Below are positions 1 through 64,000 of a DNA stretch of 64,000 bases, in pieces. This DNA comes from Bdellovibrionota bacterium. Lineage in GTDB: Bacteria; Bdellovibrionota_C; UBA2361; JBGSMV01. The position numbers and the translations under genes were made by a program. Position 1 is the first letter of the stretch. Every line of letters begins with the position of its first letter. The notes below the pieces were generated by a model, which was not told the DNA's origin, did no database searches, and saw only the letters and a program-made list of their open reading frames with translations. The stretch is from positions 1 to 64,000 of the forward strand of contig JBGSMV010000026.1 of NCBI GenBank assembly GCA_041739995.1. The letters run 5' to 3'.

Positions 1-600
1 GTCTCTCTGTGAGAGGTGCTCGTACCCAGGCACTCGAGCGTATGAAAGCTCTACCTCTTCTACAAAGTCCTTGATTCTTAACTTTGAGTTATACCGCTTC
101 GCTGCGTTATAGGCTCCCCAGTTCACCACCTTGTAGCGGCGTGTAATGCCCCAGACCGCATCGTGGAAGCAGTTATATCCGGGATAGTCCGAGATCTTCT
201 CCACCAGACCGTCTTGGACAGGTTGCAGCACTGTGTAGAAGAACTGGTTCTCTACATCCTCGTCTCCTGGAACGAACTCTTGAGAGTACCTCCGTCCCCA
301 GAACCTACCTCCTGGATACTCAGGGGTGTGACGCGGTACGGCACGAGCAATGCTCGAGTTCAGGTCTCGCATGTATGAAGCTCTATTAGGCTTCGGGAAG
401 TGGGCAGGGCTTTGAGTGTGATTGCCCTCCATGGCAAACGCATAGACAACTACGTCATATCGTTTCGAGTACTTAGCTACAAAGCCTAGAATAGCTTCTT
501 CAAGCTTCACGTTGTTTACAAACCACAGCTCGCTGTTACGTGCGCGCGTGGTCAGGAACGATGCGTACTCGCTCGTCTCTATTCTCGGATGATATCCCAT
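1..600 (-). CDS. RAYT-like / Y1 (IS200-superfamily) HUH tyrosine transposase, 3'-partial (runs off the window)
   Basis: Hand translation from ATG at 600: MGYHPRIETSEYASFLTTRARNSELWF...VVVYAFAMEGNHTQ...MRDLNSSIAR...GGRFWGRRYSQEF...FYTVLQPVQDGLVEKISDYPGY. Matches RAYT motifs (TxR, YAFxxMxNHxH, FWxxRY, YxxxNPVxxGLV). Open to position 1. Confidence 0.85.
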   Translation of the reverse strand, partial: MGYHPRIETSEYASFLTTRARNSELWFVNNVKLEEAILGFVAKYSKRYDVVVYAFAMEGNHTQSPAHFPKPNRASYMRDLNSSIARAVPRHTPEYPGGRFWGRRYSQEFVPGDEDVENQFFYTVLQPVQDGLVEKISDYPGYNCFHDAVWGITRRYKVVNWGAYNAAKRYNSKLRIKDFVEEVELSYARVPGYEHLSQRD

Positions 601-611
601 ACGTGGGAACA

Positions 612-638
612 TCATCGGAGATTTCTCAGTAAAGTTGC
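612..638 (-). promoter_or_regulatory. sigma28 (FliA)-like promoter upstream of the RAYT-like gene
   Basis: Minus strand GCAA-N15-TCCGATGA vs consensus TAAA-N15-GCCGATAA. Confidence 0.35.
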
Positions 639-756
639 TTCCAACCCACCACAAGGTCTCTGAGAAAATGGGATGAGCCTACTGGGGGATTTCTCTAGTA
701 TCTAGAACCCCCTAGAGCGGGGGAAGTTCATTCCTACGGAACGGAACCCTAGGCAG

Positions 757-783
757 GAAACTTCTCGAGAAATTTACCGATAA
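757..783 (+). promoter_or_regulatory. sigma28 (FliA)-like promoter
   Basis: GAAA-N15-ACCGATAA upstream of the 896 ORF. Confidence 0.4.
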
Positions 784-895
784 CGTGGCGTATCGCGCTG
801 TGAAGTTAATTTAGGAGGCGAATAATGGCGTGAAACCTGAAGCCGTTAAGTTTTGATTCACTGACAATCGACCCGAATTAAAAAAGGAAATCTAT

Positions 896-1192
896 ATGAC
901 TAACCCGCAAGTGTCCGTAACGAACGTAATTGTAACGTCTTCCAAGAGCGTAGGGCTGGCACTGATTCTTACCTTCTTCTTTGGGCCGCTTGGGATGTTG
1001 TACTCGACCGTTGCGGGAGCACTGATAATGTTTGTAGTCACTCTCGTCGCCACACTGTTCACCTTTGGCCTCGCGTTAATCATCACCTGGCCCATCTGCA
1101 TGATTTGGGGCGGACTTGCAGCGGCTAGTCACAATACTGCGCTGGAGCGAAGTGCTGCGGTGTTCGGAGCGGGTGCTTCTACCATTCAATGA
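896..1192 (+). CDS. small multi-pass membrane protein (TM2-like)
   Basis: KSVGLALILTFFFGPLGMLY motif followed by hydrophobic segments; AAGGA SD upstream. Confidence 0.7.
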   Translation: MTNPQVSVTNVIVTSSKSVGLALILTFFFGPLGMLYSTVAGALIMFVVTLVATLFTFGLALIITWPICMIWGGLAAASHNTALERSAAVFGAGASTIQ

Positions 1193-1255
1193 CAAGGGTT
1201 TGTCAGCGGCAGTTTCGCATGCAGAGCATAGCGTATAGTGATGTTTCCCCCATAT

Positions 1256-2620
1256 TTAGACCCCTTTGACACCTTCACTGCTTAGCCATCTATTGATGCG
1301 AGGAGCCCACCCATCAGAATGTGGTGTCCAGTAACAGCAAAGCCTGCGCGCCATTTCGAAGGTTATCTCTCTCGCTGCCCAGTGAAAGGCGCTCTCTCTG
1401 TCGCGAAACACATACAACGCACATACGCGCGGAGCGTCGACAAGATATAATGGCTCGGCATTTTTACGTGCAAGAACGAAGATAAGATTCTCCCCGATCT
1501 CCACACGATGCTCGTTGTCGGGTGGCGCATTAAAGCAGTGCTTCGGATCCGTGCTCTGTTTGCTGAGGCCTGACTGCGGACCATCGGTAGAGCTTTGTAG
1601 CTCCTTCATGCGACGTTTAATGACTTGAAGCGAATAACCGACTCCCTCCGATGGCAAAACGCCCTCAAGGTAACAACCCTCCAGGGCCTTGAGAAAGGTT
1701 CCCCATTCCTTTGCAGAGATGGCTCGAGCGAATCTTATAGAACGATTGAAATTATTCTCCCATTCCTCACCTGAAGGGCGGGTGCTCGGAAACTGTACAT
1801 ATGAGCCAGTCGTCAAAATTCTTCCGCGCCGAGAATCAGAAACCCACTGAAACGGATACTCATAGGCCATCACATCACCAACGCGAAGCTTGTTCACATC
1901 GATTGTGGATCTCCAAATCTGATCGTCAAGGGACAGGTGGTATCGGGGTGTGCCCCGTGGAAGAGCGTGGCTCTCAGAGTGCCCGAAACAGGTCGCGCGC
2001 AGTTGACTGGGAAGCGCTGGCAGATCGGTATAGTCCTTGCTCCAAGGAACGATAAAGCGAAGATGATGGGATCTGAATTGAGGCTCTCTCCAATGTAAAG
2101 TTGGGCCACGGTAGTTCAAACTTTCAGGAGGAGGGAGGCTTTCCAATATCTCTAGAAGGTACTTTGCAGGAGGTTTCGGTTTGGGCAAGTTATGATTAGC
2201 CTTGTGCAAAGTTTCGAGGAACGCATGCTCAAGAAGGTTGTTCTTAAATCTCGACCCTGAATAGATGTCGATTGCAACTTCGGAAGCGGACCGAGACGAG
2301 GTCTTAATAAGTCTCGGTTCGTGCGGGATAAACCACCGCTCCTCATTGCTTAGGGTAACGATGGTGAAGGGTACATTGTCTAATGCTTGAGCGCCTCCGT
2401 AGAGGGGAAGGGGGGCAAATCCCGAGAACGCGGAGGAAGGCCGATCATGATGATATATCGCGGTTTCAAGCGCACTTACCGATAGGGAAGCGAGCGCATT
2501 GTTCGCAGGGGGCTGTTTAAGAAACCGGCCGACATGTTTTCCTATACTTTCATCAGAAAGTGGCGCCCAATTTCCTCTAACAACTCGGGAAGAGTCCTTT
2601 GCTACTGTTAAGTCAGACAT
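1256..2620 (-). CDS. hypothetical protein
   Basis: 454-aa ORF with AGGAAG SD; no motif recognised. Confidence 0.65.
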   Translation of the reverse strand: MSDLTVAKDSSRVVRGNWAPLSDESIGKHVGRFLKQPPANNALASLSVSALETAIYHHDRPSSAFSGFAPLPLYGGAQALDNVPFTIVTLSNEERWFIPHEPRLIKTSSRSASEVAIDIYSGSRFKNNLLEHAFLETLHKANHNLPKPKPPAKYLLEILESLPPPESLNYRGPTLHWREPQFRSHHLRFIVPWSKDYTDLPALPSQLRATCFGHSESHALPRGTPRYHLSLDDQIWRSTIDVNKLRVGDVMAYEYPFQWVSDSRRGRILTTGSYVQFPSTRPSGEEWENNFNRSIRFARAISAKEWGTFLKALEGCYLEGVLPSEGVGYSLQVIKRRMKELQSSTDGPQSGLSKQSTDPKHCFNAPPDNEHRVEIGENLIFVLARKNAEPLYLVDAPRVCALYVFRDRESAFHWAAREITFEMARRLCCYWTPHSDGWAPRINRWLSSEGVKGV

Positions 2621-2993
2621 ACTTCCTAAAGACCCAAACAGGCTCAGCAGTGAATCTTAGGATGGAAGAAGCTGAAGATCAAAGTATCGTCTTAGCATGA
2701 TTGGAGAACCCCTAGAACGAGGAGGTGAATGCAGCAAGTCAGCCAATCCACAAGCCTCAGAGGACACTGAGCGAAGAGCTACGAAGCGGAAAGGCGTAGA
2801 GCGCAAGGAAATGGAGTTGAAAGAAGTGGAGCCGGGAAGTGGGAAGAAAAGGAGTAGCCGGTAAGGTGTGAAGAGGTTTCCTAAACCTTTGAACCGGCTC
2901 GGAGGCGGAGGATCTCTGAGCGAACCTAGACTCATTCTGCACCCGTGTTGTCGTCGGCTTGGAGGGTCTCTCCAGATTGGGTAACTGCGGGAT

Positions 2994-3073
2994 AGGAGCA
3001 CTTCCTCCTACGCTAGAGATACGGAGGACAAGCAGGTTTCGGTGCGCTTGTCCCGCCGAAGCGTTCTCGCGAA
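2994..3073 (+). mobile_element. tiny IS91-like transposase remnant carrying two REP-like palindromic insertions
   Basis: aggagcac[30-bp palindrome 3002-3031]gcaggtttcggtgcgcttgtcccgccgaagcgttct matches the 4273-4322 and 18287-18336 segments. Confidence 0.7.
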
Positions 3074-3123
3074 TCAGTGGACTGCGCCATCAGCAATACA
3101 AGTTCGCCAGGATGCCTGTGCTA

Positions 3124-3528
3124 TTAGTATCGTCGCCTGATGGCGGCGGCACCGAGCACGGCGCCAATACCCAACGCCACGACCGCCCCAGCTCCAAGCA
3201 TCTTATCTTTAAGCTCAGGACTCTTGAGCCCCAGGACATCCGGAGGAAGAATTTGGGGGTCGGTGCCGACTCCTTCCCAGTATGCCTTGCGCACTTCTGG
3301 GCTAGTCAGCTGACGAGCACCATCGACTTGCTTCCAACTCCCTGCAGACCCTGACTTCGGGCTGGTAGCGTCAGGTGAAGGAGCCACAAGCTCATTCAGC
3401 ACTGCAATCCCCGTAACGGCGGCAAGGCCAATGGCGATAGCTGGTCCATTTTTTTTAAGAGAATCACTCTGAGGAGGCGGTGCACCATTTACGTCAATCG
3501 TTCTTCCCTCTGAGTCCCGCGCGTACAT
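3124..3528 (-). CDS. hypothetical membrane protein (two hydrophobic helices)
   Basis: ORF track; AAGGGTGAGG SD; hydrophobic segments ending ...AAAIRRRY. Confidence 0.6.
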   Translation of the reverse strand: MYARDSEGRTIDVNGAPPPQSDSLKKNGPAIAIGLAAVTGIAVLNELVAPSPDATSPKSGSAGSWKQVDGARQLTSPEVRKAYWEGVGTDPQILPPDVLGLKSPELKDKMLGAGAVVALGIGAVLGAAAIRRRY

Positions 3529-4009
3529 AGCCTCACCCTTACAATTCCAATCTTAATTTATTGACTCCGGCCTAGCTCTCTTGGCACACCTTGAGCCGCT
3601 CCCAGTCCATACTGAGTTTGCTTTCTTGGTTATGGATGGAATTTTTTCTTCGGCTCCCATGCAGCAAGACTCATTCAGAAGGTTACTGAGGGCAGAAGGA
3701 CTCAGAAAACTAGAGAGGTATCGAAGTTTTTCGAGATGCCGAACGAGTGAAGACTCACCAAATAGGGACGACACCAAGGCGGCGCACGAGTCCATACAGC
3801 ATTTACGTATTTCGGGGCATTTGATATGTGGTTTCGCACCCTCGAAGCAGCAATGACAATGCGAAATGCAGAGCGTGAAACTCGCTCATCTTCCGAATTG
3901 CACGAGTTACGGATGGGTATGTTCCACGATCCTTCACACAGAGTGAGGGCTTTCATTGCGTGCGAAGGCGAAATGGAGATAGTCGCCAATAGACGAGGCG
4001 AGAGTTAGC

Positions 4010-4582
4010 GAGTGCGGTGCAAACCGTCCTTGGGTCGGATACTCAAACCTCAGCACTTATCCTTACTGTGCAGACCGCGGGTGAGGCGTTGAACTTCAAC
4101 CCACATCTCAATGGACTGCTTGCCGACGGCACCTTCGACGAAGCCGGAGTCTTCATCCCGTTGGCAGCTATCGATACTGAGCGCATGGCGGAGCAATTTA
4201 GGGACGGGGTTCTTGCTGCACTGGTCACCCGGGGGCTTATCACCGACGAGGTGCCGGCTCAAATTCTTTCACAGGAGCACGCAGGTTTCGGTGCGTTTGT
4301 CCCGCCGAAGCGTTCTTGCGAAGGGGGATGGGTAGGGGACCCGTTTACGGAGGAAGACCGCATTAGGTTTGTTGCGCGCTATATTGAGAGGGGACCGCTC
4401 TCGCTCGAGAAGCTTGAGATCGCCGACAACATCGTCGTGTACACCACCAATGACGGACGCACACACGAGTTCGATGCACTGGAATTCCTAGCGCTCATGT
4501 CGTGCCACATGAAACAATCCGGCGGAGTTAGAACTATCTCGGGTAGGTAACTCGATGGGTTAGATCGATTTTCCTATGCCCC
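4010..4582 (+). mobile_element. IS91/ISCR-family transposase remnant (copy A) ending in an oriIS-like terminus
   Basis: TVQTAGEALNFNPHLNG (HUH region, second His lost), RYIERGPLS, FDALEFLA; near-identical to 18024-18596; ends ...gatcgattttcctatgccc. Confidence 0.85.
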
Positions 4583-4613
4583 GCCTTGGTCTTTGGGTGT
4601 CCGAGTGTGTGCT

Positions 4614-5402
4614 TTATTTCGGAAGCTCAAGCTCCAAGTTAATTTTTGGATGAGTCCGATAGAGCCCTTTGATGGCTGCATAGACAGCTAATGCATCAGT
4701 TCCAAATAGCTTCTTTTCGAACGAAGCACCGACGTCGATAAAGCGCTCCGCCTTGAGGACTAGATCCTGCTTACCAGTCGTAGGGTTGTAGCCAGGCAAA
4801 ATGGAAAATCCCACTCCGGCAATGAATCCCTCGATAATCGAACCAGATCCAGAGGGATTCCTTCGGGCATTTACATACTCACGCGCTCCCGGATGACTCT
4901 TGCCCGGAACTTCCGCGAACCCCTCTCCGTCCCTGTTGCGCCCAAAACGATTTAGCTTTTCTTTATCAGCGAACAGGTCGTTAATCTTTTCTTTTAGACT
5001 ATCTACGGTAACGGTTGCATCAAAGTTAGCTCTTGCATCATTGACCGCCCCTTCTCTGGCGGCTTTTACCGTCGCTGCAATATCACGTGCAAGATAGTCC
5101 GGAAGCGTTCCAACTCCCCCTGAAAGCGTATTGACCGTCACCTCAGAACCGCCAAGGCCGAAACGAACCTTGAGGCTATCAAAGGGAGACCCCTTCACTG
5201 CGATGACCGGTATTCCATCACGTCCGACCTCTAGCGGTAACTTATCCAGGCCAGCCCCCGAAGCTCTTTGGGCCAATCTTCTCGCATTCTGTGCGTCATA
5301 TGCTGCATTTCTGGGCTTATCTAGAGTAGTAGAGGCCATATTGGATTCCCACAAGTAAAGGTTAGTCTGAACGCTAGAGTTATGACCCCCATACCCAGCC
5401 AC
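4614..5402 (-). CDS. hypothetical protein
   Basis: 262-aa ORF; true start may be MASTT. Confidence 0.6.
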   Translation of the reverse strand: MAGYGGHNSSVQTNLYLWESNMASTTLDKPRNAAYDAQNARRLAQRASGAGLDKLPLEVGRDGIPVIAVKGSPFDSLKVRFGLGGSEVTVNTLSGGVGTLPDYLARDIAATVKAAREGAVNDARANFDATVTVDSLKEKINDLFADKEKLNRFGRNRDGEGFAEVPGKSHPGAREYVNARRNPSGSGSIIEGFIAGVGFSILPGYNPTTGKQDLVLKAERFIDVGASFEKKLFGTDALAVYAAIKGLYRTHPKINLELELPK

Positions 5403-5528
5403 CTGCCGTAGCGCAGCGTATTCAAGAAAATGTTACCGAAGATTTATTGGGCGCTTGAGAAACCATCGTAGCAGCGGGCACTTAGCCCTGTACGCTCGGT
5501 GCATCCAAGCATGCTCGGCAAAGAATGA

Positions 5529-6323
5529 TTACTTCGGCAAGAACTCAGCCGCGACATCGCTCTTTAGACGAGTAAAGAAATCTCGCTCCCCCAGTACTCG
5601 AATCCCAGAAATTAGCTCGATGGGAAATCCCCCAGGGGCATGGACGCGCAGATCGGCGGGGGTGCCGTGACTTGGTTTGCGTGTGCCTGAGCGAGTATAA
5701 TCGCCGTCACTCACTTCAAATCTCTCTAAAACACTGCGATGCACGCCGACTACTACTCCTCGACAGAGCTGCGCATCGCGCTGGAGCGTCTTCTGATCCG
5801 CTGCACTCATTCCCAATTGATTTATCATCTTGGCGACCTGTGCATCGACAGTACCGGCAGAACGCTCGCTCAACTCACTCGCCACAGCCTTGTGCACCAC
5901 CTCCGACAAATCTAAGCCGAGCCTCTGAGCTACATACTGCAGAGATGCATTCGCATGCGCATAGCCTTCGGCATGTAGTAGTGCGTCATTGTCACTTTCA
6001 AAATTATGGATCTCAGGATGTTGGGCGAATGCCTCTCGTCGAGGAACAAAGTAAAGAAAGCCCTTTATGATGTGGCCAGCTTTGGGGGTAGGAAGAAGGC
6101 CGGTTGCCATGAGTGCGGCAATCGCCACGGAGCCTGTCCCGTGGAACCCGATGGTATCTGAATCCATGGGGAGCCCGTTGTCTATTAACCGGAGCACTTG
6201 CTCACGAAATGGGAGCTCTCGCTTTGGCGATACCACCCCTTCATGCGAATGCTGAACCGGACCAGGGCGTGGCTGAGAACCAAACATATTCATGCTGACG
6301 ATTATAGCGGTGAGGTATTCCAA
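5529..6323 (-). CDS. putative ADP-ribosyltransferase-fold protein
   Basis: IGFHGT...GLLP...GFLYF...AEGYA...GVVVGV pattern of His-class ART folds; start probably at 6293. Confidence 0.5.
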   Translation of the reverse strand: MEYLTAIIVSMNMFGSQPRPGPVQHSHEGVVSPKRELPFREQVLRLIDNGLPMDSDTIGFHGTGSVAIAALMATGLLPTPKAGHIIKGFLYFVPRREAFAQHPEIHNFESDNDALLHAEGYAHANASLQYVAQRLGLDLSEVVHKAVASELSERSAGTVDAQVAKMINQLGMSAADQKTLQRDAQLCRGVVVGVHRSVLERFEVSDGDYTRSGTRKPSHGTPADLRVHAPGGFPIELISGIRVLGERDFFTRLKSDVAAEFLPK

Positions 6324-6329
6324 AATGAT

Positions 6330-6356
6330 TTATCGGGCGCGCCTCATCGGAATTGA
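6330..6356 (-). promoter_or_regulatory. sigma28 (FliA)-like promoter
   Basis: Minus strand TCAA-N15-CCCGATAA just upstream of the ART-like ORF. Confidence 0.45.
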
Positions 6357-6513
6357 GACCCTACAAGCGCGGAATGCCTGATACGTCTCACATCAATGCT
6401 ACTTTCAGTGCCGCAGCCCCCATTCAGACCCGAGATTGTAGGGACGCCCCCTATCCGCAAAGTCCAGTTAGCCAAATTTGATGACTCTGTAATGGGGTAA
6501 TCTATAGGTGTCC

Positions 6514-6695
6514 GAGATCGCCGACAACATCGTCGTGTACACCACCAATGAAGGACGCACACACGAGTTCGATGCACTGGAATTCCTGGCGCTCATGTCG
6601 TGCCATAACTTGTCCCGGCGAAGCCTTGGCGGAGCGGGATTCCAAAACCCTACGAGTCTCTTACTCGCTACTACGGCTGAGCTCACGGCCGAAGC
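6514..6695 (+). mobile_element. IS91-like transposase fragment retaining the catalytic CH-IPKPYESLTRYYG region, interrupted by REP-like palindromes
   Basis: Near-identical to 4416-4506, then cat[32-bp palindrome]att cca aaa ccc tac gag tct ctt act cgc tac tac ggc. Confidence 0.8.
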
Positions 6696-7011
6696 GTATG
6701 ATGATTTTGTCGGAGCTGTCTCTGTCTCAAGGAACATCCCGCTTGATAAAGTGAAACGGTTTGCGGATGGAAGAATTATCCTTGGATCTACTGCAAAGGA
6801 AATTAAGCTGATCGATGAACTTGGTAGCATCTACGATGCGGCGCGAGCGGTGTTTGATATCCTTGGAACTCCCTTAGCCGAAGGTGAAGACCCCACGCTT
6901 ATGTATACCGACGATCGCTTTTCTGAGCTCAAACAAATATTCGAGTCCGCTACCTCTGTGCTTACGCGTGCGTCTGGAGAGGGCTTCCAACTGCGCTACG
7001 TGTTGCAGTAG
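6696..7011 (+). pseudogene. sppA: 3' fragment of signal peptide peptidase SppA (S49) fused to an IS remnant
   Basis: YDDFVGAVSVSRNIPLDKVKRFADGRIILGSTAKEIKLIDELGSIYDA is the S49 C-terminal signature; the catalytic N-terminal part is absent. Confidence 0.75.
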
Positions 7012-7320
7012 AGGCCTGCGCGCTGCATGGCGAGAGCATGCCCCGCATAATTCGTCCCGCTATGGACCTAATGATCGGGTCGTCTAAGACGCGGGCGATG
7101 ACTCGTCCCCATGCTACCGTGCAGTGGCAGAAATCTGAGAAAATCAAAGCCGTTGCCCGAAGCTTTGCTGCATAAAACAGCCGTAAATCCATAATTTGAA
7201 CGTGCCGAGAATATGTGGGGGAATCCGTAGCTTAGCCACAATGTGCCGCTATAATGGACGGCTCTACCCTGTCGTCCTGGTTGTGTGATGGGGCTCAGCA
7301 AGCGTTTAAGGTGGTAATTC

Positions 7321-8571
7321 GTGGGCACAGCTCATCAACACTCCAACTCCGGGTCGAACCCGAGTGCTCCAGACAAGGAGACGCCTGGCTCCCGCGCTCA
7401 AGCCTATAGCGCACTGCATGATCGAGCAGTTCAGTTCTTCCTCACTGCGGAGCCCTTCAATGAGATTGCCTACGATAACCTGGCCGCACTTCTCTTGCTA
7501 CGCGGTTTTGCTACGCCGTCGGGTCTTCATGATGCGGCGAATCCGATTCTCACAGAGAAAGCTCCAGTAGTGTTCGCACAGAATCTCAAAGGAGTGGTTG
7601 ACGCAGAGTTTTTGATTGAGTCGACTGGCAAAATTCCAGATGCGCTCGAATTCCTCGTTCGAGTAGGATTAGTAGCAAAGACTCCTCAAGGCGCATACTT
7701 AAAGCGGGCCACAGATTTCGAACCCACCGACCCGCGCCATGCAATCGTGCAAGATATACTTGCGTTGCATCAGCAATTTGTCGTTTCCAAGACTCCTGAA
7801 GTCTCTCCGACTTTGACTGTGGGTCTCGAAGAGCCGAGTCCGAAGGTACTAGGGAGGGTAACACGCAAGCTTGCGGCATCCCTTGAAACTGTGTCCACAC
7901 GACTGGGCACGCTGCTTGAAGATCCAGCAGATATGGCGCAAGAGCTCAGGCGTCTTATCTGGTGGTATGGCGAGCGAGGAAATCTTGCTACCGCGCCTGA
8001 CGCGTTGGCGAAAAGTTGGCGCAACATTTTCGAGCGTGAAGTTGAGGAGCATGAGCACGCGTTTAGAAATCAACTTGCCGCAGAGGTGCTTAAAGAAAGT
8101 CGAATGGATGAGAAAGCGCTTACGGCAAAGGTAGGCTCTAAAGTAGCGATCACGGGAAAGCTGCCGAAGCGCGTAGGACTTGCCTCGGAACGCCTGGGGG
8201 AGCTTAGTGAGGACGGCGAAACTGAGAGGCGGAGCGCATTTCACCAATACTGGAGCCAAAAAAATTTAGACCCGCGTGAAAGAAGGATTCTGCAACCCCT
8301 GGTCGAATTAAAGAGCACTGTGCCTAGACTTCTTCAGGCTGTTTCTTATGCGCAAGAGTCGGGAGCATATAGAATGCTGGACTACGCAGCAGCCACCGAG
8401 CCGCTTCAAAGACTCGCAGATCGCTTCGCGCAAATAGAGTTCACTGCAAAAGGGTTTGTGTTTCGTCAGAATTCAGCTGCTGAAGCCGTGAATATCCTCA
8501 CTGAGGAAATTGAACTTTTGCGCGCGGCTAAAGCCGCAGTTGAGCTAGTAGCAGACGTGCTTCCACGATAG
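7321..8571 (+). CDS. hypothetical protein (helical)
   Basis: 416-aa ORF; AAGGTGG SD before GTG. Confidence 0.65.
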   Translation: MGTAHQHSNSGSNPSAPDKETPGSRAQAYSALHDRAVQFFLTAEPFNEIAYDNLAALLLLRGFATPSGLHDAANPILTEKAPVVFAQNLKGVVDAEFLIESTGKIPDALEFLVRVGLVAKTPQGAYLKRATDFEPTDPRHAIVQDILALHQQFVVSKTPEVSPTLTVGLEEPSPKVLGRVTRKLAASLETVSTRLGTLLEDPADMAQELRRLIWWYGERGNLATAPDALAKSWRNIFEREVEEHEHAFRNQLAAEVLKESRMDEKALTAKVGSKVAITGKLPKRVGLASERLGELSEDGETERRSAFHQYWSQKNLDPRERRILQPLVELKSTVPRLLQAVSYAQESGAYRMLDYAAATEPLQRLADRFAQIEFTAKGFVFRQNSAAEAVNILTEEIELLRAAKAAVELVADVLPR

Positions 8572-8755
8572 GGTGTTGCGGCGAGCATCGAACTTGGTTC
8601 TTTTACAATATGACTGCGTGTAGACGATTGTTACGTCGCGACCTGATCGAGCTGAAACTCGCTCAGGTGACGACGGTGGGATTTTTCTAAGGTTTGTTCA
8701 TGTTGAACAACACACCCCGTTACTAGAGTTCCAAACTTCGGCGTGGCCGAAAAGG

Positions 8756-10381
8756 ATGGATGTCATGGCTGACAAGAAAGCCTTTGACCCCAAGTCGCCG
8801 GCCAACACGTTTTACGTGTCAGGCCGCTGCTACATGGTCCCGAAGAATCCGGGGCCGAAGAATCTGACCGGCCTCGGTCGAACCACCTACCATTTTTGCT
8901 CTGACGGGGACAACCTCGCCAGCGTGATGTTTTTGGTGGTGCATGCCTTTGAGCAGGAGGAGCCTGACAGGCTCAAGAACGAAGCGGTGATCATGAATCG
9001 CGAACAGCTTGAACAGTGGGCGAACAAGGTGCTCACTCACCCGCTCGCCCACAAGCTGGCGCCGCATCAGGCATTGCCGGAAAACCAGCGTACCTGGCCG
9101 GCAGAGCGGAAGAAGAAAGCGGTGGCCTATGGCCCCGCGGTTTCAGCGGATCGGCGAGATTTTCTCTCGCACAAGTCCCAGGAGATCTGGGTCGGGTCGG
9201 CGTCAATCGAGTTTGATGGACGCGGTTTCTATCGCTTCAAACTCCCAGTGTTCTCCTTCCTCCTTGCGTGCGAACTCGCAGCCTACGTGCTGCGCGACGC
9301 CTCCGTTCAGGGTGGCGTGCCGGAATTGCCGGTGCGCCAACTTGACGATTGGGCCGGTTCCGGACTCGCTGCTGGAGTCTCTTCGCACTTTCCTACTCTC
9401 GCAGAGCGAGCAGCAGGGAAGACGGGGGAACAGATAGTGGCGAAGCCAGTTTCGACTGCGGCACCAGCCGTTCTTCCGCGAGGATTGCAGCCGAAGATCG
9501 TTCAGGTGAGTCCGAGTGGCGTTCCTGCGTCAGTGGTGCCGTCAGTGGTGCAGGAAGCGCCAGCGGCGACAGCCGGCAGTCTCATGCCGGCGGCGGAATC
9601 TGCCAGCACAGGTGTGCATGCGGGGATGCTTGACGATGTGCGTCTTTCGCCCAACTACAACACGCTTCTTACGGTGTTGGGTGAGCTCGCGACTCTGATG
9701 GGGGGTCTCCCCAAGGACGGTCGTGTAGAGGGACCAGTGAGCATGCTCAGGCTTGCTGCTGAGCAGCTCGCGAAGGAACTGCAGCGTTTCGGCTTTAAGC
9801 CGAATGAAGAAAAGCTCCTTCGTGCGTGGATGGCGAAGGCGCTCGAGCGCTTGCGCGTCGAGAAGCAGGGTGTCGAAGATACTCTGCGACAGTTCTTTGC
9901 AGACTCTCTAAAGGGCGCCGAAGCCAAAGTCGCTGCAGCAACTGCAGCGATGGCTGAGGTCGAAGCACAGCGTGCGGCACTCACTCGGGAAGCCGAGCAA
10001 GTCCGAGCTCTTGCGCAGGAGGCCAAGGACGAGATGGTTCTGCAGGCCGAAATCGACTGCGATGATCTTCGCGAAAAGGCGAGGAAGCAGATCGAGCAGG
10101 AGCGTACTGAACGTCTGGGGGATATCGAGGCACGATTGGCTCGAATCACCGCAGACGAGAAGACCGCAAACGAGCAGCTCGATGAGGTCATAGCGTTGAT
10201 CGGAGATCTTGAGACGGCGGAGCGTCGTCTTCAGGAATCACAGGCCGCGGTGTCTCAGCTCGCAGAGATCAAGAAAACTTTGGGATTGCCCGAAGTCGAA
10301 GAGCCGCCCGCGACTCTGTCGTTCGCGACTCTCGCGGCTCGCGTTAGGGAGGTAAGGGATCGTAAGCCGCAGTACGCCTAA
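8756..10381 (+). CDS. hypothetical protein with Pro/Ala linker and long C-terminal coiled coil
   Basis: 541-aa ORF; A/E/Q/R/K heptad-rich C-terminal half. Confidence 0.75.
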   Translation: MDVMADKKAFDPKSPANTFYVSGRCYMVPKNPGPKNLTGLGRTTYHFCSDGDNLASVMFLVVHAFEQEEPDRLKNEAVIMNREQLEQWANKVLTHPLAHKLAPHQALPENQRTWPAERKKKAVAYGPAVSADRRDFLSHKSQEIWVGSASIEFDGRGFYRFKLPVFSFLLACELAAYVLRDASVQGGVPELPVRQLDDWAGSGLAAGVSSHFPTLAERAAGKTGEQIVAKPVSTAAPAVLPRGLQPKIVQVSPSGVPASVVPSVVQEAPAATAGSLMPAAESASTGVHAGMLDDVRLSPNYNTLLTVLGELATLMGGLPKDGRVEGPVSMLRLAAEQLAKELQRFGFKPNEEKLLRAWMAKALERLRVEKQGVEDTLRQFFADSLKGAEAKVAAATAAMAEVEAQRAALTREAEQVRALAQEAKDEMVLQAEIDCDDLREKARKQIEQERTERLGDIEARLARITADEKTANEQLDEVIALIGDLETAERRLQESQAAVSQLAEIKKTLGLPEVEEPPATLSFATLAARVREVRDRKPQYA

Positions 10382-10440
10382 ACGCGTGCATGTGCGGACG
10401 CCTCTTGTCTTCGGTCTTGTCTCTGTTCGGCCCCTTCCCT

Positions 10441-10511
10441 ACGTTGGTGTGTTCAGGTTTTTTTGGAGGTTCATAGACCCCCACCTGTCGCACCGACGTT
10501 TATGTATTTTT
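10441..10511 (+). terminator. long imperfect hairpin followed by T-rich tract (probable terminator)
   Basis: acgttggtgtg...caggt...ggaggt / accccc acctg...gcaccgacgt, then tttatgtattttt. Confidence 0.4.
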
Positions 10512-10697
10512 GTGAGCTGTTGATCGCTGGACGTGTCTAGAACATGTGGCCCCAACCCGCTTCACTCAACTTCATGGCCAATGCTCTGAGGGGAAATGAA
10601 GCAGTAATGCCCATGTTAATCGCTAGTTCACCAGCATGACTAGGGAATCTAAAATTGATAGGGTAGCGTCGTTCCAAGAATGATGTGCATGTGACGT

Positions 10698-13001
10698 ATG
10701 AGTTCTCCGCAGCAACATAACCCAAGCAATCGTCGGCCACATACTCGTGGCTCAGACAAGGGCGCGCCCGCGACATCTGCCTCTGGGCCAGTTGCGCCAA
10801 ATAGTGGAGCGCCGGATATCCGAGGGGAGAACATTGGGGGCCCCAATTTTGGAGGACGGAGTTCTGGAGCAGTAGGGCGCGAGAGCAGTACTCGCGATCA
10901 AGGCGCTCGCCCTTCTGAGTCCCCCTCCGCTGCGCGCCCCGTTAAATTTCCCTTCGTGGGACTTCCGACCGTCGAGGCCACTGGCCCGTGGAACGAGTGG
11001 CTGCAGAAAGAGATCGGACGCGGCGGCCTCACACACCCACGAGCGAAACAGTATCATGCCGTCGCGGAACTCTTTCTTAAACACCTTTGGCACGAGCGCG
11101 GCATGCCGCTGTACGAGGGGCGTGTTACGGATCCGAGTAAAGAGGCGAGCAAGCGCCTCGGAGCTCAGATTCTTAGAGAACTCATTCCCACCATCGCCGA
11201 GTCCGATGTGAGTTCCTTTCATCGTGCGGTCGTCTCCGAGTACGGACGAGGACAGGCCGATGCAGCACGCGAGGTTTTGAACACCGCATTTCTTCCCATT
11301 CTTAGGGGGAAAGCCCCCTCGCCGATCGTGTTACAGGGAGCCTCGCGTCTTGATGCGGCGCTGCGTTATGCGACTACCGGAGAAATCGGCCCCTCGGCGT
11401 CAGAGCGAACGCAAAGAAGTATTCAAGACCTCTCGATTAAGGATGCTCCTCCGTTTTATGCGAAGTGGCTTGAACGAGTCCACAGCTTGCTCAATTCGAG
11501 CGACGAGGCTGGCTGGGTAGTAAGCGGAAGGGCGGGGGTCGTGCGGTCATATGTGCAGCATGTCATGAGCGAAGCGAAGGCGGAGCTCGGGTCGAGGGCC
11601 TCCATCAGCGCTATGCAGAGTGACGCTCAGCGCCGCATGTGTGAATGCGCGAGCGACTCTCTCGAAGCGTACCTCGAGCCGCTCAAAGACGGTCTCAAGA
11701 ACCAGAAATATCATACGCACCGTCAAGCTCTGCTCCAGCATTTTTATCCCTTCTTGCGTGAGAGCAAGCTGACCGACTTCGAACCTTTGTACGATTCAGT
11801 TTTTCTCCCTACAACTGCTCCGGTAGGCGATTGGTGGCCGCAGTTTTTCCACGATCTCGTTGCGCAAGTGCAAGCTGGGGAGAAACCTGAAGCGGCGCAG
11901 GGTTCGGGGTATGAGCCATTGTCTCGTGACGGAGCTGTGCGCAGCGGAAGAATCGCAAGGGCGCTAATCGAGTGGATTGCCTCGCAACCAGAGGTCAGCA
12001 CCGCGAGCAATCCTCAAGAGGCGCTTGAGCGTGAGCTATTTAGTAGTCCTCGTGAGCAGATGGTTACGTACTTAAGTGAACGCTTCACGCTCGATGATCA
12101 GTGGTTTGCTACGAGTTGGGGGGCGCTGCATCTTGGTTTCTTCTCGTCAATGAAGTCCCGCGGGAACTGCGGGTACAACGCGACCGCCCAGGTGTACATT
12201 CCACCTTCTGCTGAGTTCGTGCATCCGCTGGCGGAGTTTTGGGCCCAGGAAATACAAAAAGAAGTAGCACCCGCACGTCCCTCAGGGGCACACCCACCAC
12301 TTGCGCATCGTGCGGGGGTGATACGCGGGAAAACGCTGCAGATGTATCTTGAAGGCCTCGCACATAGCGTCGAGGCCAAAACCCTGATTCGTTCCGGAGA
12401 AGTTGAAGGAACGCGCGAGTCTCTGATTAATGAAGCAGTCACTTGTCTCGTCGACGATCAAGCACCACTGCGTATCGACGCCTTTTGTGCTGAACTGCAA
12501 CGGCAAGGCACTCCAGAGCGTGTAGCGACACAAGCATACTTGTTGCTGCGAAATGAGTTCTATCCAAAGGCACAGGCAGCAGGATTGCTGCATGGGCAGG
12601 ACTTCGCTCGACATGAGTTTATGCAGCGTTTTGCTCAGCCACTGCCGTTCTCCGCGTACGAGGAGTATCGTGAGAGCGTCTGGGAGCTTGTTACGGACAA
12701 AGCGCAGGGCATTCAAATGACACAGGCGTCGAGTCGCCTGCGTTGGGCCTACGCGTTTCTTGAATCCATCTGCGCGGATCGGGCTGCAGATCTCCGAGAC
12801 CTAGTGCCTTCTGATCCTCAGCGCGTGAGGCTCGAACTTGACCGGGCAGTGGAGCAGCGAGTTAGGCCTAATCCAACTGGCCAGGTCGAACCTTTCCTCG
12901 CGTCACTTGAGGGCAAGGAATCTCCCGTGACTATCGCACGCATTGTGCGTCCCGCACTGAACCAGGCTTTTTTGCCTTGGTATCAGTCTCGAACCACCTG
13001 A
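10698..13001 (+). CDS. hypothetical protein with about five tandem helical repeats resembling integrase core-binding (SAM-like) domains
   Basis: Repeats end in VLNTAFLPIL, ALLQHFYPFL, ALHLGFFSSM, LLRNEFYPKA and ALNQAFLPWY; disordered N-terminus; no catalytic recombinase domain. Confidence 0.7.
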   Translation: MSSPQQHNPSNRRPHTRGSDKGAPATSASGPVAPNSGAPDIRGENIGGPNFGGRSSGAVGRESSTRDQGARPSESPSAARPVKFPFVGLPTVEATGPWNEWLQKEIGRGGLTHPRAKQYHAVAELFLKHLWHERGMPLYEGRVTDPSKEASKRLGAQILRELIPTIAESDVSSFHRAVVSEYGRGQADAAREVLNTAFLPILRGKAPSPIVLQGASRLDAALRYATTGEIGPSASERTQRSIQDLSIKDAPPFYAKWLERVHSLLNSSDEAGWVVSGRAGVVRSYVQHVMSEAKAELGSRASISAMQSDAQRRMCECASDSLEAYLEPLKDGLKNQKYHTHRQALLQHFYPFLRESKLTDFEPLYDSVFLPTTAPVGDWWPQFFHDLVAQVQAGEKPEAAQGSGYEPLSRDGAVRSGRIARALIEWIASQPEVSTASNPQEALERELFSSPREQMVTYLSERFTLDDQWFATSWGALHLGFFSSMKSRGNCGYNATAQVYIPPSAEFVHPLAEFWAQEIQKEVAPARPSGAHPPLAHRAGVIRGKTLQMYLEGLAHSVEAKTLIRSGEVEGTRESLINEAVTCLVDDQAPLRIDAFCAELQRQGTPERVATQAYLLLRNEFYPKAQAAGLLHGQDFARHEFMQRFAQPLPFSAYEEYRESVWELVTDKAQGIQMTQASSRLRWAYAFLESICADRAADLRDLVPSDPQRVRLELDRAVEQRVRPNPTGQVEPFLASLEGKESPVTIARIVRPALNQAFLPWYQSRTT

Positions 13002-13346
13002 CATGCAGCGCACCCACACTCCTCTACGCTGGCAACGCGCACACCTAGGTTACATAGCGCTCTTTGGTTGCATGGATTAAGTGAGAAATTGGGAGGAGGA
13101 GGTCGCGACCAGTGACCTTTGTCGGACATGTCTAAGCGTCATGGCTTAAACAATCTCGACGTGTAACCTCCTCCAGCGCTGTTGTACTGCAACAGTTGTA
13201 CCGCAGTAGTCGTATCTCACGGACATACTGCGGCAGCACGGAAGCACTGAAGTTTGCAAAGAACATTCAAATGAAATGGTGCGAAGGAGATTCCTCTCGT
13301 CCGCACCGGATTTGGACTGTCGAACTGAAGGACAACCCATCCGATG

Positions 13347-14936
13347 TCACCTTTTGCCCTTGGGCTTCTCGGCGACTGAGATGTCGATCAGCGGGAGCAC
13401 CATGCGCTTCCCCATCATCGCCCGCATGCGGGCCAGCATCAGTCCGGACACTGCCGCGAAAACCACATCATCGGTGACGGGGTTCGAGCTGGCTTCCATG
13501 TAGCGGGTCAAGTTCGCCACCGCTTCGGTGACGATCAAGGCGCGCAGGACCTTCTCCTCGCGGAGATTACCACCGGCCTGCGCGATGATGCCCGAGATGT
13601 CGGGGTAGTCCATGTTGATGTAGAGCGTCCCGTCTCGGATCTCGGCCTTTCGGCCCTTGAGCTCCTCGTCGTTGACGCAGACATAGTCAAGCCGCGCTTT
13701 GGGCTTGCTCCGACTGCCACCTCTGTCTTCCCGTGGCGTAGCGTCGGCTCCTGACTTGCGCGTGCCGCCTGCCCGAATGAGGGTCTTCGGCAGCCCGACA
13801 GCCGGACCAGCAAGTCCGGCGAGTGCGCCCGAGCGGCGCAAACAGGCGTTGAGCAGCTCCTGGACAAGTTCTCGTTCGGGCTGGTCTTCCCAGTGCCGAC
13901 GTTTGAACGCCGCCAGAAACAGCTCCAACTGCTCCGGGATCTCGGCCTTGAACGCTTCTTGCGCTCCGAGCTCATCCCAGTTCTTGAACTCCGACCTGTC
14001 GTCGGAGGGAACGATGCGTTGGGACTTTGGAGTCCCGGACGGATCCTTGGCCACCACCACCAGCATCATGCGAGATGCTGCAGCGGTGATGCCCCAGCGA
14101 GCCAGCACTGCGCCGGCGTTTCGGTTCATGCCCCAGGACTTGTACACCCAACCATTCCAGCAGTAGTAGACCGTGTTGGGCTTGAACTCCCATTGGCAGA
14201 ACCGCATAGAGTCGAGTTCTTCCTGAGGCCTCATCACAGCCCAGTAGACATCGGCATTACCGACGTCCACCACGCCGTAGTTGCCATCCATGGCAACTCG
14301 CCGCTGCGCCTCAAGCAGGCCAACGACGGGTTCATCGCGTGTCGCTTCGCCATGCGGGCGGGCGACCGTGATGGTTCTACCGTTCTGCGGCTCAAGCGCC
14401 ATTCCATTCAGGAACTGATGCAGCTGGTTGGCGTTGTAGGGCAGCCCCTTGCAACGCACCAAGGTGCCGTGTCCAGACAGCGTCCGCGGAGTCGGGCAGG
14501 GGAAGATGATCTCTCCGTCCTGTTCAAGCGGGCCAAAAGTTCGGCGCCCGCCGGGCAGATCCTGCACGAAGAGTTCGAGGCGGTGAGCCTGATGGCCACC
14601 CTTGGCTAGCGAGATCCACTCGACGCCTTCGGGACTGAAGGGCACCACATAGTACTTGGCGCCCACGCCCTGATCGCCCGCTCCACCGACCTGGCCCCCG
14701 GAGGAGCCAAGACCAGCGAGATGCATCATCTCGTCTGGCTTCATGCCCCGACCGTTGTCGCGGCAACACAGCTCGCCCTGGGAACCAGGGAAGAACATGG
14801 CGTCGCCACCCGCGTGACGAAACACGTTCCTCAAGAGCTCTGCGGCCAGCATCATCGGATCCTGCAACGCGGTGCGTTGCGCGAAGAAGGTGGGATCGCC
14901 CACCGTCAACGGACGGGCCGTTCTTTTCGTTGTCAC
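13347..14936 (-). CDS. GHKL (HATPase_c / Hsp90-MORC-like) ATPase
   Basis: ELLRN (N box), DNGRGM (G1), GDQGVGAK (G2), GHGTLV (G3); GTG at 14936 with AAGGAAG SD preferred over the 15026 start. Confidence 0.8.
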   Translation of the reverse strand: MTTKRTARPLTVGDPTFFAQRTALQDPMMLAAELLRNVFRHAGGDAMFFPGSQGELCCRDNGRGMKPDEMMHLAGLGSSGGQVGGAGDQGVGAKYYVVPFSPEGVEWISLAKGGHQAHRLELFVQDLPGGRRTFGPLEQDGEIIFPCPTPRTLSGHGTLVRCKGLPYNANQLHQFLNGMALEPQNGRTITVARPHGEATRDEPVVGLLEAQRRVAMDGNYGVVDVGNADVYWAVMRPQEELDSMRFCQWEFKPNTVYYCWNGWVYKSWGMNRNAGAVLARWGITAAASRMMLVVVAKDPSGTPKSQRIVPSDDRSEFKNWDELGAQEAFKAEIPEQLELFLAAFKRRHWEDQPERELVQELLNACLRRSGALAGLAGPAVGLPKTLIRAGGTRKSGADATPREDRGGSRSKPKARLDYVCVNDEELKGRKAEIRDGTLYINMDYPDISGIIAQAGGNLREEKVLRALIVTEAVANLTRYMEASSNPVTDDVVFAAVSGLMLARMRAMMGKRMVLPLIDISVAEKPKGKR

Positions 14937-15592
14937 GTAGCACTTCCTTTCTTTGTTCCGAGGGGTCTTGTCTCTGCAGGTGCTGGCTACAAGCGCAGCA
15001 AAAATCCCGCAAACACATCGGCCCATACCGTCACTGGTAGACTCATGTATGAATGTTCTTCTAAGAAAACCTCCCTTCTCGTCGAACAGATGTTGACGAG
15101 GAATTCCTTAATTGGTCGCGACCTCCTCACGAGCGCAAGCGCAGGCCTGCACTCGTGAGAGGTGCGTTCGTCATCTACTCGATACCGAAGGTGAGAAAAG
15201 ATCGGGGCTGTCCATATCGCGACACAAAACCCACGCGGGCCCAGCGCCAAGGGTTCAATAGTTGCGATACGTGGGCTTCCTGCCCTGACGGAAAGATCCT
15301 GTGTAAAGAGTCCCTTAGACGGGAGAAGGCCATTCTAAGGGCGACCCCTTGGCTAAGCAAAAACTTCCTACGTTTTTTGAGTAGCACTCGGGCTAGTCGT
15401 ATAGTGAGCGGCTGTCCTCGTTGGAGGCGCTACAATCTGCGTTGGGTAGAGGGAGACTCGTGCGTCGTTCGCAGATCCGCACTTATTCTGGGTGTTTGCC
15501 TGGATACGGTGCGAATCTGCCGGCGACGCATGCTTTCAGTGTGAAAGGTGCAAAGTATCTAGAGGTTCTCATAAGAAGAAAGGAGGTGCCGC

Positions 15593-16423
15593 ATGGCTCT
15601 CACTCCCGTGGTGGCACTTGTCCATACCGAGGAACTTGGTCTGATAGCGGTCGGCAATGACCGCTTCCAGATCATCCCCATCCTGGTGGATGGGAAGGAA
15701 ATCATGGGTGACGATTGCGAAATCGCCTCCTGTGATTGGTCAGGGCTCGTGACTTTGGTGAGCGCGTTGCTGCATAGCGACGCGCTACAGATCGTTCGCG
15801 CTGCGGCGCTGCCCTCGTTTCGCGCTTCCAAGCGCTCGGAGGATCCGGCGAACTTGGTGGACACGTATCTGTGGCTGCCGCCCTTCGGAACTAACCCAAC
15901 CGAGCGCCACGTTCTCGAACAGGGCAGGCGAACTATCCTTCACCTTGGCGAAGAGCCTGTGGTTGAAGACATCGGCGGCGGCGAATTCCGTCACGGCTCT
16001 CTTTGGGTCAAGGAACGCGGCGCGGAGGTCTTGTTGGTCAGCTCTGCAGATCCAACAAAACCTGCAAGCTTCTCCGGATCGGAGTTGTTCGCGTTCGCGC
16101 TTCGGGTGTTGGTTGACATCCGAACCGAAGGCGTCGACGATGGTCGGCAGTGGATGCCTTGGTTGGTCCCAGTGCTGAGAGGTCACTTTGGCCTCACGCT
16201 CGACGCTGCTGAGCAGGTGGAAACAGCGCAATTTGATGCGCTACCTGCGAGTGACTCAGTCATGGGCGAAGACTCGGGCAGCCCGGCGTCAGTGGCAGAT
16301 GAAGCGATGGCGGAAGCCGTCGTTGCCTCAAATGTCGAAGCTCCGCTTCGAGCTCGTGCCTGGCGAGTGTTCGAAGCTGCAATGATCGCCAAAGGACTGA
16401 ATCCTGGCAGTGATCCGACCTAA
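15593..16423 (+). CDS. hypothetical protein
   Basis: 276-aa ORF with strong AAGGAGGTG SD. Confidence 0.75.
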   Translation: MALTPVVALVHTEELGLIAVGNDRFQIIPILVDGKEIMGDDCEIASCDWSGLVTLVSALLHSDALQIVRAAALPSFRASKRSEDPANLVDTYLWLPPFGTNPTERHVLEQGRRTILHLGEEPVVEDIGGGEFRHGSLWVKERGAEVLLVSSADPTKPASFSGSELFAFALRVLVDIRTEGVDDGRQWMPWLVPVLRGHFGLTLDAAEQVETAQFDALPASDSVMGEDSGSPASVADEAMAEAVVASNVEAPLRARAWRVFEAAMIAKGLNPGSDPT

Positions 16424-16580
16424 GAAGCGCCGCCGCTTCGTCAACTTCAGTCTCATGAAGACCTTTGGGCGCGATTTTCTGCCCTCCGTTCCCGAGGTGG
16501 TCGCATGGCGTAGGTTCATCAACAACCAGTTAGGAACCTGAAAGTCATGCGCCGCCTCGTCTCTAAAGTGGCTCCCCCAA

Positions 16581-17159
16581 CTAACGCGATCTTTTCGCCT
16601 TCACGGGACCGATACGAGTACCGTCTACGCGCGCTCGCACGAGTGCGGCAAGTGAGCGTGGTCCCGTGATAATTTCGTCCGTAATGAGCAGACCGATTAC
16701 TGCAGCGGCTTTGCCATTGGCCACATCGGCTTTTGAGAAGTACTCCTCTGGCGACCAAGGGAACTCATTGATAAGGCAAGGGCCTTTCTCTGGATTGGCG
16801 GGATCGATGCCGATAGAGATATAGTGATCGAAGCGCTCCGCCACTCCGAATGCCACTGAGCATCTGCTAAGAGTGATTTTACTATTGGGCATTAAGCTGA
16901 CGTACTTAGCGACAGTTTCTACTCCGAGCAGAGTGGCCATCGCTCTCGTGACCTTGCGTAGGGCCTCTGGGTGTGGGGTGCCAGTAGCCGGCGAGTAGCG
17001 ATCGCGTATGAACCTCTCGCCGGGAACATCAACCGGAAGTTTTAGCGAAAGGCTCGCTAGGTCTTCTGCTGCCGCTCGCCTGACATTTTTTCGAGCTTCG
17101 AGCTTCGTACTCCTGCCTTGATGCATGTGTGTATTGCCTATTCTCTTCCTATTTCTCAA
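16581..17159 (-). CDS. hypothetical protein
   Basis: 192-aa ORF; no motif recognised. Confidence 0.45.
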   Translation of the reverse strand: MRNRKRIGNTHMHQGRSTKLEARKNVRRAAAEDLASLSLKLPVDVPGERFIRDRYSPATGTPHPEALRKVTRAMATLLGVETVAKYVSLMPNSKITLSRCSVAFGVAERFDHYISIGIDPANPEKGPCLINEFPWSPEEYFSKADVANGKAAAVIGLLITDEIITGPRSLAALVRARVDGTRIGPVKAKRSR

Positions 17160-17759
17160 TTGCCGCCGGAGTTGGAAGGCTCTCCTCGCGCATGATATGA
17201 GCCTGCGGGAAGCCTCATCGAGAGAGTTTCAAGCCGCTTGTCAGCAAGCATCTGTGTATGTTGACGCAGGGTTGTGGCCTGCGCGCTTGGCACCTGTGTG
17301 CATTTACTCTCATGACGGAAGCTCGATTACGCAAAGACAAATCCCGACTGATTGCGCTCTTCCGAATACAGGTCTCGAACTGAGATGCTGCACGATTAAG
17401 CGTGTATGAGAGTTATGCCGCTATTCTGCCTAAAAGAGCATTAAATCTACAAAATACTATAATCCACGAAATAATAGGCTTAAATCAGCTATATACAGTT
17501 TATGTTATGACTAAAAAAGGCATTTACAAGATCACTGCAGGCCCTAACAGGATGATTTCTGGCCCTGGGGCGATTTCCTCTCAATCGGGGAGGGAGGCTC
17601 TCTAAGCCGCTACAATGAGCTGGTCTTTCGTCTAGGAAATTTGAATGTCCAAGTATCACTAGGGGGAGCGAAATGATGCCCTTGGATGTCTCATACGTAC
17701 AGATAGCTACCTCCCATTTTAGCCGATTCCATAAAGACATCTGCGATATGAGCCGACCT

Positions 17760-18596
17760 ACGTTCGGGGCCTACCTGTGACACCTGCAAGCACTCGTTTC
17801 TTGTAGCCTTTTCATGCAAAAGGAGAGGACTTTGCCCCGCATGCAACGCCAGGCGCGCGGTCAAGTTTGGGTAACACCACTATGACTCGGTGCTTGAGCG
17901 TGTACCGCACGGCTCGACTGAGCTCGCCGAAGTCCGGCACTGCGGCTTTACGCTCCCCAAACGACTCAGGGTGTTTTTCCGGAACGACCGGAGCCTTCTT
18001 GATGTCCTCTTTAAGGCAGCAGGGAGTGCGGTGCAAACCGTCCTTGGGTCGGATACTCAAACCTCAGCACTTATCCTTACTGTGCAGACCGCGGGTGAGG
18101 CGTTGAACTTCAACCCACATCTTCATGGACTGCTCGCCGATGGCACCTTCGACGAAGCCGGAGTCTTCACCCCGTTGGCAGCGATCGATACCGAGCGCAT
18201 GGCGGAGCAATTTAGGGACGGGGTTCTTGCTGCACTGGTCACCCGGGGGCTTATCACCGACGAGGTGCCGGCTCAAATTCTTTCACAGGAGCACGCAGGT
18301 TTCGGTGCGCTTGTCCCGCCGAAGCGTTCTTGCGAAGGGGGATGGGTAGGGGACCCGTTTACGGAGGAAGACCGCATTAGGTTTGTTGCGCGCTATATTG
18401 AGAGGGGACCGCTCTCACTCGAGAAGCTTGATATCGCCGACAACATCGTCGTGTACACCACCAATGACGGACGCACACACGAGTGCGATGCACTAGAATT
18501 CCGAGCGCTCATGTCGTGCCACATGAAACAATCCGGCGGAGTTAGAACTATCTCGGGTAGGTAACTCGATGGGTTAGATCGATTTTCCTATGCCCC
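17760..18596 (+). mobile_element. IS91/ISCR-family transposase pseudogene (copy B, longest) with oriIS-like end
   Basis: Zn-finger CDTCKHSFLVAFSCKRRGLCPACNARR, in-frame TAA at about 17872, then VPH[REP]RHCGFTLPKRLR, NPHLHG (HUH), RYIERGP; ends ttttcctatgccc. Confidence 0.9.
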
Positions 18597-18597
18597 A

Positions 18598-18767
18598 CTG
18601 AGCACCCTCTCACTCTAAAAATCCCGTCGCTTCGCACCAAGGGGGGGCATTCCAACGCTTCTCCGCGCGTCAGTTCATCAGCTCTTTAACCACATGAAAC
18701 AATCCGGCAGAGTTAGAACTATCTTGGTTCGTTAACTCGATGGGTTAGATCGGTTTTCCTATGCCCC
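18598..18767 (+). mobile_element. IS91-like 3' non-coding end (copy C) in tandem directly after copy B
   Basis: Near-identical to 38130-38298; ends ggttttcctatgccc. Confidence 0.85.
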
Positions 18768-18919
18768 ACTACCGAGAGCCCAGCCGCATCATCAGAGGCG
18801 TTATTGATCCGACTTCCCGAGGACAATCGCTCAAGCGTTCGAGACAGCGCACCAGTAGCATCCGAAAGTTGCCGTTGAGCGTCTATGCTGGCGATATTAT
18901 TTCTGATGCGAACGGTCAC
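18768..18919 (-). pseudogene. flagellin N-terminal fragment truncated at the IS91-like end
   Basis: (M)TVRIRNNIASIDAQRQLSDATGALSRTLERLSSGSRINNASDDAAGLSV; AAGGAAG SD. Confidence 0.85.
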
Positions 18920-19205
18920 GTACCACACTTCCTTATGCATGAGAGCTCTAAATTCCGAGGATTCCACCTCACTCTCCTGGTCGGCATAAGCGGGCTAACG
19001 ACCTTACAATCCGCACATAATCTCACCCGAAGGGCGCTCCGGGGACCCCGCTGGAGCGCCTTGGGCTAGAGGTTCCTTGGAGATCAGCTTTCTGGCTGAG
19101 TTGATCTAGTAGTATCTCATATGGGTTGTTCGGACGGCCGTCACTGCATGTCGCCAGTAGTTTCAAACGGCGCGGCATCCTCGAAGCCTCCCATCCGCAA
19201 CAATC

Positions 19206-21500
19206 TTAACGAACGAACCGCATCCGCGTTTGTCTGCTACTAAGAACTCCCATAAAACTCGGCGCGGCTAAAAATACTCTCTGCGCCTCACCCTCGACTT
19301 GCCAGCGCGGAGTGTACGAGTAGCCAAGCACCACGGGACAGTGTGCATCGAACTCGAAGGCTTCGGCCTCCTCCTTGGTGAAGGCTATTCCCGGAACTTC
19401 AAGTGCGTTGGGGGTCTGCTCAAGAATATTTCTCACGGCGACTTCCAGCTCGGTAGTAGATTTTGGGTCACTAATATCCGCGATAGAAACTACACCAGGA
19501 ACAGACGTCCGCGTTGAATCGTTAAGATAAATGACGGGCAATCCTAGGCCCTCAATTGAAGCCGCCTCGTTCTGGTCAATTGGCACATTCCACTGAAGCG
19601 CAACGATAATTCCAGCAAACTGCGCACGTTCGTCCTCGCGAAGTGTTGCCACTGAATCGTCTAGTCGAAACACATCGCGCGGGCCCAAGATCGAACTTGA
19701 AAACCATAGGTCGAAGAACATGCGGAATGACATACCGCCGCTATCTAAAAAGAGAAATGGCCTTCCATTGGTGCACCGGACACGGGGGCGAAAGGTTCGC
19801 AGTCGGTACACCATAAACTCGCCTCGCTTCACCACTTCATCGATCACCTCACCAACGAGCGGCGCAAGCTTCCTTCGAGCAAGCCTCGTGCTGACGAGCA
19901 AATACTCCACGTTGTAAAACCCGAGGCGCTCGATGAGTTGTTGGGGAAGAAGACCAGTAAATCCGGCCTGAGAGTACAACTCAGTACGCCCCCAAAGCAT
20001 GCTGTCCGTAAGTTCGCTTAACATTGGATTGACAAACCCCGCAGAGAGCGCGGACTCCGACAACAACCCTGGCAACACGGGTATACCATGCTTAAGCGGC
20101 AACATTGCGGAGAAGAAGTGCGGCGATCCAAGGATGTACTGATTCTTCATTGCGCTCTCGGTTGCTACTCGTCCCGTACGCGGAAGCTTGGCAATTTCTT
20201 CCATAATGGCTTCCGCATCAGCATACCAAGAGTACTGGTCGACAAAGTGGTGCACGGGGAAGTTGCCAGGTTGTCGATACCCAAACGGATCTTTCACATC
20301 CTCCTTGAGATCAAACTTAAAGCCAGTTGCTACAACTAGGGTCAGTACGGCCCAGCTCCACACTAGGCGAGGATTTAGCCGACGGGACAAGTGCACGAGG
20401 CCGCCGGCAGCTATTATTAGCATCAGTCCTGAAATGGACTGGGTGAATCGATAGTAGTGAAGCGGAGTCGTGGTGGTATGAGGGAAGAAGTCTCGTGGCA
20501 GAACGATCAACAAACCGAAGAATAAGACAAGCAGTTGCCACTTTTGTGCACGTGCCAGCGCAGCCACTCCGAAGAGTGTTGCAGACAGAAAGAGAATACC
20601 AGTCCAAGGAAGGCTCAGGCCTAGACTACTAAAGGAAGCACCTCTCTTTGCTTCTTGGACCAGGGCCTGCAGCTTACCCGGATTCATCTCAGGAAATAGG
20701 GCAAAGAGGGGATCTGGATATTGACTCGAGGCAGCAAGCTTGGCAGCAGAGCTAAGTTCAAGGTGATCGAGAAACGGCACGAGCCACCAAGCGCTAAGTG
20801 CAATCCCCAACAATCCGGAGGCAACAATCCACCCACGCTGCCGCCAAGATTTTGCACAAAGCACAAGAATACCGAGGCAGGCTGCCAAGAACAGCGCAGA
20901 CAACGAATGGCAAAGTAAAACAAGCGCGATTACAAAGCCCGTCACCAATAGTCGACGCCAGCCCCAGGATTGGGCGCTCCGGGGCGCACACAACCCAAGC
21001 ACGGTGAGAGATAGTGCAAGCCCGAGCATGTGGGCCACTAAGCCGACGAACGTAGCGGCATGAATGCCCATCCCCAAGAGCGAAAAGTCGCGCCCCAAGA
21101 GAAGCCATAGCGCCCCAAGAATCCATGAGAACCGAGCGCTCTCCGATCCAAGCCACGAGCGAGTGGCCCACCACAGTGACACCAGAAACAGAATCGGTGT
21201 CAGGACGAGCAGGAGGTTAAAGCCGAAGCCAATCGACACTATACCGCCAGAAAGGAAGTAGGGGCCTGCTGCGAGCACATAGGCGAGCGGTTGGTACAAG
21301 GTGAATGACGGATAGCCCGCGTACCATAAAGGGTCGTAACCCGTAACATGCCCCCGCGCGAGGAGGTCCCCCATATGGTGAGCAAGATAGAAATGGCAGC
21401 TCGTATCCCAACCAGCCGGTGCCCTGCTGCTAAGCAGAGGGATGAGATGATAAAGCACTGCTAAGAATGCAAACGCAGGCGAAAGAATCTTTGAGAGCAT
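19206..21500 (-). CDS. polytopic membrane protein, PTPS-related / YfhO-like GT-C-type glycosyltransferase
   Basis: GWDTSCH...YDPLWYAGYPSFTLYQPL first loop, many TM helices, extracytoplasmic C-terminal domain. Confidence 0.75.
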   Translation of the reverse strand: MLSKILSPAFAFLAVLYHLIPLLSSRAPAGWDTSCHFYLAHHMGDLLARGHVTGYDPLWYAGYPSFTLYQPLAYVLAAGPYFLSGGIVSIGFGFNLLLVLTPILFLVSLWWATRSWLGSESARFSWILGALWLLLGRDFSLLGMGIHAATFVGLVAHMLGLALSLTVLGLCAPRSAQSWGWRRLLVTGFVIALVLLCHSLSALFLAACLGILVLCAKSWRQRGWIVASGLLGIALSAWWLVPFLDHLELSSAAKLAASSQYPDPLFALFPEMNPGKLQALVQEAKRGASFSSLGLSLPWTGILFLSATLFGVAALARAQKWQLLVLFFGLLIVLPRDFFPHTTTTPLHYYRFTQSISGLMLIIAAGGLVHLSRRLNPRLVWSWAVLTLVVATGFKFDLKEDVKDPFGYRQPGNFPVHHFVDQYSWYADAEAIMEEIAKLPRTGRVATESAMKNQYILGSPHFFSAMLPLKHGIPVLPGLLSESALSAGFVNPMLSELTDSMLWGRTELYSQAGFTGLLPQQLIERLGFYNVEYLLVSTRLARRKLAPLVGEVIDEVVKRGEFMVYRLRTFRPRVRCTNGRPFLFLDSGGMSFRMFFDLWFSSSILGPRDVFRLDDSVATLREDERAQFAGIIVALQWNVPIDQNEAASIEGLGLPVIYLNDSTRTSVPGVVSIADISDPKSTTELEVAVRNILEQTPNALEVPGIAFTKEEAEAFEFDAHCPVVLGYSYTPRWQVEGEAQRVFLAAPSFMGVLSSRQTRMRFVR

Positions 21501-21682
21501 AAGGAGCCCGAAGCCAATTCGACTAAGGCACCACTACTACAAGGCTCGATGCGTTGAATGCAAGAGAATCCAACGCTTACCAACCCAGCTGAGTGAGGCC
21601 GAACCGCTCCGAGCAAAGATTGCGAAGACGCGCTTCGCGGCGGCCCAATGCGGACGCCGAAGCCTCAAAGCTCAAAGAACAC

Positions 21683-21730
21683 AAAAACCCCCGTAAGCCT
21701 ACCTTCGCAGGAAGACTTACGGGGGTTTAA
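21683..21730 (-). terminator. rho-independent terminator downstream of the Cys-rich peptide genes
   Basis: aaaaacccccgtaag...cttacgggggttt inverted repeat with U-tract on the minus strand. Confidence 0.75.
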
Positions 21731-21773
21731 AACCGGTCAAGCCCCAACTAGTGGGCAAAAACCAGTGTTCGGC

Positions 21774-22118
21774 CTACCACTCTGTATCGCCGCGATTCTG
21801 ACCGCTTCCAGAACCCGAACCGGACCCAGAACCAGAGGGGCGAATAGTCTTACACTGGCAAGAACCATTGTTGTTCTTCTTGCATTCTATCCGGGAACCA
21901 TCTGCCTTATTGCAAGTGCACTTTGTTTGACTACCTGTGCCTGTGCAGCTGCAGGAAGTCCCCTGACAGGAACACGCGGTGCTTCCAGACCCAGGTATAG
22001 ACGTTTTGCAGTCGACACAATCCGCCGCGGAGGCGTTAGAAGGCAGCAAAGTTGGTGCCGCAGCAGATACTGCCACAAAGGCTAGAGCGAGAAATACGCG
22101 AGAAATAAATGCTTTCAT
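21774..22118 (-). CDS. secreted cysteine-rich mini-protein with (GS)n tail
   Basis: Sec signal peptide ending ASA; 11 Cys with several CxC; GAGGA SD. Confidence 0.85.
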   Translation of the reverse strand: MKAFISRVFLALAFVAVSAAAPTLLPSNASAADCVDCKTSIPGSGSTACSCQGTSCSCTGTGSQTKCTCNKADGSRIECKKNNNGSCQCKTIRPSGSGSGSGSGSGQNRGDTEW

Positions 22119-22159
22119 GATTTCCTCTTAAAGTTGCTTACAGTGAAAATGGACGAAGC

Positions 22160-22573
22160 TTAAGTGCGCACACAATTACAGCCCTGGCCGTTACTATTAC
22201 GGGTGCAACGAACTTTAGTCCCATTTCCATCGTCGCACTCTACCCAAGCTCTACTTCCACTCCCACCGGGTGTACAGCCGCCAGTTCCCACGCAGCCGCA
22301 GCCTACTCCACCGTTGGAGGGGAGATTGCATTCGGTCCCTGTACAGTTAGCACTCTGGGCGGCGGCTGAAGAGCCGTCGAAATCACCAGCAAGAATCGAC
22401 TCGTAGAGAGCAATTTCCAGATTCAATGAGTCTAACTCAGGAGAAGGCTGGTACTGCGTCCCGCCAAGGGAAGTCTCAGCGTCGGCGCTGTTCACAAAAG
22501 GGTGAATCCCCGCACTAAAGGTGAGAGCAGCAACTGCGCACACCGCGATCGAAAGCATTATTCGAAATCTCAT
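22160..22573 (-). CDS. secreted cysteine-rich mini-protein with acidic pro-region (paralog of 21774-22118)
   Basis: Signal peptide, acidic spacer, 9-Cys core alignable with its neighbour; ATG at 22573 with GGAG SD. Confidence 0.85.
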   Translation of the reverse strand: MRFRIMLSIAVCAVAALTFSAGIHPFVNSADAETSLGGTQYQPSPELDSLNLEIALYESILAGDFDGSSAAAQSANCTGTECNLPSNGGVGCGCVGTGGCTPGGSGSRAWVECDDGNGTKVRCTRNSNGQGCNCVRT

Positions 22574-22777
22574 AGTCATTCTCCGGGTAAACAAGTAAAA
22601 ACTGCAAAATCCAGACACACAGTTCGATCACGCTTCGCACCTCCCGCGTTGACGCCAGAGCCTTACGAAGACAACCACCTACACAACCAAAAATGAGCAA
22701 TTGATAAAAAAGAGCACAAAGTGAAGAAGGTGCCTAGCGAATCGCTGAATCCCTTCAGGAGGACCTCGGTCGCACCT

Positions 22778-22805
22778 CTTATAGCACGAGCGAGGGAACT
22801 GTCAA
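22778..22805 (-). promoter_or_regulatory. sigma70-type promoter for the Cys-rich peptide pair
   Basis: TTGACA-N16-TATAAG with TG extension. Confidence 0.55.
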
Positions 22806-22902
22806 TGAATAATCGTTTCCTAGAGAGTTAGACAATCATTCATGCTAGCCTCGACCCCGTCGGAAACATCTCCTTTGTTGGCTGCAGGCTCCTGAGAAGA
22901 TT

Positions 22903-24420
22903 ATGCACACTCAAACGAATGCTCGTCGTATGTTTGCTTTGGCCGCGCTTGGAGGCGCCCTGGCAGTAACGGCGAAGAATGGCGCACCACCTGTTGAGTC
23001 ATCTCGAGTCCCTCACGTGGGGACATCCGAAACAGAAGCGCCCTCAGATTTTCCCTCTCTGACGCTCCCGGCTGTAGACAGCCCGGAACTTTCACACGAT
23101 GTAATGCCCACGCTATCCGCTCGGGAGAGACTTGCCGAAGCCACAAGCACCGAGCTTGTGCCGCTTTCAAAAGTTCCAGGGCTAGGCTCCTACGATTGGA
23201 CGGTACGTCTTGCCACAGCCGAGGACCTCGGGAGCGATCAATTCTCATGGCGATTCGATCAAGAGAGCGGCGAACTGTTGGTCCTGGTCCCCGAGATCGA
23301 TCGAAGTTCAGGGGTAAGCTATGTACTCGAAGTACGTACCGAGAAGGGCAGGGCGCTTACTCTTGCCCCCGAGGCTTTCGACAGCTTCTCGTTCATCTTT
23401 GGCTCCCTCGCAGCGGTCGGAGTCGGGGCGGGTGATCCAGCAATTGAACTCGGAGTTCGTCGCTTCGTTTCAGACGAGGCCCAAATCTCATTAGTGGCGG
23501 CGTCGGCCTTCGCGGAGGCGCAAGAGTTGGGTTTCACCGTATTCCCATTCCCAAAGGTAGGCTCGCCCTACGAATGGTCCATGGTAACGAGCACCGAGGA
23601 GAACATCGCGGTTTTGACGGAGAAGTCGGATCTAGTCCGATCCTCGTCATTTGGCGGAAAAGTGTACGTGGTGGAAGTTGGAGCATCGTGGTGCGCTCCC
23701 TGTCGCCATCTTCACAAAGTGCTCTCCCAACTCGTTGAGCAGCACGGAGCTGCGCTTGGGGTAGTATCGGTAAATATAGACAATACCGAATTGTCCGAAT
23801 CCGCTTCCCAGGTTCTTACCGAGCAGCTGCACGACGCGAAGCCCCATGACGCGTGGCACGTGGTTCGAATACCTGGGGATTCAGAGGCGTGGGCACTGCA
23901 AGCACAAGCATTTCGCGGAACGCTCCGCGCCACAGTCCCGATAATCGTGTTAGTCGATGCGAATGGCACAGTAGTCAGCAATTCACTTACCGTGAACCAG
24001 GTTAAAGCCGCAGTCGAACAACTGCTATCCGCAGACGCTTCCTCCGCACAAAGCGGCCCCACCGCAACCGGTACGCCTTCAGGCGCCTTAGGCCCGGTCG
24101 CAAATCCGGCGCCGGAGCGTGAACTCTCACGCTTTACCATGCCGGCAGAAGTCCGGAACATCACACCGCTTTATCTTGGGGTTGATCTGTTCGAACCCGA
24201 TAAGCCACCCGCATCGGTCATTCGAATTGCGGAGGAACGGAACCGCGTTGAAGTTCTTAGGCCGTTTGACGGCGAGTTCTATCAGTCGCTTCGTGCGTTC
24301 GATTTGAATGGGGCCGAAATTCCTCTGACCCCTGTGAACAGAGACGGGCTAATATTGTTTCGCTGCGACACTCCGCAACGTCTTGATACAATCGTGCTTT
24401 ATTCGGGACCAGCACAGTAG
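22903..24420 (+). CDS. exported protein with thioredoxin/TlpA-like domain
   Basis: GKVYVVEVGASWCAPCR...VVSVNID...VPIIVLVDANG; N-terminal RR plus hydrophobic segment. Confidence 0.85.
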   Translation: MHTQTNARRMFALAALGGALAVTAKNGAPPVESSRVPHVGTSETEAPSDFPSLTLPAVDSPELSHDVMPTLSARERLAEATSTELVPLSKVPGLGSYDWTVRLATAEDLGSDQFSWRFDQESGELLVLVPEIDRSSGVSYVLEVRTEKGRALTLAPEAFDSFSFIFGSLAAVGVGAGDPAIELGVRRFVSDEAQISLVAASAFAEAQELGFTVFPFPKVGSPYEWSMVTSTEENIAVLTEKSDLVRSSSFGGKVYVVEVGASWCAPCRHLHKVLSQLVEQHGAALGVVSVNIDNTELSESASQVLTEQLHDAKPHDAWHVVRIPGDSEAWALQAQAFRGTLRATVPIIVLVDANGTVVSNSLTVNQVKAAVEQLLSADASSAQSGPTATGTPSGALGPVANPAPERELSRFTMPAEVRNITPLYLGVDLFEPDKPPASVIRIAEERNRVEVLRPFDGEFYQSLRAFDLNGAEIPLTPVNRDGLILFRCDTPQRLDTIVLYSGPAQ

Positions 24421-24711
24421 CTTGATTCCGCTGTTGGCATAGCGCTGTTGGTATACCGTTGCAGCAATATTGGTGCTGAGTATTAGAGCACCGTCACTAC
24501 AAAACCGACCGCACTCTTCGTGGTAGTTCCCGGTGAAACGCCATCACTCGATCGAAATCCCTAGTCGTTCCACAATCTAGTGGTTCACCGGAGACCCAAC
24601 AGATCTAGCAATAAACCTATAAGGTTAGCTCCGCCCCTTGAATCGCCTTTAGCCTGCGAAACACCCGCTCGCTTTCTGGTTCCCAGAACATTCGCTCAGT
24701 CTTAAGCGCTC

Positions 24712-24727
24712 TGGTACACATTCTGCT
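24712..24727 (+). promoter_or_regulatory. sigma54-type promoter
   Basis: TGGTACA-N4-CTGCT (GG-N10-GC) upstream of 24799. Confidence 0.55.
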
Positions 24728-24798
24728 TAATCCCCCCTTAGGGACTTGAGCTCAGCACCGCAACGAGGCGGTTCCTCTCAAGTTGGTGATGTGGTGGT

Positions 24799-26730
24799 GT
24801 GACTCGATATTCAACGTTGTTAAGTTGCGGGCTGTTTGCGCTCATTTCGGCACCATACGCGAGCTTCGCGGAGCTCCCTGCTGCCCCCTTCGATGTCTTC
24901 AACCCCGTCACACAGTCTGTGGTAGAATGTGCTTCACTTGCGCCGGCGCACGCAGCAGTCCCTGTGCAATATTCCAAGCGCCAAGGTTCCTTCGTGAAAC
25001 GCCCAGGCTCAAATCGCCTTCGCAAGCGCGTACGAAGGATTGACCGTCAGCTTCGTCGAGCGCATGCGGTCAGACTCACCGCAAGCCAGTCTGCGCGGAT
25101 TCTAAGAAAGCGGCGCGTAAGCGTGGGTTACCACGCATTAAGGTCGATTTGTTCAACGAGCCTCGAATCGTCGTTTGATCCATGCACGCTTGGCGACATT
25201 AATAATGATGGCAGGGTGGATATCGACGACCTTAATATAGTCATAGCGAATTGGCTGAGTTCTTCTCCCATCCCAGCGGAAGCGGACGTTCACGGCGATG
25301 GCCATGTCGGGATCGATGACTTGAACGCAATTCTGACGTGTTGGGGTGAGCAGTCAATGAGCTCGAGCTCGTCTCATTCAAGCTCCGGTAGCTCATCTAG
25401 CACAAGCTCTAGTGTCGCGCAGAGTTCGAGTTCCTCTTCGTCACAGAGCATAAGCAGCAGTTCGTCTTCCTCTGCCTCATCCAACAATTCATCCAGCAAC
25501 AGCTCATCAAGCGCAACAAGCAGCAGCTCCTCAAGCTCAAGCGTTCCTGTCGTGTATCTTCCATGTGCGATGATTGATCCCAACAACCCACTTTGCGACG
25601 AGCCTCACGAGATTGCCCCTTGGGCGGACCAGTATGGCGGTCCCTATTCCTATAGCCAGCTAATCGTTCAGCCTGCCGCCTATCAGAAGCGAACCAATCC
25701 GGCGGCGATGATTCAACTCAGTTATCCCACGTGCGAATTCAACTTTGACGGTTCCCCGAACCCAAATTTCAACCCCCAGAATCCTCGAAGTTGGAATCAT
25801 TTCCTAAAGTCCAAACTTGAGACGGAGGGCTTCCGTCCCGCACTCGACTACCTAATGGAGCAACTTCACTCTGTGGGATTCCGTGAAGTGTGGTTCTGGG
25901 GCTTTGCGGGACACCAACGGTGCGACCACACGAATGCTGATTTCTATTCTGCCATGCCGTGGCTCACGCTCGACGCATGGACACCTGCAATGCTGAATTC
26001 ATGGCAAGATTTTGTCTTGTACTGGAACTCGCGAGGAGTGAGTTTCGGATTTTATCTCGGCTCCATACATACTCCGAATCACGGCACCACTCTTAATCCC
26101 GACTTCCGTTGGCTCACGAGAGCCGACTATGCCTTCGTCGGTAATACGCTGCTTCAGGCAAAGAATATGGGATTCAAGATGATTGGACTTGATGCCTACA
26201 CCCTTGGCCAGTCTACACTCGACGTCGCCCCGTTCGGTAATCCGTTGTATTGGCCTCCAAATCCCGAAGATCATCCCCTGGCCGGGCAACCGAGGGACAA
26301 AGGACTTATGGTCGACCTCCTCGCCTACCTAAGAGGGAGAGCCGATCTGCAGAATCTACACCTTGAAATCGAGAGCTGGGTTCCTCATTCTAAAGCGCAG
26401 AGTCTGGCCGCGGATCTTACCGTTATTCGTCCAACCGCGAATCCGTCAGGTTGGCCAACGATCTACGAGTTCATGTCGAATGCAAAATATGCCCCGTACT
26501 ACAAGGAGCTCCTCAATCCGGGTTTTCAGGTTACCGCGCTGGTCATGTTTACGGGTTGGACAGTTCAAGAATTCGGGCATGCTATCTTGGGACTTCGAGC
26601 CCATGGATATCGACCAATGTTCTCGGTCTATACCACGCTCGGCCCGCTTGGTTGTCTGAGAATTAATCCAGACCTTCCGAATGAGCCGCTGTCGATCGAG
26701 TGTCTCGGCAAACTGCTTGGAGCGTTTTAG
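24799..26730 (+). CDS. secreted protein with dockerin-like double EF-hand, Ser-rich linker and possible TIM-barrel glycoside hydrolase-like domain
   Basis: GDINNDGRVDIDDLNIVIANW / ADVHGDGHVGIDDLNAILTCWG; about 65-aa poly-Ser; aromatic-rich C-terminal domain (VSFGFYLGS, IGLDAY, LEIE). Confidence 0.8.
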   Translation: MTRYSTLLSCGLFALISAPYASFAELPAAPFDVFNPVTQSVVECASLAPAHAAVPVQYSKRQGSFVKRPGSNRLRKRVRRIDRQLRRAHAVRLTASQSARILRKRRVSVGYHALRSICSTSLESSFDPCTLGDINNDGRVDIDDLNIVIANWLSSSPIPAEADVHGDGHVGIDDLNAILTCWGEQSMSSSSSHSSSGSSSSTSSSVAQSSSSSSSQSISSSSSSSASSNNSSSNSSSSATSSSSSSSSVPVVYLPCAMIDPNNPLCDEPHEIAPWADQYGGPYSYSQLIVQPAAYQKRTNPAAMIQLSYPTCEFNFDGSPNPNFNPQNPRSWNHFLKSKLETEGFRPALDYLMEQLHSVGFREVWFWGFAGHQRCDHTNADFYSAMPWLTLDAWTPAMLNSWQDFVLYWNSRGVSFGFYLGSIHTPNHGTTLNPDFRWLTRADYAFVGNTLLQAKNMGFKMIGLDAYTLGQSTLDVAPFGNPLYWPPNPEDHPLAGQPRDKGLMVDLLAYLRGRADLQNLHLEIESWVPHSKAQSLAADLTVIRPTANPSGWPTIYEFMSNAKYAPYYKELLNPGFQVTALVMFTGWTVQEFGHAILGLRAHGYRPMFSVYTTLGPLGCLRINPDLPNEPLSIECLGKLLGAF

Positions 26731-26786
26731 CGCTTCACGTCGCTGCAGAGCCTGGCCCCCGCAAAGCGCAGCAAATTCGCCTGCCC

Positions 26787-26981
26787 AGAGGGGACCGCTC
26801 TCGCTCGAGAAGCTTGAGATCGCCGACAACATCGTCGTGTACACCACCAATGACGGACGCACACACGAGTTCGATGCACTGGAATTCCTGGCGCTCATGT
26901 CGTGCCACATGAAACAATCCGGCAGAGTTAGAATTATCTTGGTTAGGTAACTCGATGGGTTAGATCGATTTTCCTATGCCC
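26787..26981 (+). mobile_element. IS91-like remnant (copy D) with oriIS-like end
   Basis: Near-identical to 4388-4581. Confidence 0.85.
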
Positions 26982-27066
26982 GCTGACTCGCCGGTTCGAC
27001 GCCGCGCTGGACTGAGGAGTCACCCCTGATCCCTTACGGCTACCATGCTTGTGGTGGCGGCGGTCT

Positions 27067-27082
27067 TGGCATGTCTCTTGCT
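27067..27082 (+). promoter_or_regulatory. sigma54-type promoter
   Basis: TGGCATG-N4-TTGCT upstream of 27166. Confidence 0.6.
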
Positions 27083-27165
27083 TTCTTCACGCGTAGAAAT
27101 GCGCACCGTGGCTTCAGCTCGTATATACCGTATTGGACCTAACGGTCCTTCTTGGGGAACCATAA

Positions 27166-27636
27166 ATGTTATCAAAATATTCATTCGCAGCAGTCGGGGT
27201 TTCACTTTTTACCTTCTTGTCCGGCGCAGTCCAGGCCCAATCCTCCATTATCCCGATTGAGCTACACTCGTCGGTGTGGATTGAGGACCAGCTCGGCACG
27301 TGGACCGCACCGGTCCGCCTTCTTCACCACTCAGGAGATTTGCTTTCGCCAGATGCGAATAGCGCCAAGTTTTCTCCACCAATTCGAACGACCACTGATC
27401 TTGTAATCTCAATGCCGCCTGGTACGACGGCCATTGGACTCACCGATAATCGAGGCCAAGTCGTCGCAGGAGTTCTTTGTGATAGTCTCGCATGCATTCT
27501 TCGACATCAGGTGGTGGAAAGGGACCCCGACACTCAGCGTGTAATGAGACTGCCAGCCGGAACTTACGTGATTCACATCTCGGATGCTGCGGGAAGCCGG
27601 CAACACAAACTTCGAATTCATTACCCAAACGGGTAG
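27166..27636 (+). CDS. secreted hypothetical protein (beta-sandwich-like)
   Basis: Signal peptide ending AVQA; LPAGTYVIHI C-terminal motif. Confidence 0.7.
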   Translation: MLSKYSFAAVGVSLFTFLSGAVQAQSSIIPIELHSSVWIEDQLGTWTAPVRLLHHSGDLLSPDANSAKFSPPIRTTTDLVISMPPGTTAIGLTDNRGQVVAGVLCDSLACILRHQVVERDPDTQRVMRLPAGTYVIHISDAAGSRQHKLRIHYPNG

Positions 27637-27878
27637 GATCGAAATTGCTCTGAAGTAAGCCGGATACTAGCGTTTACTAAAACGCATTTATCTCTCTTTC
27701 AGCAAACTTTTCTCCTCTGGAGCCGGACTACTTAATCGCCTGCGTAAGATCGGCGGGTTGTGATGGAGGCTTCGAGGTCTTTGGGAAAGTTTCCAAATAC
27801 CCGGCTGAATCGATGGGAGAACTCGAGTAGCCCGGCTCGAGGCACGAAACAACTGCACCCACGAAATCCACGTAAGCC

Positions 27879-28228
27879 TTAGGGAGCTACGATCTCCCAC
27901 TGACCTCCATCGAGGCATCGCTTGGCATCATTCATCACCAGTTTTGTACAAGCGGCCAATCCATCTGCTGCAATATTAAGGCATGCCGCATAGTCAGAGC
28001 GACACTTATGACCACAGAGTCCGATATGTCCGAATGTGCAAGTGCTCATGCAGTAGTGGTACTGCGCTTGCACTGCGAAAGATCACTTTGATTGGTAAGC
28101 CGACAAATTTCGGAAAAACGTGTGAAGGTGTCATAGCAGCCAAGTGCGAGTGCGTAGTCCGCTCTTGCGGTGCTTGCCGAGAGTAATAGTAGCCCGAAAC
28201 ATGCTGACGCTAGGACCCTTTTCGACAT
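27879..28228 (-). pseudogene. secreted 10-Cys peptide split by a 1-nt frameshift at about 28068
   Basis: ORFs 28046-28234 and 27879-28073 join if one base is added in tgc-aa-gcg; signal peptide ending ARA; GAGGTGG SD. Confidence 0.75.
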
Positions 28229-28255
28229 TTCCACCTCTCAATTAACCGATGCTAT

Positions 28256-30244
28256 TTAGCAACCTGCAAACCAAACATTTAAAAACGCGAATATATCAGG
28301 GACTGCTACTGCGCCGGAGCCGTCGAAGTCGGCTCTCATATCAAGAGCAAACCAAGCGGAGAGAAACGCGAAGAGGTCTACGTTATCGACTACGCCATTT
28401 TGATTGAAGTCAGCGGGGCAAAGATCCGGAGGGTCGATGCTCAGCTGCGCAACTACCACCGCCTCATCAAATTGAGTAGCAGTCCCAAAGTCAGCCACGA
28501 AGCTTGCTTCACCGCTATCGTTGAGCGTCTTGGTTGTGCCCATCGCGAGAGACCGAATCTGCACATTACCCGCAGGTAGAGTGATAGAACCCCCTTCAAC
28601 GGCAACGATTCGGCCCGTGCTGCTGGGGTTACCCGTGAACACCGCTTTTCGCGCACTCAGTAGGCTGTCGTTCACATCGACCACTGTTGCAGTAAAAACA
28701 ATTTGTCCCTGTGCATTTACTTGCAGGTCCACGCCAGTTTCTGAAATGTTAGTCACTCGGTGAGAGCCTAGGACGTCGCCTTCGCGCACTATCAGTCGCA
28801 GCCCGGCTGGATCGCTCGGTGCCCAAAGAAACACTGCGGCATCGTTTGCGCTGGTGACTCCAGTGCCTTGAAGTTTAGCGGCGAGTGCAACGTGACCAGC
28901 TGTGCCGATACGTGCTCCGAGACCGAAGTTTGAGTTCAGTATCCGCACGCCTGCTGGTAGTGCGGGGAGATCCACGCCACCTCGCCCAACAAGTGTATGA
29001 ACGCCGTTATGAGCATGGATGATCGTTCCGTTGTTAGTGCTGTTCGCGCCACCACCGACAATCATGGCGGAGTAAATGACCGCATTGGAGTCCGTCAGAT
29101 TTACAAAGGATGTTCCTGAACCAAGCCCAAAACCGCCGATGGTGGCACCAGCGATCGGCGAATTGTCGGTCAAGCGGACAATGCGCGAAAGCTGTCCAGC
29201 GCGATCGACCCAGATACCCCAATTATTGCCAACAGCTATGCCGGGTCCGGCCATTGAAGCTGAGAAGGCTAGGTCTCGATCTCGATTTGTGGAAATACGA
29301 GCGCTACCACCCCAAACCAGAGAGAACGCCACTCCTGGTGCTTCTGTGGGAATCGGAAAGCCGGAGCGAGCGACTGTGCGAACTTGCGCACCTGCGCCAG
29401 TGGTAATGGCCTTGTCGGTATTGATCGAAACTCCGTTCACCATCACGGTGCCTACACTTGGGCCGGTGAGAGTAGTTTCGTGGGCTGCAATTCCGGTCGA
29501 GCTCACTACGGGAGGATCCATTCCTAAGATGTAGGTGCCAGGAGCTGCGCCAGGTAGTTGGGTATTTGCCATTAGCACAGGAGTAAAACCACTACTTGCC
29601 TGCTGAATTATTGATTGGATCGCTGACCCGACACCGGGTACGTCAACACTGCCTTTTATGACGACTGGGCCTTGTGGGGCGTTGGGTGCTGCAATGTTGG
29701 CACTCATGAGCCAGCGCATGCTCGCACCTGGATACCCCGCGATGTTAATCGGCGTACCGTCTCTTGTGACAAACGTTGTTGATTCAGCGTCGCCGAGCCA
29801 TACTCCTCGATCGTTTACGCCGGACTGCACGCCGCTGCCGGATAGTGAGGCGATATATGTAGCCTGACCGAAATCGTTCATTACCAATCCATAGAGTCCT
29901 GCAAAGTTAACACCTGAGGGCACGCCAGGTGCTTGCGTTGACTGACGCCACACAGGATTGGTGGACAGGGAATTGCCGCAAAACACAGTGAGTGCGGTTC
30001 CTGGTGTGACTCCAGAACCAGCCAGAATTGAGTGAAAGCAAATATCCCCGGAATTTGAGATAATGGGGCGCGAGAGCTCTACGTTGTTACGCACAAGACG
30101 GCTGAACGTGACCGTAGGGCCATAGCTACTCGCCATGCCTGTACGCGCCAAAAGTTCAAATTGATCGGCGCTTGCCGTACTAACAAATGAAATTGAACCG
30201 GCTAGGAGAACTAGAGTTCGGCAGATATAATGAGACTTCCACAT
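28256..30244 (-). CDS. secreted NxxGxxAF-repeat beta-propeller protein with C-terminal GC-type dockerin-like anchor
   Basis: SNSGDICF, NDFGQATY, NAQGQIVF, NDSGEASF repeats; tail CPADFNQNGVVDNVDLFAFLSAWF...ADFDGSGAVAVPDIFAFLNVWFAGC; start MWKSH right after the upstream stop. Confidence 0.9.
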   Translation of the reverse strand: MWKSHYICRTLVLLAGSISFVSTASADQFELLARTGMASSYGPTVTFSRLVRNNVELSRPIISNSGDICFHSILAGSGVTPGTALTVFCGNSLSTNPVWRQSTQAPGVPSGVNFAGLYGLVMNDFGQATYIASLSGSGVQSGVNDRGVWLGDAESTTFVTRDGTPINIAGYPGASMRWLMSANIAAPNAPQGPVVIKGSVDVPGVGSAIQSIIQQASSGFTPVLMANTQLPGAAPGTYILGMDPPVVSSTGIAAHETTLTGPSVGTVMVNGVSINTDKAITTGAGAQVRTVARSGFPIPTEAPGVAFSLVWGGSARISTNRDRDLAFSASMAGPGIAVGNNWGIWVDRAGQLSRIVRLTDNSPIAGATIGGFGLGSGTSFVNLTDSNAVIYSAMIVGGGANSTNNGTIIHAHNGVHTLVGRGGVDLPALPAGVRILNSNFGLGARIGTAGHVALAAKLQGTGVTSANDAAVFLWAPSDPAGLRLIVREGDVLGSHRVTNISETGVDLQVNAQGQIVFTATVVDVNDSLLSARKAVFTGNPSSTGRIVAVEGGSITLPAGNVQIRSLAMGTTKTLNDSGEASFVADFGTATQFDEAVVVAQLSIDPPDLCPADFNQNGVVDNVDLFAFLSAWFALDMRADFDGSGAVAVPDIFAFLNVWFAGC

Positions 30245-30245
30245 A

Positions 30246-32246
30246 TTAACAACCCGCAAACCAAACATTTAAAAACGTGAAGATATCCGGCACAGCGATC
30301 GCACCGGATCCATCGAAGTCGGCGCTAATATTTAGAGCAAACCAAGCGGAGAGAAATGCGAAGAGATCTACGTTGTTGATTATGCCGTCGCGATTAAAAT
30401 CCGCGGGACACGCCGGGGCGTCCTCTAAGATAGAGGCTACAAACACCGCTTCATCTCTCGGAGTGCTGCTAAAAGTCGCAGCGATAGCAACTTCACCGGA
30501 GTCATTTAGCGCGCTCTTCGCGGCGATACGAAGGTCAGTAATTGTTGGCGAGGTGCTATCACTTAGATTAATCGCGGAGCCTTTAGCTGCCAGAATTTGA
30601 ACAGCGCCGGATGGCGATATTCCAAGCAGTCCTGCTTGCGCAGTTGCTGTCGGATTGCTCGCTGGTGAAAGGGTTACTGACACCACAGCGTATCCGTTGC
30701 TGGTAAGCTGCATGTCGGCGCCGTTGTTTACAAACGACTTCAACACATGATTACCGATGATATCGCCTTCACGTGCAATGAGTTGTAATCCGGAAGCCTG
30801 ACGATGACGGCAGAGCACCTCGTCGTTTGACGTAGTCACACCTGTCCCTGAAAGCTGCGAGACGAACATGACGTGATCATCTCCGGCGGTTCTCATCGTA
30901 CGCGGCATCGCGGTGCGCAAGAAAGTAGCTCCGGCCGGTAATGCGCTTTGCGGTACGCCGGCGCGAGCGATCAAGGTGTGTTGACCAGAAGCACTTAGTT
31001 TATAGATTCCGGATACGTTAGCGATGGTTACTTCGGTTCCGCTAAAGTATGTCCAAAATACGGCATCGTCGTTGTCCATGACTGCTAGAGAGCCGCTAGA
31101 TGCATTGCCGAGAAGTGAATCAAAATTCACGCCAGTTCCTGCGGCGAGGGCAGGTTCACCGCCACGCGCAAGTAGCGAAACACCAGCAGAGGTGGAGCGC
31201 CACAGTCCTGTGGCACTTGAAGTTGTTACACCGGGACCGATAACTCTTGCGGAAAATGCGATATCTCCGCGGGCATTCACGGCTGGGAGACTTGTGTTTC
31301 CAGGGAGTGTTTGAAACACCACCCCCGCAGCGGTCCCCGGGGCCTGTGTCGCGGTGCGAGCAACAATCTCTCGTGATCCCGGCGCAGTACGGAGCATAAC
31401 CAAGTCGTTAGAAATCGTTGCACCATTTACTACGATCGACGAAATATTCGGTCCGTACATCCGAGCAGACGTTGCTCCACGGCCAGAAGCGCCGATTTGA
31501 TGATATGCATCGGAGAACCATGTGTTTGGAAGTCCTGGAGCATCGCCGAAGGACCAGGAAACCATTTCGAAGTTCGCGCCGGTACGTGCCCATATGCCGG
31601 TGGTGTATGGGATCGTGACTGGCTGTCCCGGATAAGAGGTAACGACGGCGTTGATGGCTAAATCGCTCCCCATCGAGCCGTCCAATCCACGCATACCGGT
31701 AACAGATCGAAGAAATCCGGTGGGGCCAGTTCCCTGAGCTGGTGCAACCAAACGAAGAGCGAGTGAAGACTGAGACATGTCGGTTTCCCAAATGCCATCG
31801 CTGTTGATTCCCGGAGTAACCGAGGGTCCTGTGATGTATGCGGTGTGGAATAAGCGTCCGTAGGAGTCGGTCATCGCTTCGCCTAACGTTTGAACTACCG
31901 TTCCCTGTTCTGTTCCCGTTGCGACGCCGCCCTGACGTGCGACTACTCGACCTGCCCCATTTTTATGCAGCAACCATAGTCCACGATCTGTGCTGGGTGC
32001 TGAGGCTCCTTGGTTAAGGGATGCAAACAGTGCAACTAAATCGCCTGCCATCATAGGCGCAGGAAGTGCTATCTGTGCTGAAGTAGTATTATCTCTATAA
32101 AGCCCGTTATAAGTATATCCTGCGACATCAACTGCGCTTTGACCGGAGCGTGCGACTAGTTGCGCCGGTGCAGCAAACGCGGATTGCACGAGAGACATTG
32201 AGATTAAGAACGATGAGAAGCTTCGACCAACATTTCGTAACCACAT
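30246..32246 (-). CDS. secreted NxxGxxAF-repeat protein with GC-type dockerin-like anchor (paralog of 28256)
   Basis: NARGDIAF, NDSGEVAI repeats; near-identical ...WFAGC tail. Confidence 0.9.
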   Translation of the reverse strand: MWLRNVGRSFSSFLISMSLVQSAFAAPAQLVARSGQSAVDVAGYTYNGLYRDNTTSAQIALPAPMMAGDLVALFASLNQGASAPSTDRGLWLLHKNGAGRVVARQGGVATGTEQGTVVQTLGEAMTDSYGRLFHTAYITGPSVTPGINSDGIWETDMSQSSLALRLVAPAQGTGPTGFLRSVTGMRGLDGSMGSDLAINAVVTSYPGQPVTIPYTTGIWARTGANFEMVSWSFGDAPGLPNTWFSDAYHQIGASGRGATSARMYGPNISSIVVNGATISNDLVMLRTAPGSREIVARTATQAPGTAAGVVFQTLPGNTSLPAVNARGDIAFSARVIGPGVTTSSATGLWRSTSAGVSLLARGGEPALAAGTGVNFDSLLGNASSGSLAVMDNDDAVFWTYFSGTEVTIANVSGIYKLSASGQHTLIARAGVPQSALPAGATFLRTAMPRTMRTAGDDHVMFVSQLSGTGVTTSNDEVLCRHRQASGLQLIAREGDIIGNHVLKSFVNNGADMQLTSNGYAVVSVTLSPASNPTATAQAGLLGISPSGAVQILAAKGSAINLSDSTSPTITDLRIAAKSALNDSGEVAIAATFSSTPRDEAVFVASILEDAPACPADFNRDGIINNVDLFAFLSAWFALNISADFDGSGAIAVPDIFTFLNVWFAGC

Positions 32247-32249
32247 AAC

Positions 32250-33980
32250 CTACACCCCAAACCATGCCGAAAGGTACGCAAAAATATCCGATGAATTGAT
32301 AGTTCCATCAGTCAAGAAATCTGCTTGTGGCGATGAGCTGAAGTAAAGCGCCAAGAAAGCAAAGAAATCTTGCAGCGTGATGACGAAATCGTTGTTCGTG
32401 TCGAGTCGAAAATTCCGAATGCTTCGAAGTTCAGGAAAGTCGCCGGTAGTAAAGCTCCAGACCTGCGCGAGGTCGAAGTCAGCGTAAAGCGAAAGGTCCT
32501 GCATCATTCGCGATTGCGTTGCGGGCGTGCCTTCACCGTTGTTAAAGGACAATAGATCGCTGTTGTAGAAAGCGGATTGAACAACGGAATCCAGGAACGG
32601 CACACCTGTAATGCCACCGATATATTCTGCGTCGCCGACTGGACCTGAAAAGACAACGCGATCAATCATCGAACCGTAAGCGAGACCTGCAATTCCACCG
32701 AGATTGGTATACTCGTTAGCGCTCATGTAGCTTCGCACAGAAGTCAAAGCGTACGAATCTGTGACAGACCCTTCCGCTGTAGCGAAGCTGGAGAGCTCGC
32801 CGACAATGCCCCCAACGGGGCCCCGCCCAGAAATCGCCGACTGGCGAACTGCACATCTTTCAATAGAAGTTGGTGATGAACCCATCGAGTCGACCCCCGG
32901 AGACCCACTGCCGATTATTCCCCCCGCGGCCCAGTTGCTCTGAATTTCTCCGATGAAAAGGCTGTCGCGAAATGTCGCACCTTCGGAGCGAGCCACTAGG
33001 CCGCCAGCTTGCCATGCGGCGCTGAGATTCGTCGTTACCTTAGCCTCTTCAATAACCGTGCCGGTAAGAGCTTTTACTACGAGTCCTGCCGCTCTGGAGG
33101 TTGTGTGGGGGAAGAGCGAGTTTGAGACAATAATACTTGTAAGGTGAGATCTGGTGGATTCCAGGGCGAACCCCGCAATCTCTTCAAGGTTAAGAGAATG
33201 CTCGGCGTCGAGGCGAATCCGGACTCTCTGCGCTTGGGATTCAAAAAACGAGTCCGTCACACCTGCGAACTTTAGAAAGTTTGAATTTTCGTCGCGCACT
33301 ATATGGACATGCATGTCTTCGAGCGTGGAATTCGAAATGCTACGGGCGAGACCGCCAAGGGTGCCTGCTCGTGCTTCTATGGTGAAGTCTCGCAAGGTGG
33401 AGTTTGTGATAGTACCCGCGAGGACTCCACCATCGAGGTTTGAGGTCCGAACCGCAGAAGCACGAATTATAATGTTTTCGAGAGCTGATTGGTGTACTTC
33501 TGCGGCAAGTACTCCGGCACGTTGGTCACCAACATACTGTGCGTTTGTTATCTCGAGTTGAGATATGTGTGCACCGTCGAGTCTAAGAAACAATCCAAAG
33601 GCACTCGAATGATTTGCGACGGGTCGCAGGCCCAAAATTCTGTGGCCTTGACCGAGATACACTCCTCGGAATCCGCCTACCGCAACCTGACCGTCTGGAT
33701 GCAGTCCAATCGGGTATGAACCAGAGGAAGGAAGTTCGATGTCGGCACATTGACGATATCGTAAGGTTGACGCGTTGTTCTCGAGCATGTCGTCCGTGAT
33801 GCGGCGCAAATCATCGGCAGTCCAAATTTCGGTGTGGTCGGCAGGGCCGGGGCAGGTGCTTCGTGAGGTTGCTATTGCGACTTCATGCAATGGCTTTGCG
33901 AAGGTTGACTCAGTAGGAACCAAGAGGGCGATTGCTACTGCCGCGATTACTGATGAGTGTTTCATAACGAAATGCTCCAT
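32250..33980 (-). CDS. secreted GLUG-motif beta-helix protein with dockerin-like tail
   Basis: IWTADDL...YRQCADIEL, FRGVYLGQGHRI, VGGIVG / LGGIAG / IGGITG motifs; tail DTNNDFVITLQDFFAFL...DIFAYLSAWFGV. Confidence 0.85.
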   Translation of the reverse strand: MEHFVMKHSSVIAAVAIALLVPTESTFAKPLHEVAIATSRSTCPGPADHTEIWTADDLRRITDDMLENNASTLRYRQCADIELPSSGSYPIGLHPDGQVAVGGFRGVYLGQGHRILGLRPVANHSSAFGLFLRLDGAHISQLEITNAQYVGDQRAGVLAAEVHQSALENIIIRASAVRTSNLDGGVLAGTITNSTLRDFTIEARAGTLGGLARSISNSTLEDMHVHIVRDENSNFLKFAGVTDSFFESQAQRVRIRLDAEHSLNLEEIAGFALESTRSHLTSIIVSNSLFPHTTSRAAGLVVKALTGTVIEEAKVTTNLSAAWQAGGLVARSEGATFRDSLFIGEIQSNWAAGGIIGSGSPGVDSMGSSPTSIERCAVRQSAISGRGPVGGIVGELSSFATAEGSVTDSYALTSVRSYMSANEYTNLGGIAGLAYGSMIDRVVFSGPVGDAEYIGGITGVPFLDSVVQSAFYNSDLLSFNNGEGTPATQSRMMQDLSLYADFDLAQVWSFTTGDFPELRSIRNFRLDTNNDFVITLQDFFAFLALYFSSSPQADFLTDGTINSSDIFAYLSAWFGV

Positions 33981-33994
33981 TTTACGTTGCAGAG

Positions 33995-35449
33995 TTACCC
34001 AGGGCTCGAATGTGCGAACCATGCAGTCAGGAACGCAAAAATGTCGGCAACGTTGACTGTGCCATCTCGATTAAAGTCCCAAGGGTTAGTGCACATACCA
34101 CCGCCCTCGCTGCACTCTGGGTGAGTCGACTGAACGAAGAGGCTGTAGTCTCCGCCTGAGCTGGCATCGAAGATGGCGCGGGTACCAAAGCGCTCGACTT
34201 GAGTGCAGATAGCTGAATCACACGGCTGGCCATTGCGGTGAATCTGGACGGCATTCCAACACAGTGGAAGATTCTCAAAGGTGAGGCGAGCTGAGCCGGC
34301 CAACGGCCCAGACTGCGGCAGCTTCATCCGATTATTTTCAACGACAAACTCGCTCTCTGGTGAGCTAGAGAAAAGGTTCTCGCCTGTGCCGGGAGAAGTG
34401 AAGACGCGACTGATAGCAATTGAACCGTGTGTGGAGCGCTTGAAGGTAAGTTCGGTGGGGACTGGGCCCAGGGCTGAAATCGCGCTCGCCTGAACGTAGT
34501 ATCGACGAATCTCTGAGTCCTCAAGTGTTAGCGAGGCGTAGCCTGGTGAGTCAAGAAGGTTGCTGCCAGAGAGACGATAATAGTTGCCACCAAGACGAAA
34601 ATCATATCGTGGAGAAGGGCCGATGAACGAAATGTTTCGTAGTCGCATTCCTCCGCAGCGGGAACCAGGCAGAACCGGGTCGAGCTGTGGGCTTGGCGGT
34701 CGAGGATAGCCTAGTGGGTCTATCTCGCACAGCGACGTCATGAGGTACTGATCTACTGGTCCGCTCGGTGGAGCTGACGCGGGTGTATCGCTGGTAAACT
34801 GGACATTCTGAATGGTGCTGTTGAGCCCGCTCCAGATGAAGCGAGGAATGGATTGGCCGAGAGAACTTCCTCCATACACGGTGACACCGTCTACGAGACT
34901 ATTAACTAAATAGCCGGTGTCTAGGTACCCGTAGGGACTTCTGATTGAGATGTTTCTAAAGGTCACGTTGTCAAGGTAGCGGAGCGTGTGACCTCCGTCA
35001 GCGCCGATTCTGGGTGACCATGCACTAAAGCTAATCACGCCTCGGTGGTACAAAGATTGGCCACCGGAGGTCTCGATATTCTCAAGGACGATGTTTCTAA
35101 GTATTGAGGTCGTAGATCCTGGGACCCCACGATGAGCGTAAGGAAAATTTACAAATCGAATATTCTTAATTGAGATGTTTTCAAAATTATAATTGGAAGT
35201 GCCGAATGAGTTGAACCCAAAGCCTGAGGCAAGTTCAGAACTTCCGGTGTACGTTACCGAGTGGCCCTGTCCATCGAGTGTCACGTTACTGCCGATCCCG
35301 AATCCGGTCGTGGGGCACTCTATGTCTTGAGTAAGTTCGTAGGTTCCTGCGGTAAGCGCTTGGCAGCTTGATATCGGCGTTGCGTGCGCGAGGCTCGCGC
35401 CGAAACCAAACATAAGTGCAATCAGGCCTATTTCATATATTCGTTTCAT
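33995..35449 (-). CDS. secreted pectin-lyase-like beta-helix protein with half dockerin tail
   Basis: ISSCQ...GTYELTQDI...NVTLDGQGHSV, ENISIKNI repeats; DFNRDGTVNVADIFAFLTAWFA. Confidence 0.85.
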   Translation of the reverse strand: MKRIYEIGLIALMFGFGASLAHATPISSCQALTAGTYELTQDIECPTTGFGIGSNVTLDGQGHSVTYTGSSELASGFGFNSFGTSNYNFENISIKNIRFVNFPYAHRGVPGSTTSILRNIVLENIETSGGQSLYHRGVISFSAWSPRIGADGGHTLRYLDNVTFRNISIRSPYGYLDTGYLVNSLVDGVTVYGGSSLGQSIPRFIWSGLNSTIQNVQFTSDTPASAPPSGPVDQYLMTSLCEIDPLGYPRPPSPQLDPVLPGSRCGGMRLRNISFIGPSPRYDFRLGGNYYRLSGSNLLDSPGYASLTLEDSEIRRYYVQASAISALGPVPTELTFKRSTHGSIAISRVFTSPGTGENLFSSSPESEFVVENNRMKLPQSGPLAGSARLTFENLPLCWNAVQIHRNGQPCDSAICTQVERFGTRAIFDASSGGDYSLFVQSTHPECSEGGGMCTNPWDFNRDGTVNVADIFAFLTAWFAHSSPG

Positions 35450-35481
35450 GTCCCGTGTTCTCCCCCATGTATCCTTTCACC

Positions 35482-35520
35482 AAAAAAGCGGTGCTCACCT
35501 ATGGTCGGTGAGCACCGCTT
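35482..35520 (-). terminator. rho-independent terminator
   Basis: aagcggtgctcacc / ggtgagcaccgctt perfect stem plus U-tract on the minus strand. Confidence 0.8.
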
Positions 35521-35530
35521 CTGAATCTCA

Positions 35531-37543
35531 TTATAACCGACCGAAGTAGAGCGCTAGGAAGGCGAAGATATCCGGCACTTCTACCGTCCCGTTCAGGTCT
35601 ATGTCCGCTCGTCTATCTCCAGCAAAGAAGGCCGAGAGAAAGGCAAATATATCCGGCACAGACACTACGCCATCTTGGTTAAAGTCCGCCGGGTCAAACC
35701 CGAAGGCGGAAGGACTCAGAAGGAGAATCACTTCTGAGTGTTCTTCCTCCTGTGCTTCTAGGACCCCGACCATCACCAGCGAGCCTGAGTCGGAGGCAAC
35801 GTTCCTCTTGGACGTGTACTGGAAGGGGCTCCCAAAGCCTTGGACTACTCTTTCCTGGTTTGCACTATCGAGGACGGTGCTGATGCCAGGTACCAAGGGA
35901 AGCGACAGTGTTCCCGCTGAGTTAATCGCGAGGAGTGCGTGCCGAGGAGATGTGTTCGGGCTATCTCCTAGAGCACGAACCCTTACATGAGCGAACGCCC
36001 GTCCAGCAGAGAGCGCAGTGCCATTTATATTCATTGAGTAATCTACGGTGAGGGAATAGTCCCCAACAAGTTGACCGCTACGCACCGCGGTGCGTCCTCG
36101 CTGCGGCGACCAAAGGACCAACATTGTGGGGCCATTGGATGATTCTTGCACCTTCGCAAGCATGGTCCCATCATGAGCAAAGCTCACATGTTCCGGGTAT
36201 GGAGCGGATCCAAGTCCGAAGCCAAGTCCCGAGTGCGCGGCAGAACTTTCAAGAATAATCTCAGCCGAGCCATCGAGACGAATTCTCACGATACCCCAGC
36301 CGCTTCGCAAGGTTCCATCCGTATTCAGTATCGAAGTATGAATAAACAGGTCACCAGAATCCGACAGGAATCCTTTGAGATAATTGTGATCATCATTCAA
36401 GGACCCGAGGGCGATGGTTACCTCGTTCAAGAATCCGATGCGAAAGAGTCCCGAGGGACCATTGAAGAGCTTGCCATTAAAGGCTTCACGTCTCAGGGTT
36501 CCCGTACGGTCAGAGTACACCTCGATGCCTCTGCAGGTCGTGCCTGTATGAAACGCCACGTGGCCGGAGCTGTTTAGCTGTGCGCGTGCGTATTCAGTGC
36601 CATAGACGAGACAGTCCGAAGGCTCCTCAGACACATGCAGTCCGTCCCGGATAATAAGTTCAAGACTACCTTCGTGTGCGCGCCACAGACCGCCGTTGTT
36701 GTGTGCATTCACTTTGGCTCCAGAGAGCGTCGCGCTGAAGACAACGTCGCCCTGCGAATTGGCGTTGCTCAATGTGCCAAGCGGAGAGGGGATGTGGTCG
36801 AAGCTCGCATCACCTGTTCCAGGAGCAAGCATGCCGGTACGTACAACTTCCGTGAGGCCTTCGGCGGTGCGTCGAAGAATTGCGCTGTCGGTCCCTGCGG
36901 CGTTCAGGCGTACCGCAAGAAGTTGCTCGCCTGGTCTGTCTTTTGGTTCAATTGCTCCTTGGATGGAGGATACTGAGAGCGAGCCAAGGGCGGATTGGTT
37001 TTGCGCAAGAAGATCTGAGGGGCCTTCAAGCTCCGCCCGAACGATGCCCAGGTTGTTGCCTTGATCAATGCTGTCACCCGCAAGGCGACACATAAGAAGC
37101 GCTTCGCCTTCACTCGTGATGGTGGGCTTGAAACGTGCATTGATGGCAGAACTCAGCAGTGCCGAGATATCCTCTCCGCCAGAACTCTGTAGAAGATCGA
37201 GATCGCCGAGCAGATGCTGTACTCCTGCCTTTGCGTGGTAGCGATACATTTGAACTCGGCCGTAATCAGCGGGGTCCCCGTTATCAGTGCGTGCCCCGAA
37301 AAGTACGTCTCCGCGTTCGTTGATCTGCGGGTATAGGCCTGTGCCCCCTGTGCCGTGGCCGACAAACAAGGAGTTCAGCTGCTCATGTTGCGGATGTGCC
37401 GCTGAAATTGCTTGGGCGTCAGCGATAACCCGTAAGTCTTGAGCCTTGATAGTTTCTGGCAGACCCAGCATGGACCCGGCGGTCAAAGTACTGATAAAGA
37501 CGCCAGTCGAAAAGGCACGTAAAAACCTCATAACACCTCTCAT
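35531..37543 (-). CDS. secreted NxxGxxAF-repeat protein with dockerin-like tail
   Basis: NERGDVLF, NSQGDVVF, NSSGHVAF; ADFNQDGVVSVPDIFAFLSAFF...ADIDLNGTVEVPDIFAFL. Confidence 0.9.
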   Translation of the reverse strand: MRGVMRFLRAFSTGVFISTLTAGSMLGLPETIKAQDLRVIADAQAISAAHPQHEQLNSLFVGHGTGGTGLYPQINERGDVLFGARTDNGDPADYGRVQMYRYHAKAGVQHLLGDLDLLQSSGGEDISALLSSAINARFKPTITSEGEALLMCRLAGDSIDQGNNLGIVRAELEGPSDLLAQNQSALGSLSVSSIQGAIEPKDRPGEQLLAVRLNAAGTDSAILRRTAEGLTEVVRTGMLAPGTGDASFDHIPSPLGTLSNANSQGDVVFSATLSGAKVNAHNNGGLWRAHEGSLELIIRDGLHVSEEPSDCLVYGTEYARAQLNSSGHVAFHTGTTCRGIEVYSDRTGTLRREAFNGKLFNGPSGLFRIGFLNEVTIALGSLNDDHNYLKGFLSDSGDLFIHTSILNTDGTLRSGWGIVRIRLDGSAEIILESSAAHSGLGFGLGSAPYPEHVSFAHDGTMLAKVQESSNGPTMLVLWSPQRGRTAVRSGQLVGDYSLTVDYSMNINGTALSAGRAFAHVRVRALGDSPNTSPRHALLAINSAGTLSLPLVPGISTVLDSANQERVVQGFGSPFQYTSKRNVASDSGSLVMVGVLEAQEEEHSEVILLLSPSAFGFDPADFNQDGVVSVPDIFAFLSAFFAGDRRADIDLNGTVEVPDIFAFLALYFGRL

Positions 37544-37568
37544 CGAGAAATAGTTTCACGCTGGGTAG

Positions 37569-37584
37569 AGCAACTTGCGTACCA
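37569..37584 (-). promoter_or_regulatory. sigma54-type promoter
   Basis: Minus strand TGGTACG-N4-TTGCT directly upstream of 37543. Confidence 0.65.
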
Positions 37585-37964
37585 GTGCGACCAGCGGGGA
37601 AGGTTGATAGGAGTCACCAAAGTTTGCGGTAACACCGCAAGTAGCTGGCTTGACGGGGCAATCCCTAGTTCTGGGCTGAAATTAATGCAGTAAGAGCTGA
37701 CATGTGTAATTTTAACTGGCTGTTCGAAATGGGTTTTTCCTAGTGAAAACTCTTAGATTCTGGGGGTTTTTGGCGTTGTAAGAGAATGGAAGTTTGTATC
37801 GCTACTATGTCGGTCTGGAGGAACTAGGCGACGGTCAATGAAGAGCGCGCCCGCCTATTTCTCAAGCTCTGGCTCGCCCGGAGTTGGTCGTGACAGACTA
37901 AAGGCATACAGAATAACTTTCTCGCCCCCGGGATCGTCTTTGCTGAGTTTTGGATTGAGATCCT

Positions 37965-38298
37965 TATCGAATCAGGCCCCGCCTAAAATGCCGCTGCTTT
38001 CAACGAATGAGTTCCTCGACGAAACGCCCCCCGAGGACTTCAGCGCCTCGCCGCCCACCCAATTACCTGTTCCACACCTCGAGCACCGTTCGGCTGAGCT
38101 CACGGCCGTGAGCTCAGCCGCTACCAGCTCTGAGTACCGTCTCACTCTAGAAATCCCGTCTCTTCGCACCAAGGGGGGCATTCCAACGCTTCTCTGCGCG
38201 TCGGTTCATCAGCTCTTTAACCACATGAAACAATCCGGCAGAGTTAGAACTATCTTGGGTAGGTAACTCGATGGGTTAGATCGATTTTTCTATGCCCC
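37965..38298 (+). mobile_element. IS91-like 3' region (copy E) with palindrome and oriIS-like end
   Basis: 38130-38298 matches 18598-18767; cggctgagctcacggccgtgagctcagccg perfect palindrome; left boundary uncertain. Confidence 0.75.
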
Positions 38299-38952
38299 GG
38301 GGCCAAGTTTTTTTGTACATTTTGGTCTTGATGACATGATCACATTTGATGTTAGGGAGGGGGCAAAGGGCGGTCCATGTTACCTTGCGAAACTTGGCGC
38401 TATACCTGGCTACCCAGGCATAGCTCCTATCCGAGCCTACCCACCACCTGATGCCGTCCAGCCGGTCCAAGCGGCATCAATTAGGCTGATCGGAATGGCG
38501 GAAGACTTCATCGAAAATCTGCGTGGCACGCTCCTAGGGAACAGTGAATAGAGCCTCCTACGATTGCCTTACCCCTATTGGCACACGCCAACTATTTTGA
38601 AGAGACTCAGCGGTCGCTGAGGAGAAAGGACAAGAGACTATTCGCGGAATCGCACTGAGAGTTTCTTCGAAGTGCCGCCATGGCCCAGGCGTCGAGGGAT
38701 TGGGTCTCAGTAAACACGCGGGACAAGCCGTCGCGAGATCGCTTCGAAAAATTGAGGTGTCCCCCGCAGAGCTCCCCTCAAACTCAAAGGGTTTGACACA
38801 GTGAGGATTCTCTCCAGTACATGTGAGCGGCCATCATTCCGACCTTGCTAAGTGATCAAAAAATATGCCCCAATTTCGATCAAACGCCAGTGCCTTTGTT
38901 GTGTGATCCCTGACTGCGCTAGCGTCTCCTCAAACAGGCTTAACCCTTTAGG

Positions 38953-41250
38953 TTGGGCATTCGCAACGGCAGAGGAGAAATTATGGACGCAAATCGGGAA
39001 CCCTCGAACTCCGATCAAGGTACGAGAGCACATCGGATAGGTAGCGTAATGAAGTCTCCACTGGCACGGTGGAGTGGTGTAGCCGTTCTCTCCGCGGGAG
39101 CCACTGTTGCAGGCTTCCGCGCTTTCGGAATAAATCAGGGCGGTACCGCGAAGCAGCCGGACCCGATCGCAGCGCAGCATGAGTTGGAAGCGCTTCGGGT
39201 GCCCGAGCAGAGCGTGGCGCCGAGCGTCTCAGTTCGTCCCTCGCGTCGTTGGGATAAGGAAGTCTCGCTACCTTGGGTCCCTCCAGGGTTCCCCCCGATT
39301 AAGCTGGCGTATGCTGAGGACACCGTTCCAAATGCAGGCGGGGGCATTGCTAGAGACCCCATGGAGCGGGGGATATTCATGGCACCGCTCTTCCTTGTAG
39401 AACGGACAAAGGATGGCGAACTGAACGCGAAAGTAACAGAGGATGGAACTCTGATTCTTCCAGTCGTCGTATATGACTCTACAGGTGCACTTGGCCAAGC
39501 AGCCTTTTCGATGTTGCATGAGTCCCTGCCGAGTGGTCAGCAGAGACTCGCAGGCAGGATGCTCACATACACCCCAGAAGCCATTACTTTCGACGACACA
39601 TTTGGAGATACTTCTTCACCAGTGAGCTTTCGACCATGGCGAACGCATGTACTTAGTTCCGGGACAGGGCGGATAGATTTGGTCGGGAAGTTCACGACGA
39701 AGGCGGCTGCTGAGGCATTCCTCACCGACTTTGAGCAGGGGGCGCGAGCGATTGATGCCTCGATGGTGTACCCCGGAGTACGTCACCGTGAAGCATCAGT
39801 CGCCTTGTCTTTCGAGGATGTTGCCGGAACTGAACTCTTCCGTGATCTCTCGGGAAAAGGCGATGGCACCGTAACCCGCAGGGATGTAGCGCGGCTTGTC
39901 GCAGAAGGCCTCAAACGCGCGCACATAACCATCGTTCGCGATGAGGATTACCAGAACAACAAGGATCTCGATCGTCTGATCGATGCGTTACTTGCTCAAC
40001 TTCCCAAAGAAGAGGCTCGGATCGCCAGCGCTAGGGCAAGCTTAGATGAAGCCTTTCATAGAATCGGAGTGGACCCTCAAGATCTTCGAGCCGATATCAT
40101 GACCCGCTACAAAGTTCATAAGGGCGACCAGGGGGAAGACTATAGAAAATTTCAATCCGAACTTGAGCGCCAGATGAAGGCGAAGCGGAGCAGTTCAGGA
40201 TTTGATCTTGGGGCATTCAAATCGAATGGGGGCAGTTCGGAAGAAGAGTCTAAAGAAATTAAAAAGATTCTTATCGAGACACTACGAAAGTGGAATATCT
40301 CATTCGACGAGGAGAAGGATGGCACCTTCATAGCCGTAAAGTCTATTGACGTATACCAGAATGAGTTTTCACGTTGGTCTGATATGGGATCACTCGCGTT
40401 TGGTGACCGAACCCGGCTGGTGGGAGAAGGGGTGCTCTGTGTTCAGATCAATCGGCACAATATCGTGCACGGTTTTGATGCCGTGCCACTCGTCGTGAGG
40501 GAGGGAGTAGAGAAGTACCTGAGAGCGCTGCAATCATATGATGCGGTTCCTAACCAGTTCGAGGCGGATATGGGGCACTACGAGGCGACGATCAAGGAGC
40601 GTCAAAGCATAGTTGATACCTTAAGTCGTACGCATGTGCTTCGCGGAGTGGGCAGGAATCGCAGCTCGGAGCAGTCTGGGTCCTGGGCAGGGCTGCACCT
40701 CGATCCGGAGCGATGTCGCGCTCGCGAGGATACAATTGTCGGTTTTGTGACCTATTATGGGAAGCGCGCACATAATATTGCTCTTCTCGTTCGTCGTGCC
40801 GATGGGAGTGAGTATCAAACAGAACAACTTCTCCCTGGTGCTTCCCCAAAAGATGGGCGATGTGAGAGCTCAATGAGGATATCTCAAGCGGAGGAAGACC
40901 GTGGGGCAGTAATCACTGGAGTCGAGTGTTTCTATGAGGGGGACGACTTCGACGGTTGGACTTTCAATACGACTTTCGGCCAAATCCACGCACGCCTTGG
41001 CGGAGGGAGAAACACAACGAAATTTCCGATGCCGAGCCTTCCTGAAGGTTTCCAGTGGGAACTCATAGGAGTACAGGTCGAAGGTAAGGTGTTCAATCTG
41101 AAGGTCTTTAGTCGCCCAAAATTTGAGAACATTCCCGTTCTCGATCACGCTAATCTTACCTTTCAAGCTGCATTTATAGACCCAAATCGAGAGATTCCTG
41201 CGATGCCGCAAAAGCCAGCGAAGCGCGACCGACCCGTACTCGGACAATAG
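38953..41250 (+). CDS. membrane-anchored/secreted protein with possible C-terminal jacalin-like beta-prism domain
   Basis: N-terminal hydrophobic helix; C-terminus IVGFVTYYG...IALL...ITGVECFY...GWTFNTTFGQ...LIGVQV; likely start MDAN with GAGGAG SD. Confidence 0.75.
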   Translation: MGIRNGRGEIMDANREPSNSDQGTRAHRIGSVMKSPLARWSGVAVLSAGATVAGFRAFGINQGGTAKQPDPIAAQHELEALRVPEQSVAPSVSVRPSRRWDKEVSLPWVPPGFPPIKLAYAEDTVPNAGGGIARDPMERGIFMAPLFLVERTKDGELNAKVTEDGTLILPVVVYDSTGALGQAAFSMLHESLPSGQQRLAGRMLTYTPEAITFDDTFGDTSSPVSFRPWRTHVLSSGTGRIDLVGKFTTKAAAEAFLTDFEQGARAIDASMVYPGVRHREASVALSFEDVAGTELFRDLSGKGDGTVTRRDVARLVAEGLKRAHITIVRDEDYQNNKDLDRLIDALLAQLPKEEARIASARASLDEAFHRIGVDPQDLRADIMTRYKVHKGDQGEDYRKFQSELERQMKAKRSSSGFDLGAFKSNGGSSEEESKEIKKILIETLRKWNISFDEEKDGTFIAVKSIDVYQNEFSRWSDMGSLAFGDRTRLVGEGVLCVQINRHNIVHGFDAVPLVVREGVEKYLRALQSYDAVPNQFEADMGHYEATIKERQSIVDTLSRTHVLRGVGRNRSSEQSGSWAGLHLDPERCRAREDTIVGFVTYYGKRAHNIALLVRRADGSEYQTEQLLPGASPKDGRCESSMRISQAEEDRGAVITGVECFYEGDDFDGWTFNTTFGQIHARLGGGRNTTKFPMPSLPEGFQWELIGVQVEGKVFNLKVFSRPKFENIPVLDHANLTFQAAFIDPNREIPAMPQKPAKRDRPVLGQ

Positions 41251-41957
41251 GGATTGCGATGCACTTGTTCATAGAACCCGGCAAATGCGTGGGCCTGAAT
41301 GTAAGCTCAGATACAAAATGAAGTAGCCGAACTTTGATCGCAGAATTTGGATTCAGATCGTGCCTCCGCATCAAAGCGTCTGCGTGTAATTGCGTTACCC
41401 GTTCGTTCATACATTGATCTGCACTCGAAAGACGCCATCAATCTGCCTTTCGGAGAACGAGCTTTCTCGGCAACAAGTCTGCTCGAGAGAAAAACGCTGC
41501 GGAGTAGTTTCTTCGCTCGCAGACGGTTCCGCTCGCAACCGCCTCCACTATCACTGAACTGTCCCTGAGAACGAATTCTCCCGAGTGAGAGGCAGTCGAA
41601 CGCGGGATCGCAGTGTGCGTGCAATTGTTGCACCTCCGGTCGAAAGTTGCGGGCTGATCGGGAAAGTCCTTCTTGATTCGATCAATCAGTAGTCGCTTTG
41701 TTTTCTGATCGCAGCTTCGTTTAGTTTCACACTCGGCAGCTTCGAAGCGGCTGGGTTGGGGCGGAGTTGTTTCACCGAGCCAACCTTCTTTCAAAATCGA
41801 ATCTGGGAAGTAGCTTGATAACTCTGACCGAGAGATGCGCTGCGTATAGCGAATCTCTCGGTCAGGGTGTCGTGAATAGTAAGAAGGTTTTGCGAAGGTG
41901 GGGATATCGTGTCCCCACACTCGTCCATAGGTCACGCAGTCTCGAAAGGAGACCAGA

Positions 41958-43598
41958 ATGCGTACGTATAAGCTAGTGTTGGCGTTGGTCGCCCTCGTGG
42001 CGACCCTGGTTCTGATGACGCTCGGCGGCATCATGCCTGGCTCTGCCGCGAATGCCGCTGAGAAGGCGGCCCAATTTCAGGTCGAGCACGGCCCGATTGG
42101 TCGTATCTCGGTCGAGAACCAGCGCGATGCGCTGCGTCTCATGAAGGAGGGCTGGACTAACTTCGGCACCTATGAGGGCTACCTCATCATGCTGTGCGCC
42201 GAGGGTGACCCGATGCGGAGCGCAGCCGCGCTCCGCCCTCAGGTGTCGAATGGCGAAGTGGTTGAGTTCCGGCCGTTCCTCGGGAACTTTCCTGAACACA
42301 TCCATCCGCGACTGCTCGTCACCATCCCGAAGTACTTGGATGATAGTGGCAACCCCACCGGAGAATTGTTCGGAACGGGTTTCACTGATCCTTCCAAGGC
42401 CTTGTGTCTGGTGTTGAGTGACCACGGTGACGTGGTCCCTTTGGACGCCGCGAAGCAGGCGATCCAGGGCTTCGTCGAAGGCTTTGTCACCCGTCTGATG
42501 GTCGGGTCCTTGGCCAATGAATGGAAGGAAGCCGGGCTTGGGATCGATCCGAACTCGTTCGGGCTTTCCCTGAGTCGGAGCAAGGAGCAGGCTAGCCTGA
42601 TGAAGGAGTTCCTGAAGAAGAGTAACTACCTTCGGGCTCCTGACCCCAAGAATGACAAGATGACAGTGCTCGACTTCGAGTACTCGATGCCGATCATCCT
42701 TCAGCGCCACTCCCTGCACGCCCACGGTGTGCTGACCGGATGGCAGGCGGCGAGCGAGCTGGAGGGATTGCGAGGATCCCCCGACGAGCAGGTGCTGGAT
42801 GCGGCGCGTCTCTTGGTGGCGAGCCGCTACACCGCCTACGAGCAGGGGAGCATCTGCTCCGCTACGCTTAACTACTTCTACGGTCTCACTTGGGCCAACG
42901 GCGCGCGTCAGGCCAAACTCCGGCAGAGCGGCGAAGAGCTCGGTGCCAATCTCACGCGCGAGCAGATGTTTAAGTATCGCGCCGAGACCAACGAGCAGGT
43001 GCTCACTAAGGTGCAGCAGGATCCTGAAGTCCAGAAGTCTCGCCAGTTGGTGAACGGACTCGGGGACGCGTTTGATGCCTACCGTGAGTTCATCCAGCAC
43101 AACAAGGAGATGAACGCCTACGAACGCGAGATGCTCCTCACCGAGTGTGATGAGTTCTTGCGTGGTTGGCGCCATGGCGCGACGTCGGCCATGGATGAAT
43201 GCTTCCGAATCGTCTTCCGAACCGCAGCCGATCTCGCCTACGTCGAGGGCTGGGGTGATGGATTCAGCAAGGGCTATGCGGACGGGTACCGAGATGGTTA
43301 TGCCGCTGGGTATGCCAAGGCTTGGGAGGAAGCGAATACGATCATCGATTCGCTTCGTGCGCAGATCGCGGACTTGCAATCCGTGAATGTGCACCTGAAC
43401 GCTCGCATTACCACCCTGCAAGGTGAGAAGACGAGCTTGGCTCGCGCGTTGGCGAAAGCTGCCGGCGGACGCCAAAGCAACCTCGAACGCTGGCTTGGTC
43501 GCGGCTCTTCCGTCATCAAGGCAGCGTCGTCCTTCTTCGGGGAAACCACCGGCTTTGGTCTTGCCAAAAAATTGGTCAAGAAGCTGAAGTTCTGGTGA
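41958..43598 (+). CDS. secreted protein with FliH-like GYxxG repeats, coiled coil and cationic amphipathic C-terminus
   Basis: AAGGAG SD, signal peptide, EGWGDGFSKGYADGYRDGYAAGYAKA, ...GFGLAKKLVKKLKFW. Confidence 0.85.
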   Translation: MRTYKLVLALVALVATLVLMTLGGIMPGSAANAAEKAAQFQVEHGPIGRISVENQRDALRLMKEGWTNFGTYEGYLIMLCAEGDPMRSAAALRPQVSNGEVVEFRPFLGNFPEHIHPRLLVTIPKYLDDSGNPTGELFGTGFTDPSKALCLVLSDHGDVVPLDAAKQAIQGFVEGFVTRLMVGSLANEWKEAGLGIDPNSFGLSLSRSKEQASLMKEFLKKSNYLRAPDPKNDKMTVLDFEYSMPIILQRHSLHAHGVLTGWQAASELEGLRGSPDEQVLDAARLLVASRYTAYEQGSICSATLNYFYGLTWANGARQAKLRQSGEELGANLTREQMFKYRAETNEQVLTKVQQDPEVQKSRQLVNGLGDAFDAYREFIQHNKEMNAYEREMLLTECDEFLRGWRHGATSAMDECFRIVFRTAADLAYVEGWGDGFSKGYADGYRDGYAAGYAKAWEEANTIIDSLRAQIADLQSVNVHLNARITTLQGEKTSLARALAKAAGGRQSNLERWLGRGSSVIKAASSFFGETTGFGLAKKLVKKLKFW

Positions 43599-43645
43599 AC
43601 CATTCACCGAAGTGCCTCAGGACATTCTACGTCTGACCGAGGGCA

Positions 43646-43689
43646 GCTGGGGGATGGCACCACGCATCCCCCAGCGCCTTTAGGTTTTG
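43646..43689 (+). terminator. probable terminator
   Basis: gctgggggatg / catcccccagc stem followed by T-rich sequence. Confidence 0.6.
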
Positions 43690-43795
43690 TAAAGGTTTCT
43701 TCACCATTCACGTCACCCGGCCACCCTATTGAGTGTTCTCAGGACGATACGCGCTCTGAGGCGAAAAAGGTGAAGTAACGAGACAAGGGGATAGT

Positions 43796-45775
43796 ATGGA
43801 TATGAAACAGTTGACTACAACGCGCAATGCCGGGTTTGCTGAGATTGAGCCAACTATCGACTTTCATCAGAGCTCTCTGCCTGCTCGACAAAGCTGGTTT
43901 AGGCGATATCCGGAACTTGGTGCCGCTGCCGCAATTACAGCTTCCGTGCTCGGGATGGCTTCCTCCGCGCGTGCGGGGCAAGATCGAAGTCAAGATCAAA
44001 ATTCACGCATAGTGGAACGCACCGATTCGCCGCTTGCAGAGCGAGAGACGCCTGGAAAATTTGTCCTTCTCGAAAATGCTGGACACTTTGTACTGAGCGG
44101 ACTCGACCGCATGATCGGTCGCGAGCGACCATTACGAACCGTCACCGTGTGGAGCACCAATATCCCGCACACAGTCGCGGTAGAACCTACCTGGGCTCTC
44201 GTGGAAGCCGACACAGAATCAACTGCTACCTTGCATGAGGGAACGAACGTGAAGCTTCCCCCCGTAGTTCATGGCTTAGAGTACTCTTCCGACAACCAAT
44301 TCGCCTTTCTCTCTATGCTGGTTGAACTCTTTCCTTGTGGTTCGGACGGACAACTGGCGCCAGAGTTCACCGCTCTTGCGCGAAATGCGATACGAGCGCG
44401 CAATGAAACTAATGAAGTAAGTACCACAGCGATTGATCGCTGTCGGGTGAGTGGGTTCAAAGTCGAATTCCTCAATGCAAATACGGGGGAGGTCCTCGCC
44501 AACTATGTGACCCCGTACGAGTTCGAGAGCGGAACTCCATACCAAGTGCGTTTCCCGCTGAGAGTGCCGGCAGATGATGTGCGGGAGCTTCTCGAAAGGA
44601 TTGATGCAGGTCAAATAATGGCACGCTTCCAGCCGACCGCATCTGTTGTGCAGAAGGACGTGGCTAGCGCTCTCGTTCGAGTGACTCAAGAGGCATTTTT
44701 GTCCGCGATGGAAACATTTAAGACCTCCCACTCCGGGCACACGGGGCTCTTTACAGACAACGAGAAAAATGACCTTCAGACAGTTCTTCGCATAAAAGTT
44801 GAGGAGATCGTTCACGCAAAACCCGCCGCACTTGCGGCGACTCTACTTGAGCGTGTGCAGCGACTTCAGATGCCAAATTTCTGGACGCCAAGCGAAGTGG
44901 TGACGCTCGCTCAGCTCTCGTCTGATCAGCAAGCTCGTGCTGAAGATCATCTTAAGGCTCTAGTTGATACGAGCGAAAAGTCCCGTGAACAATGGGATCG
45001 CGAAGTGCGAGGCACTGAAGATGGGAAAACTACTACCTGGAAAGTTGGTGGCGGTGCAGGGCTAAATTTCGGCTTTGTTAAGATCGGAGGCGGAGGCGGG
45101 AGAAATGTCACCGAATCCGATCTCAAGTTTCTTGAAGATGGCACTGATTTGGTCGTAACTAGAATTGACCATAAATCTCGATATGTAGAGATGGGGGCTC
45201 GCGTATCCCGAATCGATCGCGCACGCCTTAGTCACGAGTACCTTGCGGGGACGTTCGTGATCGACACCGTTGAAGTCGATGGTTTTATGAAGTCGGTGGA
45301 GGTGCCAGTAACGTTCACCGCTGGCCGTGCGCACGACGATGTTGCCCAAGCCGAGGAGATTATTCGCCTTCGACTGGAGAACGCGCAGAAGAAGGCAACT
45401 ATCGGAGAGATCTCCTCGACGAATGCAGATCTGAAAATCGACATAAAGAAACTGAGTGCTGAGACCAAGTCTCAGAAAAAGGCCAATGAGACGCTGAAGA
45501 AGGAAGTGAGTTCCGCGCGTGCTGACGCGAAGGCAACCCGCTTCCAACGGGATAGACTATTGCAAGCAGTCGTCCGCTACTGCCGGCCCGACAGGGGAGG
45601 GATTTACTATGTTACCTACGGGCGGTTGCATGAGCTTGCCAGGTTTCTCGGCAACTCAGCGGACAAGCAAGTTCGTGCGCTATTGGAGCGCAGTTTTGTC
45701 GCGTATTGGGGGAAGCAGAAGGACTTCAAGGACGTCGCTTTACCACCACCGAACTTACAGAGTCCAAATAAGTAG
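43796..45775 (+). CDS. secreted protein, distant paralog of 38953, with Gly-rich beta-hairpin and coiled coil
   Basis: Signal-like segment ending SARA; TTTWKVGGGAGLNFGFVKIGGGGGRNVT; heptad-rich tail. Confidence 0.8.
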   Translation: MDMKQLTTTRNAGFAEIEPTIDFHQSSLPARQSWFRRYPELGAAAAITASVLGMASSARAGQDRSQDQNSRIVERTDSPLAERETPGKFVLLENAGHFVLSGLDRMIGRERPLRTVTVWSTNIPHTVAVEPTWALVEADTESTATLHEGTNVKLPPVVHGLEYSSDNQFAFLSMLVELFPCGSDGQLAPEFTALARNAIRARNETNEVSTTAIDRCRVSGFKVEFLNANTGEVLANYVTPYEFESGTPYQVRFPLRVPADDVRELLERIDAGQIMARFQPTASVVQKDVASALVRVTQEAFLSAMETFKTSHSGHTGLFTDNEKNDLQTVLRIKVEEIVHAKPAALAATLLERVQRLQMPNFWTPSEVVTLAQLSSDQQARAEDHLKALVDTSEKSREQWDREVRGTEDGKTTTWKVGGGAGLNFGFVKIGGGGGRNVTESDLKFLEDGTDLVVTRIDHKSRYVEMGARVSRIDRARLSHEYLAGTFVIDTVEVDGFMKSVEVPVTFTAGRAHDDVAQAEEIIRLRLENAQKKATIGEISSTNADLKIDIKKLSAETKSQKKANETLKKEVSSARADAKATRFQRDRLLQAVVRYCRPDRGGIYYVTYGRLHELARFLGNSADKQVRALLERSFVAYWGKQKDFKDVALPPPNLQSPNK

Positions 45776-45842
45776 GCCTGCGCACCGAGTGGGTCTCATT
45801 GAATCAACGAACATGGGCAACGAAAACAGGAGGGGAATTCGT

Positions 45843-47327
45843 ATGGATCAGACTACGTCCGGAGGACATCGACAGATATTGAAGCTTTGCGCGGTGATTG
45901 CTGCGACGGCCACGTCTTCGAATGTCAGCTATGGGAGTTCGTCTACAGAGCAGACAGCCGATACAAGAGAAGTTCTCGGCGCTCTTCGGGCACCCCAAAC
46001 ACAATCAGACGGCCAGGCACCGTTCTTTGAAGAGCTTGCCGAGCTCCTGCAGAATGCCCAACGTGAGTATGCCAGTGCGAAGCTGCAGCCCCCAACAGAT
46101 GACAGCGGAAGGCAGCCTCCACAATCTCGTCTGTCTCCTGGCCCCGAGCGAGAGGAGTCGCCTCACGTGCTGCGACTACCTCCTCGCCGGTTCTCTTTGC
46201 CAGATCGGTCCAATGAGACAAGGAGGCGAATGGACTCGTTCTTGAAAAATGGTCAGGAACGCACGGAGAGTGATGAGCGCTCCCTCAGCGATTTCGTGCA
46301 GCGCCTCGAGAAGGAGACCTCAGAGGGGCTCGAAGACGGTCCAAAGAAAAAGCAGGGATCTAAGGAGCCTGATTCGAGACGAGAGATCTCGGCACAGCGA
46401 GCACAAACTTCACCCCAAACCGGACCATCGCCTTCAGCGGAAGCTCCCAGGTCCCAGGGAGTCGCCCCCAAGCCGAAGGGAACACCACCCAGACCGCAAC
46501 CCTCTGCGTCTGACCAGAATATCCGAGAGAACGATGAGAAGCTTGCTGAGGCCAGGAATCGTGAACGTGTCGCACTGCAAGTGCGCAGCCTAGGGGACGG
46601 GCAGGTGGGTCCTGCGGTTGGTGTCGAAGCCTCAAAGCCCGAATTTCGTGCGGAGCCGATCTACCAACTGCTGGGGGTTGGAACAACGCCTGACAAGATG
46701 CTCGCAGGCGCCGAAGCTCTTGCGGAAGCAACTCGTCGCCCCGTGATTCCGATAAATAATGCGAGTGCTGTACAGCGGCTGGCTGAGGAAATTGAGCGTC
46801 AGACCAAATACGCGCCCGACTCGCTCGCAGCAAGGCTCGACCGCACTGCAGCTGAAATCTTCGGCAGGATTGAAGATGGCGCACGAACAGTCTTCGACCG
46901 CACGATGCCCGCGGAATTTGCCGTTGAGCCCTCCACTGAGACGATTGCGCTTCTTGCCAATCGACAGATCGCTAAGGAAAAAAAGTTTTTTCTTGTCGCG
47001 CATAGCCAGGGAAGTGTGATCGCTCAGAACGCGATGATTCTCCTTGCCCATCACCTTGACGAGGAAGTACAGGCGAAGATTATCACTGAGGCTGAAAAGA
47101 AAGCTGCGCTTGCGCGCATAACAATATTTGCCGTCGGGGCCTTCGCCCGCGAAAGCGATTGGCCATCGGGACTAAAAATTGTCTCCCTGAATAGCAAAGA
47201 TGACCCGATCTCTTCGTTAGGAGAGCACAATGATTGGTTCCAGAAGGAGGGGCAAAACTTCACTTTCGACTCCCATAACTACTTGGAGCGCTATATTCCT
47301 ATGATTACACAGAAGTTGGATCGATAA
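45843..47327 (+). CDS. exported protein with disordered linker and C-terminal alpha/beta-hydrolase (lipase-like) domain
   Basis: LVAHSQG nucleophile elbow, NSKDDPI, SHNY; ATG at 45843 with AGGAGG SD. Confidence 0.8.
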   Translation: MDQTTSGGHRQILKLCAVIAATATSSNVSYGSSSTEQTADTREVLGALRAPQTQSDGQAPFFEELAELLQNAQREYASAKLQPPTDDSGRQPPQSRLSPGPEREESPHVLRLPPRRFSLPDRSNETRRRMDSFLKNGQERTESDERSLSDFVQRLEKETSEGLEDGPKKKQGSKEPDSRREISAQRAQTSPQTGPSPSAEAPRSQGVAPKPKGTPPRPQPSASDQNIRENDEKLAEARNRERVALQVRSLGDGQVGPAVGVEASKPEFRAEPIYQLLGVGTTPDKMLAGAEALAEATRRPVIPINNASAVQRLAEEIERQTKYAPDSLAARLDRTAAEIFGRIEDGARTVFDRTMPAEFAVEPSTETIALLANRQIAKEKKFFLVAHSQGSVIAQNAMILLAHHLDEEVQAKIITEAEKKAALARITIFAVGAFARESDWPSGLKIVSLNSKDDPISSLGEHNDWFQKEGQNFTFDSHNYLERYIPMITQKLDR

Positions 47328-47389
47328 AGAGCTCGACCAATATGAATTGAGCACCATGACTAGAAAATCGTTCAGAGAGGACAACGACA

Positions 47390-47644
47390 ATGGATAGAGC
47401 CTGGGCATTAGCGGGAGAGTCGCGTCGGAATGAACGGCAGCCGCCCGAGGAGACTCCCCCGGTGGGATGTGCCCTAGCGGCACTAGTCCTTACCGGAACG
47501 CTACTTGTTGCCCTTGGCAAGTGCTCAAGAGAAGCGAGTCTTATGGAATCCAAACAAGAGACTCCTGCCGAAAGCTACCCTGAGCAAATAGCGCAGCCTT
47601 TGACTGTCGATCGACCGGAGGCTTCCCCTGCCAAGCGGGAATAG
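47390..47644 (+). CDS. small single-pass membrane protein
   Basis: GAGGA SD; one hydrophobic segment. Confidence 0.45.
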   Translation: MDRAWALAGESRRNERQPPEETPPVGCALAALVLTGTLLVALGKCSREASLMESKQETPAESYPEQIAQPLTVDRPEASPAKRE

Positions 47645-47692
47645 ACTAAAAAATCCCGCCCCTTAAGCTTTAGGCTGGCCCCCACACGAGCA

Positions 47693-48757
47693 ATGGATAT
47701 TTCGCATCAAGAAACGTTGCACAAGCTGCTTCGCTCAATTATTCATGAGCAGGGAGCGTTTCTCATGCGATTAAGTAAGAAGGAGCAGGCTGTTCTCGCA
47801 GCGGTTGAGTTCGACGCTGACTCATCGCTTAGCGATTTTGAGAAGCCCCTCCGGATGCCGGTGTCAACAATTCGCTATCATGTAAATAACCTACTCTCGC
47901 GCGGAGTGATTCGTTACTACCCTTTTGTAAATACCCTCGCATTGGGCTTTACCCCATATTCTCTTTTCTTTTCCCTTTCCGCCCATGGGCGCAAGACACA
48001 AGACAAGGTAATCGCAAGTTTACAGCGTAGACCCGAGGTATCTTGGTGTGCACAGATGGGTGGCCCCTATCATTTCTGCGCTACGATTCTTACTAAGAGT
48101 CTTGAGGACGTGACGCGATTTACCAATAAGTTCTGCGACGAATTTGGCGATCTTTTCTCAAGAAAGCAGATCGCCGGACAAACTTCTTTCACGCTGTTTC
48201 AAACGAAATACCTATACGAAACCCGTAAGGCCGATCGAGTACTGACCTGGTCACGCACTGTGAACGCTCATTCGCTAGACGAACTTGATGCCCAAATTCT
48301 TTCAGGACTGATTTCGCCGACCTTCGTTTCTCGCCGTGAGCTCGCGAGGTCGCTCGGAACCCCGATTGGAACAGTGGATAGTCGGGTACGGAAGTTGCGA
48401 GAGCATCAGATCATCCAAGGCGCGCTCTATTTGATCAATCCCCAGAACCTCTCGATGCACTGCTATAAGTTGCTCATTCACACTCGCGGCTTCTCGAGCG
48501 CTTTGGATCAGGAGCTATTTAAGTTTTGCCTTGAGCACCGAAATATCACTACCCTTATTCGTTGTGTGGGAAATTGGGACTATGAAATTGGCGTTGAGGT
48601 TTCCACGCCTGATGGCCTTCTTGATATTACCCATATACTGCAGGTGCACTTTGGTGAATCTATCGTCAAGATTGAAGAGCTGACCCAGTTTCGAGACCTG
48701 AAAGTGAATTGCTTCCCGTTTATCCCGCCCGCTGCCAGGCGAAGAGCTCGCGCCTAA
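47693..48757 (+). CDS. Lrp/AsnC-family regulator with duplicated wHTH-RAM architecture
   Basis: LSKKEQAVL...STIRYHVNNL and LDELDAQIL...TVDSRVRKL HTHs, each followed by a RAM-like domain; start possibly at 47765. Confidence 0.85.
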   Translation: MDISHQETLHKLLRSIIHEQGAFLMRLSKKEQAVLAAVEFDADSSLSDFEKPLRMPVSTIRYHVNNLLSRGVIRYYPFVNTLALGFTPYSLFFSLSAHGRKTQDKVIASLQRRPEVSWCAQMGGPYHFCATILTKSLEDVTRFTNKFCDEFGDLFSRKQIAGQTSFTLFQTKYLYETRKADRVLTWSRTVNAHSLDELDAQILSGLISPTFVSRRELARSLGTPIGTVDSRVRKLREHQIIQGALYLINPQNLSMHCYKLLIHTRGFSSALDQELFKFCLEHRNITTLIRCVGNWDYEIGVEVSTPDGLLDITHILQVHFGESIVKIEELTQFRDLKVNCFPFIPPAARRRARA

Positions 48758-48789
48758 TGCATAACGCTCGGGCGTTAGGTTTGCCGGGC

Positions 48790-51783
48790 CTAGTAAGCCG
48801 GCTTAAAGAATATAATCTCTTGTTCCGTCGAGGCATGACTGAGTTCGCTCAGTGCCGCACGTACCCTTTCGGCATCAGCGCCAGCCTGCGGATAGCGAGC
48901 CTCAACTTGTTCAAGATATCTCTCTATGCGTGTGCGTACTAGATCGAACCCCGGTATGGTGACGGGTGGACTAGCCCATCGTAGAACGCCGCCATGGCGC
49001 GACGGGTAAAAATCGAACTTAATACGGTCGGCACGTCCTGGGGATGGATCGATAAGGTTCGCTTGTGCAGGTGTAGATACTTCTCGAGATCCATCGTAGC
49101 CAACAACGCTGTAGGATCCGAATGAGGAGATGGTCACAGCTTCTGGTTCTGGCTGCGACTGAATTATTACCCGATCTACAAAACCAGTCGACGTCGGCGT
49201 AGACTGAATTATTACCCGATCTACAAAACCAGTCGACGTCGGCGTAACTGAGCCGAAATGTACAGAGCCCTGTGGTGAATCTTCGGAAATCTGGGTAGGA
49301 GTCGTTTGGCTGAACGAGGTGTTATAGTTGGCTTTGGCTTCGAGCATACTAACGAGTGCGTGAATGGAGACTCCTTCAAGCGCCAGCGTGGTCGCGGGGA
49401 ACGAATCTGAGACGAGCAGGAAACGCCGCTCGACTACGGAGTGCAATGCGCGCCGCAGCTCTTGCTGCACATCATTCGCTGCATAGGCTTGCACGTCGCT
49501 TACCGCTCCTTGCAGACCGCGAATGGCTGAATGATTGGCTGCTTGTCTTGCAGTTAGTCCGATCTGCTGCTCTAGGTGGGTCGGGGAGACCTCTCGAAGA
49601 ACCCGGTCCAGAGAAGCGGTATCGGTACTCGCCGGTATCTCGGTTACCATCGCGACTCTCTTTCCTGCAACGTCAGCATGCGAGAGAACTCTAAAGACAA
49701 TGCGCTGCTCGAAGAGCAATTGGTTGACTCTTTCCGCTGTGTTCCTCGGAAGCTGAAATTGTGCGTCCGAAGTAAATCCAACACGTACCGAGTCACCCTC
49801 AATCTTCGTCTTCGATAATGGAGCAAGTCGTCCGGACGGTAGCTTCTCGCAAATCTCGATCTCTGCATCGAGCAGAGGCATATCAACGCACGCGACTTCT
49901 CCGCTCCTCTTGCCGAGCAAGACTCCGAGCCGTGGATCTCCGCGCTTAAATCGCATGGAGAGCATCGATTTCTCATCGCTGATATCTTCCCAGTCGTGGA
50001 TGACTTGGTGCAGATTCTCCGGAGTTTTTGTGTACTTCTTGATAGGCTCGCTACCCGAGAGGACGCTAATCGACACCCCACCCACTGATGGAAGCTCCTC
50101 GTCGACGGGGCACTTTAATGTTGTCGTGAACTCATGCCTTTCAATCGATGTCATCCCAATATCAGCGCGTCGTTCGGGGAGCCAAAGAGGTTCGTACAGA
50201 TCGACTATTACTCCTCCGCTTCCTAAGCGCTCGGCATTGGATGACCAGTCGTCATTTGGAGCAAGAAGAGACCCCGCCTTGCCGACAGGAGCCACCAAGC
50301 TGTAAGAATCTGTGGCGCCCCCGACTGAAATTCCGATTTCGGGCCGGCTGCCAAGGGGCATATCCAGCATCTTCCCCTGAATTAATTCTGCGGGAACGCC
50401 TCCCAGAATTCCGCGGAAGCATCGAACTACTAGGTTATGCGTGCCACCGGAGGTTTGAAGACGGATAGTGGAATCATCTATCCGAAGAACTTCTAGTTCG
50501 GGACCAAGCGTGGGGACCGTTAATTTCTCCAATGGCGTAGCGGGTATGTAGCGATCGGCGAAGATGCCCCCTAAAAGTCCGGCGCCTAGTGCACTCGTGG
50601 CCGCGGTGACAAGGCCGACTCTTCGACTGAGGGGACGATGATGGTGAGAGCGAATCCAAGCGCGTGCCTCAGACTGGATTCGCGGATCGTTGAGCTCTTG
50701 CTCAAGCACCAGGGCCGATTCTCGCTTAACTCCTTCATTGAGGTCTGGAAGTCGCCACAGCTCTCGCGCGAGATCTACTCTGGTTCCTGGTTCACGAAGC
50801 AAAGAGAGCGCGGATTTATTTGCAGTCGTTGGATCCATGCGGAACAATTGTATAAGCGCTTGGATTCGATGAAAGCGGCTATCACGTGAGGTTGCTCCGA
50901 CTACGTAGTCTGCGATGCTCGAACAAAGACTCTTCTCGCCCGACTCGAACAATTTATTCAGTGCCGCGGCTTTAACACTGGGAGGTCCTCCCAGAACGTC
51001 AATAAGAACCTCACATGGCTCTTGGGCCAGTGGGCAAGCAAAGACACTGTAGGGTAGAACCACTTCGGTGAATTGGTCGAGCCAGGCGGTAGACTCCTTA
51101 GCGAGAAGGCGTCGCCCCTTCCGCTGGTGGATGCCGAAATCTTTCTCTTGATGCCGCACCGCGAATCGCTCTGCAGAGGTGAATAGTCGCGCATCAAACC
51201 ACACCACTTCCTCCGAAGTGGTACACAAGAGACGTGGCCCATGAAATTTGCGTGCGAAGGGCCTCTCTCCCGCCTTTGGCGGAACGCTAATGCGATCGAG
51301 CGACTCTAAGAGAGCGTATTTACCTCCGGCCGTGGTGGCATCGAGCGCCACGAACGATCTTCCTGCGATCGATGCGGTGCAGCGCCACCCATGCAAACCC
51401 GAAGCATTGTCCGGGAATTTCCCGAACTCGAAACGGAAGACGGGCAGTTTCGAGTTCCCGCGAGCACTTGAGAGTACTAGCCGATTCGCATGACCATCGA
51501 TATTGGTGAGAGGCACACACGTGCCGAACGGAACTAGACAGCGTAAAAGCTCTCCGTGGCGCTCCTTCGTGAGCCAAGAGAACCCTGGCCCTTTCGTGGT
51601 TGGAATCCCTCCACCTGTCATAAACCGCCACCAGTGGGATCTTGCCCGCCAGAGTTTCGAGCCGGTGAGCGCTAATCGTTGGTCAGTCGAGAGCTCTGCC
51701 CAGCCCGATTGCATCGCGCGACGAAACGCGGCGCTCGCTGGCGTTGCCACAGTTTCCGCAGATTGTTGGTTGGGTTCAAACAT
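48790..51783 (-). CDS. large single-pass membrane protein
   Basis: 997 aa; central TM (LVTAATSALGAGLLGGIFA) after a basic stretch. Confidence 0.8.
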   Translation of the reverse strand: MFEPNQQSAETVATPASAAFRRAMQSGWAELSTDQRLALTGSKLWRARSHWWRFMTGGGIPTTKGPGFSWLTKERHGELLRCLVPFGTCVPLTNIDGHANRLVLSSARGNSKLPVFRFEFGKFPDNASGLHGWRCTASIAGRSFVALDATTAGGKYALLESLDRISVPPKAGERPFARKFHGPRLLCTTSEEVVWFDARLFTSAERFAVRHQEKDFGIHQRKGRRLLAKESTAWLDQFTEVVLPYSVFACPLAQEPCEVLIDVLGGPPSVKAAALNKLFESGEKSLCSSIADYVVGATSRDSRFHRIQALIQLFRMDPTTANKSALSLLREPGTRVDLARELWRLPDLNEGVKRESALVLEQELNDPRIQSEARAWIRSHHHRPLSRRVGLVTAATSALGAGLLGGIFADRYIPATPLEKLTVPTLGPELEVLRIDDSTIRLQTSGGTHNLVVRCFRGILGGVPAELIQGKMLDMPLGSRPEIGISVGGATDSYSLVAPVGKAGSLLAPNDDWSSNAERLGSGGVIVDLYEPLWLPERRADIGMTSIERHEFTTTLKCPVDEELPSVGGVSISVLSGSEPIKKYTKTPENLHQVIHDWEDISDEKSMLSMRFKRGDPRLGVLLGKRSGEVACVDMPLLDAEIEICEKLPSGRLAPLSKTKIEGDSVRVGFTSDAQFQLPRNTAERVNQLLFEQRIVFRVLSHADVAGKRVAMVTEIPASTDTASLDRVLREVSPTHLEQQIGLTARQAANHSAIRGLQGAVSDVQAYAANDVQQELRRALHSVVERRFLLVSDSFPATTLALEGVSIHALVSMLEAKANYNTSFSQTTPTQISEDSPQGSVHFGSVTPTSTGFVDRVIIQSTPTSTGFVDRVIIQSQPEPEAVTISSFGSYSVVGYDGSREVSTPAQANLIDPSPGRADRIKFDFYPSRHGGVLRWASPPVTIPGFDLVRTRIERYLEQVEARYPQAGADAERVRAALSELSHASTEQEIIFFKPAY
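49157..49246. repeat. perfect 45-bp tandem duplication (in frame)
   Basis: gactgaattattacccgatctacaaaaccagtcgacgtcggcgta x2 = TPTSTGFVDRVIIQS x2. Confidence 0.95.
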
Positions 51784-51787
51784 AAGG

Positions 51788-54319
51788 TTAATCGTCTTCG
51801 TTCTCTGATGTTCTGAGTCGATCCTCGAGCAACCGATGCCAATAGAGCGCCGACAAAAGGCGGTCTACGCCGTCCTGAAGCCATGCGTATTCACTGCGGT
51901 AGTACGTGCCCTTCAATAGCACTGCACTCTCCGCTTGCATGCCCACGAGTGTGCTGAGCAAGGCCCCCAGTTCCGAATGAACCGAGCGAATCGACTCTAA
52001 AACTGTCAGGGCTGCTTTAGGATCGTCCTGCGCCGAACTGGAAACCCAAATTCCATCGGTGTCCCCCTGGTTCTGTATGAAGTGTTCGATTTTTTCCCAG
52101 GGGGTCTTGACCACTTCGTCCTTATTCTTGGGCAGCGGATCGCCGCGGGCAGAGGGCGCTTCCTGCAATCCATCAAGAATCACTGCAAGCCTCGTGAGTT
52201 GCTTCTCCCATTGGGGCGAGGTTTCAGAGGATCCTCGAGGAGGAACCAACGCCTCATCGTCCGCGAGGGACTGTTCAAGAGCTTCAAGTGCGTTCATTTC
52301 GGAGCCAGAATTTTCTCGGGAGGATACCGCGGGGGATGTCTCTTCTTCATTGGCTTGCGCAAGAATTCTGCGAACCTCATAACTCGCTGGATTACATTCG
52401 TCTCTCAGCTTGATAAGGGTCTGATTGATGGTCTGCAGAAGCGCTTCAGCCTCTAGCCGAGGACTCAGAAACGAACCCGGCAGGACAGCGGAAGATGTGA
52501 GCTCAAAAGTCGCTTCTTCCCGTTCCTCCTCGCTTACGTACTCTCGGAGCACGACTTCGGTCGCCTCATCGTTCTTAGAGCCATCCCCCTGAATGGAGCT
52601 ATGCCAAAATTTAAAGTGGAGCTCCTCAGCAAGGTTGGCCAAATGAGCAGAGTATCGATGCGGGAAGTGAACCCAGACTGACATCGTTCCAGTTTTCTCG
52701 TCGAAATAGGCATCAGCGACACTAATGTCAGGTATCCGCTCTACCTCAGCATAAAGTGAGGTATCGGGAAGCCGCGCGACAATACCAATCGGACGGTCGC
52801 TCAGGAGCTTGGCCTCCAACTCAGCAGAGCGCATCAGGAATCTGAACTCTGCATTCACACCTCTATCGGTGCTCACAACATTGTGAACGAAGGGCATCTC
52901 GGGAGCGATGTGTCGCTGTGACTCCAGTGGAACGCAAAGGGGCGAGATAAACAGAGCCGGGACAACTTTCTCCCCAGGTGAAAATCCCGCGAGGGAAGAG
53001 GCACTGACCTCAGAGGGGACGCCCCAGCTATCAACAACCGAAAACCCGTCCCAGAACTGCGCCGTTCTAAATACTGGCCACCGATTTCCCTTCGGAGTTA
53101 TCAGGAAAGAAGCCGAATCTGCATTAATTTGAGGTGTCGGGCTCACAATAGAAGGTGCATCAACGTCGGTGCCAAAAAAGCGCGCGGCACGAATACAAAA
53201 CACTGACGTTGCGGCAGTCACCACTGCAGTGCTGCCAAACACCACGAGAGCTCGAGCGCGTTTTGGCTCGGGCGCAACTCGACGCCGTAGAAGACGGGTG
53301 CCATCTCGACCGAGTGCGCGCCCAGTTTCATTATAAACGCAAAGCCGTAAGGCGGCTTCAGGATCAAGTTTCTCGGTGAGCTGTAAGAGGTTGCGGCGTT
53401 CCGAGCGACGTTCGAGGCTCTCGAGCATTGCACCCAATGCCTCGTGACCAATTGACCGAGTCGGGTCAAGTAGGGCTTCTTCGAAGTTCTTACCGACTGC
53501 GTTTCCTAGCGTTCGCGCAAGCAACAAAAGATCAAATCCGTTCTGCTCAGGGGAAAATTGAAAGTGAACCGACTTGAGAGTGCCAGGCATGACCTCTTCG
53601 ACCCACTGCCAGATTTGTGGACCGAGTGTACGCGGTGATATTTCCTGGGGCGAGGAGGTAAGTGGTAGCTGCTCCTTGGCTTGAAGGGCTTTGACGAGAA
53701 AATCTCGAAGCTCGCCAGAGATCCACATGAGATGACCCGGTTCTTCCCAACAACAAGGACGTGTCTGAATAGCGGCAAGTGCCGCATGCTGAGGAAGGGT
53801 GTGTTCTTCGTTTAGTTTTCCCCGAAGACTTGCCGACAGCTCCGCTGGATTTACCAGTACGTCGATAGTCTTTGACCGTGCGTCACGTCGCTCTATCACC
53901 CACGTTGGTTCTGCACCATGCAGCGCCGTCGAGTTCCCTACGCGAGTGTGCCAACGGGCGCAGTAGACGGTGTTCTCATCGGTTTCAATCCCACCGCGGA
54001 ACTCTCCTCGAAGAAAACCTCCTACCCTTGTTTCTTTTAGTGTTGACGGCACCTGCCACTTGATCTCGACCCCAGCGTGATGGCTGAGGGGAATAAAATC
54101 GGCCATAAGGGTTCGATAACGTGGTTGATCGAGCCACCGAAAGCGAGCGGATTGGCGCGGCACGCCCATCGGGGCGCTTGAGACTGGGGTGTTAAGAACG
54201 CTGAGCACGAACCGTTCGTAACGAGAATTTAAAGCGGAGCTTGTCGCGAGCGTATCGGGTGCAGTTAGCGCACCAGTGGCACTAGATTGCCGTAAGGCTT
54301 GATTTCCTTGATTTCGCAT
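51788..54319 (-). CDS. large single-pass membrane protein, paralog of 48790
   Basis: 843 aa; same layout; FRWLDQPRYRTLMADFIPL vs FSWLTKERHGELLRCLVPF; 4-bp gap to the next gene. Confidence 0.8.
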   Translation of the reverse strand: MRNQGNQALRQSSATGALTAPDTLATSSALNSRYERFVLSVLNTPVSSAPMGVPRQSARFRWLDQPRYRTLMADFIPLSHHAGVEIKWQVPSTLKETRVGGFLRGEFRGGIETDENTVYCARWHTRVGNSTALHGAEPTWVIERRDARSKTIDVLVNPAELSASLRGKLNEEHTLPQHAALAAIQTRPCCWEEPGHLMWISGELRDFLVKALQAKEQLPLTSSPQEISPRTLGPQIWQWVEEVMPGTLKSVHFQFSPEQNGFDLLLLARTLGNAVGKNFEEALLDPTRSIGHEALGAMLESLERRSERRNLLQLTEKLDPEAALRLCVYNETGRALGRDGTRLLRRRVAPEPKRARALVVFGSTAVVTAATSVFCIRAARFFGTDVDAPSIVSPTPQINADSASFLITPKGNRWPVFRTAQFWDGFSVVDSWGVPSEVSASSLAGFSPGEKVVPALFISPLCVPLESQRHIAPEMPFVHNVVSTDRGVNAEFRFLMRSAELEAKLLSDRPIGIVARLPDTSLYAEVERIPDISVADAYFDEKTGTMSVWVHFPHRYSAHLANLAEELHFKFWHSSIQGDGSKNDEATEVVLREYVSEEEREEATFELTSSAVLPGSFLSPRLEAEALLQTINQTLIKLRDECNPASYEVRRILAQANEEETSPAVSSRENSGSEMNALEALEQSLADDEALVPPRGSSETSPQWEKQLTRLAVILDGLQEAPSARGDPLPKNKDEVVKTPWEKIEHFIQNQGDTDGIWVSSSAQDDPKAALTVLESIRSVHSELGALLSTLVGMQAESAVLLKGTYYRSEYAWLQDGVDRLLSALYWHRLLEDRLRTSENEDD

Positions 54320-54561
54320 TAGGGGCTGAGTGTAACGGACCGGGCGACCTAATCAACGCGAGCCGCCCTGAGGTCCTTGAATCTTGCTGGCAGGAAACTC
54401 GGTTACCGATATACGAAATGGGGCCAGGCCACTTCGAAACTCCCGCAAATTCGCCAAGTTATAATATTCATAGTCGACGAGGATCCACCGTTAGCTTTAC
54501 CTAGATTGCCTAGATGGAGATCGGCTCAAATGTCCCTGCGTGAGTGGGCTAAAAGATCGAA

Positions 54562-55152
54562 ATGATCGAAGAAAATCTGCTAGTTGTGGGAGCGATTGAG
54601 GTCTCTGAGGGAAGGGGGTTAGGCGGCGAGGGAGGCATTGTTTGGAGTAGCGACACAGCCATATCGAACGCTGCCAAGAGTTTTCTCAAAACGGATTGGA
54701 AGCCCAGGGGGCCAAATTTTAACTTCAGAATGAACGACATCACTGCGAGTCTTGTGCGTTCACATCTGGAGCGATTATCCTCGTTCGTCGAATGCAGACA
54801 CTAGCTCTTCGAGATATATTCCTCCGCTCTCGAGCGATCTAAACACACCATCCTGCCGCTAGTTTACTTTGATATTGCCTATAGATTCGTACTTCTAATA
54901 AAATCCACAAAGCTTCGCGAGCAGATCCACCGCTACTTTCTTTCTCAAGGAGTCGAGACATCCCTGCTCTTCTCTTCTGACGAACTTCTGCATCAGCAAC
55001 ACACTCCCATTAGAGCGACGTGCCCAAATACCGAGAGACGTTCTGAACAGTCCTTATTAATTCCTTGATTTCCTGATCTCTCATCGGCAGAACTTGATAC
55101 GATAACCCAGGCACTACACTCGGTGCCCAGCCAATTTGCTGAAGAACTTTAG
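54562..55152 (+). pseudogene. DegT/DnrJ/EryC1/StrS aminotransferase remnant
   Basis: GGEGGIV, NFRMNDITASL, CPNTE...SLLIP*FPDLS, with in-frame stops at about 54802 and 55066. Confidence 0.75.
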
Positions 55153-55191
55153 AACCAGCGCCGATAGCATCACGCTCAACATGAATTACTC

Positions 55192-55290
55192 TGATCTTCC
55201 CCCGCTTTAGTGGACACGATTATACGAGGGAGGCGTGGTCTAGAAGCATTGAAACTCTATTAAAGAGGAGTAGATGAGAAGACGGCGGGC
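55192..55290 (+). mobile_element. IS3-family left-end remnant
   Basis: TGATCTTCCCCCGCTTTAGTGGACACG resembles the IS3 terminal IR (recalled as TGATCTTACCCAGCAATAGTGGACAC); followed by GAGGAG and ATG-RRRR, then breaks off. Confidence 0.55.
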
Positions 55291-55339
55291 GGAGGAGGTG
55301 GAGTTCTTTGCGGTTCGACTCATACCAGCAGCGCTTCTA

Positions 55340-55530
55340 TTATCCCACACCCTCAGCCGATAAGAACGGAATATACCTAATCGGATCCACCGCCGTACTA
55401 TGTCTGCTAAGCTCAAAGTGCAGATGCGGCTTCGTTACCATTCCAGTGGCCCCCACCAGGCCTAAGATCTCCCCCGCGCGCACTCGGCACCAGATAGATA
55501 ACCGCTGAGAGCTTAGTTGAGCGTAGTCGC
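55340..55530 (-). pseudogene. M23 peptidase C-terminal fragment
   Basis: VRAGEILGLVGATGMVTKPHLHFEL...VDP; the N-terminal HxxxD is absent. Confidence 0.75.
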
Positions 55531-55652
55531 TAGCACAGCTCTCTCCGTGAAAGATCCAGCTTGGAGCGGTCAGAGTGTTGCACAATTTCTGGCCGAAATA
55601 TGACTTTGCAGAAGGTACTGCGCGTTTTCTGGATCAGTGCTAAAATCGTTGC

Positions 55653-56957
55653 ATGAGCGAAAAACGACCGATTCCAACTGCAACACCGCTTAAAAATTCC
55701 GAATCCTCGCACGGGACCAACGGAGTTTCTGCAACTCAAAGCCGTTCCTCGCAGAAAGCGCTAAGCAGCCAAGAACACATCGCGATTACTGAGCAGTTCA
55801 GCGCCAAGAATTATACACCGCTCGATGTCGTGCTGACCCGAGGCGAAGGTGCATGGTTATTCGATGTTGAAGGCAAGCGCTATCTCGACATGCTAAGTGC
55901 CTACAGTGCGGTAACTTGGGGGCACTGCAATCCTCGATTCGTCGCGGTGGCGGAAGCGCAAATGAAAAAACTGACTCTGTGTAGCCGAGGATTTTATAGC
56001 GATCAAACCGGACTGCTATGCAGAGATCTCGCTGAGCTCTGCGGAATGGAGCAAGTGCTTCCGATGAACAGCGGAGCTGAAGCTGTAGAGACTGCCATAA
56101 AGGCGGCGAGAAAGTGGGCGTACGAGGTAAAGAAAGTTCCGGACGATAAGGCGGAGATAATAGTTTTTAGCGGCAACTTTCATGGTCGCACTGTCACGAT
56201 TGTGAGTGCCAGTAGTTCCAAAGTGAGTCGTGATCACTTTGGTCCGCTTACACCGGGCTTTGTTATGGCTCCCTACGGTGACATCGAGGCGCTGAGAAAA
56301 CTGATTACTCCTCATACCGCCGCGATTCTCATTGAGCCGATTCAAGGAGAAGGCGGAGTTATAGTTCCGCCAGCAGGTTTCTTAAAGGGAGTGCGCGCTT
56401 TGTGCGATGAGCATCGAGTGCTGATGCTTGCAGACGAAATCCAAACTGGCTTGTGTAGAACCGGAGCGGTGTTCGCGTGCGATCATGAACAGGTAAAGCC
56501 CGACCTTTATATTCTCGGTAAGGCGCTTGGCGCCGCGCTGATGCCGGTTTCGGCAGTAGTGGGACGTAATGAGGTCATGGATGTTTTTACGTCAGGGACT
56601 CATGGCAGCACCTTTGGTGGGAATCCGCTCGGGGCTGCGATTGCTCGTGAAGTGATTGCATATATAAGAGAGGAAAAGCCCGAGGTAAGAGCACGTGAGC
56701 TTGGTGACTATTTCGTCGAGCGCTTGAAGGCTGCGAATCTCTCGAAGATCAGCAGCATTCGAGGACGAGGACTGTTTGTAGGTCTTGATGTGGCAAGTCA
56801 GTACGGCAAAGCTAAGGCGTTTTGCACAGAGTTCATGAAGCTTGGGCTTTTGTGCAAAGACACTCGTGACCAGACCATCCGGTTCGCACCCCCAGTCGTA
56901 GTGACCAAGAAAGAAATAGACTGGGCTGTGGAGCAAGCAAAGGTGGTGCTCGGTTAG
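55653..56957 (+). CDS. rocD: ornithine--oxo-acid aminotransferase
   Basis: YLDMLSAYSA, LPMNSGAEAVETAIK, EPIQGEGG, DEIQTGL, LGKALG, HGSTFGGNPL. Confidence 0.93.
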   Translation: MSEKRPIPTATPLKNSESSHGTNGVSATQSRSSQKALSSQEHIAITEQFSAKNYTPLDVVLTRGEGAWLFDVEGKRYLDMLSAYSAVTWGHCNPRFVAVAEAQMKKLTLCSRGFYSDQTGLLCRDLAELCGMEQVLPMNSGAEAVETAIKAARKWAYEVKKVPDDKAEIIVFSGNFHGRTVTIVSASSSKVSRDHFGPLTPGFVMAPYGDIEALRKLITPHTAAILIEPIQGEGGVIVPPAGFLKGVRALCDEHRVLMLADEIQTGLCRTGAVFACDHEQVKPDLYILGKALGAALMPVSAVVGRNEVMDVFTSGTHGSTFGGNPLGAAIAREVIAYIREEKPEVRARELGDYFVERLKAANLSKISSIRGRGLFVGLDVASQYGKAKAFCTEFMKLGLLCKDTRDQTIRFAPPVVVTKKEIDWAVEQAKVVLG

Positions 56958-56962
56958 TTTCC

Positions 56963-59104
56963 TTAGGAAAACCGAATAAACACTGTAGTGCCGACCTGCA
57001 GCGGGTCACCGCGCTGAATATATTCCGTGTTCCTAAAATCTGGTGGTTCATTACCGAAGAAGAAGCCTCTGACGGCATAGTCTTGATCAAGCAGATTCTT
57101 GCCCCAAATGCTTATGCCCCAATTGGCGCTTTCAAAACCAATCGCCGCGCCAAGCAGATGATAGGACGAAGAGCGCGCATTGTGACTGTCTTGATAATAG
57201 TACCCCGCCTTGCCGGTCATGGACGATTCAACAAATACCCAGTCATTTAAATATCGTCGTGCGCTCACCGCATACTGCCAGTGCGGAGATTGGGCCTGAT
57301 CGCGGCCTTCTAGAAATCGCTCTGGCTCATCAACTTCTGTGAACTCTGTGTGGAGCAAAGATCCTGCAACGCGCAATACAGTTCGATTGGTCGGACGATA
57401 GGAAAGCTCAGTTTCAAGCCCGATGTTTTGTCCGCGTGCGGCGTTATCAGTGAGGTATATAAAGGTGAGCGGATCTGTAGGGTCGCTTTGAAACGAAAGT
57501 TCCGTCTGGACGTCATCACGGAACATTGCGAACACTGACGTATTCCACGTGAGGCGCTGGTCTAAAAACTGGCTCTTAACGCCCGCCTCAAGGTTATAGA
57601 GCGATTCAGCATCATAGGTCTCTTGACCGGGGGGCACCCCAATCGACACATTTACGCCCGGCCCCTTAAAGCCTCGTGATGCGGTAAGAAAAACGTTCAA
57701 GTCGTCTTCGAAGAAATGGTCAAGCGTAATGGACCCACCCCACATTAAATCGTCAGGGCCCTGATTAAAGTCCCGATTATCGTGAAAGGTCGTGTCACGG
57801 TTCTCAAGCCGCCCGCCGATGCGCAGAGCGGTACGAGGGGCGAGTGGAAATTCGTATTCTCCAAAGACTGCTGTAGTAGTCCCTACGTAGTCGCTCTCAT
57901 AGAAATCATAAACCTCACCGTCTGACGAGTTGCGAATCTGGGTGTCTTCGCTAAGTCGTTGGGCATAGACGCCCGTCACCCAGCGTGAAGTTTCGCCGTG
58001 CTGATAGTTCTGGTCAGGCGAATGTAGCTGCACCTCTTGGCTTAAGATTTCGCGAGTGCGATCTGTCGCGGCGAAATAATCGTAGGGAACATAGGGTTCC
58101 CAGAAGGGATTATTGCCCCAGTCACCGTCATAGCTGTAGTCCTGCTTGGTGTGCAGTCCGGTGCTAATCGATCGGATTGAGGCAGAGTCGCTTAAATCTG
58201 CTTCCAGTCGCAGCGCGAAGGCGCCGGTGCCTTGTGAATCATCGCCGGGGCGATCGCTTTGAGTGTTAAGTGAATTATCAATCGCAAAGGTATCGTACCC
58301 ATTATCAAAGTCCATTCCGAGTAGAGTGAGTTCTACGCGAAAGTCGTTGCTTGGAGTTGCCTTGAGCTTTAGTCGAGCAGTGAACTCATCACGGTTATTA
58401 GTATCGGAGCGATTCAGATACAGGTTGTCTCGGAATCCGTCGCTTAAATATTGAAACGCTGAGACGCGGTACTGCAAGATGCCCTCGGTTCCTTCAACGG
58501 GACCACCTGCGGCAACGCCGAATGAACTTAAAGCGTCCGACCCAAGAGAGACCTGTGCGCTTGATTCAGAATAGGGGGTAGGGTCTCGTGATCGGAGTGA
58601 GATTACGCCGGCGAGTGCGCTGGCGCCGTAGCCGACTGATTGTGGGCCGCGCACTACCTCGACTTGATCGATATCGTAGAACGAGGCGACGCTTCCTATC
58701 GTGCTAAAATCAATATCGTCCAGAAACACTCCGACAGAGGTATTCGGGGTACCCTCGTACTGCTCAACTTCCCCAATGCCTCGAATCTGGAAAAAAGTAG
58801 GGCGTGACGTGCCGCCTGACCAATTAAGATTGGGTACGGAGTCCAGTACATCTTGAAGATGGGCAGTGCCGAGAAGTTCCTGATCTTCTCCTCGTATAAT
58901 CGTGCTGTTCGCTGGCGACTCCTGAAGTGAGTCAGGCAAGAGGCTGCTTCGCACCACGATTTCAGTTTGTACCGGCGCAGAAGTTTGCGTTTCTTGGGCA
59001 TAGGAGCGAGTGGGCATACTCATTGCGATAGCGGCTATCGCACAGAGAGCGTGCACAAGGTTTCTGCGCGTTGAAAGGCTAAGTGGAAAAGAAGTGTCGC
59101 CCAT
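56963..59104 (-). CDS. TonB-dependent receptor, probably for thiamine
   Basis: Plug motifs FQIRGIGE and VEVVRGPQSVGYGASALAGVI; barrel ending in F; TPP riboswitch upstream. Confidence 0.92.
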   Translation of the reverse strand: MGDTSFPLSLSTRRNLVHALCAIAAIAMSMPTRSYAQETQTSAPVQTEIVVRSSLLPDSLQESPANSTIIRGEDQELLGTAHLQDVLDSVPNLNWSGGTSRPTFFQIRGIGEVEQYEGTPNTSVGVFLDDIDFSTIGSVASFYDIDQVEVVRGPQSVGYGASALAGVISLRSRDPTPYSESSAQVSLGSDALSSFGVAAGGPVEGTEGILQYRVSAFQYLSDGFRDNLYLNRSDTNNRDEFTARLKLKATPSNDFRVELTLLGMDFDNGYDTFAIDNSLNTQSDRPGDDSQGTGAFALRLEADLSDSASIRSISTGLHTKQDYSYDGDWGNNPFWEPYVPYDYFAATDRTREILSQEVQLHSPDQNYQHGETSRWVTGVYAQRLSEDTQIRNSSDGEVYDFYESDYVGTTTAVFGEYEFPLAPRTALRIGGRLENRDTTFHDNRDFNQGPDDLMWGGSITLDHFFEDDLNVFLTASRGFKGPGVNVSIGVPPGQETYDAESLYNLEAGVKSQFLDQRLTWNTSVFAMFRDDVQTELSFQSDPTDPLTFIYLTDNAARGQNIGLETELSYRPTNRTVLRVAGSLLHTEFTEVDEPERFLEGRDQAQSPHWQYAVSARRYLNDWVFVESSMTGKAGYYYQDSHNARSSSYHLLGAAIGFESANWGISIWGKNLLDQDYAVRGFFFGNEPPDFRNTEYIQRGDPLQVGTTVFIRFS

Positions 59105-59330
59105 ATCGTAATGCTCCGCCTGTGTGGCCGGGCAGCGTGGAATGAGGGCTTAGGAGATGAAGCGCTTTGCACTATAAATTCGACCAATCCAACTGCAGTG
59201 GCTAAGTGCAGAGTACGACCGAAAAGTTTAGATAATAGGGAGGTAGGGAGAAGTGATAGATGAGACTGGCGACACCGCTGGCGACACTTCCGTGTCCTAT
59301 CAAGTCAGTGTCGTATCAAATCGATCGTCC

Positions 59331-59420
59331 TCTTCCCTCCGCCGGTATTATCCGGTTCAGGTGCAAAGGGTTTCATTGCTACTTCGCAATGTCTCAGGCG
59401 CTTTGGCGCCACCCCCAAGG
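59331..59420 (-). ncRNA. TPP riboswitch
   Basis: Minus strand GGGGTG...CTGAGA...ACCCTTTGCACCTGAACCGGATAATACCGGCGGAGGGAAG. Confidence 0.92.
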
Positions 59421-59529
59421 AACACGTGCCCATTGGCACAAAAACTAACTGGGTGCACAAGTAGCAGCTTTGGACCTTGGCAGGCAAGAGTTCAGAATAG
59501 CAGCAGCTATAAGGGTGCGAGCAGGCTGG

Positions 59530-59560
59530 TGAAAAAATGCCCTCCTTGGCACTTTTTCAC
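59530..59560. repeat. inverted repeat (terminator or MITE-like end)
   Basis: gtgaaaaaatgcc / ggcactttttcac downstream of the 59659 gene. Confidence 0.45.
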
Positions 59561-59658
59561 TCGCTCCAAGCTCCCTTCGCGCGATGAGCGGCGCGAAATC
59601 CGCGTCGCTTCGCGAACCTACGCTTTGCTCCAGTCCGCGGCCGGACATCCTGTCTCCT

Positions 59659-60807
59659 CTATTTCTGGGTGCTGATACCGCTTAGGGCTTTATCGTCTCG
59701 ATAGATCTTTCCAAATTCATTCTCAAGGAATTTCATCAGCGGAATGTCTTCGCACTTAATGACCCTGTTGCTGGACTTTGCGACGGTGTCGGAAAGCGCT
59801 CCGGTGAGAAGTAAATCTAGCGGTGCACAGATACCAGAGGCGGTGGTGAGCTGAATGGCACCATAATGGCGACTACCAACTTTCGCATTGTAGACCATGC
59901 TCGCGTAGGTGCGTTGCACCAGGCGCTTCTCGACGTGGCCGACTGCTTCAACAAAAATGAGGCATTTGTCCTGATGCGTTGTCGGAATACTGCGCTCGAA
60001 CACGGTGCGTAGCGTCTCACGATCGTCGGTGAATCGGAGGTCCTGCATCAAGAACGCGACCAGGTCGCGGTGCCCTGGGTAGCGCACTGATTTGTAATCA
60101 AGGCGACGCACCTTCCCAGACAAAGTAGTGCAGAGAGATCCAAGTCCGCCAGAGGTGTTGAAAGCCTCGTACTCATTTCCATCGAGGGAGAAGCGCTCGT
60201 AGCCTTCGAGTGGAAAGGCCTTCTGCAGCACGCCATTATCAATCACCTCGCACATGTTTCCGTACTCATTGATCAGTCCTTCGGTGGACCAAGTAAGGTT
60301 GTATTTGAGGCGGTTGCTTGGATAAATTGGCAAGGCACCAACCCGCATTTTTACTGATTCAAGCTCATCAAAAGTTCGAGCGAGATGCATGGCGGCGATG
60401 CTGATAAATCCAGGCGCGAGGCCGCATTGGGGCAGAAGACAGGCGCCGCTTTTTTTTGCGGTGCCCTTTTCAGCGAGCGCAGTTACGGCGCGCGTTACCT
60501 CAACGTCCTCAGTGAGATCCAGATAGTGAACGCCGGCATCAAGCGCAATTCCGGCGATGCCTGGATTGCAATAGTAGGGCAGGGCACTGATTACCGCCTG
60601 GCAGCCGTCTAGTAACTTACGCGTAGCCGGAATGTTTTTGATATCCAGCGCGTGGAAACTTGTTCCGGTTTTGTGTTGTTGACTAACTCGCTGAGCATTT
60701 TTTTCATCAATGTCGCACACTCGCACATGGTATCTGCCCGACTCCGCCAAAAGAGCGGTGATAGTCTCGCCAATTTTTCCTGCGCCAAAGAGAGCAACGG
60801 TGAACAT
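59659..60807 (-). CDS. saccharopine dehydrogenase / lysine 6-dehydrogenase family protein
   Basis: GAGKIG Rossmann motif, HYLDLTED, CGLAPG, YNLTWSTEGLINEY, EAFNTSGG, RYPGH. Confidence 0.92.
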   Translation of the reverse strand: MFTVALFGAGKIGETITALLAESGRYHVRVCDIDEKNAQRVSQQHKTGTSFHALDIKNIPATRKLLDGCQAVISALPYYCNPGIAGIALDAGVHYLDLTEDVEVTRAVTALAEKGTAKKSGACLLPQCGLAPGFISIAAMHLARTFDELESVKMRVGALPIYPSNRLKYNLTWSTEGLINEYGNMCEVIDNGVLQKAFPLEGYERFSLDGNEYEAFNTSGGLGSLCTTLSGKVRRLDYKSVRYPGHRDLVAFLMQDLRFTDDRETLRTVFERSIPTTHQDKCLIFVEAVGHVEKRLVQRTYASMVYNAKVGSRHYGAIQLTTASGICAPLDLLLTGALSDTVAKSSNRVIKCEDIPLMKFLENEFGKIYRDDKALSGISTQK

Positions 60808-60860
60808 GAAGGGGCTCCATTGATGAGGGTGTCGACAGAATTAATAGAGAGAGAAAAGAG

Positions 60861-60933
60861 CACGCCCGGAGGGAATCGAACCCCCAACCTACGGATTTGG
60901 AATCCGTCGCTCTACCAATTGAGCTACGAGCGT
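60861..60933 (-). tRNA. tRNA-Trp(CCA)
   Basis: ACGCTCG/CGGGCGT acceptor, ACGGA-TTCCAAA-TCCGT anticodon arm, GTTCGATT T-loop; CCA end not encoded. Confidence 0.93.
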
Positions 60934-60966
60934 ACCTGCTACGAACTTAACACAAATCTCCAGCGC

Positions 60967-61090
60967 TCCGTAGGTTGGGCTCCCTTCGGAGAAACACAAG
61001 GCTCGCTAACTCGCCTCACGTCCTACGGATTTGGAATCCGTCGCGTTCTACCACCGTAGCTCAAGTAGTTGAGCTACGAGCGTATCTGCT
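60967..61090 (-). pseudogene. partial duplicate of tRNA-Trp (5' half plus leader) with palindromic insert and inverted fragment
   Basis: cctacggatttggaatccgtcgc and ttgagctacgagcgta.ctgct repeat the real gene; tccgtaggttggg is an inverted copy. Confidence 0.75.
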
Positions 61091-61112
61091 TGCCAAAACC
61101 TATCACAAAGTA

Positions 61113-61185
61113 AGCTGGCAACCGGAGTTGAACCGGTAACCTGCTGATTACAAATCAGCTGCTCTGCCAATTGAGCTATGCCAGC
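61113..61185 (-). tRNA. tRNA-Thr(TGT)
   Basis: GCTGGCA/TGCCAGC acceptor; CTGA-TTTGTAA-TCAG anticodon arm. Confidence 0.93.
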
Positions 61186-61202
61186 GGCTAAATCACCACA
61201 GG

Positions 61203-61333
61203 TGATTTGTAACAAGCAGGTTACCTACTGCCAGGATGCTCGAAGTCTCGCATCCTGACTGATGTTAGGGCTCGAACTTCTCGAGGCTGTCGCCTCGAGG
61301 TACTCGCCCTCCTGCTGATTACGAATCAGCTGC
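61203..61333. repeat. inverted and direct fragments of the tRNA-Thr anticodon arm flanking small hairpins
   Basis: tgatttgtaacaagcaggttacc (inverted) and cctgctgattacgaatcagctgc (direct). Confidence 0.7.
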
Positions 61334-61443
61334 CGAGCTCATGGTCTAGGCAAAAAACACATCCCAAACAGGGTATAATTTCAGCATGTTAGAGATGCTC
61401 AAGCAACTCACGCCGACATTATTCTGACAAATTTCCAAAAATC

Positions 61444-61827
61444 TCAACGTTCTGAGGAAGCTCTGATTCCCCCGCGCTCGTAATCAACGCAAGCGCCAAG
61501 AACCTCAAGGAGGTCAGAGCCGATAATCGCGTTAAACCCAAACCTATTAGCAAAATCCCCTAACTCGACTTCAAAATCTGAAACCGCTTTGTGGGCGAAC
61601 TGAATACTGTTTACCTTCTGAATGACGACATCCTGACTCCCACCAATGCCCGCAAGCTCAACGATACGGGAAGCCCGAGACGGATCCAAGGAGAGTAGTT
61701 TAATGTCCAGCGCGGTGCCTGCCGAACCAGTATCAACGAGCGCTTTGGCCTGAACTTTCACCGAACCACTATATTCAACGACAATCGGTAAAATTTTCAG
61801 ACCACCATCAAGTTTAAAGTACATCAC
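61444..61827 (-). CDS. retropepsin-like (clan AA) aspartic protease
   Basis: ALVDTGSAGT, GIGG flap, IIGSDLL. Confidence 0.88.
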   Translation of the reverse strand: MMYFKLDGGLKILPIVVEYSGSVKVQAKALVDTGSAGTALDIKLLSLDPSRASRIVELAGIGGSQDVVIQKVNSIQFAHKAVSDFEVELGDFANRFGFNAIIGSDLLEVLGACVDYERGGIRASSER

Positions 61828-62054
61828 CCAAACACTCTCATACTTGGGCGCCTCTCAATTACGAAGCGATCTTGATAATCAGGAGTACAAATTACCGCTC
61901 GCTGACCTTTCTTCTGGAGATCGCGATACGCATCATACGTCGTTCCCTCAAAAAACTCGATCCCTAAGAGGTCACCGCCCTGTTGAGTGGCTTCGAGTAG
62001 CGATATCGAATTAGGGAGGCGCCGGGATCCAGGGTCAGCCTTGCCGGAGGTCAA
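61824..62054 (-). CDS. small hypothetical protein coupled to the retropepsin gene
   Basis: Stop/start overlap with 61827; start uncertain. Confidence 0.5.
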   Translation of the reverse strand: MTSGKADPGSRRLPNSISLLEATQQGGDLLGIEFFEGTTYDAYRDLQKKGQRAVICTPDYQDRFVIERRPSMRVFG

Positions 62055-62218
62055 GAGCCAAGGTGGAAGAATATGGACATTCTGGTCCTAGGAGCCCCGT
62101 CGCTTCGAAGTTTAGCGCTCTTGGGCTGATATCGGTGTCGAACCCCCTTTGAGCTTTGTCCGAGACGATCGGTTTACAATGTGTGGCCGATTGGGAATAA
62201 TCCAGCGCCTTAGCGGTT

Positions 62219-62294
<76 letters not shown>

Positions 62295-62472
62295 TTTGTT
62301 GATTTATTTAACAAATAGCAGACGCCTAGCAACGTGTGTAAAAACTCGGGGCTGGATTTTGTTGGGTTGGAGCGTACAGTAGCTCGGTTTTTTGAATGGA
62401 GACCCCCACGGGGGACGTTTCGTTGATTGGTCTTAAGCCCCATGGGGCGTTTAAGAAAAATGAGCGAGATGG

Positions 62473-62548
62473 GCGGCAGTAGCTCAGATGGTAGAGCATC
62501 AGCCTTCCAAGCTGAGGGTCGCGAGTTCGAATCTCGTCTGCCGCTCCA
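62473..62548 (+). tRNA. tRNA-Gly(TCC)
   Basis: GCGGCAG...TCAGC-CTTCCAA-GCTGA...CCA. Confidence 0.95.
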
Positions 62549-62616
62549 TTTCTAACTCGTCATCGATGTGTTCGGGCTTTTTAGCAAGACTGCCTCGATA
62601 GACGTGTATTCCATAC

Positions 62617-62699
62617 GGTGAGGTGCCCGAGTGGCTAAAGGGGGCAGACTGTAAATCTGCTGGCTTACGCCTACGTGGGTTCGAAACCCACCCTCACCA
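62617..62699 (+). tRNA. tRNA-Tyr(GTA)
   Basis: GGTGAGG...GCAGA-CTGTAAA-TCTGC, long variable arm, CCTCACCA. Confidence 0.95.
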
Positions 62700-62916
62700 A
62701 ATTTCGACCGGCCTAGTTGGCCGCTCGCGCACTGGCTGCTTTTACAATTCTAAAGAATTGCAGGCCTGAAGAAGCAGAAGTGCATGGTACGTCGCCACTC
62801 ACGCGTGCCAGTGCCTCACCTATGGCGCTATATCATCTTTCTTAGCGAAAGCTTTCGCGAGTCTTGAGATCGAAACGACGTTGCTGGAGTGCAGCACTCA
62901 CGTGAGCCCGTTTTCT

Positions 62917-64000
62917 ATGGATAAAGCCACTTTCGCAGCATCAGGACGGACTCCTCGCATCATTCTAAAGCGTGGGCGAGAACGCGCGGTGCTCAATCAA
63001 CATCCTTGGGTTTTTTCTGGTGCTATTGCTGAGCACAAACAGGCGCAAGACGGTGATCTTGTATTTGTGTGCGCCCATGATGGCAGCATTGTCGGGAGCG
63101 GCTACTTTAATTCGCGCTGCTCGCTTGCTCTTAGAATGCTGAGCTGCGGAACGACTGAGCCTTTGGAAGTTCTTTCTCAGAACGTCAGTAATGCGATTTC
63201 AGCGCGTGCCGCAATGGTTCCTGCTGAGACCGATGCGTACCGAGTCATCAATGCCGAAGGCGATAAGCTTCCGGGCTTGATAGTGGATCGCTACGGCGAT
63301 GTGCTTGTTCTGCAGGTCGGAAGCCTCGGCATCGAGAAGCTGAAGGATCGCATTGTTTCTCAGTTAGTGGAGAGTTTTTCGCCACGCAGCGTGTGTGAAA
63401 GATCGAATTCGAATTCTCGTACTCTTGAGGGTTTGTCGCCCGCTGAAGGGGTGCTGTTTGGCGAAGATCCTGGAGTGATTGACGTGCGAGAGCACGGATT
63501 GCTCTTCCGTGTGGATGTTCGTGAGGGACAGAAAACAGGATTTTTCCTCGATCAACGAGAAATGCGGGCGCGCGTCGGAAGCATGTCGCAAGGAAAGAGC
63601 GTCTTGAATTGCTTTGGGTACACCGGTGGCTTTTCGGTCTATGCCGCCAAGGGTGGGGCAACCTGCGTGTCGACGGTGGATATTTCAGAGGGTGCGATTG
63701 AGGGGGCGCGAGAGAACTTTCTTCTGAATGGCCTCAAGCTCGAAGCGCACAAGTTTCATGTGGCGGATGTGTTTTCATTTCTGCGTGATGACACGGCGCA
63801 GTATGACTTGGTGATTCTTGATCCTCCGGCATTTGCGAAAAAACAGAACCAGGTTTCACAGGCGGCGCGAGGTTATGGAGATCTTAATAGGCTTGGATTC
63901 TCCAGAGTTGCTCCAGGCGGCGTGCTGGTGACCTGTTCCTGCTCGCATTTTGTTGACGAGAAGCTTTTTCGTCAGGTGGTTTTTCAGTCCGGCGCCCACA
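62917..64000 (+). CDS. rlmI: RlmI-like class I SAM-dependent rRNA m5C methyltransferase, 3'-partial
   Basis: Hand translation: ILKRGRERAVLNQHPWVFSGAI (PUA), EGDKLPGLIVDRYG, GQKTGFFLDQR, VLNCFGYTGGF, VILDPPAF, LVTCSCS. Confidence 0.88.
   Translation, partial: MDKATFAASGRTPRIILKRGRERAVLNQHPWVFSGAIAEHKQAQDGDLVFVCAHDGSIVGSGYFNSRCSLALRMLSCGTTEPLEVLSQNVSNAISARAAMVPAETDAYRVINAEGDKLPGLIVDRYGDVLVLQVGSLGIEKLKDRIVSQLVESFSPRSVCERSNSNSRTLEGLSPAEGVLFGEDPGVIDVREHGLLFRVDVREGQKTGFFLDQREMRARVGSMSQGKSVLNCFGYTGGFSVYAAKGGATCVSTVDISEGAIEGARENFLLNGLKLEAHKFHVADVFSFLRDDTAQYDLVILDPPAFAKKQNQVSQAARGYGDLNRLGFSRVAPGGVLVTCSCSHFVDEKLFRQVVFQSGAH

Follow-up and report, generated by a model that had tools for sequence, protein, structure and literature searches.

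Gene Arrangement at the Locus

The stretch of DNA analysed here, termed the window, spans 64,000 nucleotides of a contig from a Bdellovibrionota bacterium. Its minus strand holds, from 28228 to 27879, an open reading frame (ORF) of 60 codons for a signal peptide and three cysteines and an ORF of 64 codons for seven cysteines, the two being one base out of frame. This pair of short ORFs fills a 619-nt gap between the convergent genes at 27166-27636 (+) and 28256-30268 (−). The ORF of the N-terminal half occupies 28234..28046 (−), with the ATG at 28228 as its likely start and a TGA stop at 28048-28046, and reads as a signal peptide followed by DYALALG-C-x10-C-x10-C-KRS... and the stop. The ORF of the C-terminal half occupies 28073..27879 (−), ends in a TAA at 27881-27879, and reads ...YHY-C-x3-C-x7-C-x3-C-x6-C-x10-C-x10-C-LDGGQWEIVAP.

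The features of a small exported protein follow one another along the strand. A Shine-Dalgarno-like site, GAGAGGTGG, is read from the sequence at 28231..28239 (−), ahead of the ATG at 28228. The start codon and a 23-codon Sec-type signal peptide lie at 28160..28228 (−), with a basic n-region (Lys, Arg), a hydrophobic core, and A-R-A before the aspartate of DYALALG. The boundary was set by eye with the −3/−1 rule, the established basis for placing signal-peptide cleavage. What would be the first arm of a hairpin, from DYALALG to the third cysteine, is encoded in frame 0 at 28071..28159 (−) and contains three cysteines with spacing 10-10. The break lies at 28062..28070 (−), where one base is missing relative to homologues and the frame passes from 0 to 2; it is located by repair of the cysteine spacing and by an invariant Y-x-Y-C. 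The rest of the first arm, the turn, the second arm, and an 11-residue tail are assigned by alignment with homologues to frame 2 at 27882..28061 (−), up to the stop codon (27879..27881, −). Directly after the stop, a consensus scan marks a weakly indicated terminator-like hairpin at 27857..27877 (−); the scan returned 2 such sites against 1.7 expected, and the folding is no better than that of shuffled sequences (z 0.16). A scan for promoter-like sites found none.

Upstream of the hairpin gene is a same-strand cluster of five genes (28256..37543, −), defined by Pfam and NCBIfam hits and by ORF coordinates. A GC-type dockerin domain (NF041540) is found in four of the five, three of which also carry DUF7453 or NxxGxxAF repeats. 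The 484-aa product of 33995-35449 (−) has no family match and ends in a single dockerin-like repeat (...DFNRDGTVNVADIFAFL...), where its neighbours have two; the end of this gene overlaps the start of the next by 28 nt, with no continuation in another frame. The gaps and overlaps between successive genes, the hairpin gene included, are 81, −28, 3, −23, and 27 nt. The hairpin gene is thus placed 27 nt past a 670-aa GC-type dockerin gene on the same strand and is the last of a six-gene cluster, a layout that fits its description in the first-pass annotation as the last gene of the dockerin operon. The spacing by itself, at this one locus, makes co-transcription and co-export with the dockerin surface proteins probable. 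Dockerin-bearing proteins have been discussed for freshwater Planctomycetes (PMC6461901).

Several other features of the window are recorded here in their own right. Two small proteins encoded at 21774-22118 (−) and 22160-22618 (−) have signal-peptide-like N-termini and C-terminal parts rich in cysteine and in Gly/Ser/Thr. They share the pattern C-x-C...GS...EC...NG..C-C and look like paralogues; the 152-aa Cys-rich protein of the pair has no Pfam or NCBIfam match. The product of 21774-22118 has 11 cysteines and a (GS)n run, and its gene is overlapped on the opposite strand by a 145-aa ORF, probably a spurious one. About 3.5 kb from the hairpin gene, 22903-24420 (+) encodes 505 aa with a thioredoxin-like domain (Redoxin / TlpA / DsbE-like) at ~240-366, which could be an extracytoplasmic thiol:disulfide oxidoreductase. 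A 224-aa ORF at 17890-18564 (+) matches the Y2_Tnp putative transposase family (E 5e-8) and is possibly a mobile-element remnant. Five tRNA genes are clustered on both strands at 60861-62699. A TPP riboswitch at 59316-59426 (−), whose 67.9 bits exceed the gathering score of 54.3, immediately precedes 56963-59104 (−), the gene of a TonB-dependent receptor with a Plug domain; the pairing suggests thiamine-regulated outer-membrane uptake. The large ORFs of the window, many of 540-1000 aa, are mostly without a Pfam or NCBIfam family: 14 of the 20 ORFs scanned have no Pfam match at E <= 1e-5, and 11 of 12 have no NCBIfam match at E <= 1e-3.

Intact Homologues and Reconstruction of the Gene

The first-pass annotation had proposed that restoring one base at about 28068 joins the two ORFs, and had suggested an HMM search as a check. 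That search was run with the C-terminal half alone as query, exhaustively with HMMER, against 1.84 billion cluster representatives (~15 billion proteins) at E <= 0.001. Of the five matches obtained, two are small and intact: P0001, of 115 aa, and P0002, of 112 aa. The query aligns to residues 55-114 of P0001 (E 4.2e-11) and to residues 53-104 of P0002 (E 1.1e-10; BLASTP E 4e-20). The N-terminal half, which was absent from the query, aligns to residues 6-55 of P0001 (E 5e-10) and to residues 7-53 of P0002 (E 1e-10). On two intact proteins, then, the halves line up in order and meet at the break, and these alignments show them to be parts of one gene. Identity between P0001 and P0002 is 45%, and each shares 35-57% with the window halves over the aligned parts. 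The signal peptides of both homologues show AxA and then Asp at the position aligned with the window copy. The remaining three matches, P0003 (3322 aa), P0004, and P0005, are tandem-repeat proteins that lack the cysteine pattern and were set aside as compositional matches.

The position of the break can be narrowed by a repair test, in which one N was inserted at each position that leaves the frame open (28047-28085). Insertion anywhere in 28053-28070 gives ten mature cysteines with the spacing 10-10-6-3-7-3-6-10-10. Insertion at 28071-28085 or at 28047-28052 gives nine cysteines, Cys3 or Cys4 being lost, and the symmetry is gone. Deleting two bases instead of inserting one produces x5, not x6. 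Both homologues have C-x6-C exactly where the repair predicts it. Since Y-x-Y-C is invariant in both and must be kept, the missing base is narrowed to 28062-28070. Coding signal changes at the same place: by a codon-usage score trained on the 24 window ORFs that reach at least 300 aa, frame 0 scores highest on the 5' side of the break and frame 2 on the 3' side. The repair test and the homologue alignments together bear out the proposed join.

It had further been claimed that the symmetry appears only with the repair. The full 10-10-6-3-7-3-6-10-10 pattern is indeed obtained only with an insertion at 28053-28070, but of the nine spacings the insertion supplies just the first 6; 10-10 and 3-7-3-6-10-10 are already present in the raw frames.

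Cysteine Pattern and Symmetry

P0001 and P0002 have 12 cysteines each, with spacing 3-10-10-6-3-7-3-6-10-10-3, a perfect mirror, so that cysteine spacing is mirror-symmetric in all three family members. For ten cysteines placed randomly in 93 residues the chance of a mirror is P ~5e-6 (analytic; one in 500,000 simulations), and for the 12-Cys pattern of the homologues it is P ~6e-7. Expressed as residue indices, the sum of Cys k and Cys n+1-k is constant within each of the three proteins, at 136, 130, and 136.

Among the 12 cysteine columns, the window copy is without the first and the last, which are replaced by Leu in the N-terminal motif and Gly in the C-terminal motif. These two would be partners in the predicted ladder, and the pattern is suggestive of one correlated loss, a single event. 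The earlier count of five cysteine pairs thus holds for the window copy, whereas the ancestral family has six, given the 12 cysteines of both homologues. Besides its ten cysteines, the window copy keeps the motifs YxYC, STC, IG, CxH, CR, IA, and CL.

The cysteines are also ordered around the helix axis. On a helical wheel, those of each arm fall within 0-100 degrees, in agreement with the earlier statement that all of them lie on one helix face. F/A/Y/L/I/V residues border this face, while the other side of the helix is polar. The mature net charge is about 0 to −3.

Predicted Fold and Proposed Mechanism

A structure prediction, also suggested in the first-pass annotation, was made with AlphaFold2 for the two intact homologues from a four-row alignment containing three independent sequences. 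The model of P0001 consists of a helix at 8-62, a loop at 63-70, and a helix at 71-108 (mean pLDDT 85.3, pTM 0.65), and that of P0002 of a helix at 3-59, a loop at 60-67, and a helix at 68-105 (mean pLDDT 86.9, pTM 0.68). Scored in blocks of 10 residues, both models have a pLDDT of 93-98 along most of the mature chain, with 89 in the turn and 72-90 towards the C-terminus. The predicted loop sits inside the central x7 in both homologues, as the symmetry requires. The family is therefore predicted to be a long two-helix hairpin, and the antiparallel helical hairpin put forward earlier agrees with the helix-loop-helix modelled for both homologues.

A separate model of P0001 is available in the ESM Atlas (pTM 0.69, pLDDT 0.82), and its nearest structures are long helical proteins; feature matches there score <= 0.81, which is under the lead level. 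Foldseek searches of the PDB place colicin receptor-binding domains, ESAT-6/CFP-10, MacA, and an anopheline anti-platelet protein among the neighbours. Of the 209 and 367 matches listed at E <= 10, none reaches E <= 0.001.

The proposed mechanism begins with export. The Sec-type signal peptide would be cleaved after AxA. A twin-arginine motif is absent from all three N-termini (window copy, P0001, and P0002), which points to Sec export in an unfolded state, and export in the unfolded state favours oxidation. The mature chain of ~92 residues would then fold as a single antiparallel alpha-helical hairpin with arms of ~38-40 residues each, joined by a Gly/Pro-containing turn of 7-8 residues. On each helix the cysteines would face those of the other, in exact register. 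Once in the oxidising environment outside the cytoplasm, they would bond across the two helices as nested disulfides, the outermost pair enclosing all the others. This would give six rungs in the intact homologues and five in the window copy, and a rigid, very stable rod. The central CX3C-x7-CX3C would be a staple of the alpha-hairpinin type that the other rungs extend.

We infer the nested ladder from the register of the cysteines, their amphipathic setting, the route of export, and the joint loss of the outer pair. The reading as a whole is that of a helical hairpin exported by Sec and zipped by nested disulfides, five in this copy and six in the homologues, whose gene is the last of the dockerin cluster and is broken here by a one-base deletion or an assembly error. 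We regard it as likely, with some reserve.

Alternative Explanations

As assembled, the window copy would give only a 37-residue mature fragment with three cysteines. We favour a real one-base deletion over an assembly error, so that the copy would probably be a recent pseudogene. The window has 31 ORFs of at least 200 aa, up to a maximum of 997 aa, and every one of them is open. A second frameshift was sought in the truncated dockerin gene at 33995-35449 and none was found; the ORF simply ends after one dockerin repeat. Because the long ORFs are intact and the truncated dockerin gene is not frameshifted, the assembly looks clean and a real mutation is favoured. Two further long ORFs on one strand, 43796-45775 (+) and 45519-47327 (+), are in different frames and overlap by 257 nt; neither has a family match, and the overlap may reflect either a mis-called start or another frameshifted gene.

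The same evidence bears on the chief competitor of the deletion, namely that the organism carries an intact gene and that the base was lost in sequencing or assembly. Single-base indels are the commonest assembly error, and the copy retains its other ten cysteines and the shared motifs, the break and the lost outer pair apart. Set against this are the location of the break outside any homopolymer, the open state of the large ORFs throughout the 64-kb window, and the negative result for the second-break candidate. An error is a possible explanation, and appreciably the less probable of the two.

A different kind of alternative accepts the hairpin and questions the disulfides. The cysteines could stay reduced, and the hairpin, alone or as a four-helix-bundle dimer, would carry Cu(I) or other thiophilic ions in a row between paired thiolates, much like the copper storage proteins (Csp). 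A Cys-lined helical interface is how those proteins bind Cu(I), and ten to twelve cysteines lie here on one helical face at i+4, i+7, and i+11. An invariant histidine is located inside the CX3C after the turn, Tyr/His/Met are near the cysteine face, and the loss of a whole layer (both outer cysteines) would likewise be correlated. The models show two helices, not four, and neither Pfam nor NCBIfam gives a match, Pfam even at E up to 10. An exact one-to-one cysteine register is needed for disulfides and not for a thiolate-lined core. Exported Csp1 uses a Tat signal (PMC7558416), whereas the three signal peptides here are without twin arginine, so that their proteins would enter an oxidising space unfolded. 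A homodimer run with two copies of residues 24-115 (alignment A2) scored 0.00 against a mark of 0.42, which speaks neither for nor against a four-helix-bundle dimer. On balance we consider metal binding unlikely and retain the disulfide ladder.

A further conceivable role for the stapled hairpin is to anchor the neighbouring GC-type dockerin proteins outside the cell, as their small partner or scaffold. It would then be a cohesin substitute and a new structural class, with six nested disulfides, twice as many as in the 6C alpha-hairpinins. To our knowledge, no partner of the GC-type dockerin has been identified. The GC-type dockerin domain (NF041540) itself is absent from both gene halves and from P0001 and P0002 in NCBIfam. 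We offer this role as speculation of low probability.

Recoding, which the first-pass annotation had listed as an option, is very improbable. In it, a programmed shift (ribosomal frameshifting or transcriptional slippage) would yield the full protein from the sequence as assembled, and the frames do overlap by just 28 nt, with protein-level conservation in both. The shift required would be −1 (or +2), however, and 28047-28085 contains neither an X XXY YYZ heptamer nor a homopolymer; both homologues, moreover, came up in the searches as single proteins that span both halves (115 and 112 aa). That both ORFs are chance open frames in the 619-nt gap and no gene exists is refuted by the matches of both halves to two intact proteins (E 1e-10 to 4e-20) and opposed by the signal peptide, the Shine-Dalgarno-like site, and the frame-specific codon signal, even though neither half is among the predicted proteins of a 5.8-billion-cluster collection (lengths 33-202) and the codon scores are −0.02 and 0.00 against a mean of 0.17 for long genes.

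Distribution of the Family

As far as the searches made here extend, the hairpin proteins are a very rare and unannotated family of small exported proteins, with three members found counting the window copy. Profile searches of the 5.8-billion-cluster collection recovered 2 of 19 candidates with alignment A2 and 2 of 191 with A1, and nothing besides P0001 and P0002. A search with the C-terminal half for longer proteins gave 1 candidate, and none scored. P0001 is found on one contig (3.3 kb) and P0002 on three, the longest of 51.7 kb.

Two scans of species-representative genomes returned no relative. The first gave 55 pattern matches, none confirmed, and the second gave 46 matches with 2 loci, both spurious. 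One locus (L001) lies on the opposite strand inside a 401-aa ORF interpreted as a sugar-nucleotidyltransferase, and was taken as a coincidence; the other (L002) is a chance match of 9 residues within a 401-aa ORF that resembles a transposase. Within the window, tblastn with both halves detected no paralogues.

The family libraries gave the same picture. Pfam returned no families for P0001 and P0002 at E up to 10, and none for the window halves at E up to 0.01. NCBIfam, PHROGs, and PADLOC held no relative, nor did the PDB sequences, where the best E was 0.22. Within the literature collection searched, no paper describes a bacterial multi-disulfide helical hairpin or the GC-type dockerin.

None of the family libraries tried thus reveals the family. 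Its window copy was missed as a gene owing to the frameshift, an example of how small Cys-rich genes may go unnoticed in DNA regarded as intergenic. Given that this copy is probably dead, its immediate importance is limited. If the ladder is real, it would place six rungs over about 55-60 Å and be the bacterial equivalent of a design known until now from plants and mitochondria. Rods of this kind are of interest to protein engineers as hyper-stable scaffolds and would bear on how periplasmic oxidases fold many consecutive nested pairs.

Comparison with Known Systems

The overall shape of the predicted hairpin is shared with several helical hairpins of the PDB: the colicin E3/E9 receptor-binding domain, ESAT-6/CFP-10, the MacA hairpin, FadA, and the anopheline anti-platelet protein. 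Foldseek TM-scores are 0.39-0.49 by query and, for 4okv, 0.73-0.79 by target. We know of no cysteine ladder among such generic long hairpins.

Copper storage proteins resemble the family in having many cysteines along helices that face a helical interface, and some members are periplasmic. Csp1 and Csp3 are described as four-helix bundles whose cysteine thiolates bind 13-20 Cu(I), with exported forms using Tat (PMC7558416). The hairpin family differs in its two predicted helices per chain, its Sec-type signal, and its mirror-symmetric cysteines, and no sequence match joins the two.

Alpha-hairpinins come closer. They are described as plant antimicrobial peptides with the motif C X3 C X4-20 C X3 C and a 6C variant C X3 C X3 C X4-20 C X3 C X3 C (PMC11591084). 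They share with the hairpin family a helix-loop-helix, which is predicted here, and CX3C on facing helices, and the central C-x3-C-x7-C-x3-C of all three proteins fits the 4C motif exactly. As described there, alpha-hairpinins are short plant peptides with four, rarely six, cysteines and two nested disulfides, C1-C4 and C2-C3 (three in the 6C variant). The hairpin family, in contrast, has a bacterial context, a Sec-type signal, a mature chain of ~92 residues, 10-12 cysteines, and a near neutral to acidic charge, and its extra rungs would stand at x6, x10, and x10 (and x3). No sequence relationship between the two was detected.

Twin CX3C and twin CX9C proteins form an antiparallel helical hairpin with two nested disulfides and equal cysteine spacing in both helices. 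The predicted hairpin is like them in both its antiparallel helices and its equal spacing; they are eukaryotic, are oxidised by MIA40, and have only two rungs. Pfam gave no match of CHCH or small-Tim type (P0001 and P0002 at E up to 10; window halves at E up to 0.01). Two papers treat twin CX3C and twin CX9C (CHCH) proteins as components of the mitochondrial intermembrane space (PMC4571295, PMC12114033).

The hairpin family works like an alpha-hairpinin or a twin-CX3C protein and is a member of neither, as its host, its size, its number of cysteines, and the lack of a family match indicate. A six-rung ladder, if real, would be the most heavily stapled helical hairpin known to us. The principle of a disulfide-stapled helical hairpin is familiar; what appears to be new is that an exported protein of a bacterium, from a family absent from the family libraries searched, would carry it to five or six rungs.
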